Below are positions 1-64,000 of a DNA stretch of 64,000 bases, piece after piece. The position numbers and the translations under genes are program-made. Source of the DNA: Atractiella rhizophila (Eukaryota); NCBI GenBank assembly GCA_021432655.1, contig MU271184.1:62001-126000 (forward strand), in the 5' to 3' direction. Numbering within the stretch: position 1 is the first letter of the stretch; each line of letters starts with the position of its first letter. The notes under the pieces were generated by a model, which was given only the letters and a program-made list of their open reading frames with translations, did no database searches and had not been told where the DNA came from.

Positions 1-379
1 GGTGAGTGAGGCGGATAGGAAATGCTGCTATTTGGCTTGTTTGCCGTTCAGACATCAATCATAGAAACTTCAACCATCATCAACGAGGGACAGATAGCTC
101 TAACTAACATCAGCAAGCAAGGAGTTATAAATTATAATGCCCTCATGTCAAAGTTGTTATGGTTATGTGTCTAGAATTGAGGATGTGCTGAAGATCCTGC
201 ACTCTTGTGTCAAAGGGAAGCTCTTGGACATGGGTCAGTGGTTGGATGAGCTGGAGAAGAAGGTTAGATCTTGATGCATGAATGGAAGGGCAACAGACCC
301 GTAAACCCTTACCCAAGACAGGAAGCTAGGTTAGTTCTCATCTCATCAATCAAATTCAGACTTATACTTGATTGCACTT

Positions 380-1919
380 GTTGTGGCCTCCTCGGCATTG
401 CTGCTGTCCTATTAGAAAGGGGACGAACTGCCTATACCCACTTTCGAATACCATTGGACCTTGAAACAGATTCAATCTGTAGTGTTAAGGCTCAGAGTGA
501 TCATGGACAACTTTACTGTGAGGCAGAATTTGGGATGAAGTGGGTATGACCCATTGTTGGTGCTTTGAGGCAGTTGATCGGATGCTGAGAGATTGTGTAA
601 AGTAGATGGCGCCTTTTGGTGGAATAATTTTTGTTCTAGGTGGTAAGTGGAATAATTCAAAGAGTTCACCGCTGATAAATAGATTAGGTGACATGCGACA
701 GTGTACCTCGCTGTCATTCCCAAGGCTTCATGTGCACGGATTGTTGATGTATGTATTATCAACAGTCCATTTTGGCCTGCAGTGAGGATCCTTCCTCTCA
801 GTCAACAGGCATCTTCTACATCATCAGGCTCATATGGCAGCCGATGACTTTGCTATCACTTCTGACCTTGCTCATTGGTTGCTGTCAGTTGGAAATGGTG
901 CAACTGGCAACCCAGATGACAGTTTTTGTGGTCCATTGACCATGAAGGATGGAACAATAATCCTACAGTCACGTGGCCTAGAAGGTCTCTTAAATGACAT
1001 CTATCCTCGGCTTAACACATAACTGAAGACCTATATTGTGTTCAGCTGAGGCAATACTTCCAAGAGTGCATGGTCCTCATGCCTAAAATGTTGGTGTCGA
1101 CCTGATAAACAACTAGCTTATCCAAAGATTTATCTCCCGACAGGAATGAATTTATCTCAGTGCTGATCGTTTGACGGATGACAATGAGATTGTTCAGCAA
1201 GGCTTTACAGTTGAGTACCTCAATACTCTCAATGTTACAGGCCTTCCTCTTCATCGCTTGCACCTCAAAATCGGAGCCCCTATCATCCTCTTTCGAAACC
1301 TCAACCCTTTTGCTCGGCCCCCCGCCCTATAATGGTACATGTTTGATCGTCACCTAGCTACTCTCTCGTGTCATCGAGGCGGCAATTGTCACAGGTACAT
1401 TTGCCGGCAACTCAGTTCTCATTCCATGCATTGCTTTGGATAGCAAAGTCTCCAATTCTTTTCCCTTTGTCCTATGCTGGTTTCAATTCCCGGTCAAGTT
1501 AGCATTCTGCCTCACTATCAACAACTCACAGGATCAGTCAGTTGAGACTGTCAGCCTATACTTGGACATCCCTGTGTTTGCCCATGGATAACTTTATGTC
1601 GGACAGTCAAGAGCTTCAAATGTGAAGAATCTTAGAGTTTATTTACATCAAGTGGAAGGGACTGATAATTAGAAAACTGAGAATGTAGTATATAGAGAAG
1701 TTTTGAATCTACAAGAACGTATGCAAATAGCCTGACAATACCTCTTTACACTTGACAATTGCAGGACAAGTGTAACTCTGACCTCCCTGAAGGCAAGGCC
1801 CCATGCAGTGGCTGCCAGAGGCAAGAGCTCCACGCAGTGGCCGCTGGATGCTGAGGTCCAAGGGGCAAAGCCCCTGGCAGGGGGGGGATGTCCGAGGGAT
1901 GACGGCACCAAAACACTTG
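380..1919 (+). mobile_element. Helitron 3' part: decayed Pif1-like helicase of RepHel plus 3' terminus
   Basis: Frameshifted Pif1 motifs: GIAAVLL..GRTAYTHFRIPL, WDEVGM, PFGG, QFPVKLAFCLTIN.SQ.QS, VFAHG*LYVGQSR, TENVVYREV. Hairpin AGGGGC-AAA-GCCCCT at 1861-1875 and terminal CTTG (1916-1919) followed by T. Confidence 0.9.
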
Positions 1920-2317
1920 TAAGCTTCAAAAGCATCATACGGGATTTTATCCGTGTGAGAGAGTAATACTAAACATATGCAAGAAGTAGGGACAATGGGA
2001 GACGCCCAACCGTTAGACACAAGTAAGTCTTCTTTGCTAACAGGACAATGGATATAATTAACTTCGTGGCCTGATATTCCCGGCCGCGGAGGTAAGGTTC
2101 GCAGATGGAAATTTCCCCAACAACGACAATATATGTTATCATTTCTCCTGGCCTCAAAACACTTTGTCGCTGCAATGCTCATACCACGTTTCAGCTCTTG
2201 TACAATCTCCTTTGCCATCAGTGCTTTTTGGACTCAGGGAAGACCAAGGCAAAGCAAAGCAGATGGAGACTGATATCAGAAAGATGACTCTTACTCTGAG
2301 CCAGAGATTGTTGATGC

Positions 2318-2714
2318 TGTGCCAGGTTTGCATCTTAAGCATTCGGTGCCTGTTCGCCACTCTGTGTCTCCCGTCGCCCATTTGCACCGGTTGCCCGTTC
2401 ACCCATTTGCACCGGTTGCCCGTTCACCCATTTGCACCGGTTGCCCGTTCACCCATTTGCACCTGCATCACCACTTAGCCCATTTGTGTCTATTCTCCTC
2501 TTATTAACTCTGCGTAATCTCACTGTTACTTCCCCCTTTTAGTTCTCTTACATGTTTCATCTGCTCTTCTCTACACTGTGTGGCAGTGTTATTCCGCTTG
2601 TATATATATAGATCGGAGAGTAGCGGAGGTGACCTTAGTATATTCTCTTAGGTTTATCTCCACTACAGGTTAGTCTTCATGTCATATCATGCACTTGGGT
2701 TTATCTCCACTACA
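2318..2714. mobile_element. Solo LTR (~397 bp)
   Basis: Starts TG and ends CA. Flanked by GATGC (2313-2317) and GACGC (2715-2719), a 5-bp TSD with one C/T difference. Contains a TATATATATA box and a 17-bp direct repeat at its end. Confidence 0.65.
2377..2463. repeat. 25-bp tandem repeat (CCCATTTGCACCGGTTGCCCGTTCA) x~3.5 inside the solo LTR
   Basis: Identical head-to-tail units at 2377, 2402 and 2427, with a partial unit at 2452. Confidence 0.95.
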
Positions 2715-3797
2715 GACGCATCGCCCGTCAGCGACCGCACATAGTGTCAGCTCTAACATGCTGGTGCAATAGCTCACCAAAACAAAATGAACACCATGCA
2801 CTTCTGGACCTGTTTGAATAGTCTATCTGGCGATGTAATGGATCATGTGCTGGAAAGTAGCCTTTTCCTGCATATTCCAAATCCTCCAAGTCTTCCGATC
2901 CTAAGTCAAACGAGGCATCGTCATGATCATCTTTATCTTCAGGCATTTTGTAGAGGGTAGTCCAACTTCTGTCTCGATTCTAGTTGATCAATAAATGGTT
3001 GGAGCTTTCGCAGTTGATCAGGCATAAAAAATCGTTGAAATTTATGGTGAATCTTGCATCACGACAAGCGTTGATTCACATCTTCATATCGTATGTATGG
3101 TTATTGTACGCTTGAGGATCAAAGATATAAACAGGAAGTGTTGGATATTTGGCTAGATCGTACAAGAGCTGAAATGAGGTATAAGCATTGCAGCTGGGTT
3201 GAGGCCAGAGACAACATATTGTTGGAATTTCTGTCCGCAACCTTGCCTCCGCGGGCCGCGGAGTTAATTATATCCGTCGTGCATCACCTGGGCCTTCCGA
3301 ACACGCTCAAACATCGCGCTCATAATGTATGCGCTCAAAACTGGTTGCGCTGTTCAAAAGCGTGCCCATTATAAACGAGCTGATGGCACTTGCTAATACC
3401 ACTTCCATGTCATCCTGTACATGGGTTTCCCATCATCGAGCTATTACATTGTTCACCTCTGTCTCTGCTCCATGATCAAAGTGAATGTTGGAACACAGTC
3501 ACTTCCTTCCTCCTTCCGACCCCACGGAACCCGATCCAACCCACGCGACCTAACAAACGACGGTCTTCTCGCTCAGTTTCTCCTCAAACTTCCACCTCTC
3601 AACATCCATCCTGGACCTCTCAGAATGTATCACTCAAAAACGTCTCATGGTATGCGGCACAGAGTGGTAATGGGATCAAGCGCACGCGTCTCTCGCCATC
3701 AGCATACTCAACCTTTCACTCGATTCCAACTGCTGGAAACTCTCAGTTGAACTTGTCAGCTCAGTACCAGCTTGCTCTGTCACTCAATGATGAGGGT

Positions 3798-5152
3798 ATG
3801 ACTGTGGATGCGAATGTAGAGGCTGAGGCGGAGGAGGAAGAGATGTATCGGATCATATACGACAAGCAGGAGAAGATCTATCGCATCCACATCTTCGCCA
3901 CAGACGGGAACGAGTCTCATTGGCCGAGCATGCAGGATGGCCCGTTTGAAAACATTACTCGGCCAAGCAGAAGACGTACGAAATGTGGCTGAAGAAGCTC
4001 GGCGTCTCCGTGGCAAAGCTGCTCGAGCTCGAGATGAGTGCATTCCTTCCTTCCCATCCGAGCGTCTCATGGTACTCATCGATTCTATTTGTTTCGTCCG
4101 GTCGGTTGGGTTGGGACGGAAAGATAGGAAGACATACTCGATCGCAGCTTCTCCCAGATACAACCTCTTCATCAAAACTCGAAGGAAGAGCGGGGACCTG
4201 ACCGATCCCACAAAAGTTCGATCAGACCGCTACCTGTACGGTCGTCCCAATGTGATCTATAGATCTCCCAACGAGTTTGTCGCGCACGCTTACTGGCTTC
4301 TTCAACCGCTCTCAGCCTCCAAAGACTGCGAATGCATATACTGCGGTCAGAAGACGGGACATCGGGAGTCGCAGAAGGTGGTCAACAAGGAGGTGTTGGG
4401 GATCAAGGATCCGGAGAGGAAGAGCGGATCGAAATGGGGAAAGATTGCTGTGCGGCTCAGGAGGGATGGAAAGCTCCTCCCCCGTGCCTGATAAGAGTAT
4501 TGTGGAAAGGTCAAAGACTTTCCAGGAGGGAAGGACCATCCCGAACCTGTCTAAGAGCCTGTCGAAGGATAGGGAGAAGGATTTGAGAGTGGCGGAAGGA
4601 ATGTTTAGGGAGTTGGAGCTCGTTTGGGTCAGGTTGGAGGAGCGGATCGGGAGCGAGAACAAGAGTGTAGACGGCGCAGAGGAACTCGCTATCACCCATT
4701 GGCCCACAGTCGTGTTCAAGAAAACGAGCAAGTTGACGTTTGCTCGCCAGAGAAGATCTCCCGCTGGAGTTCGCCGCCCAGATCCGGCCTGGATCCTTCA
4801 AGGTCTTCGTCCTCAAGATCCACTGTTTCTTCTACGAAACAGAATCGTCCGCCCGAGTCGCGGGCGAGCTCTCGGTCTTCGAAAGATCACCTCCTCAGCC
4901 TCGACGCCTTCACCCGTAGCCGACATCTCTCCCACCAAAGGATACTTCTTCCAACCCTTGTCGCCACCAGGCGGACAACACATCTTGACATCGAGTCCCT
5001 CGCATGACGATACTATATTCCCGCTCCTTCTTTCAGTCGAGGAAATCGAATCATCCTTGCCTCCCACAGGAAACGATGAAGGCAGAGCAGGTCAATTGTC
5101 TCGTGTTGCTACATTGGCAGGATTTCATATATTACAGACCTTACCCTTATAA
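3798..5152 (+). pseudogene. Clr2-like (cryptic loci regulator 2) silencing protein, apparently frameshifted or truncated
   Basis: Motifs TDG...WP, RSDRYLYGRPNVIYRSPNEFVAHAYWLL...CECIYC and FRELELVWV resemble the Clr2 N-terminal domain. They lie in different frames with no obvious intron at ~4430-4490. Confidence 0.75.
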
Positions 5153-5277
5153 TGTAAGGATGGGAAGCGCTGATCATTATATAGGCATTTTGGACTGTTT
5201 GGATCATCGAAGTTGCTTTTTGTTGAATTGGAATAAAGATAATTTGACCGTAAATAATTTCGAAATGACACGTGGGC

Positions 5278-7561
5278 TTAACTCCGCTTCATCCCACTCC
5301 CAGACCCTCTCGACCTCTTTGAAGTTTGAGTAGATGACGGCAACTCCTCTCCCTTCCTCTTTCGCATTCTCTGGCCAGGACGCCTAGCCTCGTAATCGTA
5401 GGCCGCATCCTCCTCGTTTCCCCAATCTCCTGACATAAGTGAGCTCTCCAGTATCTCGCGCAAGTACTTGTGTGTCACCATCCTTCCTCGTGTCTTTTTT
5501 TCCTCTCGAATCGCAGTCGCCTCTACATCCGCCTCAGTAAACGGCTTTTCCAATTCTAACCTGATGATCCGCTTCTCCTTCCTCTTCTCCTCTCTACTCC
5601 ATCCAAGAATGGATTGTCGCAAGACGGTCATCACTTCTTCGAGAAGCTCCTCGAACGCTGGCGCAGCCGTGAGTTTGAGACCACTAACAGCCTGCTGTGA
5701 CCCGATCACGACTCTTCTTGCATCGATGGATGCTGCAAGTTTGTCGAGCGGCACTCTATCAAAGTTTGAGAGGAATTGTCCGCGTTGGTCGGGAGTCATG
5801 TTGCTCGGCGCATAGGAGGCGGAGATCCACAAGAGGACATAGACGAATGACTCCATGTCGTCCTGCACTTCATGTCTTATGGGCGAATCATGCACCATGC
5901 TCTCAAGGAGACGCAGCGACATGAATTCCTCTGTTCCCTGTTAAAGGTCAACAGCCACATTCACATCAAACATCGACACCTACTGTTCGCTCATTCGCGT
6001 CAGATGAATCCCCTCCCACCTTAGCCAATTCCCAATCACCTAGAAAACCTTCCCCCTTGTCATCAAACAGGATATTTCCTTCTGAGATGTCTCGATGAAG
6101 GATCGAAGGTGTGCCTCTGGAGGAATCGAAAGCTTTTTCATGAGCTGTACACATTCATTTAGATGAGAATTACATCTGTCAGAAAAATTTCTTACCTTCG
6201 AGGGCGTCTGCAAGGGCCTGAACTAGGCATTTCGTGGATGGAAACTCCCATAGCGGACGGACAACCTTGTCTAAAACTAAACGATAGTGGCGGAGTGATT
6301 TCCCCCCCGGACCAAAAGCAACTTGCAACTGCCCCGGAACATCACCATGGGCGACCAGCTTCAGGACATGCGGTACCTCTTTCTTTTGCAGCGACTCGTA
6401 GACTTCGCCTTCCGCCTGAGCGTATCCTGCGTTGCGCCATGTATCCTTCAAGAAACACGCTGCTCTTCCTCATTCGCTCCGGCTGGATCAAACGCACGAA
6501 AGCATCTTGTTCCGCGACCGATTGGGGCGTTATGTCGGTAGTTGAACGGGGCGGAGACGTAGAAGGGTCTGGTTTTGGCACCGGCGATCTCGACTGAGAC
6601 CATAAAGAGAGACTCTTTAGGGCTGAGGCCTAGAACTTCTCGAGCTCGATTGGATACTCCGGTTTCTGGTGCCGGGACAAAGGTCGTGTCATGTCCGCGC
6701 TCCTGTTGACTTGCGTGCGTATACCTCCAGAAGAACTTTTGGAGGTAATAATCCTTGGAGTAATCGAAAGAATGCGTGACCTGAATTCCGGCTCGTGAGT
6801 GGCAGATCAATCTCGCATGATGACCTCGCACGTTAAACGAGAAAACTCGAGTGCGCTGTTGAGTCGACAGAATCATCGTGCTGTAGATAATGATCTGGCC
6901 GCGTGTCTGTCGCCCCGTAATGCTGTCTGTCTCCACAGTCCGGATAGTTTCCGTTCCCTCCTCAAGTGTGTCCTCGAAAGGATCGCTCTCCTTCTTGACT
7001 TTGAACTCCCCAAAACCTTCAGCCTGTGCCATGTCTGCCTTGTCACCCTTCGGACCCTTCATTCCATCCATCCTCCTTTCACCATACGATGGATCGTAAA
7101 GAGTGACATCCGGTTTACCACGATCGGATCCACAAACTGGTGCAAACGACCAGCCCTCGTTCGACTGGCTCGTATTTGCTAGTTTCCAATCCCTCAGAAA
7201 TGGAGCCATGTACTCGATCTAAAGAACTGTTCATCAATATTGTACCTGAAAATGGAGGGACACCTACGAAAGGACCATAATGGTCGAAGTTTTCGTGGTC
7301 GGAAAGGGTTGGAGGGAGCGCCGGTGTCGGCATCGAAGATCTCGAAGGATTAGGTAGCATGTCCAAAAACTTTTCTGCATCGATGTAGACAAAGCGTCCT
7401 GCCGTCTCTTGAGCTGCACGAAGTTTTGCTTCATCCGGGACTTCAGGCTGGGAAGCTTGGCTGAGAAAACTGGTGCGGCTCGTGGTGCGATGGGGGGTGA
7501 TTCTTTGTTGATTAGCAGTTGGAGCTAGACCAGATTGTGGAGGAGTGGGAGGAGAACTCAT
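5278..7561 (-). CDS. Fungal-type (FunK1 / Pkinase_fungal) protein kinase, multi-exon, with an apparent 1-nt frameshift at ~6452
   Basis: Motifs RGQIIIYS...QQRTRVFS, GRGTRCF, LKDTWR, ILHRDISEGNIL, GFLGDWELAK, RTGTEEFMS, HEVQDDMESFVYVLLW. GT-AG introns at ~7270-7220, ~6195-6150 and ~5980-5938. Confidence 0.9.
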
Positions 7562-8018
7562 GTTGAGAGTCTGGTGATGGTTACGAAAGAAAATGTCAGT
7601 AAGATGTCCTTCCTTCAGATTGATGACTCACAGGTCTTCAGTTCAGTATTCTTTTCCTGATATGACGCTAATGACCTCTGAGGCGCGAAATATTGAATGT
7701 CGAGACAAGGGTCGAGACAGGAGTCGAGGCGGTTCGTTGGTTGTTGGTTGCTGGTTCCATTACCAGAAAAGCCAAGCCCCCTGAGGTCCGTGGGATATCC
7801 GAATTTATTTCAAGTCCGGCCTTGCGCGTTTTCGATCTCATCTGCTCAGCTGCGGTGCACCGGTTCACGGTGTCGGGGAGGATGAAAAGAGATAGGGGTG
7901 GTTCAACAATTATCTGTATCTAATGATGTGCGTGCATCTACACTACCATAGCGCCACTTCCACGGGACGGTGGATCGCCTTCGTGCTCGGAAGGTTGGCT
8001 ATGACAGTAACTAGCATG

Positions 8019-9613
8019 TAGGCTTGGTACACGGGTTAACCGTCGTCCTGCGGGTTTTTCCGCAGGGAATTTGTGCCTTGAGAGCTGCCCCCTGCCCGTG
8101 CCCATACCTGCAAGGGATTCTTCGAGGGAGTAACCCGCAGGATAGCTGGGACTGCACGGGAGTCAACGGGTTGACGGGTTGTGCATGGGACAAAGGGTAT
8201 ATCTGGGATGCGTATCAAAAGTGTCAAAGAGCTGCAAGATTTAAAAGGACATGTAAGTACGATAAGAACGAAATGAATATTGTTTTCTTGACCTAACACT
8301 TTCTCTCAGTCCATCAACATGCCTACTGCCACCACGTTAGCCACCTCCTGCTCCTTTCTCTTCGTTGCTTCCGCAGCCTTCCTCTTCTGCTTGTCATTCT
8401 GTTTTACGGCCTGAAACAGCTCCTTTGTGGTGGGTAGCAGTCCATCCTGCTCCCATAGCTTGAGCAGCATTGCTGATTGAAAGACGGGGTCGGACAGTTG
8501 ATGACGCAGGTAGGAAACCGTCAAGCACCAGCTGAAAAAGCCCGCTCAACGTCTACCGAAGTCGCTAGTTACTCAATCAACAAGAACACACGATGGTAAG
8601 AAAGAAGAAGCATACCAGGGACAGCCATGATGTCCATGGCCATCTCATGAACGTAATGCGAGTCAGCTCCTTCACATGCTTTGCCTCATGCCACTGCTGA
8701 AAGTGATATTGGAGCCCATCCACTTCTGTCGTTCCGGAGCCATCCAACAGGGTTTTGATAGGTAGCGGGACACCTCTGATGAAATCAGAGATATGATTGG
8801 GTGTGGCATTGTTGTCTGCCTCGTCAATCATTGCATCCAGTTCATACAACAATCACACTTCCTTTCGAGGGTGCAGTGTTGATGAAGATGCCTAATCAAC
8901 AGCTCCTAAATTGATCGTGTACAGAGTACCAGATGACGCACCAAAACACTGGTTTCCACGTTGTAATGCTCTTTGTGAAACTGCTGCAAACTATCAATGG
9001 CTTACGATATCCAGTCTTCCTCCAAGTCCAATTTTTTGAGGTAGGCGGCGCGTCGGTTGGGATGGAGCACTTTAATACCAGCTATCAGCTTCCAATTTTC
9101 GGCAAGGAGAGACATACAAAGTGCCCATACGTATATCTTTGAATCCTCTGTCACCTTTAAGAAATACTTATCCAGAATTCGTTGGCCAATTGCGGCGCCA
9201 GCTTGAATTGCTGCATGCTTATCGGGGACGTGAATGTCGCCGTCAAGGTCATATGTTTCGTAAAGGCGAGAAAGATAGACACCAATGTTATTGAAGAGGG
9301 GGATGACACAAGCTATATTAGCGAAGCTGGTCTTGGACATCAAGTCTGTAGCCTGTTAGAACAGCTGAACCAGATATGTCAGAAGATCAGTGGCGAAAAA
9401 GACAGTATCACACCTGGAGAGTTGGGTTTGCTTGCTCCATGATCTCCCACTCTGCTCTGGTCAATCTGCAGCGCTCAAGCTTTAAGCTTGGTTTACCACA
9501 AATATTCCTTAGTGCATCTTTTAAGTCCAAGGCTCTATCAATCATTGCACCTTCGCCAATCCATCATGTATGGCAAGCCTTGACAAGGTGTACGGGAGGA
9601 GACAGATGTTTGA
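8019..9613 (-). mobile_element. hAT transposon 3' part (decayed transposase C-terminus plus 3' TIR), interrupted at 9613
   Basis: Motifs ATSVDVERAF..LTVSYLRHQLS, LHPNRRAAYL and ILDKYFLKV; colinear homology with the copy at 25.7-27.1 kb. Terminus TAGGCTTGGTACACGGGTTA with ACCCG-type subterminal repeats. Confidence 0.85.
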
Positions 9614-10434
9614 GGGTGTTGATTCTAAGGGTCGAAAGGAATGAATTACAATGAAGTTATAATGGGCTTTTTATACCTTAAGGAACTCGGCAAAATGAGG
9701 GAAACGGCAAAGGGGAAAGAAAACTAGAGCCACAAATGACAGTGGCACGAATACAGCTTAAAACGGTGCCAAACTCTGACAAACTCCCCTTGAGCAAATG
9801 AGGTTCCACGATGGAACTAAAGGTACCTAACCAAAGAAACAAACTTTTAAAAAAAAGAACACATTCCAATAACAATTGAAAGCTCCTCACTCCCCCTTAT
9901 TCCAGCAATTCTCTTTACCCCAGATGCCACAACGTCGAAGGATCAAAGCCACTTTTGCAATTGATTCCCAGCCGCCGTTTGCGCCAAACTTCGACAGATC
10001 TTGAGGTCTCCACAATTAAAATGCCTCAGTAATACACGCTTCCGACCTATAGTGTTGGTCGCCTAATCGCAACTAGCCTGCCAAACCTTAAAATTGCTCC
10101 CTCAGTTTTGGTCCTGGGGACTATCTGTCTGTGAAATATGCTCTAAAGAACCCTTAGATTAAAACCTACAGACAACTTTTTGGAAACTCTTCTTCCTGAG
10201 GAGCAATATTTTTTGCACCATGAGATTTGGAACAAGTGCGCTTGTACGTGCCATTGTATGTCAGGTGACCCATTCTCCGTGCGACTGTATATCAGGTGAC
10301 CCATTGTCAGTGTGACTGTATGTGACTTACCATGCGTTAGTGACTCATTACGTAAGTCTGGTAACCTCGTCCGTCCGTGCAAAGGGTGTCAAGTCCATTT
10401 TTCTCGACTTAACCCAACCAGGCTGCCAGCTGTT

Positions 10435-11370
10435 ATGGAGAAGAAGAGACGGAAAAGGTGTGGCCGACCTATCCATGTTAAGGAAGCCAGGTATACAGCT
10501 CTGCGTGAGGCTCGCAAGAAAACCACAGCCACCAGATTTGCTGCCAACACAGAGCAAGTCGTCTCCCCCCTTACATTGGATGCATCATGGTGCACTCCAG
10601 ATGGTCAGAAGATGAGGGTATCAATGAAGGAGAGACCCACAACCCCCCTTTCAGAACTGCTGTGTACATTCCTTCATTAGCACATTTCCATTGGTCTTCT
10701 CACTGTCTTTACGCCACATGGATAGAGATTTGCCTTCATATGAGTCCAACAAACTCCTTTGCCAAATTTATCTACCAAAACCAAGTGTAATGAGGAAGAT
10801 GAAGGCACAGTCATGAGCACTGAGAAACAGTCTCCAGATCCCTACTACAACGATGTTAGTGGCTCAGGCCAGTCGGATAGTGAGGAGGAGGAAGAGGAAG
10901 AGACCGGTGATGGGGAGATTGAGATAGACAGCGAGGAGGAGGAGAAGGCGCCAGACAGTAGGGAACGACGAGCCCTGCTGCTGCAAGCTAAGGATGACCT
11001 CCCGGGGTCAGTCTATGACAACCTTATGAGTTGGGTGCTAGATGTGAATGCTTGGGCTGAGGGAGAGAAGCGGCAGGGCAAGTCAAGGACCCAAGGATAT
11101 GGTGATGGAGCAATGTCAAAAGCACGGATTTCAGTGTGGCGTAGAAACAAGTACAATGACGCAAGGCAACGGTAAGTCTTTAAAACATCTGTCTTCTGTG
11201 TTAACTCCAGCTTTTAGCGGCTATGAGCAAATTGATAACCTGTTCAAACCTCGAAGGAAACTAAATGCACAAGTGTGCAAGTGGCGAAAGGAGGAGGTGC
11301 ACGATTCTGTCACAATCTCCACTTCTTTAGTAATAATATGCATCTCGTTGCCTTCGCCTTCACATTCATA
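10435..11370 (+). pseudogene. Truncated intron-containing ORF (basic N-terminus, acidic tract), probably the 5' part of the element's own gene
   Basis: ORFs 10312-10680, 10759-11175 and 11048-11371 are linked by GT..AG introns. No catalytic domain visible. Confidence 0.35.
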
Positions 11371-11543
11371 AAAGCTCAGAAAACAAAGTTCTGGTCTGAG
11401 TCCAATGCACGTGAGTAAGTGACTGAGTCTCGCGTCAATCACCATATTCATCAACCAACTGCTCTCCCAAGCTCGCTCAGAGCTCTCCTTTTGACCATCC
11501 TTCATTTGAATCCTTTCTTTGCCCAGCCCCTTCCTCCACTGCA

Positions 11544-11712
11544 GAGTTTGTCAGAGTTTGGCACCGTTTTAAGCTGCATTTGTGCCACTGTCATTTGTGG
11601 CTGTAGTTTTCTTTCCCCTTGTCGTTTCTCTCATTTTGCCGAGTTCCTCAAGGTACAAAAAGCCCATTATAACTTCACTGTAATGCATTCCTTTAGACCC
11701 TTGGAATCAACA
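11544..11712. repeat. Third, internal copy of the ~170-bp TIR (same orientation as the right TIR, lacks the last 3 nt)
   Basis: GAGTTTGTCAGAGTTTGGCACCG...CCCTTGGAATCAACA matches 16408-16572 and the reverse complement of 9617-9786. Confidence 0.9.
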
Positions 11713-12079
11713 GAGTTCAAACTGTCTCCTACCCAAAACGCCCTCGAGGTGGCGGGTGAGCCTTTGTCTTGCTCACCACCTCGTTTGGGGTCCATTCAAA
11801 GCTCACAAGCTCTTGTTGGCTCGCAGAACCCTCGCAAGCTAAACCTCAACGCACGTGAGCCTAGAAACCAAACACAACCACGGAACAACTTGGACATCTG
11901 AGTGTTGGAAAACAAACGCGTTTGAATTTCATCTACACATTGACTTACATCTCCGAACGTGTCTCCCAATCAGAGTGATCCCAGAACTGGATCATCGTGC
12001 TTGGATGCCTGTTAGAGAGTCCAGGAAGAATGAAGCTGGTTGGGCAGGTCACTCGTCTGTTTCACCACTCTTCTCCATC

Positions 12080-12192
12080 TCACGCGAGTGAACTCTCCCT
12101 CCTCTCACGCAAGTGAACTCTCCTCCATTTCACGCAAGTGAACTCTCCCTCTCGCACGAGTGAACTCCTCCATCTCGCGCGAATGAACTCTC
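12080..12192. repeat. Degenerate ~22-25-bp tandem array with core CRCGAGTGAAC
   Basis: Five units visible; related to the array at 16064-16165. Confidence 0.8.
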
Positions 12193-13388
12193 ACCAGAAT
12201 CAACCTTGTTACTTGCACGAATCAACTGTTCCTTGTGTGGATCAACCTTTTTCTCCTAACCCTCAGAATCTGTCCTTGCCTCTCTCCGGTAAGGACACTA
12301 ATGTATTCCCTGCACCTACGACCCAAGCTAAACTCGTTATGATCATCAGCCCAAACAGTAACCATCCCCCATCATCCCTAAGTATCTATACTCTCCATCC
12401 TGTCGTCTTCATCGTACTGAAGTAATCCTCGAAGCCAAAATACATCACCAATCCTTCGACCCTACCCAAGCAAGTGCCTTTCCATCGTCCCAATATCCAA
12501 TCGACCCCCCCTTCCCTTACAAATCATGCCAACAAACCCATCTGACCACTCTCCTCCTGAATCGCTTTCTTCCACGAGGCCTAGCTTTCTCCCACAAGGC
12601 CTAACACACCCATCCAATCCTCACCATCCCACAAACCAATCCCCTACAACGTCCAACTCCTTGATGGTAAATGCTAATACCGGTCTCCCCCCGGCGCCAA
12701 TAGCGATTTCAACCGTCGTTCCCCTTCTCCAACCTCTCCTTCCAGCACCAAATCAACGCACAGTCCCATGCCCCTCAAAAGAGAGAAGGCAATCATCATT
12801 CGTGACGATGATCTTCTAGCTATCCCTTTGACCTTTGAGGAGCACAGTGTGGCAACATATTTGACAAAAGAGTTCAATCTAGGCCCACGAGCACGCACGA
12901 TAACCGGCGCTAATTAACAGGCATATACCCTAACATCCTATACTCGTATACCATTCCACTGTTAAGCAATTGGAGGAGCTGCTTGCCAAGACCCTAACAC
13001 TGTGTACCTTCGGTCATAAAATGGTTGCCCAACACATTTTGTCCCCTTTCAGAATAAATTTCCAACTTCAAACATGCAAGCACGTGCAATGAGTTGGTGT
13101 AATTCATTGATGCCTTTTAAATGAACTGATAGCTGTTGGTTGGTATTGACAAGTATTCAGCCAACAAAAAAGCTTTTGTCTCGTTCCACAGGCTTTATAA
13201 CTAAAAGAGCCCTGTGGCAAAAGAAAAAGGTCACAGTAGAGAGGGTTGGGACATCCAGAACATGAGAACATGAGCTTTTCGGCATTGTAAATCTAGAACA
13301 CGGAGCTCTCTCTGGTTCCAGAATAAGTTCGAAGAAATCAGAAGCACGCAAAGTAGGAAGTAGCGAAAGGAGGAGGCGCACCATCCCA

Positions 13389-14770
13389 TCAAGTATTGGG
13401 ATAGATGCCGCTGAGACTGGCGCTGGCAAAGTCGTTCGAGAAGCCCACAACACCCGTAAGTGGGTTATATTGAAGGCTACCTGGAAGGAAGTATGGCGAC
13501 CAGCTGATGTTGGAGATATGATGACCCGGGACCAACTGGTGAAGAGGAGCGAGAGAGATGCCAACAAGACCCATACGACCGCCTGTCAAGCCGTGATGGA
13601 ATCTTCCCCCACGATTCATATGGTGGATGTTTTCACGAGTGATCTTGCTTTGAATCCTCCTGCCATGAGGTGTATGCCTACTGTAAGAAAGAATCGGTAT
13701 GATGTGATGGATAAGCTGTCCTTCTGTCAGCATCTGTTCTAGTTGGCTTGATTTGCCGACATACCATGGCTCGTTGGTCAGGTTCAGCTAATTCCAGAGC
13801 GGTCTGACAAATGTAGTTTCCGAGCTCATCTAGAAGCAACCTCTTGACAAAATTGTCTGCCAGAATCTCATCGATAATAGCTCGTTTTGCAATTGGATCC
13901 GCGACGCGGATGCACTGCATGGCGTGGTCGCTCAACAACACAACAAAAACAACAGGAGAGCCGCACTTTTTCAACTACGTTCGAGCTAAGCTTCTGGACA
14001 GACAGGTCACGAATTTTGCCCAAGAATCGGCGAACAATGGCCTTTGTGAAGCCGCCATCCGACAGGTCCAAGCAACACGGAACAGTGTAATTGCCTATCC
14101 ATCAGTGTCAGTCGGCGTTACAGGAGAGCTGAGACGGACCAAAACGATCTTGGACCAACACGAGCCAGTCCTGCTTGATCTCTTCCATGAGTTGAGTCCT
14201 CTGCGATTCTGTCCCGTGGTTGATGCATCGCTGAAGGACACGGCTGCCGTAGCGATCGGATGCGACTTCAATACAATTAGCGGACACGGCATTATAGATG
14301 AACTAAGAGAAGAAAATTAATTGATGACCTATAGGGGACAATCAAACCTGGTTGTCTTCCGAAGGCAGTTGATTAAGGCACTTCTGGATGACACGGTTTC
14401 CGTACGAGTCCTAAATCAAGACTATCAGGTTCAAGTTGAGGGCAGCGACCAAGCTCTGGGCCTGGCGTTGGGTGGAAAGATGATCGATGATCTTCTGGAC
14501 AGCTCAGGTTCTGTGCATGTTCAACGCGATGGGGACCGGTTCTCCTGAAATAGAGTCAAGGAGAGCGTCTCACTGCGCATTGGAAGAAAACTGGAATAGC
14601 TTCTCGGAGAGATAATTGCCAACTGTTCCAAGGGGTTATGGAGATACGATCTCTGTAGATAACACTACATACAAGTATGCATCATCAATTCGCTAAAATG
14701 TGGGAAGATTTCCTGGAAGATTAGATTGCGATGCTTAGGGTTATTTTCCTCCAACTTCATTTGAAGTACG
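13389..14770 (-). pseudogene. Pumilio/PUF RNA-binding domain gene fragment (Puf4/Puf5-like), intron-containing, decayed
   Basis: PUM repeats: LQMKLEE..HRNLIFQE, GNYLSEKL, NMHRT*AVQKII, VLQRCI, SVQKLSSNVVEK, GNYICQTAL, and C-terminal RHTPHGRRIQSKI. In-frame TGA stops. Confidence 0.85.
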
Positions 14771-16063
14771 GACTGATATGAATGCAGGTTAATCATGAGT
14801 TATCATGCTATCATTCATGCCTAACTCATGAGTTAGCTGCTCATATGAAACCCCCTAATATGAGATGAGTAAGAAATGAACATGATTCGTCCGAAACTGC
14901 AAGTTGTAAACTCATCCAACTCATGAGTTTTCATGATGATTGATGTTCCCGGATTGTCGACGACTCAACCTGGGTTCACTGTTCGCGGGCCATTCATTCG
15001 CGCTCCTCTCAATCCAGGGTGACTGGTCTTAGATAAAGGTGCTATATCAAATGCGACTGGAGGGGTGGAGGGCTATGTCAGGATTTTGGCGCGTTGAGCG
15101 TCATTCATTGCCACCTGTTCTGTGGCTGTTTTTCTTGAATGTTCTGGACTTCCATGCTTACCAATGTTTGCCACCGACTGTAAAGGTATAAAAGCACCAG
15201 ATTCTTTATTGTAATACGATGAACTTGTAATTTCATCAGGCTACACCTTACGTTATTCAATGCCATGTCACAGCACCGATGAGCGTACCCGAGGGAAGCC
15301 GGGGGACTTATCATGGCCAACACTCATCTGCGATAAATGCTCATCGTAGTCTGCGTCATCACAACTTTGTTAGCACAGTTCAATAAAGGCAGGAGGCACG
15401 AACTCCTAAACAAGGTCTCTGATGCTGACCTGACGGTCCAACTCCCGCTCTTGCTTTTTTAGTGCGGGATCTTGTTGATCGTCTGTATGCTCACGTCTCT
15501 AAAATCAGGTGGGTAAGCACGGGTGATGTTTGAACTGAAATTAATCACAGCTGACAAATCCGACGCAGAATCACCAATCAGGTAGAGGTTGTTCGTTGTC
15601 ACTCCAGCGAATCCACTCCCAATCACTTCATTAGCGAGATGTAAGATCTCACCAGAGGAAGAATAGTGGAAGGAATTAATCGACTTCGCAAGGTTGAAGG
15701 GTTGAGGTAAATCTCTGCGTGATGACATGGCTATGTTCGCACCGCTAGTCGCTAGTGCCGTGCTCGAATAGACAGAGGATGAAGGTGGACACGACTTGCT
15801 GGAGCTTTTGGTCGATAGTCGTGGTTGAAGTAATTGCTTGGTGTCGGGAAAGGTGAAATTGCTACATGAACAGGCGAACAAAGCTTGAAGAGGAGGTATT
15901 TACCGTTGAGCCTTTGCTTCGGAATTGGATGGGCAAAGAAATTGGAATGTTGGCACTTTTATGAGGAACTGGTAAACGTAAGCAGAAAGCAGCCTCAGAC
16001 GGTTAATCCTCCTGCTCCCAAAAAGTTTCAGGAATATTCCTCTCAGGCGAGTTAAGGTCTCTT

Positions 16064-16165
16064 CCTCTCGCGCGAGTGAACACCTCTTCCTCTCGCGCGA
16101 GTGAACACCTCTTCCTTTCACGCGAGTGAACCTCTATTCCTCTCTCTTCCTCTCGCGCGAGTCGA
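16064..16165. repeat. ~25-bp tandem array (CTCTCGCGCGAGTGAACACCTCTTC) near the right TIR
   Basis: About four units visible. Confidence 0.85.
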
Positions 16166-16575
16166 CCTTCCTTCCTTATTCCTCGTGCGTGCCAGCCTTT
16201 CCCTCGTTCATTTTCCTTTATCCGATCCTGGCGAGAAGCTAAATAGCAAGGATTCTTCAACAGAGCCAAACTCATCGCAGCATATTCCATCTCTCCAATA
16301 CACATCGTTTATTTCGAACCCTTCTACTATTCCGGTGTATATCCAGCTGTACGCTCGATAGATGTCGTTAAAATAAAATTGCAATTTGAATTTTTAAATG
16401 TCCTCTGTGTCAGAGTTTGGCACCGTTTTAAGCTGCATTCGTGCCACTGTCATTTGTGGCTCTAGTTTTCTTTCCCCTTTGCTGTTTCCCTCATTTTGCC
16501 GAGTTCCTTAAGGTATAAAAAGCCCATTATAACTTCGTTGTAATTCATTCCTTTCGACCCTTGGAATCAACACTC

Positions 16576-16740
16576 TGAAGTTTCACAGGGATATCACATC
16601 CTTCTCATTGGTCTCTTGCTTCTTCTTCAGCCTCTTCTCCATCTTGTCTGCCTTCTCAGCCTTTAACATCCCTATAAGCCCAGCAAACTGGGGAGCATGC
16701 CCTGCTCGTGTAACCAACATCGTCTGAGAGCAGAAACTCT
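16576..16740 (-). mobile_element. Upstream continuation of the hAT transposase interrupted at 9613
   Basis: Removing 9614-16575 and one TGA joins KKQETNEKDVISL*NF to KHLSPPVHLVKAC, which matches DSPLKHLVPPIHLVTAC of the 25.7-kb copy. Confidence 0.6.
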
Positions 16741-17833
16741 CGTCTTTCATTGAAAGGAAAGTGGCAATTTCCCCTCCGTCTGAGCTACATTCTGACGAGA
16801 TATGGATCTGCAAATGCGAGCCACAAAAGCGATTAGAATACATCTGATGCGAAAGCGAAAGGATCGAAAGTTCTCGGAGCGATGAAAATTGATATGATTG
16901 CGGCTTGCAGGCGTGCCAGATTGGCTTATTAGTCTTACAAGAGGGAAGGAGGAGGAGGAGGAGAATATGAGTCGGGTGGGGAGGGAGTGAATGGACGCCA
17001 TCTGCATCTGCTTAATCGGTAACGTATCCAACTGGGAGTGCAGACTCACTCAAGAAATAGCGAAGCACAGTTGTAATGAGAAAGAAGGTGCATAACCGCG
17101 TTCCTCAAGAGGCCCTCCATGTCTTCTTCGGTTAACTTGAAAGAGTGCGCGAAACGGGCAAGTGATGGGGACAGTGAGACACAGATCGGGATCCCGCGAG
17201 TGAGCACGAGGGAGGGAAGAAACGGAGGAAGAAGATGATCGTGTGTGAATGGTGAGGACGACGAGGGACGACAGAAAGAGGATGCAGACGACATTCTGGA
17301 TGTTTCTGGCGGGGAGGACATCAGCTGGGCTCACGAATTTGTTGGAGGTTTCAAATTTCCTGCTTGAAAATGCTGATCTCCAGTCGTTCTCCTCAGATAA
17401 GGTGTGAAGTCGTCATGAAACATGAAACAACAAGAGAAAGATGCAACCTGCCTTCTTAGAAGGAGTTGTTAGTCTAAGTTCAACTTCACTTCAACAATTC
17501 ATGACGGCTTCAAGGGCAAGCTTTCTCATTTCTCTCTACCAAATGGTGCATCTACTGCAATGATGGAATGGGTCAGACTCAACATGTCCCAAAAGGTAAC
17601 AACGGATCTGTAGATGCCCTTTCAGAGAGAACTCTGCCTTAAGCATCTCCCAGATATGGACTCCATGCCACACAGAGAATGGGGCAAGCCACAGCTTCCC
17701 GCTCGACCAATTCGGACGGGAATGTTGTTCTGTTTCACTTTCTCTACAATCAATAGGTCAACACTTGAATATCTTTCAGGAACCTATCGTAACGAATCAA
17801 CAACGCAGGCTTTATGGTCAAAGATTGGGACAA

Positions 17834-17900
17834 CAAGTGTGTCAGTGCCCTCGTCCCTCGGGCATCCCCCCTCCGCCAGGGGCTTCGCCCCTTGGACCCC
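17834..17900 (-). mobile_element. Isolated Helitron 3'-end fragment
   Basis: Reverse complement GGTCCAAGGGGCGAAGCCCCTGGCGGAGGGGGGATGCCCGAGGGACGAGGGCACTGACACACTTG closely matches 1855-1919; two hairpins and CTTG|T. Confidence 0.85.
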
Positions 17901-20600
17901 AGCCCAAGCAACCCAACGACGCAAATTGCTCTCCAACATTGACCGTGCTGGTAGGATTTCCATGAGTTCCTGATAACAGCTTGAACCGATTCCCGTCGCA
18001 TATCGCAGAAGGGATTGACCAATCAACGCAGCTTCTAAAGGTCAGTGCCAGCACGAATGTCTTGGGCAGGAACTTACTGCAGAAGTATTTGCTGGCGGAA
18101 ATGCAGAAAAGATGCGACGAATGGAATCGATAATTTTGTCCTTTAGGCCAATATCCTTGCCTGTTGATGGATCAAGGTTGAGAGGAGCAAGAAGGAAAAC
18201 AAGTGCTGTTGAATCTGTCTCCCTGATTGAATGTTTATGGATAAATGGACATACTAAAGATATGGCGCGCGAGAACAGCTGATGTTCAGCAAATCGCTGC
18301 AGAACGTCTATGGTAATATGAACAGCCTTCGTACGACATTCTTCATTCAATGAAGCGACATCGACTTGCATATCGTCCCAGTTTGGCTTTTGCTCCGAGG
18401 CTCCTGAATGTCGAATACCTGAGAGGTAAAGTCGTATGTGTCAATCGCAGAGAAAGGAAGTGTGAGCAATAGTTCGTATGCGGCAGACTGGATAGAAGGT
18501 GGCCCAAGCGAGCTCGTAGCTAGGAGAAACCAGCATTAACCTGTTTACTCTGAACCAGAGTGAACGTACCAATATGAAATAAGAAGGTCAAAGTTTGGTG
18601 ACCCAAATGGTAAGCGTTGCTGCAAAAAGGCGAGATCTACCCCCTCGTATACCTTGTGGGAAGACAGAAGCTCTGTTGTTGCTGATGAGAATTGGCACAG
18701 GATTTTTGGGAAAATGCACTTGACAGGTAAGTATGAACTTTGATAAGCGTCGCCGAAGCATCCTCTGGACAAGGCAGGAGGGTGAAGGCCTAACAAGGGA
18801 GTGAGTATGAAATTTACTACACAAACACAGAGCACAGCGCTTACCTCGTCCACTTTGTCCCTCCCACAGATCGGCTTCCAAAACGTCCTCTTCTTAATGG
18901 CCACTTCCATTTCTGACTGAGCAGCACCATCCCCGTAATCCTTCTCCAACATCTTTACCAGGCTCTGTTTCTGCCCAAATTCGCTGGCCAACTTTTTCAA
19001 TTCGTCTCGATGAATGTTCAGCACTGAAGGTGACGTTGGCGGTGTGGACACAGCAGGAGGGATGGAGGAAGTGTCATTCTGCTTGTTGGTAATATCCAAT
19101 CATTAGCACAGATCATGAAGGGAAAGGGACAACGCACATCATTCCATTCATTCTCTCTCCCCTTCGCGATAGGAGTCTTCAAAGTACTTTCCTCCAGTAC
19201 AATCTTCTTCCTACCCGTGTCCTGCTTCTTTGATTCCTTCTTCAAGAGCGCCCCAAATCCAACAGCTCCTCATCACTTTCGCTCTCGCCCTTATTATCTC
19301 CTCCTGTTCCTCCTCCGTCCTCGATTTCAACATCATGCTTAACCATCTCCAACGTCTTTCTCGCAAACTCCCTCGCCTTTTCCGCCGCCGTTTCGTCCGG
19401 CTCTTGATTTTCGTCGGGCTCCAAACTGGAAAGAGAAGTGAGAGAGGACGAAGCGCTCATAGCCTCCGCAGGTAGTCCTTTCTGAGGACTACGGTTGACA
19501 GAAGCGGAGCTCTCTACGAATAGACGGATCTTGGGGTTGGTCCCAAAGGTGGGGGGATAATGATTTCAAAGTTCTTCCGAGGTCGCTTCGGAGGCGAAGA
19601 GGAACGACGAAACGTTGTTGACGCTGGCTTTGATGTGGGTGACCAATTGGTCTCTGTGGTGGGGATATCTTTGCGGATCACGCTTGATCCTCGACCTTTT
19701 GGCGTGGTGGATTTCGCAGTAGAACGGAGAGTACGAGTGGCTGGAGTGGTTCGACCTGGTGCAGGTGCTTTCTACCTCTTAACTCTCACCGGAGGCGAGT
19801 CTTCCTCTCCGTCTCCCATCTCCATCACTTCTGCCTCCACCGGCTCTCTCCTTCTCTCTTCCACCGGCGTTTCTGGCACCACAAAGCTCTTCATCTTCCT
19901 CCCCACCTCTCTCCTGCCTTCTTCCCCACTGAGTCCATCTACAGGAGTTTCTGGCACGACAAAATCCATTCCCGCTCCATCGTCAAGCTTGCTGGCAGAC
20001 CTGAGCATTCTCGTATTCAGAATCGCTTAGGATTGGATGACGGCGCGGAACTTCTTCCTTCCTGCTGCCTCAGCAGATAAAGACGGTTCTAAAGTTTCTT
20101 CTGTTCTCTCCCTCCTATCCTCATCTCCAGAAATCGGCCTAGACTTCTTCCTACTGACCATACTCTCGGATAACCCAAACGGCTTAGCTTCCACCTCCGC
20201 TAGCTTCCGCTTCGTCCCACCCACCGGAGTCCCAGTTCGCGTCAAAACGTTCTCCTTCTCCTTCCATTTGCTCCTTGATGAGTTCTCTGACTTCTTTCCA
20301 TTCGAGCCCCTATTTCTAGCTGGAGCCCTATGAGGTCTTTCCACACTAGTACTTGTCTCAGCTGTTGAGGAGGCAGGGGTTGAAGCATGTACTCGTTTTG
20401 CAGTCGTCGCTTTGGAAGAGGAGGCGATCTTGGAACTGGATGGTTCAGAGAAGAATGGCAGTTTGGAAAAATAGTCCGTTATGCTACGGGTTGGCGGTTT
20501 CGACGTTGGCTTCGACCTTCTGGTGTGAGACAAAAGGTAAGTCCATGGCTCACTTGCTCGTGGCTGAAACAATGTATAGGACTTTTTACCGCGACAACAG
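17900..20600 (-). CDS. Multi-exon hypothetical protein with a long S/P/K/E-rich N-terminus and a globular-looking C-terminus
   Basis: Chain of minus-strand ORFs (20027-20704, 19772-20008, 19242-19460, 19018-19245, 18545-19099, 18042-18371) with GT..AG introns and several frame breaks. No family recognised. Confidence 0.5.
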
Positions 20601-23066
20601 AGGCTTGTATTGAGTGTCAAGAGGACTATGACGAAAACCTCTTGTGGCAGTACAAGCAAGAAGCATCGCAGGACTGCCGTAAAGAAAAGTTTGTCACTGA
20701 ACAAAGCTGGATCCTATAGAAGCATCTAGAGCTCATTGATCACAAACGGAACTTCAATGACCCGAGATGAAAGCCTTTCATACCAAGCAACCGAATACTT
20801 CTTCTGGAAGAGACCACTCACGTTTCTTTCATTCTTCTGACGGAATCTCACCCCCTCGTCAAGTCCGGATAGTCTCACTCCTCCCCAATATTCGAGAAAA
20901 CAGGTTTGCCCAAAAGACGCGTCTGCTAGTGGAGCAAGTTTACAATGAGTTATTGCTTTGCTTTTTTGGTGTTGCTGGGTGTTGTTTCACGTGCTGCGCG
21001 CGTGGCAGCTCGGGAAAGTCATTTGCCTGGCCGTGGATAAATACAGCCCGCGCAACGGAAACGCGTCTTCTCGATCGATTGTGAACGAGAAAGTCTATGT
21101 ACTATGGGCATGAAATCTTCCAGTCCTGATCATTCCCAGATCACCAGTTCCTGGCCAGTATCAATATTTTTGAAGGCATACAATTCATGCTTGAATGTGT
21201 GAAGCCATTTCTTCCCCAGCTTCAATTCTTCAACCTCATGCTCAAGGTCCAAAGCGTCGTTCTGTCCTTGAATTTCTGGGAATGTTACATAACAACGGAA
21301 TCTACTTTCAGAACATTGATACGTTCAGTAATGTAGAGCAACACTTTACTCCAGCAGTTTTGATTCCATCGGGACCAGTCCGCAAGTGAGAAGGTAATAG
21401 CGAATGTGTGTGGAGGAAGGCATCTTTTTAGGATATGCAACATAGGGAGTTTGTGTGAAGGGACCACAGTAAGCTGGTGTTTCTAATAATGCAGAAACCC
21501 TGATGACATTCTGTTGATGAAATGATCTCGCATGTGCAAATTGTAACATTGGTATCATCTATTTTGGTTGGCAGCATCTAGAATTCTAAGGCAGAAGAGA
21601 AACGCTTCTTCATTTATCGTAGGCGACCGTGACAGAGATCAGAACAGAATGGGAGTGTAGAGTGAAGAATCGATTTTGATGCAATTCAACACCATTTTTG
21701 AAGGGTTAGCGCAGACTCGAACATGTTAACTGTGTGGACGTCCTCGGTACATTCTTTATGGAGCAGCTGGACAGCGAGGCAGGTCCTGTTACATATAAGA
21801 CCAGAAAAGACCGAGGTGCATCGCAAAATGGGTACGGAACGAAAGAACGAAGGTCTACAACCGTCCACACAGATAGAGAAGCACATTGCAAGACAGAAAA
21901 CGGAGGTCGTGCCAGCACCCAGATTTTCGTTCAAGGATAGGCGGCTTTCCAATTCATGTCATTGTGTAACAGGGTTCTCTTCAGAATGATCAGGTCTCTT
22001 TCGGATTGAACTGGCCAAAGACACACCTTGGTTCTGAACCTCCATTTCCCGCAGTATTTCTGCCGTTCTCTTGACAAATGTCCCCGTCAGGCAACGCCTC
22101 TGTGCTCGATGGGTCAAGAAAAAAAGCCTTTAGATTGTCCCAAGTCAACAGTTGGATTTTTCCACCCGGCGTCCTTGGATAGACATAGACGCCTTCAGGA
22201 GCAATAGATATGGTCGAGTGCGCTACAAACGGGTTGTCAGCAGATGAACAACAGTTCCAGAACAGCAGGTCGCGCCAGACCTGATTCCATGATGTTCTAC
22301 GCTATGCAAAGCTGCCAAGTGGGGAAGTTGACGTTGTCGCCCTCACTCTTTCTGTCCTTTGGAGAAAAATGCATTATATATATGGATATTCTGTCTCTCC
22401 TGGTCTGGGTGACGTCCGTTCTGTCAGGAACGGAACAAACGGTGTAGTCAGGGGTTGAATTGCCTGAATTAACATGGGAAAACATAGCTTCCATCTCATG
22501 TCAACCAGGCGGACGAGGCGTACGAAGAGCATACATAGGGCCGCCTAATTTGTCCTATCACAGCGGATCTACACTGGTATGATTGGATTTGCGCAGCATA
22601 GCTTGTCCGTCGCGGGTCCGCAGGCTAGATCCACAACAAAAATTGGCCATCAGACGTTGATTGATTGGGAGCCGACCAGTGGCCAAGAGTCAAATGTCAA
22701 TCGCTACACTTTGGACTTGTTTGGTTCCTTACCGACGGTTTGTCGTGTTCCCTGTGCCCGCTTCCCTGTGCCCGTAACCAGATAGATCTTGGAAAGAAAT
22801 ATTGGGGGTGGTGTAAAGGCTTCACGAGGAGAATATTTCTGTATATTTTGCTTGATTCGCTAAAGTGCCCACCAGAAATCCTACATCATTGTGGCATGAT
22901 CAGAGGGCAGAAGATTAAAAACATCCAAATAGCGCGGTACGTCAGTTTAACAACGATAAATTGACAATAAAGACGTCAAATGAAGCTGAATCCGTTGAGA
23001 CATCTCGAATGAAACGAGGAATACGTGCACAACGTTCTAGTAGGAGGACCATCACAGCCGATATAT

Positions 23067-24420
23067 TTAGTCAGGAGTAAGTTCGCGGGACCGTGTTATG
23101 ATACATTTGTCACCTCCATAGGCACCATGGGCTCCATGGCCCTTCTCTCCACAGTATGCACAACGCAGGTTCACTCTTACGTGTGAACAAGGGGAACCTG
23201 TCAAAGGAGTTGGTTCGTCACTACATGGAGAAGAATTGTTTCCTTCTTGCATAAAACATGTGAGGCTTTTATCACATTTTTTTGTGTCATGCTCCTCAGA
23301 ACAGGCCCCACAGACCGGCCGGCCAACCCTATAACAGTTTTTACCAAAATGGCCTAGTTGGAAACAGTTATAGCATTGCGGAAGATCTCGTACTGATTTT
23401 TCAGCAGGGAGACGTCGGCCATTGAAAAAAACACCACGTTCAATGGCTTCATCTGCCGTCTTGCCGCTCCTGAAGAAGATGAGAAGAGAGGAATAGCCTT
23501 TGAGTGGCACACTTTCTACATCTCTATCCTTGAAGATCTTCTTTGATACCCATTCTAGCTTAAGTATGTCCTTCTCCGTCCAATTGTTGCGGTCCAAGAG
23601 ATTGTCTTTGACCTGGTTCTTGTCTCTAATGTTCCAGTGTGTTCCGACTTTGTGAATCACCACTATGTCGGCTGGAATGCTATGAGAAAATCCCTTCAGA
23701 TCACCGCATACCGGCAGCCACTCTGTTATTGTTTCTGATGCCCTATTGCAGTCAATGGCATCGTTGAACCACACCGCAACCCCTCCCCCAGGTAGCTTGT
23801 CAATTGCTGCAGCAGAGACCTTGCTGTTATCTTTTACTTCAGGGGTAGGATCTTGCGGAGTTATTCTGTATATCATTCTTGCGGTTAGGGCATCGTTAAC
23901 TTGAGCGAGGAGCTCGATTTCAGGTTTATCATCTAAGATATGGGCAGAACCATTCGTAGGGAATAGTGACAGTTTCCTGCTTTTTACAGGCCGCTTTGGA
24001 CAGTGTTTGAGGGTCAATCCTTAAGTTTAGAACGGATGGGAGAGCACTAAGTGGAGGGAAATCCCTTTCGTTCGGTACCCAAGTGGGTTGAGTGGTGTTC
24101 TCCTGAACTGGGATCCCCTCTGTGAGTTTACGCTCAATCCCCTCTATCCTTTCCAGGATGGTTTCAATATTCTGATTCGCTAACATTTGGTTTCGAGAAA
24201 TGCGGCACATTTCGCTGAGGGGATCCTTTTTAAGTAGAGACACACAAGCTTTAAGGAGTGTGTCGATGGTATCAATCGTGGTTTGGTCCATTTTGAATTC
24301 TCCTTTTGTGTTTCTGATTAATTTATTGATAGAGCTCATAGCAATAAATTGCCTATATGTAAATTCTAATAGTTGTACAGACAATTGTGACATGGTCTGT
24401 TTCTGCTTCTTACAACATCA
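23067..24420 (-). mobile_element. Tad1-like LINE ORF1 (gag-like), frameshifted, ORF2 absent
   Basis: PQCYNCFQLGHFGKNC, CGACSEEHDTKKC and CAYCGEKGH..C form the triple zinc knuckle typical of fungal LINE ORF1. Confidence 0.85.
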
Positions 24421-24449
24421 TCAATTGGACTTGATATATATTCAAGGTG

Positions 24450-27354
24450 AGAGAGGCAGCTGAAACTGCTGTTCCTAGGAAGCAATGTCAAACTACTCTT
24501 AGGACGAACGAGCAACATCAACTTTGGGCCAACTCTCTGGATGAATCTGATCGCCAAATCCTACGATGAGTTCTTGCTGCACTGTGGTGCTCAACTTCTG
24601 CTCGGGCATTCAACATCGTTCAGGACAAGTACCTTTGTGAGCTGTTACGAGTGGGGAATGGCGGCAAGGAGCATATTGCAAACTTGGAACGACGGGATGT
24701 ATCGAATGATCTGCAGGTACTGAATGAGGTAGTGCAGGAACGTGTCAAGGAGAGGATTAAGGTAATTAGTTACTTCTTAAATGGGAACGTACTGATTGAG
24801 CATGGGACAGAATATCAAAGGCCAAATGTCTATCACGTTAGATGGCTGGACATCTCCTCATACATTCAGCTATATTCTGGTCTATCTACACTACCATGAG
24901 AAAGGCCAGATGAGGAAGATTGCACTTGGATTCCTGAGGTATTGTGGTATTTCTCTATGATATGCTATTTAACCATGTTCTTTTTCTAGGATTTCAGGAT
25001 CACACACCGGTGAAAATATTGCTGAAGCTGTTTATAACCTATTGGATATATACAGCGTTTGCGAGAAGGTTAGTCTGCTTCTGTACTTTCCATCATCTCG
25101 AGATGTCCGGCATTGAAAGGGCGATTACAGATACTAGGTCCCTGTTGCGATAGTGCTAGCAATAACGATACATTCACAGCAGCATTAGCCAACAAAGAGA
25201 AGTTCCCCAAAATGAAGCGTTGGGATCCTCAACTCCGAGCAAGATGCTTTTGCCACATTATCAACCTGGTCGCCAAGGTACATCTTCCTTCTCTGCTCCC
25301 TTACAGTGTCGAAATTGACTGGCTTTCCAGGGTTTCCTCAGTCGCTTTAAGAAACCAGTTGCAAAAAAGGGGACAATAAACGGCATTGGAAATGTTGTCA
25401 CTGCGGATGAAGCAGCACTCGAAGAGCTGGAACAAGAAATCAGGGAATCAGGATTTCAGGATGCTGCTGAAGTTGAAGGTGTGTCAATGGCTGGTTAATC
25501 ACTCTCTACTTTTACTTAGCAATGGCAATAGCAACAACGGAGGAAGCCCAAATAGAGGATCAAGAACTTTTCCAAGTGGCTGAAGCCGCCAGATATTCAA
25601 CAACTTGTATGCCATCAGAGGAGCAGGAAGCTCGTTTCATGCTAACCAAGGTAGTTATTTTAGCTTTTTCACTATATAATCCTTACCTTACAATCGCAAT
25701 GAGCAGTTATCAAATCTCGCAAAACGAACCAACATGAACGAAGCACTTCGGACCAAACTGGAGGAAGAAGACCCGGACAGCCCTCTCAAACATCTCGTCC
25801 CTCCTATACACCTTGTTACAGCCTGTCCAACATGCTGGAATGGAGAAGGTGACATGATTGCACGGGCCTTGACACTCAAGGAACCACTCCGCAACCTGTT
25901 TGGAAAGCCTAAGCTCAACTTGGAGCGATGTGCCTTGACACGAACAGAGTGGATGATCATGCATGAGGCAAGTCCTACGCTTCAGGTATGTTCATCTCTT
26001 TTCTATTACAAGCTGCTGAAGGGAGCTCCGCCAGCTCTTTCAAGAAACCACGAAACAGATGTCTCAAATGAATGCGAGCAATCTATCCACAGTCATTCCT
26101 GTCTTCAACAATATCGGGCTAACTCTCTCCCGCCTATACGAAGCATACACCCACGAAGGCAATCATCACAACCAATGGTGCATGCTGCAATACAAGCTGA
26201 GGCAGCGATAGCTCATGGGATCTTGGATAAGTACTTTCTCAAGGTTGCCGACAAAGCAAAAAGTTACATCTGGGCGCTCTGTACACTTCGTTTCTTTTAT
26301 TCTTTGGCTTATACAGTAATCCTTGTTCACATCTCTTCTTAGTATTGCACCCAAACCGACGCGCTGCCTATTTGCGTATCCTCGATTGGGACAAAGAATG
26401 GATCAAGGATAGCATTGAGAGCATGCGGGACTATTACAAGAAGTGGTATCGAGCTGAGTTTAGGGAGCAAGTAACGGTGTGCCCTTTCTCATCCCTACAT
26501 TCGTCTGATTCATAGGTGTGCAAGGGTCACAACGTCCCTCCACCGCCGAAGAAGTTGAAGACTGTGTATGCGCTTGACTCTATGGTCCAGCATTTCGATG
26601 CAGAGGATGCGACAGACTATGTCATGGAGTTCGTAAAGGCTGCCCCCATTCCTATTAAGAGTTACCGTGATGGATCCACCAATGAGCTGGATGCCTTGAA
26701 GTTTCACTATCACGCATGGAAGCACGCAAAAAGCGGCAATGAAGACGCTAAAGCAAAGTTCCATGAAATGGCTATGGATCTTTTGGCAATCCCTGGTGAG
26801 TTGTATTATCCTCTTCCACCCTACATGAACCGTTTGCTGAAGCATATTTCACAGCAACATCAGTAGATGTAGAACGGGCATTCTCTAGCGGTCGCTTGAC
26901 GGTCTCGTGGATGCGTCACAAGCTGTCGGACTCAAGCTTTCGTGCCTCAATGATGATGAAGCTTTGGGAACAGGACGAGTTGATGCCTTCGGTAAAGGTG
27001 TTGTTGAGAGCATTGAAAAAGAATGATAGGAGCCAGAAGGATGCGGCTGCTGCTAGGAAGAAACACAAGGTGCAAGAGGCAGTAGGGGCAGTCATCGAGA
27101 CCATTGAGTAAAGACACATGCATTGTTCTTATTGCATCCATTTTATAACACCAATTCTTCCCATTATACCCTTCACCTACCCGCGACCTGTCGGCCCTTT
27201 CGTAACAGTCACCCACCCATAAACCACCTACCCACACCGTGGGTCGAAGGTGAAAAACCGTGTGGGTGAAGGGGCGGGTGACGGGATGGTACTCAAGGTA
27301 GAAAACCAGGTGGTTTTTTCCACAGGATGGTGAGTAACCCGTATGACAAGCCTA
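24450..27354 (+). mobile_element. hAT transposon: spliced transposase plus 3' TIR; 5' end not found
   Basis: Catalytic motifs TLDGWTSP, CDSASNND, RCFCHIINL and ATSVDVERAFSSGRLTVSWMRHKLS. Ends GTAACCCGTATGACAAGCCTA, matching the terminus at 8019. Confidence 0.9.
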
Positions 27355-28739
27355 CGCCTCTTCGTACGATGGAAACCAAGTCTGTGTAGACTTCGTCTGT
27401 AGATATCCTTTTTCAGGTGATGAGACGGAAGGGAGGCGCAGGTCAAAGTATTTCCATTCTTCTTCTTCCCAAGAAAGAATAATCGCTATCCCATCGTCTC
27501 TGCCGGGGGTGGATTGGGAGACTTCAAGAGGCTCTGAAACTGCAGAAATAATGACCTGGCTCCATATCTGTCTTCCACGTCCATTCTCCGCGCTGGTGCC
27601 AGTCTTTTCCAATTCTTCCAACTCAGGATGGATATCCACCATCCATCCAAACTGCCAATTAGGCGTTGTCTCAATCCCATCCACCCCCTTCTCTTCCAAT
27701 GCCATCCGATTTCGTTCGACCTCCTCTCAAGGGACCCATTGGAGATATTCTAATGGATTGTTGGGAGATGATGAGAGGAGAGAGTGACGTTCTTTGAGCA
27801 AGCGGGATAGGAAGTGGATAGGGAGGTGTGGCGGTGTGCAGAGAAGATAGGGAAGGAGGTCCTACCGGCGTAGGGGGCTGGGGGGGACTTGGACGGACTG
27901 GGGCTTAAGGCATGTGAGGACAGCTCACGATTTGGAAGAACACAGTACCATTTAAGCCTGCTGGAACTGAAAGGCAACAACCCGCCGTTACGTAATTAAT
28001 AATTTTGGCCTGATGATGTCGATGATGCACGGATGCACTGCCTGAGCCCAGTCGTCATCGGCCTCATCCATCACCCAAGATCATCGTCGCTTCTCTCAAC
28101 GACCATCGATGAATCTTTGAGAGGAAGATATGCATTGTGACAGGCATTGCCTGAGCCCTCCACTTGCACCTTGCAGGTAGGCCTGCAAAGTCCAGCCCGA
28201 AGCTAAAGCTTGGCAACCCGCAAGAGAAGCTCAAAGTTGGATTGGGTGTACGGGCTTGTTTGGCATCAGGAGCTCAGAAATACGGAGATGGAGTTTGGAG
28301 TTGTGAGCACGCATAAGAATCTAGCTGACAGCATCTTGCATTCATTTCTTCGATTAGGACTGAGATTTATTTTCTAACGGTCGCGACTGTATCTCTGTTC
28401 CTTACGTCACGTGCGATATGCAGTACCTCCATGAAGTGTAGTAAGAGATCAGTACGTTACTTTTCTATAAGGTATACATGAGTATGGCAAGCAACGGCAT
28501 GGAGATCAAGCTACTTCCGAAAGATTCGGCGACGCTGACGGCAACACGCAGCCGCAGTTTGCCTTTTCCCTACAGATTTCAATTCCTATTGATGACAATA
28601 TCTGTAAAGAACCAGCAAGGTCCCCAGGTCGGGTTTTGAAAAAAATGCACACCCTCTTTCCTTTCTGCACCCTTTTCCCTCATCTACTCCCTTTCCAACC
28701 CTTATCAACAAACCGCACAGACAGTGGCGCACTGGTTGA

Positions 28740-29830
28740 CAGATGAATGGCTGGAAACAGAAGCGAAAGGATCCATTAAAGATTCTGAGCTGCTCAAGGT
28801 CTGTTTTATTTCATTCCTTGCTTACAGCAGCCACTTCTAATCTTTGAATTTCAGATTCTCAAATCCCTTCCAATGGAGGAGAGGGAAAAGATCATGCAAG
28901 TCTGGCTTGCATCTCTCCCTCTTTCACAGACTGAGGACGACACTTCTCTCACAACCCCTTCCCCAAGTTCTGCCCACCGCCTCCTATCTTCTCAACTCCA
29001 GCCTATGTCAAGTCCCGGACTCAACAATGTTGATATTAAACCGAAGATTGTTTATGATCTAGATACTGACGATGAGAAGGAAGAGGAAGAACGGTCTTTC
29101 GCTCGTACATGCGTGGAGGAGGAATGCAGGTACAGCGGTTGTGATGGAGAGCTGGTGGTAAAGCTGTTTGGACCAGTGAGTGATACTTTATGTGCACGTT
29201 ATTGGGGTGAGAGGTTGCCACAGGGGAAACCAAGTCGACGAAGCCCCATTTACAACAATACCCAGTTTGTAGGTTGTCGCGGCTTCAATGACAGCCATGG
29301 ACAATATGTCCACAAGTTCAAACACATCACAGCTTGTCTCCGGACCTCATCGCCTTAGCCATCATTTGCAAGACCTGTGGAGTAAGTCCATCTCTTATTT
29401 GGGACTGTGTTGTTCAAACACCTGCAGGCAAGCGCCAGCGCCATCCCAGCTCACATCCTTTATCGCATACCTCTCTCTCTTGGCCAACGGAAGGTACACT
29501 TATTCCTTCTACTCCACCAATCATCCATGAAGCTCATAGCCTCGCAGATGCTCTGATGCCGGACTTTGGACTGAAGATTAAGAAGGATCTGATGCCTTTG
29601 TCACATCGCTACACACTTACCCCAAGCCCTTAACTTCTGCCTCACCATTACCCTCCAGCTCCTCATCCTCATCCGGTATCTTGTCGCCATTAGTGGAGAA
29701 AAAGAGGAAGAGGGATGATGGTCCAACGATAAAGGACCGATTGAATGTTTTGGAGATGAAGTTGGATAAGATTATGACAGTACTTGAGGGCAGAGTGCAA
29801 AGGAGTGGGAGTGTGCTGACGTAGATTGGT
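28740..29830 (+). pseudogene. Accessory Cys/His-rich ORF of the MULE
   Basis: CRYSGCDG..., FVGCRGFNDSHGQYVH and CKTC motifs; GT..AG intron ~28799-28855; frameshifts. Confidence 0.5.
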
Positions 29831-29904
29831 AGTTTAATGAAATATCATACTTTTATTTCAAAATGCACTTCACTCAAAGCTGCTCCGGCTTTGAAAGAGG
29901 AACC

Positions 29905-32900
29905 ATGTCTTTCTGCGCTCTGAATAAGCTCAGGCACAAACCAAAGACAAACTCAGCATAATCTATTCTCTATTCAATACCACAGTCGGAAGGCAATAGT
30001 CCCCAACCACGGTATCTGCTCTCCTTGATTCCAGGAGCAAGGAGGAACGAAGCTGCGACATGGAAGGCTTTGATGCTGAATGGTTTAGACAATTCAGAGA
30101 GGGTAATGCAGCCCTATTGTGGGTTTAATGATACTGATGGGTTGATAAAAGGTCTCAGACACTCAATAGAGGCTGACAGTGTAGTGGAAGGTCTTTTTGA
30201 TGCGTCAATGTCAGGTATGACATGCTGTCTTATAAGTAATGGGCTTTTAATAGATCACCATCCTCAGCAACCTCAGCCCGCCCTCAAATTCCTCCTCTTC
30301 CTATTACAGGAAAGCGTGGGCTGGAGCACATCTCCCCTCTCCGGCAATCCAATCCTCGAAGCATTCAACGTCCTCAGACCTCCTTGACCTCCTCTGCTCT
30401 ATCTAGCTCCAAAAATCAAACCATTTCCTTTATCTTCAATGGACTAGATCTTGTTGGTCAGGCTCAATCACTGGCTACACGCAAGATTCCTGACCACCTG
30501 CCTCCTCACATTTCATCTCAAGATCCTCGCGCCGCCCTTCAAACCAACTATTCTGTCTACTCAGGCTTCGATGGGTATCTTGTGGGAAAAGGAGCAGACT
30601 GGAGCTCTTTTCGAGCAACAGGGGACACCCGGTATCTAGGAAATAAGTTTGTTAGGCAGGGGACAATGCGAAATGTCAATTTGGTAGTTAAACCAAAGTG
30701 GCCTGGCCGTACTTGCCAAGTACAGAGGATGGATCAGTTGGTTTCCGGATCCACTTGAGAGGATTGAATGATATTAATGGTAAAGCAGCTGAGCCTGCAG
30801 ATGAGGTATGTTTAGTTTCTTTGACCATGCTACTGCACACTGAAGGCTTTATGACCTCGAAATAGCTTCAGGGTGTACACAAGGGCTCATCTGGTTCTCT
30901 CAAAGAGTCCGATTTAATATCTTATCCCTACCTTGACGATCAAGGTGTTTCTACAACTTCTCTACACAATACAGCTCCATTATGCCGCCGATATCCCCTT
31001 CTGTGTAGCTCGCATGGCTTCGGGAAACCCTGCTCTCTTTTTGATTGGGCACTTCTTAAGGAGTACACCTCTTACTTTCCAAATCTCAACGATACACATT
31101 CTCTCTTTCAACTCCGTGAAGATTATTTTGGCCGTACAATTCTTGACTGGAGTGTAGAAGAGCAGACGGCTAAGTATGTTGTCTGATTATATCCCTTGTC
31201 GTGCCTGATGAGCTGAATAGTTGGTATGGTGCCGTGCTGCTTAAGAAATATAAGAAGATCTGTCCTACATGCAACGAGAAGTTGATCATGGCGAAACTTG
31301 AGAGTGTGAGTTTATTCCTCAGTCACCAAACCTGAAGATAATATCATATATTCTTCCAGGGTGTTGATAGATTTGGCCATGAACATGAAATCCGATGTTC
31401 TGCAATCAAACCAGCTTCACAACTTCCAATCTGGATAAGCACAGCCGATTATGCAGCAGTTCGAGAAAGCAATCGGAATCACCTCAGGATAACACTTCCG
31501 CGCCGATGTCACTTAGAGACCATTGGGCATCTGCTTCTTTATGAAAAGATGCCTCCCAGCTTTGATCATTCACATTGGATGCACCGGCCAGGTACTTGTC
31601 CTTATTGGATGCCTACTAATTCTACTGCCCAGGATTGTTGTATGTAAAATCCACCATCAGAGGATAATATGTAATTGAGCGGGTCTAGTACTGCTGGAGC
31701 TTCTCCCTGACTCCAGTGTTCATTATCCCCAACTACATCGATCTCAAGATAATAGCCACTGTTCTGCGGTTATCCATTGTTGGGCACAGGGTCACAAGAT
31801 TGATGAAGAATGGTTGTCAAGTGGCCTCTACTTTATTCTTCCCATTGGAGCGCACAATCACCCACCCTCACCACCGATGAAAACTGGAACAGAACAAACA
31901 AACTTCATTCTTCGATGCATGGAATTGGTTCTTCAAAGCGAGGAGCGGCTTTCAGGTGGAAAGTTATTAAATAGTATGTCGATGTCATTACATAACAGAT
32001 TGTTATGGACTAACTACTTTACAGGCCGAATAATCAATAACTCTCTCGGAACTGGTTCAATTGCAGCCGTGGCTCCAGCTCTTACCAATCCGAACAAACT
32101 CAGGAAAATGGTACAAAGGGGGAAACATTTGATTCAACCATTGACCATACCTCGAGGTCCTTCTCGAACATCGGATGATTGGATGGAAGGTCAGTGCACT
32201 CTTCTTAGTCTTCTCAAAACCACTTAGTCCTAGGCATGGATGTAGAGATCCGTCACATGTGGAAAGAGGAACAACTTCAGAAAGATCCCAGAAGATTATT
32301 TATCCGAGATGTTCAACAAGACCCTGTTGATGGTTTCCGTTATTGTGTCTGCTTTACATCATTCCAAGCAGAAACACTTCTTCATGTTGAACTCCTGGCT
32401 ATCGATGTTACCTTCGAAGGTGTGGAACGGAGTACAAATCTAAGAGAATGGGAAGTGGCAGGAATGTATCATGCATCCCGTTAGTTGTCTTTCTATGCCC
32501 ATATGGTTTTCATAAGCAATTCCATTAGGTCACACTCTAGGGCATGGTTTTTTGGACCGAGAACATTCAGAAGGATATCAAAGGGTTGCAACCTCATTTT
32601 TTCGGAGCATCGAAGCTGTCACAAAGAAGAAGATCCCTTGGCTCTGCTTCAACAAATTCCAGAACGGCCCTATCATCATCTGCGATTTACATCAGGGCCA
32701 AGCAAATGGGATGCTGGGGGATTACTTTCGACATCTTATCCTTGATCGGTATCCAACTGAACGCCTACCGGGCTGGAAGCTGACTCCATCTTGGCCACCT
32801 TCTACAGCAGATACAATCTCTCATACATCCTTAACATGTGAGACTCATGTTAACCGGTAAGACTTCTCTATCTACCAGTATAGCCATATTCTGATATCCA

Positions 32901-34416
32901 TTTAGGAATCTCCAATCTATGGTTTCTTCACTCGCTACAGATCCTACTATTCAAGCGAATTTTCAAGTTCTTTACAATGATTCTCATCAGCCTGATTTGA
33001 AGCGACGCCAATATCTTGTGTATGAGGATCTGATCAGCGCTGCTCCCATCAAGGCAAGGACTATAGGACAATTTATGAAACAGTTCATGAATTGCTTCTC
33101 CGAATTAGATTTTCGTTTGTGGTATGTGGTTGCGCAAGAGCTAGCAGCTGACAACACCATTCTAAAAGGTTTATTTTATTCTGCTTTGCTTTGTCAAGCT
33201 TACAAATAGAGTATATTTGCAGATTGGTTGACAAATAAGGATTCAATTGGCTGGTTCTGGACATCTTCAGTTCCAGCTTTATCTCCTATCCCTCGGAATA
33301 TCTGGGATCAACTCGCACATTCATCAAATTTAGTTGAAGGAGCTCATGCCTATCAATATGCTCGGGTTGGGGTAGGATTACCACTGCCGCAGGCCATCAT
33401 CAAGTATGTGATTTGATTCAAAGTGGTGACTTGTCAGTGATCAGACCATTAGACGGAGGAGTATAGATTTTCGAGATGCTGCAAATCTACAGTTGGCTGA
33501 GGCACAGTCAATCTCAATTCACGCACCCTCTCAGAACTCTTTTATGTCTAGAGCCGTAAATACTGATCAACGACAGCAACGAATTCGGCAAACATGCAGT
33601 CAAAAGACAAAGAATCGATCTAGATCTCACTTCCCATCTTTGATTCATCAGAACGTCGCGGTGGTTGTCGAATCACTGCAAAAAATAAAGAGAAATATTA
33701 ACTCCCAATATCAAAACACAACTAAAAAGGCAAATGCGGATCTGAAGAGACAACTCAAGGATGATTTAGACTGTGCCACAAGACTCTGGAACCAATGGAC
33801 AGCTATTCAGCAGCAAATTGTTCCACTTTCGCAGGCGACCCTGCCTGTTCCAGATTTTGAAACAGTACAGGGTATGCTAACTTCGGCATGGTCAAGTTTA
33901 ACTCAGGAAATACATGACCGACCATTACTTCTGATACGGGTTGAGAAAGAATCAGATTTGAAGGCGCTGTTGCATAACAAGGTCAGTCTTTATATATGCT
34001 TGCACAATCAAGCTTATCTGTACTGCAGTTTTTTTACTTCACTTCAACTGTCTTCAATAGTTGTGTCAGTCAACAGTCCGATAGTTCTACAAGGCCACCT
34101 GAACCTTTGGTACGTTGTTTGATTGAATTTATAAGACATGGCTTCACATCACATCAAGGTTCAATCTCACCCCCACTATTCTACCGAATCAATGCTTGAT
34201 ATTGTCGACATGGTGCATGGTCTTGCGAGAAAGCAAGTTTCTACCAGGGGCACACCTGAGCCACCAGTACGTATTTCAACTTCATTTCATCATAAATACT
34301 CATGCTCAAGATTTCTAGTCGCCTATTGTGGCTGATTTTGATAACATTTTCATGGACTTTCCCTTCATACTGTTTCCAAGGATAGAAGACTGAATGAAAA
34401 TGCAATGAATAATTAA
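29905..34416 (+). pseudogene. MULE/Mutator-type DDE transposase, many introns, some lesions
   Basis: Zn-finger C...GAHNHP, first Asp in AIDVTF (~32401), EWEV, second Asp in IICDLHQGQA (~32680), CETHVNR (CxxH, ~32836), and W...SSNLVEGAHA (Glu, ~33335). Confidence 0.82.
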
Positions 34417-34598
34417 ATAGCTATATCCTAAACAGCAAATCAGACTTAGGATTGTTCAACTTCTTTGATAATTCAAAAGAGGTTAATACTGTCTACCGAT
34501 CCCATTCATATCATGATGTGGCCCAAATTCAGCTTTCCTCTCTTGATACCTTGTCATGGTGTTAGAGACTTAAGTAAAGTAGAGCTTAGAAAGTGTGC

Positions 34599-36111
34599 CT
34601 ACTCTTTTTGAATCCTTGCTTGAGTGTCTTTATGAGAGAACCACACCAGGCCACTTCGTTCTCCTTCAAATTTGCTGACTCAGTGCACAATAACTCCTCC
34701 CTTCAACCCAACAATGTTGAACTTATAAGAATTCCCTCCAACCTCTGCAAATAAATAACCATCTCTGAATTCTCCAAACACACTCATCCAGTCAAACCCC
34801 TCCATTCTATTACTTGCATCACAATGAGGTTGAATAGACGCATTGGCAATGATACCGAGGGAGAGTCGGGAGGAGCGGCGGGAAGGGAAGAAGGTTGAAA
34901 CCATTGGATAGAGTTTTGAGGCGAGCCAGGCAAGTTCATGATAATGAGAGTAAGTGGCAGGTGCTGTAACTTGGAACGAGGATTCAATGATTTGAATGAA
35001 CGGCGTGAGATTTTGATAGAGCCGGTGCACATAATTGAGGCTGCAACTTGATTAGGACGTAGGACGTAGAAAAGAATGAGGATCACTTACTTAATTGCGG
35101 ATTTTCTGGTATCAGCAGAAACCAGCACCTCGTCACTTGGATGAGCAAGAGCATTCCACTGGTTGACCCTTCTCTTTCATATGCTCAACTTCCTTTTGAT
35201 CCCATCGAGAATCTGAACTTTTTGGAGGAGTAACTGTTGTCAATGAAAGAAACTCGGAAACTGCAGTGGAGGCATCTGCAAAAACTTTATTTGCAAATTG
35301 AGGACCAAAGGGAATATGGAGTTTATCTTTCAAAAAAATAAGCAATATATGTCCATCACTACTGACAAACTTTACGTCTGTTTCAATAAATTCTAAAGGA
35401 TGTTGTTCATGCATGGTTTTATTTTGTCTAATTTTCTTCAATGTTTTTAAAGACGAATCACAAAGTTGCTGGAGCGTGAAAGGAATGATAACAGTGCGAA
35501 TTTGAAAATCAATAAGCTTATTCCAGTTACGGACATATCTTGCATTTCCTTCATTCAACTCCCACTCTGTTGTTGGCAAAGCATTGATTGCTTTGCGAAG
35601 TCGTTCCTCCCAGAAGCTGTCGCTGGCTCCATGTTCCAGCCATTGAGCTTTGGTTGGATCTTCATATTCAGGAAATTTCGGCTAGATCCATTGTTATTAG
35701 TATCAGGACAGAAGCAAAAAAGAAATAGAATAGGGTAGGCAGAAACCTTTTGCGGTCAACAGCCACTTTCGGAGCCAAACCTGTAAGTCCAAGATGCTAA
35801 AGGGAGTTCCAGCGATAGCATCTTGTCTACAGTTATTAGTTGTTTGATGGAGGAGTTCCAGTCCATCAAACAACTAACATGGTAGCGAAAGTATGTGTTT
35901 GACTGCAAAAGGATGTAAACCCTTTTACACAAAAAGTCACACTCCCCACCCCTTTTTATCATCAAGAATGTAAAGACTTACTTGGTGCCAAGGTGCCATA
36001 TTACTCTGCAAGACTCAGCACATTCTTGTCGCGTAGAAAGGCAAGGTAAGCTGACGTGTTGTTGCGAAGGATTGGGCGGGAATGTGCTCCTCCTGAAATG
36101 ACCGGAGTCAT
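34599..36111 (-). pseudogene. TET/JBP-family 2OG-Fe(II) dioxygenase, disrupted
   Basis: IIANASIQPHCDASN (HxD at ~34818-34826), GFDWMSVFGEFRDGYL, then IVH*VSKFEGERSGLVWFSH (distal His, 2OG-binding Arg, aromatic) with an in-frame TGA at 34680-34682. Upstream WNALAHP..VSAD, phase-consistent intron ~35092-35041, frame break near 35160. Confidence 0.82.
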
Positions 36112-36623
36112 TTGTGATTGCAAAGTGGAGGGCTGTGGGTGAGAGGAGAGGTGGTGTGAGCTAGAATTGATGCTGTCGAAGCTCGGTTGAAGAGGAAATG
36201 GAGGGAAGAATCAAGGAGAGAACAGTTGGTTTTTAGATGCAGAAGCACGAAGCTTTTGCCTTCCGCTTCCACTGCATTACAGTTGACTCTCTGTGTTGCC
36301 ACCCTTGGCCGCCCTGGGTTTCAAAACATCTGGGCTATTCTTGGCAGCCAGTGGTGGCATGGCGCGCGGCATTTAGCTTGTTTCTATCTGTTCTGTGCAC
36401 CCTTCGGCGCAGCTTCGGGTGCTACTTACCATTGTATACCTTACAGAAAAGGTACATACTCGTAAGAGATTGGAAGCGCCACCTTTAGTTATTATTTTTG
36501 TTTATGTTCTGTTATCTCGGTCTTGCCCAAAACGAAGGTCATTAAATATCTGTCCTCCTACCATACCAACTACAGGTCTGGGCAGGGAGATCCTTTGTTA
36601 TCGTAGCATACTGAGCTGATTGC

Positions 36624-38441
36624 TTGGTGGGCACTATGGGAACTGCCTCGTGCCTATCGTCAGACATGTATCGAAATGATTTGAAGAAAGTAGGAGACCG
36701 TGCGAAGGCTAGAGGGATAGAACTGGAGCTAGGGGAGTTCTTTGTGAGAGACGAGAAGGGGAGAGAGAGAGATACGGGAGCGGAGGAACAGACGGAAGAA
36801 AGAGAGAATGAAGGAAGGAAGGTGGAACATCCATTCTCACCGGGTCACTTTGATGAAGAAAGGTCTGAGTTACCACCTGAAAGCCCAAATGAAATCGTTG
36901 AATGACAGATGGGGCACTCTCATGGTCGTACGAAGGCAGGGCTACTGGCTCAGACAGTGATTTCGAAAATTCTCATGACCCTTTTAATTCTCATTCTCAT
37001 TCGTTATTTTCCAAAAATTCAGTTTTTATCATCCAACAAAACCATCACCAAAGAGGAACAGTCTCTCATTCCTTCATGAATTCAGACGATAGGAAAGCAG
37101 ACATTATTTTAATACAAGAACCTCCCACCACTCTTCCAGACAGCGGAAGCCTTATTATATATCCAGGATACAAATGTATTGCCTCAAAAAAAGTGAAAAC
37201 ATCAGACTCTAGGTCAGAAGTTTCACGATCAATTATCCTCATCAACAGAAATTCTTTCTCGGGCGAAACCTTTGTTGAACTTCCGAACCAATATTATGAC
37301 ATCTCCGCTGTCCTTTTAATGTTCCCAGGAGGGAAGAGATTTCTAATCATTAATGTGTATAACGCTGGGGGGAACTCCAAGACAATAGATGACATAGCTA
37401 CCCTCATTGAAGAATCCAAAGTAACTGGTCTTTTGAGAGAAGAAGATCTAATATTTGTGGGTGGTGATTTTAACTTGCATCACAGGGAGTGGAACCCACC
37501 TGGTACACTTGCTCAGATGGCAATGCAGACTACCTATTAGAGGTATTCGAAGAACTGGGACTCTCCTTAAGATCTCAACCTGGTATTCCTACATACATAA
37601 ATGCCATGGGCCACGAGACGACGATTGATCTCATATTCACTACCGAACGAACCAATGAGTACAATACATGCTGCCTTACTGACCGAGGGGGAGACAGTCA
37701 CAATTCGGACCACTACAAGCTGGTGACTAGGTTGTCCTTGATTCCACCCGCCTTCGATCCAAATCCCCGTTACAACTACCAAAGGCCAACTGGGAAGCGG
37801 TAAGGGAGTTTCTACAGAAGTCTGATAAATTAGCAAACTTCCCGAGGGATAGGGACGAACTGGCTACACAAGAGGATATCGACAAAGGGGTGGAACTCCT
37901 CATGGCTGTTCTACTGGAGGCCATGGCACTACTCCCCAGAATGTCAAGCAACCAACCGACAAAGAGATGGTGGACCGAACAACTCGCAGAGAAAAGGAAA
38001 ACAGTCAACAAGCTTAGAAATCACTTTTTGAGCAAGCAAAGGAATGGGAACCAGGAAGCAAAAGAGGAAGCACGATCTCTCTGGCGTAAAGCTGCTAACC
38101 AGTTTCACGCTGATATCAGAACAGCGAAGACACAACACTTCGAGGATTTCCTGGCAGACCTGGACCAGCACTCTATTTGGACTGCCCATCGGTATGGAAA
38201 GAGGGAGGACCGGTGTCGAGACATACCTCCCCTGCGGAAGGATGCAACTGATGACCGCCCCAACAACGCCGTGTCCTCCCCAGCAGACAAAGCCTCTCTT
38301 CTCCACGCTAACTTTAACCCCATTGCTCAAAGCTGCGATCTTTCCGACATCCCCTGCATCCAATACTCACCTCCTTTCCCATCCCATCCGCTTAAGATAG
38401 AGGAAATTGATGAAGCTATAGACAGAATCAAGATATCTTAA
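36624..38441 (+). mobile_element. Tad1-like LINE fragment: probable end of ORF1 plus ORF2 AP-endonuclease and linker, truncated before RT
   Basis: Motifs QQN, IILIQEP, INVYN, GGDFNLHH..W, TTIDL, SDH and WWT; frameshifts at ~37500 and ~37790. Confidence 0.88.
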
Positions 38442-40486
38442 ACATTGAATTCACAGAAGGATGATCTGCGAACAGAGTCAATCACACTCTTCCATCTCAT
38501 TACCCCAGTATCATTGAAACATGGCACTCCTTTCCACCTCTCCATCCTTCCCTCTTTCCTACCTCCATCAATTCACATGCTCCGGATCACATTTGTCTTG
38601 CCTCTTGAATTCTGGACGGAGTCTTATGGACCGTCATAATCATCCTACTTCTCTCTGGGAGGTCTCAAAAATAAAGTCGAACCCGACGGTGCAGTGATTC
38701 TTTGCATTGCATTGGAGGAGGAAAGTATTGTGGTAACTTTTGAGGATTCCAAACATCATGCACCTGTGGATTTGGACGACCTGGACAAATCCTTTGGACA
38801 AATCCTTTCTCTCATCTTTGAGTTCTTATCATTCAATAAAGACCAAAGTCCCATCAATAGCCTTGATCACTATAAAGAACGTCTTGTTTCCTTCCAGTGA
38901 CTTTCTGCTGTCTGTCAGCTCTGGAAGTCTGTTTCAGTCCCCTATTTTCGTCGTTATATTTCTATGAAGGAGAGGCATGCTCGTTTGAAACAATATTCTT
39001 ATGTTATACGTTTATAGACGGACCTCTAGTTTAAAAGAAGGTTTTATAATGATGACAGTGCAGAGATGGCAAAAGATATCATTAGGGCTTGCCGAATGTT
39101 ACATTCGTAACAATGGATGCATTTTGGAATGAAGAGGAGGCAAAAATTGTGTTGCATGTGATTGAGGGCCTGACGAAGTTGGATGAGGTAATCTTCAACA
39201 GGCAAGGTTCGAGAAAGTGGAAGAAGGATGAGGTCGAGAATTTATATGGAGGATGAGTGACAGGATCAGAGTCTTCCGTGCTTACGACGTGGAGGACTCT
39301 GGCCTGTCAACACCTCCGGGTCATCTGACCTCAAACACCTAGAGCTTCACCCGTATCCGCCTCTCCCATCACTCTCCCTCCCACATGCTCTCATGTATTT
39401 GGGTCTCTCCAATCTGTGTTCCCTCCCTCCGTCTCACGTTCATGTCTGCCGCCTCTTCTATGATATCTCAACATCACGCTCGGCCGCTACTCATCTGATG
39501 GAAAGACCTCCATCCTACCCACTCTGTTTGACCTATCGCACCTCGAACATCTCGCTACACTTGTCCTTGATGGCGGTGAGGAACCTTCAAGCCTCATTTC
39601 CCCCTGTTCTTCCACACCCTCAGAAATGCTGAAGCGATAGGTGGCATAGATGTTCATTACTATGTGGTGGACTGGGAATTCTCAGGGTTTGTATTCACAG
39701 GCTGGAGGAGGGGTGGATATGGTGGATGTGGCTGAAAAGGTGAAGAAGATAAGATGGGGCAATTTGAGGGTTCAGCTATTCTTTGGAGGGTGGCTTGAGG
39801 AAGAGATATGCAAGGGTTGGAGTATGTTGAGTAAGTTTGGTGTGAGCGAGAAGGATAATTTAAGATGGGTTGGGAGTGAGGAGGAGGACGCTGGAGATAC
39901 TCAGTTATTACTCACATTCTGGAGAAGACACAAGAAGAAGGTGCGCAGTTTGTAACGAGCGCCCAGGGACAATGGTGACAACTTTGGTTTTTTTGCTACA
40001 AAAGTGCAATATCATTCATAGATTTGAGAAATTTAAGGAACCATGACAACATATGTTTAGCTTGATTGTTTAGATGTTATTGTCAATTGGAATAGCTTAT
40101 TGGGTAACGATTATGAGAGCAATCAATACAGAAAGTAGGGCTAGGGATGAAGGTGGGACCAACATCCACAGGAGAGGGCAGAACCATCAGAGTCCAACAA
40201 AGTGGGACTCCAAAGCGAAATGAAGACGAAACACTCACAGTGTAGCTTCTCCCTTCTTGATATGTTCCTCTCAGACACTTCCAACAGCTCTTTGGCAGGT
40301 GCTCTAAGTGGTTTATAAGTGAAGGAATTGGTCGGGATTGTCCATCGCATCGTGCAGAGCTGTCATCTGCACTTCAGCCGTAGACTGAGGTTCTTTCTTG
40401 TGTTTTTTTCTATTCATTGCAATGTTGAGTCCTTATGTGGAATAAATTAGGATGGAATGTGGTCTTGGTGGCATGTTTTTGGTCGC

Positions 40487-40586
40487 TGTACGTGATTCTT
40501 AGTGGAAGGTTGTACGAGTTGCGAGTGGTGGTGGTGGTGGTGGTTGATCTCTATTGTTGCCTTTGTACGTACATTTAGCTACCACA
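40487..40586. repeat. ~100-bp solo-LTR-like repeat, copy 1
   Basis: TG...CA with a (GGT)n tract; homologous to 47563-47658 (inverted) and 48482-48584. Confidence 0.8.
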
Positions 40587-41125
40587 CGTGCTGACTCATG
40601 GAGAGCAAAGTCATTAGGGGTAAGAAGACTGGTCAGGAGAAACGAAATGATTAAATCCTTGAAAAACCGAACAGATACACGTAAAACCAAATGAACTATT
40701 AAAATTGAACTGAGAGTATTAAAGGCCTTTATCCTCTCTTCTCACATGGAAATGTTTCAGTCGTTGGGTGTGAAAATGGCCACCAAGGGCAACCCCTATG
40801 AGTGTCTCAAGGATCCATGATTATGCATTATCAGATTCCTCGCATTCCCCGTTCTCCTGCTTTCTTTTCCCAAACATGTTCACCTTCTTGCACTTGCGAA
40901 GTGAAAGGACATCAAATGATACCAAGACAAGTGGGGCTAGTTTGAGTATCGGGTGCAGGAGGAAATTTCGACTCAAGGGACCAAAGTGTTGGCATTCTGG
41001 GCATGAAAGCACAAATTCTGTGAGGTCTGCTTGTACAGTTGGCCAGTAGTAGCGTTGTTTGATGTGCCAGAGTGTCAGGTCTCGCCCTCCATGTCATTGA
41101 TTCTCATGAGTTGCTATGACTAGGC

Positions 41126-41605
41126 TAGAGATGCCAACAAGTAGGACTCACGAGTACGGGTACCCTTACTCACAAGTATCGATCAGCTTAAAGCCTGATT
41201 TGTAACTTGTTGTGATCTTTGACACAGGTACCCTTGTGCTAACTTAGACTCTACATGTCAACATAATTTTACAGTTTAGGCACATTAGTTTATATAGATG
41301 ACTTACTATACATTACTTATGGCTTAAACACCACTATTACTTGTATCTCAGAGCCAGATAGAGCCATTTTGAATGTGAAAAAGATCAAAAATTGATACAA
41401 AACTCTCTTTAACTCTTTCAAACGAATACCCTATGGGTACCTGCTATTTCAGGACATATGCTCATGAGTACTCTTAGGTACTTAGCAGGGAACACAAATG
41501 GATACCCCTGATGAAAATTTACCCTCTGTAGCTGATTTGTAACTTGTTGTGCATGGGTACCTGTGGCACAAATACCCATGAGTACCATACTCATTGACAT
41601 CTCTA
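41126..41605. mobile_element. hAT-type MITE (480 bp)
   Basis: TIRs TAGAGATGCCAA / TTGACATCTCTA with GGGTACC-type subterminal repeats; no matching 8-bp TSD. Confidence 0.7.
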
Positions 41606-43837
41606 TCCCCTTGCAGTCCTAACTGGCATAGGTCCCTTAGCCCAAATCGGTGTGAACAAGCTCAAGAACTTGGGAGCTTCTGCTGGTAGACAATTTTCGA
41701 AATGGATGGTGATATTGTTTTCCTTTGATGCAACTTTCACACATCTCAGGAAATCCTGTCTTGCTATCCATATGCATATCTTTAACCAGATCCTTTTGTA
41801 TAACCAAATCCAGTCTATCTTTCATAACCTTGTCCTCTATTGTTGCTGTGAATCAAATCTTTCTCTTTTTCGAGAACTTTATAAAGCTCTCGTGGATAAC
41901 AATTACATATTGTTTTAGGGAGAAGACTGAGAGGAGATCAATTTCAACTTCGGGACGTAGAGAACATTTCTGATAACTATTGGCTTTGTAGGTTGTTTGT
42001 TCGAACGGAAATATATTGATCCTTTTCTTTCGGAGTAGATGATGGTTCCATCTGCAAGTTTGATCAGAATGTGATGGTTCTGGTAATCATTCTGAATCCA
42101 ATGGCGATGAGGCGTCATAGGAGCTGTGGCTCCAGTGTCTACCGTCTATCTTACATCAGCCTTCTCCATCGCTCCATTCGCAAGCAACGCTCATACTCTG
42201 GCAGTCTTTCCAGCCTTCACCACCTTCAATTTTTCTTTATTTTCTTCCTTGGGGTCACCAGATGATGGTTCCTCCTTTGAACCACTAGCAACTTTTGCCT
42301 TTGCCATCCTTTTCTTTTCCCCTGATTCCTTTTTGAAGGTATCTGGGGCCTTCTTTCTGAAATGACACTCTGCTTCAGTTTGATTATTGCATCCACAGAA
42401 TGTGCAACCGATGCTTGTAGGAGGTTTATTCGATATAGTCGTAGGCAGCTTCTTCAAGGATGGCTGAACATGCATAGCTATTTCTGACTTCGCTTCTGAC
42501 CTCTTCTTTTCTCCTTCCTCTTTCCTAAACACATCTTCCACCTCTGTGATCGTAAGGTCTTCAGAACTAATTCGAAGAGTTGTGAGAAAGACTTGATATT
42601 CATCGTATGGAAGGGAACGGAGGAGGGTCATGATCGCAAGTTCATTATCCATCTTTGCCAAGGTATAACCAGTTGGACGAAGCTTTTGAATGAGACTGAT
42701 TTGTTCGTTGACTTTCGTAATGAGTTGTTCCATTGACATCTCTGCCATCTTGCGAATATCGAGAAGATCATCAAAAGCATTGAATCAAGCATCGCGTTCA
42801 GGCTTGACATGGATTTTTTTTAGCTTTTCCTAAACAAGCTTCAGATCTGTGAGGTCAGTGATGTAGTGTCGCTGACTATTCTCAATTGAAAGACGTAGAT
42901 ATCCCATGGCTGCTTCTTTTCACTCATCCCAATCTGTCTGTCTCTTCTCCACCTCAAGTTGCTTCTGATAATCGATACTCATAGGTTTTTCAGGAAGAGA
43001 ATGGTCTACAGGACGAGTTTCTGTCCCAAGAATGATTCTACCTGCTCGTTTCTTCTGGAGGAAGGCAAAGATTTCTTCAGACCATATTGCGTAGTTTGTA
43101 TCATTGAGTTTTTCAGAGACGAAGGTGAAAGCATAAGATATCTTGAGACTAATCTGTGGTTTATTGATAGGTTGTTTGGAATTAGATATACAGTTAGTAA
43201 CAACCTTAACAAGAACTCCAAAGTTGAGGGTTACTGCACTATTATAGGATGATTGATGTCCTTGCTTTGTGATAAAGCAGTCCAAAAGACTGTCTGACAA
43301 TATCACAAGAGCGTACTGTAAACAGAGGTCCCAAGAAGAAAGCCTATGGACTTCTTCCATGACTTGGTACGTAGCCTGGTGCAGAGACGTGTTTACAGTT
43401 TCCAAATGCAGCACTCCAACACAACTCCTTTATCCTTATCAAGATTTGATCACTCACTGTTGATAGTACCTTCAGCTCCTGGTCAGAATACGCCGATCCT
43501 GCTAGTCTATGGTATGCACCGATCCCCTACTGAAAATAATCTAATCTCCAACCACTGCTCCTTGTTGATAAGGTCCAAAGTCTGTTGTTAGGTGCGGGTG
43601 TAGGTGCGAGATAAGGGTTCTCTCCCGGCTAGAGTGTTGGGCTCGTAACCTGTTGAGACTAGGATTCTTCCTATCACACTGGGAAGCATACATTGCAGAA
43701 GAAACTCACCTAGGATTCTTCCTATCACATTGGAAAGCGTGAAGGGAAAAAATCCTTGTGAGGGGGTATATGTGTATTTTACATTGCGGGGCACTCATGT
43801 GACCATAGTTCTCATGGTTTGTCACTTATCTCCAACA
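41606..43837 (-). mobile_element. Copia LTR retrotransposon 5' half (LTR, PBS, gag, protease, integrase start), decayed
   Basis: LTR 43651-43837 (TGTTG..CAACA); PBS GGTTACGAGCCC at 43639-43650; motifs KLNDTNYAIW, CTFCGCNNQTEAEC, DTGAT, NVLYVPKL, CESCIKGKQ, LELVHTDL. Confidence 0.92.
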
Positions 43838-44813
43838 TTTCATACAACAGGCTGATAACGTTGTGCCTTGGTACTCTTTCGCGCAATTGGTCTGTACTCT
43901 GGTTCTGTTAGATGCAACAACCACTTGCATATGGGGTGAGGTGGGGGCCAGAAATCTTCGTCCAGTAGGTTGACTGTCAGTTGATGAGAACATGAACGGA
44001 ACAAAGGGTACATGTAGAGGATTGTAACAAAGAAGTGTGGGAATCTTCATAGATTGAAGACTGGTGGATAAGAAGAAATATTTTATTCTGAGGCTTATAC
44101 TTTTGTACGATTATTCGACACTCTGCTCCTGAATATTGTATGCTCGTTTCATGAAACGGTGATTTGGGGGTTTCATTTGATACTGAACTCTTGATAACCA
44201 GTGAAGTTAAACAATGCAAAAACCACAGTTATCAGGTACAACAGGAGCTCATGAACATACATGAACTTGCTGTCTGATAAGTTTATTGCATACAATTTGA
44301 CTTCGGGTGCCTTCACATACTGTGTTGACGCCAGAACCTTAACAGATCCAGATCCTTAACACCACATATTAATGTCCCTCAAAATTCGCTCCATTCCTTA
44401 GATATTCTGGATTCAAGATCTTCGTACCTGTGTGCAGATTTTGTCTCCAAACAGCGAGACCATTGCTTGTAATCTCTCAGAGATATCAATGAAAATGTAG
44501 TGTTTTATAAATCTGTGTTTTTCAACTACCTATTTGCAATTACTGGATTTTTTCTTCGCAATCTCAAGAATTAGGTCAAGTCTTTCATATTCCAAACAAG
44601 TTGCTGAAAGACAGCCTGTTGAAAGCAATTCAACTTGAGGAGGCGAAGTGCGCAAATTAGAGTTACAGTGCGTAGCATGACACACTTTTGGGTCACGTGC
44701 AAGCGGAACAACTGTGCAGTCTGTTTGAATGTCTTTGATTGTCTTCTTTCACGCAACGTGACCTTCCGTCTTTCCCTCACACTTTCCACCATCCTCCAAA
44801 TGCCTCTTGGAAG

Positions 44814-45893
44814 ATGAAAGGTGTGACAGGTGCTCAGGAGGTAGCTGCCCAGAAAGAAAAGGATTTTGTTGAGGCCGTACAAATTTATTTCGAAAGGAGA
44901 GAGGAGGCTAAGAGGACAAATAACCCGAAGTGTATCATCTCCTTCAGAGAGCTATCGCACCAGTACTCCTATCCAAATGGCATGGGAGGGATTGTTTACA
45001 TGAATTATGGTCCACTGAGGCTGTGGTGTCAAGGAGGCTTAAGTTGCACCGAAAGTCATGAGTATCAGAGGCTGCTCAGTGCTGGAGAAGAAGATGCCCT
45101 TGTCAGCTGGCTTCGATGGGTTGGTGATTCTGGCCTACCTCTTCACCGGAGAGCTATGGGATTTCTCTGCCTCCGCTTTTTATCTTCACCGGCAAGCGTT
45201 TTATGAAGAACTGGCTAGAGGGTTTGACAGAAGCACAAAAGAATGGCATTTTGTACTCCTTTTTGGTCTTCAGCTTAAGTGCATTCATGTATGCTCAGAA
45301 TATCAGAGAATGGATGGACGGATGAGGTGCTAGGCTATCTATGGTTCACACTGGTTTATGTCCCTTTTGTCAAAAGTCGACCTGATCCAAAGCGTCCTTG
45401 TCTTCTCATCCTTGACGGCCACGATTCCCATGCATTGGCACTCATTATTCGCTATGTCTGGGAAAACCTTCGCGACATTGTCAATATAATTTGTCTTCCT
45501 CCCCATACAACCCACAAATTGCAACCTCTCGACGTTGGTGTGTTTGGGCCGATTGGAAAAGCTTGGAGCGATGTGACGGATGATATGTTGGAGGATGGTC
45601 ATGAAGTCTCCAAGAGAAATCTTATCAAGAGGTACTTACAGTGTCGTGATGAAGGAATGAAGGCTTCAACAATTGTCAGTGCTTGGGCAGCTACCAGACT
45701 CTTAGTCCATGACCACTCTGGAAGGGAATTTGTGAGTCGAAATCACTTTGCGGAAGCCGACTTTGCTCCTGCCCATCAAACCTCGTCTAGAACACAGTTG
45801 CCAGATTGTATTCATCCGGACCTCGAACTTGCCCTCACCAGCTCATCCAGCCATTCTGACAACGATGACAACTCTGATCACCATCCAATCTAG
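44814..45893 (+). mobile_element. pogo/Fot1-like (Tc1/mariner, DDE_1) transposase, internally deleted
   Basis: CENP-B-like LLSAGEEDALVSW, ENGWTD, LLILDGHDSH and LPPHTTHKLQPLDVGVFGP; the first catalytic Asp motif is not seen. Confidence 0.88.
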
Positions 45894-46949
45894 AGGAACC
45901 TCCCACGATTGAGCATGGATTCTATCTCAACAACCTGCCTCCCTTACGAACAAGCAACTACTCCTGTTACACTTCCGGCCTGCCCCCTACATCGATCTGA
46001 ACCTCAAGCCAGCATTCCAGCACCCGACCCGCCACAACCTCCACTGACCGATCCCCCAGCTTGGAGCTTTCTAACAGTAACCCTGCACACTCCCATCAAT
46101 CCGGCTCACTTCTACCCAAAAAAACCTCGTACGGTCTTCCGTGATCAACACGGTAAGATCATCCAGCTATCCGTCAAAAGTGACTCCAGGCTGCTCTATG
46201 GAGCCTTGTCAGCTTTGGATAACGGACGCGCGAGGACTCAGTTTACTTACAGGACTCCTGAGACTCTTTCTCCCATCATGCAGGACACTTCAAGTTGGCA
46301 CTAAACACACAAAACTCAGGAACAGTCCAATATCTTGCTCTCTTTGACAGTGTGAGAGAGTTGAAGTGAGTGTTCACCAATGCAAACAAGGCTGGGTTCC
46401 CAGAAGCTTCTACATTCATTAAAGTTCTCTCAAGACTCTATCTCACATCCCGAAGGTGTATCAACGCTCTCAGGCTTCCCAGTACTATGTATTGATGTAT
46501 CAAATTAACGGTGGACATGCTGACATTCAGCACCCAATAGCTAAAAATAGTGAAGTGAAAGGTGCGAACTTTGAAGAGACACAAAAAAAAAACAGAATAT
46601 ACCCCAACCTTCCAGGTGATAGAAGAAGGAAGAAGGTGCTGACCGACAGAGAGAGGAAGGCTGCAGAATCAGCCACAATCGCATATGATTGGGATAAGAT
46701 ATACGGAGAGCACATTGATGGCATAGATAATTTGTTACATGATCGATCATCTGGATTTCTGAAGATGCTGAGTGGTTTGTTTAAGAGGTGGTTTCTTGTC
46801 AGTGAAGGAGAACAAATCAGGTTAATTGATGTGTGCATAGAACGACTACAATATCTCAGGAAAACAGTTTCCTGGATTAATGTGAAATGGCTGAGAGCCC
46901 ACATTTTCATCAGGATGCTGTTTTTGTTGGAGGCAGGGTCGTATCCTGG

Positions 46950-47880
46950 AGTGCCTACTGTTAGTAGCCAAACAAGATACCCTCTTGTCGGTGGCAAATC
47001 ATATCTGTTGACATTATAGGTCCTCTACCAATGAGCAGCTGATATAATGCTACCTTGGTTGTGATTGATCGTCTCTCTAAACACACACACTACATTCCCT
47101 CTATACACACAATGGACTCTGCAGGTTTGGCTCACATTTTTTGAGATCATGTTTGGAAACTCCATGGCCTGCCTGAAGAAATCATATTAGACAGAGGGTA
47201 AGAGTTTGTTAGGAGATTTATGATGGATCTGTACTCATTTCTTGGGATTTGTTGGACACCATTGACTGCCTATCACCCTCAGACAGATGAGCAGACTGAA
47301 AGAGTAAATCAAGACCCTGAGGCATTTTTTGTGTATTTTTGTCAACTATGGCCAAGATGATTGGGCTCAATGGGCCTTGCTCGCTAAGCTCTCCTACAAC
47401 AATCAGATACATTCTTCCACACAATACTCTCACTTTATGCTTGATTGTGGCCAACATCTCCGACTGCACTTTGAATCAGTAACATACATGACATTTCCAG
47501 CAGCAGACCAGTTTGTAAAGGATATGAAGGAGGCACAGGCACAGGCACAGTCAGTATTGAGGTGTGGTAGCTAAATGTACATATGAGGGCAAAAATAAAG
47601 GTCAATCACCACCACCACCACTCGCAACTCGTACAAACTCTCGCTAAGAACCGCTACAGAGAAAGGCAGCTGACGAGATGGCAAAGTTTTATGACCGGAA
47701 GAGATCACCTGCAACTTCCTACTACAATGGTGATTTAGTCTAGCTCAGTGCAAAGAATATCACAACAATGAGACCTGTCAAGAAACTCTCAGACAAGTGG
47801 TATGGACCTTTCAAGATTTTAAAGAAAATTGGTGACTGGAACGTCCAACTTAATCTCCCTGCACACTGGAGGATATATCT
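46950..47880 (+). mobile_element. Ty3/Gypsy integrase fragment
   Basis: Motifs ISVDIIGPLP, VVIDRLSK, HGLPEEIILDRG, TAYHPQTDEQTERVNQ and KKLSDKWYGPFKI; stops and frameshifts. Confidence 0.9.
47563..47658. repeat. 96-bp solo-LTR-like repeat, copy 2, inserted in the Gypsy integrase
   Basis: TGTGG...CTACA with flanks GAGG/GAGA; removal restores the integrase frame (SVLRKAADEMAKFYD). Confidence 0.8.
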
Positions 47881-48481
47881 AAGACCACGCCAAAGGTGCC
47901 ATTAATGACTTCCGCCACAAAATCCTACTCTCAAAGTGCCACCTTTTTCCAATTCGTCATTCTCACCGCACTCAAGGCAGTCACAACAACCCCACAAGAG
48001 TTAATGTTGTATGCTCCATTGCAAAGGATCTTTAACGCCCCTGGTGCCTTCTCCAATGGATAATGCAAGTTGGGCTAGAGAAGGCACTGGAGCATCTTTA
48101 ATGGTGGCAATATGTACATTGGTATATCTCCCCTGTGAAAACTATGGTCATGGCTTATAGGTCTTCCTTCCACATAAATACTTTACACCATACCCTAGCA
48201 CAATGCACATTTAATACTTCGACGCAAACCACAATACACTGTTGTGAACCCAAGCTCCTAGATCTCCTAGAGGCTTCCCATGGTCAGTAAGAAAGCGACA
48301 GTGATCGACCTTGTCTTTGGATATTTTCAGTACCTTTCAGATCCAGAAAATAGGAGGGTATTGTCAGGATCGCCCCCAGATTGCCTATTTTAGCCTATTT
48401 AGAGTCGTGGGCTCAATATATGTTTGTGTAGCTTTATTTTTCACATTTCTGTTTCCCCATCTCTTTGCCCTACTATCATGT

Positions 48482-48584
48482 TGTAGTTGTTCTTAGTGGG
48501 AGGTTGTACCAGTTGCGAGTGGTGGTAGTGGTGGTTGTAGTTGACTCTCTAATTTTGCCTTTGTACGTACATTTAGCTACCACA
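48482..48584. repeat. ~103-bp solo-LTR-like repeat, copy 3
   Basis: TGTAG...CCACA with flanks ATGT/ACGT. Sits in a putative larger LTR starting TGTCAGG at 48362 after a purine tract. Confidence 0.8.
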
Positions 48585-48749
48585 ACGTGACCTTTGCACC
48601 ATATCTTAGATGAAGTTAGAGTTATCGTGTTTGTAGCTGTGTAGCCCTTTATGTATATAGGCAAGAACAATGCCCCTGAGAGACCTAGGTTGTTCTCTCA
48701 GGATTTTTGCTTAGCATTGTCCTTGCAGTACATGATCTAATACACTTTC

Positions 48750-49450
48750 AAGTCGAATGAGACGGCCATGAGTGCATTCTGGGTGTTGCCGTTGCGATCT
48801 TGAAACCGTGGTTGATCTGCAGTCGGAACAACAGCTTTGATGTGCGTGCCGTCAAAAGCTCCAAGCACATCCTTGAAGAAAAGGATAGAATTTCGGATTA
48901 TCTTTGATCTCCGGAGGGACGGAGGTATTGTGATCGACTGCTTTCACATATTGCTTGTAGAGTGCAGGTTGAATCAGATGCTTGAGAACATCATGGAAAT
49001 GCCTAGGCACTTTATAACCCTGTCTCCTAGCTAGCAAAAGAAACATACCTATAAACCGTTTCTCCAGAATGCTGGAAGTGGCTTTGGACCGTTCAATTGC
49101 TAGCAGCTTTCCTAACCGTGTAAAGAAATATAGCGAGCTTTCGCCTGCCGTCACCCCGCGACTGTCCCTGAAACCAGTATGCTCCACCATCTTTTCCACC
49201 GGAGGTTGAAGACAAATCGGGAGACTCTGAGGTCATTTTTAATCACAGTAGGATTGGGATGAGTGATAAGGTAAAGATACCAGGCATGGCCTGTCAGAGA
49301 AGCTGTATGCTGAGGGATTTTGAGGAAATGAAGCTCGTAAAATTGAACAGTAGCGGCAACAAGGAGCAGGATGATTTGGCATGACTGAAGTCGCAGAGCT
49401 TGTTTTCAACGATGACGAAGGGCAGCGGAGGGAGGGTTGGCGCGAGTCAT
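48750..49450 (-). mobile_element. PIF/Harbinger transposase 5' fragment
   Basis: PPEIKDNPKFYPF, then FKDVLGAFDGTHI...RNG.TQNALMAVSFDL (DDE_Tnp_4-like first Asp region), frameshifted. Confidence 0.85.
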
Positions 49451-50447
49451 TGATTGTTGTAAAGGCGCGTCGCGCCTGCGGCCATCAGCAGCACTCGGAC
49501 TCAGGCCTCAGGTCCACAGATACTCACAGTCAAGTGCTTTGATGCAATTCATTTGATGTTTGGCAACGAATGATTTTGAAAATCTCAAATCACAAATGGA
49601 TTCCCAATTCAGGCAATTCACACGGAATTCGAATTCAGGCTGATTTGGCACCCAAACTGGCTCTGAAGAAATTGGTTGCACGCAGTTTGCGCACAACAGG
49701 ATTTTGGCAGTGACAAAATGTGACATGACTGAGAATCGAACCCACACCAACACCAATCGGTCGAGACTCAACTCTCAACCATACACCGACCACACCATCG
49801 CACGAACTCTTAACCTTCTAATCTTATTTGAGTAGGTAAGGAAATTTTTGTCAAAGTGCCGAAGTGAGTCACTGGACTCAGTCATGGAAGTGCTCAAAAG
49901 TACATGCGTGAGTCATGCTAAAAACCTGTCGTGCTTTATATAAGGACAAGTCTGTCATTGGCCCTCAGGCCCCTCAACCCACTCGCAAGGGGAATGGCCC
50001 CTTGAAACCTACAGATGTAAGAGTTCGAGTCCAGTATGAAACGCATTTTTCAATCCTTTCAGAATAAAATTTCCTTGTAAGTTCAGAAAGGGGCAAGCTT
50101 ATGGGATATGATGGTATAATACGTTTCATTCGATCGTGCATGGTGAGGAAGGTGTGAGGTCTCAAAAATGCGTCTTATGACTTATGCCAAGAACTGATGA
50201 ATCTTAGAGGATAGGAAGGAAAGGAAGGATAAGGAAAGGATTGCTATGATTACCCCATCTAACTGAGAATATTGTGACTAACTGCTAGTGAAAATTTAAC
50301 TCGTGCAGAGCTCAGTGCTACACAATGTAATGCAGTTATGTACGAGTATTTTACTAGGTCTACACTAACTGGTGTCGCACTTGGAAGGGGCTTCCTTCCC
50401 ACGAACAGCAAACACGGCGGTGTTGCTGCAGCCCCCTCATCCCTTAG

Positions 50448-52569
50448 CCCCTGGGGCCACGGCTTTGCTCCCCAAGCATGGCTGGGCACTCCACGTCTTG
50501 TTTCTTCACCTTGCTGGATCCCACAGGTCCTACAGAGTGTTTGGGGATGGCAAGGTGCTTTTAAACCTCATTTAGCACCTCATTTTGAATTATGCCCATG
50601 ACATCCAGCCTCGATTTTTTTACGGCTCTCAGCCTCCTCAGCCAGGCCTTTCACAGCCAATTCAAGCCTCGACGAGGAGGAAGGACAGAGCCGAGGGACA
50701 GTCACTTTGGCAGCTGAGGTCCGTCGCCTGTTCAGGTAAAGGTAAGGGTTGAGGTCGTGGGGCAACGGCCAAAAGTGTGCCCATATTCTGTTATCGCTAT
50801 TGCATGGAATGCTTGCGCTATCTGAGCCTTTGCTCGGTCATCTTCAATTGTCAGGTTGACGTTTATGGGGAATGAAATCCTTGCCTGTGCATAATAGAAG
50901 ATGCTGGCCAGGCGCGTCCTCAAACAAAGGGTTGCAGTTTTAAGAAGCAGCGCTGTCCGCCGCCAGCAACGGGCTCCAGAGGGCCAGTCTCGCCTTAGGG
51001 GCATGGATTGATGTTGCAGGAACCATCCTGGGTCGCACCACGTCCAGCCCAACTGACCAGAGCCGAGTGAAGAAACGCAATATTGGCTTGTCCGGCCAGC
51101 TTCATCCAACCATGCAATGGAGCCAACGAAACAGGGGCGGGAGAGAGGTGTGGAGAAACTTGAATGCTTTTCCGAGATTTTCAAGCATCTGTATCCTGCA
51201 GTTGGTGGGAGTTTGTCCTTCATAAAGATGCGACTACCACAGCCCGTCCAACCCATTGACAAGACGACCGTTTGATTCAGGGGACATTTATCCAAAAAAG
51301 TTGATAACCATTCATGTCCACTGGCATTCATCCAGAGTACGTATTACGCATGACTGTTCGTGACGATGACCATTTGATCTGGGGTATGCAAAAATATGCG
51401 CCTTGATCCATCGTTTCTTCCAAATGACGGAGGAATCCCGTATTATCCATCGGGAATCACCGTTTGACCCGACTATTCCGTCACCTTCCCAAGAAATAAG
51501 GCCTGTGGGTGATTGACGCCTCATTGTTCTCTGACATGCTCATTCGATGGGATAGCGGGATCTTTGGTTGGATGAGCACCGATTGGTAAAGTTCCGAGTG
51601 TGCGGAGGGCTGGGAGAAGAGGAGCATGGTCTCGAATAGCTTTTAAAATTGAAAAACACAAATGGAAAGTCGTCCACTGTTGTAAATACTAAACTACGAT
51701 ATTGGTTGGTTGGTTAGACAATACCCATAAGAAAAACGAGAAGGATTGAGAAGGATGTACAAAAAGCTCTCTATGCGGAGACGTGGGAGGAGTTGGAAGC
51801 AGCACGTAAACGAGGACATCCCCGCTTGTTATGGCCGCTTCTATGACACTCACTACAGCGTTGCTCTCGCCTCTTCTTCGGGGACAACACCTCTCCCACC
51901 TCTTCTTCGGACTCTCCCACCGTCACCCCTTCAGGCAATACCCCTTCAGGCAATTCAGCCACCGTCGCCTCTCCCGCCCCAACTTCGTTGAAGTGTGTCT
52001 CGGATGTGATTAAACGTTCTGAAATGAAACATCCTGGAATGTCTCTGTCCTTCAGAGACAACGTGCTGATAGCGACTAGCGTTCAACACCTACTCAAAAA
52101 CAAGAGAAAAAACGCACATCGGGTCATTGAAAAAAAAGAAGGGCAGAAACACAATGAGGATCCAGATGTTAGTCACTCCGTGAGGAATATTCGCACAATC
52201 GAAGGCGGACACAGCCAAAGTCCACTGGCGTCTTTCAGGATGTCGCAGCCCAAGTATTGCACCTTTTGGCATATGCTCCAACAGTCAACCCGAGTAACGC
52301 TGGCTCTCTCTTTCCTTCCTCCCCTCGCCGAGACTTGATGAGCCCATCGGATGCTGAGAGCTATCAAAAATCGGATCTCGTGGCGTGGCCAATGTTCAAA
52401 ATGAGGTAAAATGAGGTTTAAAAGCACCTTGCCATCCCCAAACACTCTGTAAGACCTGTTGGACCCGGCAAGGTGAAGAAACAAAATATGGAGTGCCTGA
52501 ATATCCTCCAACCATCGACGGTGTGGGTAAGGAGGAAAAAAAGATCGACTTAGAAATTACCCTCAGGGG
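50448..52569. mobile_element. ~2.1-kb element with ~150-bp subterminal inverted repeats and piggyBac-like ends
   Basis: 50485-50633 is inverted at ~52352-52498. Outer ends TTAG|CCCCTGGGG and CCCTCAGGGG|TTAA. No certain transposase. Confidence 0.5.
51771..52061 (-). pseudogene. CCHC zinc-knuckle fragment of the kind found at fungal transposase C-termini
   Basis: PKKRREQRCSECHRSGHNKRGCP. Confidence 0.55.
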
Positions 52570-53079
52570 TTAATGGATTAGGGTTAACGTGAGTCATGCC
52601 GTCAATGGGTTGAAGTTCACTTGCTATTTTGAAGTGAAAGAGAAAGAAGTGATATGAAAGTTTCAACGTGGGTTTGAACTTTTTGGGCTGACGAAACATC
52701 CCTTGTTTTCGCTGGAAATTATGTTAGATGGGTTGTCGATAACCGGTGAAAACCATCGCTAACCCGCTCTCGCACTAAGTCAAACAAAAACCCGGACTGC
52801 AGGGAATGCTCAGGGAGTGGAGAGTGTAACAAGTTAAGATTGGCTCCTAGAAGCGTCAACAGTCGTGTTCAAGGACAGCTAAGCTCAGACCGCGACCCAT
52901 CGCAATCAATTGAAACTGCTCCGTTGACCAATCTTATCCTTAAGAGGGCATTTCTCTTCTGGCTGAACATTATATAACACGAATTGGGCAACAAAAGTTG
53001 TTGTTGAGTGGTAATTCTATCACATTCCTCTTTTGCCACAAGTTCTCACTTTTTTTCTTATCTTACTTGTCTTGACATT

Positions 53080-54880
53080 TCTAGAACAATGTATCCACAA
53101 GTATATAAAGCCTCTGAAAAGCGAAATAATCATTATTACAATCTACACAAACAACAAAAGTATTTTCAGCTTCATCCAATATAGAATGACAAATAGGAAA
53201 GTTTAGACTGAGGCAAGACGACGCTCCGTCATTTTGCGCAAACTCGATATACTCCCAGGGGGCAGACAAGTTTTGTCCTCAGTATTGCCAAAGTGGCATC
53301 ATGAGCGGCCGAAAGCTTGTTGTCTTCAAAAGAGGTGTAGGAGAGAAGTTTGATGTTGTCCGTATGGATCTAATTCGAGCCCAAGCATTTGAGAAGCATT
53401 TACCGAGTAATGGACTCACGAACACGGTAATCACTGCGTCTCCTTCTTCAATTCCGTCATGCACTGGACCACGCAAACTTCCGACTGGGTTGGCGTCACT
53501 GAGTTGAGTTGGGCTAAGTCCTTCTCCATTGTCCACTGTCGCTCGTTTGTTCCTCCAGATAACCTCACTCCCCAAGCGACAGGGTTGTTCCGCTTTTCTT
53601 CCCCCTATGCGAACAAAAGGTCCCGCACGGTGACCGTTCTCATATTCTCATTCGAATACACCGCCTCCACGTCCTCGGGCTTCACAAGGTTCGGTCTCCT
53701 AATCATCACTCTCAGCTCTTTGGCATCGGTCCATGGCTTTGTTTCGGCATTGCAGGGGTGGGAGAAGGAGAGCGATTGTTGGAATCCTCGTCTTCTGGGA
53801 ACATGTATTCACAACCTCCATCGGTGAGTTGGACGATGTAAGGGACTGTCTTCTTCCTTGACTGATGAAGGAAACCATCAGGCGTTGAAGGCTCCGTGGG
53901 AGCGAGGGAACCGGTGGAAGAGGCAGTATGTTGACAGGTGAGGACTCTGTGGAGCGAAGTCTCAAGGACGTCATGGGTGGAGGAGGAACGTGCATATAAC
54001 CTTCGGTGCTGGCAGATTTCCAATTCGAAACCTGACACCACTTTCTCAATGTGAGGGATCTCTAGAGGAGAAAAACCGGATCCTTCAATTTCGGTGACTC
54101 GGATATTCCCATCTGCTGGAGGAGAGGGAGGAGTGGAATGCGAGTGATGAGCGAGCAACATGTCTCCATCTTCAGCAGCTTGCCTCACCGCTGGATCATT
54201 CGTCTGCGTTCTTTATAAATTCCATTGTCACACCAACTGAAATAGTCCAATACTCACCGGTTGTCGCTTAAACCCTGGTTTCTGCATTATGTGGACACCT
54301 GCACGCTCGAGTATCTGCACATCACTGTCAATGAGAACCCTGTGTTGCAGAGATGGAAGAACTCACACCTGCCAAAATTCGCTCTGAGACCCAAACCATT
54401 CTGCTGCTGGGAAGTCGGTTAAGAATCAGGCGCCTTAGCATTATGGAAGCCTCACCCACTTTTCGGAGCTGATCGCTATTTTGACAATCTGCCGTATCCA
54501 TGTCGTAACCGTTACCCAACGCAACAATATGGGTTATGTTCCCTTGGTCGAGATGTGATGTATGATGAGAAGAGTGACCCAAGTCATGAGCATCCATCAG
54601 GCAGTTCCTTCTCATGATGATTCTGCTGGCAATCACTCCATTAACAACACCCCGTTGAGAAGGAAACTGGGAGGATGTAGGGTGGAGGTTGGTCCCGCCT
54701 GGGAGAGGGAGGGAATCAATCGCATGTGTGAGGTTGACGTGATGAGGTGAGTGCTCGCCGGCATTTTCTGTGCTCCGTACACTAGTCGTTTGACAAGAAT
54801 GGTTTGGTGAAGTGCTGGAAATGGCCGACGGACGTGGTGAACACGACATGTCAGATAGCTAATTATTGAAATGCGAGTCA
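53080..54880 (-). CDS. Possible multi-exon hypothetical S/P-rich protein
   Basis: Minus-strand ORFs 54328-54849, 53712-54188 and 53279-53575 with a GTGAGT donor near 54257. No domain recognised. Confidence 0.3.
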
Positions 54881-57199
54881 TTTATTTAGTTGCTGGAGAG
54901 GTTGAGAAGAGGATGTACGAATATAAAGTGATGGAGGTGAATGTGAAGCTGACCCGACAGAAAGTTCGAGAATGGGTAGGCCCAGCTCTTTTATAATGAA
55001 AAAGGCCCCTTGTTTGATCTCTGATGGGCGATAACATAAACGAACATGCTGGATCTTTGATCGGCAATCCCTTGAAATAAAACTAAAATTGGCCATAACA
55101 TGAAATTCGCATGTTCTGCTTCAGGGAGGAAGTGGCGACAAGCTATCCATGCAGAATGCGTGTATTTCAAGCAGCCAATGCTAAAGATGTAGAGATGGGC
55201 GTGGAAGAAGCAGAAAGCCCTCTTAAGAGCCGGAGTGGCAGAGTGCTTAGGCAACCGAAGGTGTTCTCCCCTTCATGATAACTGGGCTTATTTCTCATTT
55301 ATCTACACATCACATGTTTATAGCCTTGGATAAACAAAGTAGATTGCAAATTATGTATAGAGAGTTTACTACATGACAAGCAGCAAAATGAGAACTGGTT
55401 ATGATACATACATCACTTTATTCGCATTCCAAGCTCTAAAAGGTCTGATTACAGGTTGTATATCGTAGGTCTAGATTGTCGCCACTTGCTACATACTCTG
55501 TCACGAAATTTCGAACATTCAGGAAAGCATTAAGCATGAGAGAAGAGGAGAATAGGACAAGTTCGACATATTCAATATGTGAAAGTCAGTCAAATTAGTA
55601 TCAATCCAGCTCATTTTCGGGATATAGAACGTACTCACTTAGTTTCACATAATACTAAAGAATCAAGTGAAAAGCCTCCATACTCGTTGAAATACCAAGT
55701 GTCGGAAATTAAGTTCACCACTCAGCATATTTCACTATTGTCCCTGTGGGGTTGTTAAAAGTCTTCGAAAGCAGTTTTTCTCCCCAAGTTCTCGCCCATG
55801 TGTCAATTGGCTTCATGCGTCGGAAAGATCCCATTTGGGGTTTCTTTTTCCCGGAGAGAAGCTGAACAACATCCATTAAAGCCTACTGTAAGGGATGTGG
55901 AGGTGGGATCTGATGAAGAATTTATGCACATCACTTTGAACTTTTATCCATTATCGAGAATTACATGCCAAGAAACCCAATATCTGAAAGCTCCACAAAG
56001 GTCAGAAATGCTCAAAAACAACACCGTAGCTCAAGGGGTTATCAAGGCTCAAGCTGTTGTTAAGGCTTAGTTAAGTTCAAAGGCCTTTATTTGAATATCC
56101 CTCCCTTTTAAGGCCTTATGGCACAACACTGGGTTGAAAAGTATAAAGTATAACAAGGACTTTCCGGTTTCTTCTTCATCCTCCTTGTTGACCAAAAAAA
56201 GATATTATTCTGCTTCTATAGTATATAACACTTGTACCAGGATACTATACTCTTTTTATGAACCCTCATTTTGCAGGACAGTTTACAGCACTCTGTCGAT
56301 CCTTTGGAGAACCGCTCTGTGGGCATTTATCCCCTGTCAAAAGTCCTTTCCTGAATTTCCCACACTTTCCTTGATTGTGCAACAAATGCGGACAAATATC
56401 TACGAAATTTCCGCATTTTTCGACTGACACGGCAACGCCTGCAGCAAAGCAAGTTCAGCTCTGCCTCAGTTGGGAAAAGTTGGAAAAATTAGGAATTTCT
56501 GGGGGCTGAAAGGGGCTGGCAAGAAATCAATGCTAATGTGAGCTTCTCTGTTGTTGAACACAGGGAGGAGGGGGTTAGTCGTTCTCCAGTACGCTTCCAT
56601 CGCCAACGCTTTGGACTTCTTTCACTGATTCCCTCGTCGAAGGCTTTTCGCAATCTGTCAATTGAGTTTCAACGATGTCATTTTTTATCAGTGGTACTAA
56701 TCAGCTCCGCATCGCGTTCGATAACAGCCTTCAGAGACTTTGCCGCCAAGTAGAACTCTGTTCTCGCAATGGTTTCCGGTAATATTTGAGCTTCGCTTGC
56801 ATAAACTCAGTAAGTCTTTCTCTTTCTGCCAATAGTACTCGGCTGCAGCTGTGAGTAGGACATCTTGAACATTGATCCAGTCCACTGACAAGGCTCTTTC
56901 AGCTGGATCATCACGATACTATGTGCGTTGTAGTCCAGATATAGTATTGGAATGGCACAGCTTCCTGTTAAGGTAGGTGTCCTCCATTCTATTTGCTAGC
57001 CTCTGACCTATGTTGTTTGCCGATATAGACCTCTTACGATCTCTCGTTCACGTTTGGCCACAGCACCCACTTGCATCATCTGCCAGTTTGCTCTGCCTCC
57101 TCATCTTGCCGCACCGCCTCCTCCTCACGTCCACAGAGATTCTTGTCTGCTCAGAAACTTTCCTTACCTCGGATGGGAATGCAGAGAAGTGATGTGATA

Positions 57200-60100
57200 T
57201 AGAGGAGATCCATTTAATCACTATCTACATCCAAACCCAGTTTATGAACAATGAAGCAGTCACCGAACCACGGTCTAGGAATTACAGCAACAACTTCCTT
57301 GATATCTTCCACGGAAATGACAGCAAGGGAACCTTCAACAGCCGGCTTGCAGCTCAGAATACAGAGTGGATGTCGCGCTGCTCGTAATCACCGTACGGTC
57401 GAATGAGTGTCAGGTGATGTACGCTCGAAGCCAGCAAAACTTCCAAGAAAAAGCATACCGCACCATATTGCATTTCAATTTGCGTAGGCCCCATTGTTCC
57501 AAGCCAGGGTACGGTTCGTCGTAGATACATAATATTCCGACTGATGCGTACTTCATTGATAGGCCGCTCGGGCTCTTTCCATCGTGTGCGAACTCTCTCA
57601 CCGTTAGGAAGTTGCAGGTGCGCCCATTTCGTAAACCTTCCGTCCCACGTCAATGCGATCTCCCCATGGATCCGCTGTAGAAAAGCAGATACAACCATAT
57701 TTTCTATGTCACTGCAAATCGAAGTTACAGAAGCTGGCAACAAAAGCATATGAATTTCTCAGATCTAAAGCTCCTTGAGGCAGGGTACGAAGTGTGCATT
57801 TCTTCATGAGCGTGGGGTCGATTGATCGTAAAGCTTCACATTGAGCTTGCTGGATGCATTGTCTAGACAGATTTTGGTACGGCCATGAAGGCTGTCGAAG
57901 TCGTGATCCTAAAATGCCAATCGTTCGTTTGAGAGTCCACTGAGTGACGTAGATGAAAGGCCCAACTCTTCGTGTCTGGGCAACAAGATGAAGATATTTA
58001 TGCAGTGAAATTCTGCAAAAGTTGATCCGATGGATGTCCCTCTGATAATACAATTTTTAAACTCTTTCACAAACTCAATAATGAGATTTTCAACATGATT
58101 GAGCTCAATTTGCGAAATCTGCCGCTTTCGAAGGATCCAGACACAATAGACAACCTTGAGGTAATGTGAGAAGTATGGCTCAGGAATATATCCTTCGAGG
58201 AGCCCAGGATCAAGGCCATAAAAGTATGTTTCCCATTTTTTAGCCTTATAATCCGAATACTTGATGTCAATGTTGTGAAGGAATTTATCCCAAGATGAGG
58301 GGATATAAATTCAGGTGTTTGCAACCTCGATTCCATGCTGCTCCCACAATGGCCCAATGAGAGCTTCCCAGGGCATCCGATCTAGCAGGAATGGGAATGG
58401 GAGCTGCTGCAATCTGACTACGCTTTCTCTTCCCCAATCCACTTCGTTTCTTGTTTGTAGGATAAGTTGTTCCACGCCAGAGACCAAGCATAATTTCAGG
58501 AAAGTTTAGGTTCGGATGATGCATTCCGTCGACAACAAAACAGAAGGGGGGGCCGTTTCCAAATGTGGGAATTTCTGCAAAGGGGGTGTCGCGGACAATT
58601 CCATACTGTCTTTGGAGAGCTGCTGCCTTGCGATTTTGACCAGCACATCTTGCCGTTTGAATTTCTTCAAGGCGGGCTCGATATTCTTCAGCAGTCTCTG
58701 TGGGAAGGTTTCGGGGATCATAATCTGGTCGCTCAAATTCAGATTCTTGATAGTCGAGCGGCCACAGGAGAGTAAAATAATAGATTGGAGCGCCAGGTTG
58801 ATGCACTCCAATTAAAGCACAGCCATTGATGTGGCATCCGCGACGACCAGTGTGGCCAACCTCCCCTCCCATCTCACTTGCACAGATTGTATCAAACAAG
58901 CCCAGGGCAATGAAAGGACGGGAGCCAAACCAGATATTAAACTCGGACTCATGGATCAAATAGCCTTTGACTGAAAACTGCTTGACCCATTGAAAGATGG
59001 GATGAAGAAAGGAATTTTGATCCCAAGGCTTGTTTGGGCCAGGGATAATTGCAATGGGCATGACATATTGCTGCTTGTATCGAATTTCCGGCGGGAGATT
59101 GTAATCGATCATAATGACAAAGATAGCATCGCAAGGCTTCTTGTTGTTAAAAACTTGCGCTCCATCAAGAGAAAAGGCAAGAACGGTATCGGAAGGTAAG
59201 ATTTTCTTTTCACAAGCAAGCTTGAGGTAATCTGAACCACAATAGATATCATCGAGGATATCAGGTAGCATCCCATCTTGGGGACACTTTTCGAGAAGGT
59301 TCTTCGTCTGTGTGGCCCTATGCTTTGAAGCAGACACTCCTTCTTCGGTGGCCCAGCGAGCGTGGAGGGGAGCTTCAAATGGAACCACGAAATACTGTTG
59401 TCTAGGAACCTTCTTCTTGCGCTTGCCCCCTGGTTATGACGTCGCTTCTCGATAGCGTGATAGGTGACATTTTGGGCATTCAGTAAGTTCAGACCGTTCG
59501 CCAGTATACGCAATGCAAGAGTTCGGACACATGTCAAATGCCTCTGGCATTATATGACTTTTCTCCTTGATGCAACACTTTATTCGATTGAGGGAAAGTG
59601 TGCTTGTCTTGAATCGTTCCTCCACCCAGTCGCGAAGATCCTCATACAAGTCTCCAGCGGCACGTCCATGGCAAATCATGAAAAGCTCAAGGGAGATAAT
59701 TTGTTCGTGGGTTAATGAAGTATACTCGTATTTCTCTTCCTCCATGACATTATGAACTTGTCTGTCAGAATCTTGGGTTGTTCTCTGTTCACAAGAGAGA
59801 CGACGAAGTTGTTCATTGGCCAACAAGAGATTTGCAGCCAGCTCGTCCACTATTGAAGGTCAGTATGATAATATTGCTAGTATCAGTACGTATGCTCATA
59901 ATTTTCCCCTATTTGCTCACTGTTTTCTTTTTCTCCATCACATTCCTCTTCCTCCTCTTCCTCCCCTTCTTCCTCATCCTCTTCATCTTTCTCCTGCTCA
60001 TTCTCGCTTAAATCATCTGGGGTTCCTCTTCTCCTGGTTCTCCGACTATTGGACGTGCCAATCAGTCTTGCACAAGTCGACGATGTTCAACCCGCTCAAG

Positions 60101-60370
60101 CTCGTTCAGAATGGTTTGGATCAGGCCATCCCCAGGCATAGAAGTGCCGTCGCAGCTGGAAGGAGGTTGCGAAGGAATATGGTGTGAGAGGTTGATGTTA
60201 TGTTCATTGTTGTTGCTCTAAAGCTCTCTTAGGATCTTAGGACAATTAATAACCTGAAATAACGACATACCAGCGGCCCAACCACAGATCCATCCAAGAA
60301 ATCATCCTCCATTTCTCCCTGTTCCTCCATATCTCTAGCAGAGATGTCTTCTTGCCCTATGCCTCCCATC
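57200..60370 (-). pseudogene. Transposase_21 (tnp2)-like CACTA transposase, frameshifted
   Basis: Motifs FDMCPNSCIAYTG..C..C..RY, DDIYCGSDY, FSLDGAQVF, YNLPPEIRY, IPGPNKP.D..SFL, GHTG..GC, DGMH and LH......GP....QWTLKRTIG. Confidence 0.88.
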
Positions 60371-60589
60371 ATAGCCTGATCTGCTCTCGATACGGAGCAT
60401 GGTGGTTATAGGAGCTTTTGCCTCTCCATTCTCCTCTGCAATATTTCGTGCAGTTACACTCCCAAATATTGTTCTCGTGATCTCCTTTGGCCACACAGGT
60501 TTTGGGAGGTGCTTTTATGTCCTGGTCAGATAATGAAGGGTATGGGGACTTGTCCGTTCAGGATATTCATGAAGCCCGTCCGTCCTTTC

Positions 60590-63023
60590 TTCCACAGTCC
60601 TTCTAATGATATCTATCTGATGAATCTGTGGCCAGAGTCTGATGTTGACCCATATGAACACGTTACAATGCTCCCTCCGTCAGCTGGTCTGTCACGGCAC
60701 ACGCAGAGGCGTGATGTTTCTCGTACACCTTCCTCCCGACCTTCAGTCCCTCCGCAAAGTCGAAAGCCCTTCTCTGAGCTTTCTGAACGAGACTGGCTGA
60801 AGATTCAACAGGCGGATGAACATGCTTTGATGAAGTCTGGAAACTCCGTTTATCTTGGGTTGAAAAAAGATATTGAAAGGCTCCAGAAGCCTTAATGAGT
60901 CCCTTCAGTGCGTGTTCCTTGCTTTTATCCTGCAGGCCATAAGGCAACAAGTGTCACTTAGGTTGGCTGTGTGCAATCTTTCTTCGAGTGTCACGCCAGC
61001 AAACAAACCTCAATCTGCTCCTACCCAGTCTACCAGCTCTCAACAGTTTATCATACCCGAGGAATATGACCAGTATACCCTTCCCTGGCCAGCTCAGAAA
61101 AGGCCATCTCACAGTCTCCTGTTCACTCATGAGGAGTTCAAGAAGTGAAGATCGCAGTTTCAGAAACTTTCTGCTGAGGGCAGAGCAGGGAAGAAGTACG
61201 AATGGTTGAGGGACTTCAATGGCGTGGAAGTTCCTCAAGAACGCCTGATGGACATCAAACAAGAAGCTCGTGAGATTCTAGATGCCATGTATGATGGACC
61301 TTTGCATCAACAGAAGACATGGCATCAGATTCTCCATTCTCATCGCATTCGAGGCGTTGCTGTGCTCGAAAGCAAGTTTCCTGAGCTAACGCAGTGTCAA
61401 GGACACACCATGGCAGATCACATCCTCGCTGAATGCAGACATCGACAATTAGAACGTTACAGAGCTGGTGATAGGCGTCGCGAGAAGCGACTGAAGGTCG
61501 AGGAAGATGCGGGGAAGGTACTTGGAGAAGAAGGATCCCTCTCTCCACCAGCTCTGTCTTTGACTCAGCATTTAACTCCCTCTGCGACAGGAAAGGAGCG
61601 AAGAGCAGAGAATTGAAGTTATGCAAAGAAGAATGCAAGCTCTATTTCAGGATCAAAGCCCGTATTCTTTTCCTTTTACTTTTCACGAAGCTGATAGACT
61701 GAGCAGCTTCACCGATATTCCGATCCACCCTTCGTTGCAGAGTTCAGGATACCCCAGTGGTATGACACTCTCTTCAAGATGTGACATGAACACTTACCTC
61801 TTTGTTCAGACCGCATACCAACTGGGTTCAGCATCACGGATGCTCGTGGAGAGCTGCCAAAAACAAGAAATGACGTAGAGAATAGTATGTTCTTTCCAAA
61901 CTTGTCCCTCGTTTCTAATGTTGCACTTGACGTCACATTGGTGCATTTACAATTACGCATAGACACCAATCTCAACATCACCCAACCAGCTCATACTCCG
62001 TTTCGCACAAACAACTCCAGCGCCGCTGATTCTACGACTTCAAAAATCACAGAGGAACTCAGCATTTAAGTTGGCGCAGGCATATCGGTCAACGTCCGCA
62101 GTATGTTCTTTCCGCTCCTGACGTGTTGATTTCTTAACAACCGATGCTTCAGCTGCTCCTTCAGACAGCCCATTGTTGTCTCATTTGGATGCTCTTCCGG
62201 TTGCCGAAACCACCAACGTCTACTTTGTCCAGCCTGACTGCTTCGCGGCTGACAGCCCTCGTACTGGCCCAGGTGCTATACCAGTACGCCACCTCGAAAC
62301 AACAGAGCGTAACGGCACAGCAGTGAGTTACCCAGGAGCCGATGTGTGAGAAAGCAACACGGTGGATAGCATGGACATGCCAGGTCTGTACTCCATGGTC
62401 ATTTCCTATGATTCTCGCTAAGTGTAGGTGCCAGTCACAAACGTGAGGCCGTACGCTAAAAGGACAGCTTTACCACCTCGCACGTTTACACCTGTTGTGG
62501 TAAGCTATTGCTGCTTCCTCAATGTATGCAAAGCTTGTCTGTAAAGTGGCAGGCATCACTCCATATTGGACACTTGCCAGCGACAAAAGGAGGTACAACT
62601 AAGCGTATCCTGGGCGGAAGGTGTGTCAACACCCTGCTGGCAATTCTGTGTAACTGAAACATGCATTTCACATATAGGGAGATGTACAAGCGGTTTCGGA
62701 TGGAGCAATGTGAGCAAGAGCATACTGCAGGCAAATTGGTAGCAGAACCAGATTTCAAGAAGGAGTATACGCAGCTTTCACAAGCTGAAAAAGCGGTCTG
62801 TATCTCGTTCAATACAGCAAGTTTGTGCTTTGCTAAACTCAATGGGGCAGGACTGGAACCGGCGATGGAAGGAACAATCGGCATCGACTCAGACAGCAGC
62901 AGCAAAGCCATCGAGCTCATCGACAACATTGTGAGGTTGAAGTTCAGAAGGGTGCAGGAGGGTGCAGGAGGAGGAGAAGGAGTAGGTGCAGGTGCGAGGG
63001 GCAACGGGATCGGCAGATGTTAA
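60590..63023 (+). pseudogene. Accessory (ORF2) gene of the CACTA-like element, multi-exon, function unknown
   Basis: Intron-separated ORFs 60509-60895, 60873-61148, 61206-61616 and 62661-63023, ending in YKRF..DFKKEYTQLSQAEK. Divergent from the transposase and inside the TIRs. Confidence 0.5.
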
Positions 63024-64000
63024 AACGCTGCAAATTTCGGAAAATAATGGAAATTCCTGTTTTTGCGCCAATCATCAGTCTCTCGCGTGTCTGAAAAACT
63101 GCAAAAAAAATCCTTAACCTGACCCAAATTTTGCGAGTTTTCCATCACACCGAAAAAGTGGGGAAAATGCTGGTAAATCTTGTCAAAAGCCGGAAAGCAT
63201 TTTTGACAGGGATTTATCACCCATCGGAGATCTATTGTTGCATCGACACATATTGTAGTCAATCAAAAGAGTCCCGACACCCCAGTCGGCTCTCTTTGAG
63301 GCTTACGAGACCGAGAAATGAAGACCAGATTCACGGCCTTCGAGACCGTGGCCCAGCCAATTCTCAAAACAACTCTGAATTCGTGAATTGGCAGTCTGGT
63401 ACATCACGAAAGGTGAATTCCAAATTAGGAAAGCGTTAAAGGCGGGAAGTGACCTGTATATCTAAATCAATATATGTCGTATCCCCTCTACTCCTATACC
63501 CTAAGTTATATTGAGTGTGAATTGTATACTAAGTGGAAAATGCACGACATCCCATCTCTCCCCTTCCCTCCCTTTAAATTTCACTGCTGTGGTCACGTAA
63601 AGAAGAGAAGAAGCCAACTGAAGCATAAGACAGAGCGTACAGATGGTAAGCCAGTACATCTTTCATTTGTGTTTGTGTGTAGATGTCTTCTATTGCAATG
63701 GTACTATATAATATGGCCGTCCGCCCTGACCGTCTCTAAGAATACCAGCGAGAAGAAAAGACACCTCATTCAGCATTCGGGCATCAGATACATCCGCTTT
63801 CAAGCAACTGCCTTCAAGATTCATGTCCACTTTGAGCTGTAACAGTGTCTTTCCCAAAACATGACTTATATTATCTTTCATCACTGATGCCGTGTTATCA
63901 GTACTGAGTACTTATCTCTTTCAATTGAGCCGTAATACACCATTGCATGATATTAATTCAATCTGATTTACTTCCTGAAACCAGAAATAGAGAGAATGTG

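Follow-up and report, generated by a model that had tools for sequence, protein, structure and literature searches.

Introduction

To our knowledge, active oxidation of 5-methylcytosine is known from no enzymes other than the TET/JBP proteins, and TET-positive DNA transposons of fungi were reportedly described by Iyer et al. in 2014. Among elements with a second gene, MuDR of maize makes a 9-bp target-site duplication and carries the convergent genes mudrA and mudrB. Mutyl of Yarrowia lipolytica, a fungal MULE, has duplications of 9-10 bp, inverted ends of 22 bp and an antisense second ORF.

TET genes have been reported on DNA transposons of about ten lineages (Kojima 2025, PMC12730594). The reported carriers are Dileera, hAT7, IS3EU, PHISTA/Harbinger, EnSpm, ESTA, Helitron, Kyakuja, Zisupton and Plavaka, and their duplications are, in the same order, 8, 7, 6, 2 (TA), 3, 2 (TA), none given, 7, 8 and 2-3 bp (PMC12730594). 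The TET frames are reported as mostly intact in these lineages (PMC12730594), a hint that they are generally kept by selection because they help the element. The repeated TET/JBP capture by fungal DNA transposons is read as a counter-defence against methylation silencing. Pucciniomycotina is one of the three host lineages reported, and the Pucciniomycotina hosts listed are all Pucciniales (PMC12730594). Among the lineages reported there we found no Mutator-type, 9-bp-duplication or Atractiella carrier, and the words MuDR, Mutator and Atractiella were absent from one supplement of that paper.

Here we describe an element in a window of 64,000 nt, the whole stretch of DNA that was analysed. It resembles the elements of Kojima 2025 in being a basidiomycete DDE cut-and-paste transposon with a TET/JBP gene beside the transposase and the same proposed anti-silencing role, but differs from them in its 9-bp duplication, its probably Mutator-like transposase and its Atractiella-type host. 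We consider it rather probable that this is one dead copy of a young multi-copy two-gene family, in which a probable Mutator transposase is combined with a CcTET-like dioxygenase. The general phenomenon, TET on fungal DNA transposons, is already known; the new part is probably the Mutator-like carrier in such a host.

The element and its copies

The segment 28450-36461 is a real multi-copy cut-and-paste DNA transposon of an Atractiella-type fungus (Pucciniomycotina). The perfect 9-bp duplication and the 8012-bp unit described in the earlier note were both recovered (Table 1), and the termini read CAGTA...TACTCG. The imperfect inverted repeats, which had been given as 29 bp, are 86% complementary over 28 nt (24 matches between 28451-28478 and 36433-36460), and reach 29 nt with a 1-nt indel once the first base (C/CG) is included. 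Perfect 9-mer direct repeats 0.5-20 kb apart were sought that had at least 21 of 28 inverted matches at most 2 nt inside. The flanks of this element were the sole qualifying pair in the real window, and none qualified in 100 first-order Markov random windows, which served as the null.

Copy number and variants were analysed with contigs of two public DNA runs (X1 and X2) of one sample, which is possibly the source of the window's assembly; depths are given as pairs for the two runs. The contig at the left junction had a depth of 88 / 116, compared with 277-382 / 692-812 for contigs internal to the element, that is, 3-7 times the junction depth. At the right end, the depth dropped from 474 / 1314 to 188 / 323 between the bins ending at 36436 and 36767. 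One contig matched the element from 28451 inward and had 255 different letters upstream, revealing another copy with a different left flank. The copies differ by about 1-3% in the contig comparison. Depths were 296-487 / 816-1280 in the dioxygenase bins (34451-35774) and 309-734 / 801-2154 in the transposase part. Since the two segments are equally deep, the dioxygenase travels with the family and is no one-off capture. The earlier view of a mobile unit that makes 9-bp duplications and carries its TET/JBP module along was thus borne out by the unique boundaries, the raised interior depth and the second flank.

Table 1. Positions in the window of the features of the element
Feature	Position	Strand	Basis or remark
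Left target-site duplication, GTAAGAGAT	28441..28449	.	Identical to 36462-36470
Left terminal inverted repeat	28450..28478	+	Inverted-repeat alignment; contig of another copy matches only from 28451 inward
Transposase gene, many short introns, disabled here	28724..34122	+	tblastn and spliced frame; 3' end somewhere within 33981-34122
GTG in place of the relatives' ATG start	28724..28726	+	VAHWLTDEW here, MAHWLTDEW in P0001
1-nt deletion (frameshift) relative to other copies	29615..29616	+	Read contigs, P0001 comparison
Second Cys/His cluster, CPTC ... HEHEIRC	31261..31398	+	Sequence pattern
Candidate zinc finger, HCSAVIHC-x27-HNH (C-x5-C ... H-x-H)	31757..31867	+	Sequence pattern
First catalytic Asp candidate (LAIDVTF)	32404..32406	+	Hand-read exon
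Second catalytic Asp candidate (IIICD)	32684..32686	+	Hand-read exon; first Asp +77 residues
CETH, (C/D)xxH motif	32837..32848	+	Hand-read exon; second Asp +51 residues
Trp (33303-05) and catalytic Glu candidate (33336-38) in NIWDQLAHSSNLVEGAH	33303..33338	+	Hand-read exon
TET/JBP-like dioxygenase gene, convergent with transposase, disabled	34599..35999	-	Possible start MAPWHQ at 35982-35999
GER-motif Arg (contacts 2-oxoglutarate in the family), past the stop	34656..34658	-	Aligned to the GER Arg of CcTET
Distal iron-ligand His (34683-85), then in-frame TGA (34680-82)	34680..34685	-	CcTET has Gly377 at the TGA position
FGEFRDG motif	34758..34778	-	Sequence reading
Asp aligned to CcTET Asp337	34791..34793	-	phmmer alignment
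HxD iron ligands (HCD), CcTET His326 and Asp328	34818..34826	-	phmmer alignment
23 nt missing here, frame shifted	35157..35158	-	Run X2 contig carries the 23 nt
Right terminal inverted repeat	36433..36461	-	Inverted-repeat alignment; contig depth drop past right end
Right target-site duplication, GTAAGAGAT	36462..36470	.	Identical to 28441-28449

The transposase gene

The exons from 28724 to 32481 were traced by tblastn with the database relatives P0001 and P0002, and the exons at 32234-33403 were read by hand. The transposase had three database relatives only, all of Atractiella rhizophila. The spliced frame at 30073-34122 comprised 1141 codons with 11 GT-AG introns of 44-108 nt. All motifs that the earlier note had quoted were present: the HNHP finger (AHNHPP, 31850-67), IDVTF (AIDVTF, 32398-415), ICD (IIICD, 32672-86), CxxH (CETH, 32837-48) and SNxxExxH (SNLVEGAH, 33324-47). 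The candidate catalytic residues follow the order D-(76)-D-(50)-CxxH-...-W-(10)-E behind a Cys/His finger region, with the Glu candidate 183 residues past the second Asp by our own count on a hand-made splice model. The exon with LAIDVTF was 98.7% identical to P0001. The candidate zinc-finger exon gave no Pfam match, and its AlphaFold model had a pLDDT of 32.

Two lesions of this gene were not found in other copies. The G at 28724 was A in contigs of depth 301 / 768, and an extra C followed 29615 in all contigs covering the site (depth 382 / 812). P0001 reads ...SHRYTPYPKPLTS in a single frame, whereas the window requires two frames at the deletion. After this -1 frameshift, the transposase frame stops at ...SHRYTLTPSP*.

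Superfamily of the transposase

The assignment to Mutator-like elements (MULEs) made in the earlier note was supported by some lines of evidence and not by others. The 9-bp duplication and the 28-nt inverted ends are both inside the MULE ranges of 8-11 bp and 14-500 bp (PMC6446971). The published position of the (C/D)xxH motif is 15-45 residues past the second Asp, with a Trp before the Glu (PMC5499845, PMC3942029); CETH lies just beyond this range, and D, D, CETH, W and E stand in the right order, their catalytic roles being assumed. The CxxH and Trp motifs do not discriminate, because they are also found in hAT (PMC5499845). An N-terminal zinc finger, of WRKY-GCM1 type in many MULEs, is another published feature (PMC1702500). 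In the Atlas, which is based on a protein language model, 25 of the 30 neighbours of the D2/CxxH exon were in MULE (PF10551) sets and none in KDZ or hAT sets; they shared 147-149 of 256 features, against 170 for the tool's typical true family member. The profiles PF10551 and PF00872 were silent on every transposase exon at E up to 10, when single exons and not the whole domain were scanned. The transposase exons had no match in Pfam or NCBIfam, and the D1 and D2 exons had none in the PDB.

Three other groups fitted less well. The KDZ elements (Kyakuja, Dileera, Zisupton) are similar as large fungal DNA transposons, often with extra genes, TET/JBP included, and with Cys-rich regions N-terminal to the DDE core. 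However, no exon matched PF18758 or CxC, and KDZ duplications are 7 or 8 bp and Kyakuja lacks inverted ends, whereas the element has both 9 bp and inverted ends. The CMCT clade (EnSpm/CACTA, Plavaka, ESTA) makes duplications of 2-5 bp and has as hallmarks a C(2)C and H(3-4)H pair between the second Asp and the Glu and CA..TG termini; the element has no such pair, has other termini and did not match PF02992 (Transposase_21). As positive controls in the same window, the ORF at 58288-59433 matched PF02992 at 3.7e-7, and PF03184 was matched elsewhere. These results agree with the earlier expectation that the transposase is neither KDZ nor Plavaka. For hAT, PF05699 (hATC) gave no match, and the duplication is 8 bp (5-8) compared with 9 bp here. 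In hAT transposases, a very long insertion separates the second Asp from the Glu.

The element is like MuDR and Mutyl in its long duplication, its inverted ends and a transposase gene with a second gene on the other strand, but its second gene encodes a TET/JBP dioxygenase and its transposase lacks the MULE profile matches. Judged on these features, the transposase is most probably a very divergent, lineage-restricted branch of the Mutator superfamily.

The dioxygenase gene

When the dioxygenase was searched against the PDB by phmmer, CcTET of Coprinopsis cinerea (PDB 7vpn, 7w5p, 8jkk) was the best and only sequence match (entries 8jkk and 7vpn, E 0.0011-0.0012; 2 sequences at E up to 10). This match scores a weak 22 bits over a stretch of about 80 residues. 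It aligned the HxD residues His326 and Asp328, Asp337 (numbering of PMC12730594), the distal His and the Arg. TET/JBP dioxygenases have an HxD ... H iron triad and a 2-oxoglutarate-holding Arg, set within a double-stranded beta-helix. The gene differs from CcTET in having Asn for Gly331, a stop right after the distal His and a frameshift upstream. In the Atlas, 23 of 30 neighbours were in sets with PF12851 (score 0.95, 194 shared features), and the Pfam profile of Tet_JBP (PF12851) itself had no match on the dioxygenase exon. The alignment and the neighbours agree with the TET/JBP-like nature proposed earlier. Two of the motifs on which that proposal had rested, HCD and FGEFRDG, were found; the third (H...G.R...F) had been read across the in-frame TGA. 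An equivalent of Asp337 is typical of the Agaricomycete 'AG' type of TET (PMC12730594), and the dioxygenase appears to belong to this type.

With the 23 nt restored at 35157, the dioxygenase frame continues ...KEKGQPVGAIFTGLWNALAHPSDEV..., and no contig of run X1 had the 23-nt stretch. An X2 contig that represents several copies (depth 792) also had the TGA, with 0 other letters. No intron could take out the TGA, since the one GT...AG pair that surrounds it is 14 nt long.

Decay of the element and its probable methylation

Judged from its sequence, the copy at 28450-36461 is dead. The earlier description of a complete transposon does not hold functionally: in this copy the transposase gene is disabled by the GTG and the deletion, and the dioxygenase gene by the TGA and the frame shift.

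In the layout of MuDR and Mutyl, each of the two convergent genes would be transcribed inward from its end. The DDE transposase of the left gene would cleave both the element's ends and the target, the latter with a stagger of 9 bp. When intact, the Fe(II)/2-oxoglutarate dioxygenase of the right gene would convert 5-methylcytosine in the element or in neighbouring DNA to oxidised forms. Judging from CcTET biochemistry and the hypothesis published for other TET-bearing transposons, this oxidation would oppose methylation-based silencing.

Transitions were counted among 40 listed of 331 differences between the window and other copies. Where the window has T/A and other copies C/G, 12 of 17 transitions were clean CpG losses, or 13 of 17 with the inclusion of a site that has a second change next to it; 11.7% of C/G positions are inside CpG (binomial P about 2e-8). 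Transitions in the opposite direction were at CpG in 2 of 10 cases (Fisher P 0.018). The observed/expected ratio of CpG was 0.53 in the element and 0.68 in the rest of the window. Most of the private changes are from CpG to TpG/CpA, the mark that deamination of 5-methylcytosine leaves, so the element would be methylated now or formerly, and unprotected. The TGA is common to several copies, so the family seems to have gone on spreading, or at the least to have survived, with its dioxygenase truncated. This argues that the dioxygenase is dispensable at present. The role in countering methylation silencing that had been suggested for the gene is therefore doubtful for the family today, and the private CpG-deamination changes point the opposite way.

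Alternative explanations

The transposase could belong outside Mutator, to an undescribed DDE lineage or to a very divergent hAT/KDZ relative that makes 9-bp duplications; the element would still be a TET-carrying DNA transposon. The silence of the MULE profiles on every exon, the restriction of the three relatives to a single species, an Atlas similarity under the typical family value, the long spacing from D to E (183 residues) and the occurrence of CxxH and Trp in hAT all fit this reading. We regard it as unlikely, since published duplications are 8 bp (hAT, Zisupton/Dileera), 7 bp (Kyakuja, hAT7) or 2-5 bp (CMCT), the hATC, KDZ_trans and CxC domains are absent from the exons, the paired C(2)C and H(3-4)H of CMCT is missing, and 25 of the 30 Atlas neighbours are in MULE sets, with 0 in those of KDZ or hAT.

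The dioxygenase could be an inert passenger, a host or foreign TET gene captured once in the Pack-MULE manner, decaying and never used by the element. The TGA past the catalytic His in a contig representing several copies, the further 23-nt deletion in the window's copy and the CpG decay, which leaves no visible protection, are in line with such a history, but we think it improbable: except for the stop, about 330 codons stay open and preserve the catalytic residues, the gene lies convergent to the transposase like mudrB and has an upstream region of its own beside the right end, and TET frames are reported as mostly intact in other lineages (PMC12730594). That the family's dioxygenase is functional, the TGA being an assembly or contig artefact or read through and only the window's copy damaged, is very improbable. 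Past the TGA, the frame, the G-E-R and the hydrophobic pattern are indeed kept for 26 codons, and the sequence evidence all comes from one sample; the TGA, however, is in both the window and an independent contig build with 0 other letters, no intron can skip it, and stop-codon read-through is unsupported there. We keep to the reading of one dead copy of a two-gene family with a truncated dioxygenase.

Significance for TET capture by transposons

We suggest tentatively, as a possibility that we do not hold to be established, that with this element a TET/JBP transposon is seen for the first time in the Mutator superfamily (or in an unnamed one with 9-bp duplications) and in Atractiellomycetes, that its dioxygenase, of CcTET type more than rust type, marks another independent capture or a cross-subphylum transfer, and that the loss of the demethylase by the stop, with copies decaying from CpG to TpG, makes a natural loss-of-function experiment. 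A Mutator-like carrier in an early-branching class of Pucciniomycotina would widen the pattern of TET capture by one superfamily and one host class, with the TET gene in the slot used for the helper gene in MuDR-type elements. Since TET capture has already been published for about ten lineages and the present enzyme is broken, the gain is incremental. The truncated dioxygenase and the CpG-deamination footprint lend themselves to an inexpensive comparison that would show whether a transposon-borne TET, when intact, shields its element from decay driven by methylation. If the loss-of-function reading is true, the enzyme would be linked to protection from methylation-driven mutation. The TGA stop may itself be a CpG-type change, C-TGA from C-CGA.

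Structure and copies of the element

The window carries one copy of an 8-kb element family with fixed ends, a 9-bp duplication and two convergent genes, one of which is TET/JBP-like; both genes are broken in this copy. The flanking 9-letter direct repeat is GTAAGAGAT, and the inverted ends lie directly inside it. Over 28 nt the ends are 86% complementary, and they become 29 bp with one indel once the first base on each side is counted. The window was scanned for perfect 9-mer pairs 0.5-20 kb apart whose inverted ends, no more than 2 nt inside, match at 21 or more of 28 positions. The pair flanking the element was the only one returned, and 100 first-order Markov random windows returned 0 pairs; the boundaries are therefore not due to chance. 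The 9-bp TSD, the 29-bp imperfect TIRs and the 8012-bp unit proposed in the earlier note were thus borne out by the coordinates and by the random-window scan. Neither subterminal repeats near either end of the element, nor a second copy or a second TET gene elsewhere in the window, were found.

Features of the element and of its two genes (window positions)
Feature	Position	Strand	Basis or remark
Target duplication	28441-28449 and 36462-36470		9 letters, direct
Inverted ends	28451-28478 and 36433-36460		28 nt
Whole unit	28450-36461		8012 bp
Cys/His patterns CPTC...HEHEIRC and HCSAVIHC-x27-HNH	upstream of catalytic part	+	pattern
First catalytic Asp candidate, LLAIDVTF	D at 32404	+	exon reading
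Second catalytic Asp candidate, PIIICD	D at 32684, 77 residues after first	+	exon reading
CETH motif	51 residues after second Asp	+	exon reading
NIWDQLAHSSNLVEGAH, Trp and Glu candidate	W 33303, E 33336; Glu 183 residues after second Asp	+	exon reading
Candidate dioxygenase start, MAPWHQ	35982-35999	-	gene 5' end
Dioxygenase long exon	35133-35681	-	three-frame reading
Short piece in another frame (...WNALAHPSDEVLVSADTRKSAI), then GT-AG intron of 44-50 nt		-	three-frame reading
Dioxygenase core exon, ending ...GGVIVH then TGA	34683-35051	-	three-frame reading
Same-frame continuation past TGA, VSKFEGERSGLVWF...RIQKE, to stop	stop 34599-34601	-	three-frame reading

Read evidence came from X1 and X2, two public DNA runs on a single sample, which may be the source of this very assembly, so it tests the assembly and the copy number and represents no second strain. 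The contig across the left junction (27765-28515) showed 0 differences from the window, its depth being 88 (X1) and 116 (X2). Contigs internal to the element reached 277-382 (X1) and 692-812 (X2) and diverged from the window by about 1-3%, or 6% in one contig. Summed contig depth dropped again to the right of 36436. Since internal depth exceeded junction depth and fell past 36436, the element is a family of several copies, roughly 4 to 15, with no finer figure to be given. One contig matched the window from 28451 inward and had 255 unrelated letters upstream. It comes from a further insertion of this element, whose divergence upstream of 28451 places the left end with an accuracy of one base.

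Depth was 296-487 / 816-1280 (X1 / X2) over the dioxygenase part and 309-734 / 801-2154 over the transposase part. This equal depth indicated that both genes travel together in most copies, in agreement with the earlier proposal that the dioxygenase moves with the transposase as one unit, and against a one-off capture in this copy. No contig joining both flanks, as expected of an empty site, was present among the contigs listed. An X2 contig of depth 379 joined 29270 to 34768, skipping 5497 nt, although one of its sides has just 29 letters. The contig may represent an internal-deletion derivative but is too weak to use.

The minus-strand gene is related to TET/JBP dioxygenases

When the dioxygenase core, with X at the TGA codon, was compared with the sequences of the PDB, only two were matched up to an E of 10, both of them the Coprinopsis cinerea TET dioxygenase, CcTET (8jkk, E 0.0011; 7vpn/7w5p, E 0.0012). 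In the alignment, HCD of the element was placed opposite His326 and Asp328, an Asp opposite Asp337, and an Asn opposite Gly331. The His preceding the stop lay opposite the distal iron ligand, the X opposite Gly377, and the Arg of GER opposite the Arg of the CcTET GER motif. The CcTET residue numbers are consistent with the available text of section 3.4 of Kojima 2025, a survey of TET-bearing DNA transposons (PMC12730594). In ESM Atlas, the neighbours of the 123-residue exon were basidiomycete clusters (scores 0.94-0.95, 194-195 shared features), and 23 of 30 belonged to sets with PF12851 on 13-19% of members.

Pfam gave no PF12851 match on the dioxygenase exon pieces, and a PDB sequence search with the N-terminal exon returned nothing meaningful. 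For the TET exon, the 'longer'-range homologous-protein search found 0 matches among 171 candidates, and a metagenome scan gave 84 pattern matches, 0 confirmed. A single-sequence AlphaFold model of the core, the stop being entered as X, was too poor for a fold search (pLDDT 38.4). Taken on its sequence, the gene appears to belong to the TET/JBP family, an assignment well supported but weakly scored. The earlier identification therefore held through the CcTET match and the PF12851-set neighbours, while the Tet_JBP profile match that had been expected on the proteins was absent on the exons.

Both genes are broken in this copy

The third TET motif had been read earlier straight across an in-frame TGA (34680-82), a reading which failed: in three-frame reading, no intron able to remove this TGA is possible. 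An X2 contig with a depth of 792 (34369-34838, identical to the window apart from a 3-nt insertion) also contains the TGA; several copies thus have it in common. As a result, the dioxygenase is truncated ahead of its 2-oxoglutarate-binding Arg in several copies. The frame shift between ...KEKGQPVE and WNALAHPS corresponds to 23 nt missing from the window behind 35157. These 23 nt were present in an X2 contig of depth 939, and restoring them in a script gave a single open frame, ...KEKGQPVGAIFTGLWNALAHPSDEV... No X1 contig contained the stretch, so forms with and without it probably both exist among the copies. Within the 5' part of the gene, at 35836-35877, two perfectly matching inverted arms of 16 nt enclose a 10-nt loop.

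By tblastn of database models and GT-AG threading, the transposase gene is placed between 28724 and a point near 34000, with 12 or more introns of 44-60 nt; the basis for the introns and for both gene ends is this threading together with two database models, which are mutually inconsistent and depart from the threading in places. At the start codon position, 28724, the window has GTG, where Met stands in the database protein P0001 and an A in the read contigs, at depth 301 / 768. One base is missing at 29615 and is present in all contigs there, splitting ...SHRYT / PYPKPLTS into two frames. Other copies had different indels, for example +7 at 30505, and decay seems to affect the whole family. 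The description of the transposon as complete must accordingly be withdrawn, because both genes are broken in this copy, the transposase by the GTG start and the 29615 frameshift and the dioxygenase by the TGA and the 23-nt loss.

The transposase is an orphan with Mutator-like features

Relatives of the transposase were limited to three hypothetical proteins of Atractiella rhizophila, with no others in 1.84 billion protein representatives. P0001 (773 aa) was 85% identical over the exon with the Cys/His pattern (finger exon) and 98.7% over the exon with the first Asp candidate (D1 exon); P0002 (453 aa) was 89% identical to P0001, and P0003 (197 aa) showed 34% over the first 140 residues. A representative search with P0001 gave 2 matches, both from Atractiella rhizophila. 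In the 'longer'-range homologous-protein search, the finger exon gave 1 match (P0001) among 1281 candidates, and the exon with the second Asp candidate and CxxH (D2/CxxH exon) gave 0 of 17; a metagenome scan with the D2 exon gave 272 pattern matches, 0 confirmed. With relatives found only in Atractiella rhizophila, the transposase family is an orphan, and the window belongs to this species or a close relative of it. In its N-terminal 140 residues only, P0003 shares W-L-x-D-x-W-L-E and L-P-x-E-x-R, then a Cys-rich stretch, with window 28733-29280; judged from this similarity, it could represent a sister family or else an N-terminal module open to reuse.

With an E limit of 10, Pfam searches of 15 + 5 + 6 pieces (exons or ORFs) found no MULE, Transposase_mut, KDZ_trans, CxC, Transposase_21 or hATC. 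On the element pieces and P0001 no credible family appeared, the best matches being noise such as Linker_histone (E 0.073). NCBIfam gave only ribosomal L25 noise on 6 element pieces, and a PDB sequence search with the D1 and D2 exons gave nothing meaningful. The AlphaFold model of the finger exon (pLDDT 31.9) was too poor for a fold search. As a control in the same window, PF02992 was matched on 58288-59433 and PF03184 on 45279-45890, with a family assigned in 7 of 39 ORFs; exon-sized pieces can thus be recognised.

The remaining evidence favours Mutator. The 9-bp duplication and short inverted ends fall within the ranges given for MULEs (8-11 bp for the duplication, 14-500 bp for the ends) in the available text of PMC6446971, which also describes the Mutator element Mutyl with a 9-10 bp duplication, 22-bp ends and an antisense second ORF. 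The TET carriers in the available part of Kojima 2025 (PMC12730594), in contrast, have duplications of 8, 7, 6, 3 or 2 bp. Two motifs of the element, the (C/D)xxH past the second Asp and a Trp ahead of the Glu, match those given for Mutator in excerpts of PMC5499845 and PMC3942029; both motifs, however, are also common to hAT, and the CxxH of the element lies at 51 residues where 15-45 are published. A Cys/His finger precedes the core, as in MULEs according to the accessible part of PMC1702500, although in the element it is a sequence pattern only. Of the 30 ESM Atlas neighbours of the D2/CxxH exon, 25 were in PF10551 sets (score 0.92, only 147-149 shared features). The TSD length, the motif order and the Atlas neighbours make it fairly likely that the transposase belongs to the Mutator superfamily, and to this extent the earlier MULE assignment stands, but no exon matched a MULE or Transposase_mut profile. 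A clustering with KDZ or Plavaka, which the note had named as refuting that assignment, gained no support in the searches: KDZ_trans, CxC and Transposase_21 remained unmatched on all exons up to an E of 10.

Mutation footprint and proposed working

The window was compared with the higher-depth contigs, and 40 of the 331 single-letter differences were listed, over the stretch 28640-36022. Among those listed, 17 were transitions with T or A in the window and C or G in the other copies; 12 of the 17 were clean CpG to TpG/CpA changes (13 when one site with an adjacent second change is counted). Only 11.7% of the C/G positions of the element are in CpG, giving a binomial P of about 2e-8 for the CpG excess among the listed transitions. 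Changes in the opposite direction, among the differences listed, were in CpG in 2 of 10 cases (Fisher P 0.018). CpG observed/expected was 0.53 in the element and 0.68 in the rest of the window; it was still lower, 0.47, at 40001-48000. The CpG excess among the losses of this copy indicated that most of its decay followed the route that deamination of 5-methylcytosine would take. The dioxygenase stop (C-TGA) is possibly derived from CGA by the same route; CcTET has Gly there.

In the proposed working, the transposase would act as a DDE enzyme: after binding to the two ends it would cut the element out and insert it at target cuts staggered by 9 bp. The role proposed for the dioxygenase, when unbroken, is oxidation of 5mC within the element. 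According to the available text of Kojima 2025 (PMC12730594), CcTET acts on both 5mC and 6mA, and a counter-silencing role is a published hypothesis for TET-bearing transposons. Given an enzyme cut short in several copies, and methylation scars in the copy examined here, the TET module of this family is probably no longer working.

The TET-bearing lineages reported in that text are Dileera, hAT7, IS3EU, PHISTA, EnSpm, ESTA, Helitron, Kyakuja, Zisupton and Plavaka (PMC12730594). There, MuDR appears in the introduction only, for other cargo, and Atractiella, Mutator and MULE are absent from the accessible text and one supplement (PMC12730594). No TET-bearing Mutator element was described in the titles and abstracts among the full-text matches listed. 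The phenomenon itself is already known; the element adds to it another TET-carrier lineage and another host class, as a dead copy.

Surroundings of the element

The element lies in a repeat-rich stretch. A non-LTR retrotransposon piece, repeated by read depth, adjoins the right side of the insertion at 36902-38441 (+; Exo_endo_phos_2, E 4.8e-6), and to the left, 27500-27830 had a depth of 685 / 1599. The Transposase_21 ORF at 58288-59433 (-) is of tnp2, CACTA/Plavaka type (E 3.7e-7); tblastn with the dioxygenase exons of the element found no TET-like sequence near it. A pogo-type DDE_1 transposase piece was found at 45279-45890 (+; E 6e-14) and a copia-type gag piece at 42194-42784 (-; E 6.5e-6). 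The window also contains a Clr2 transcription-silencing domain at 3820-4488 (+; E 1.7e-13) and, at 5281-7218 (-), a fungal-type protein kinase (Pkinase_fungal) in two pieces.
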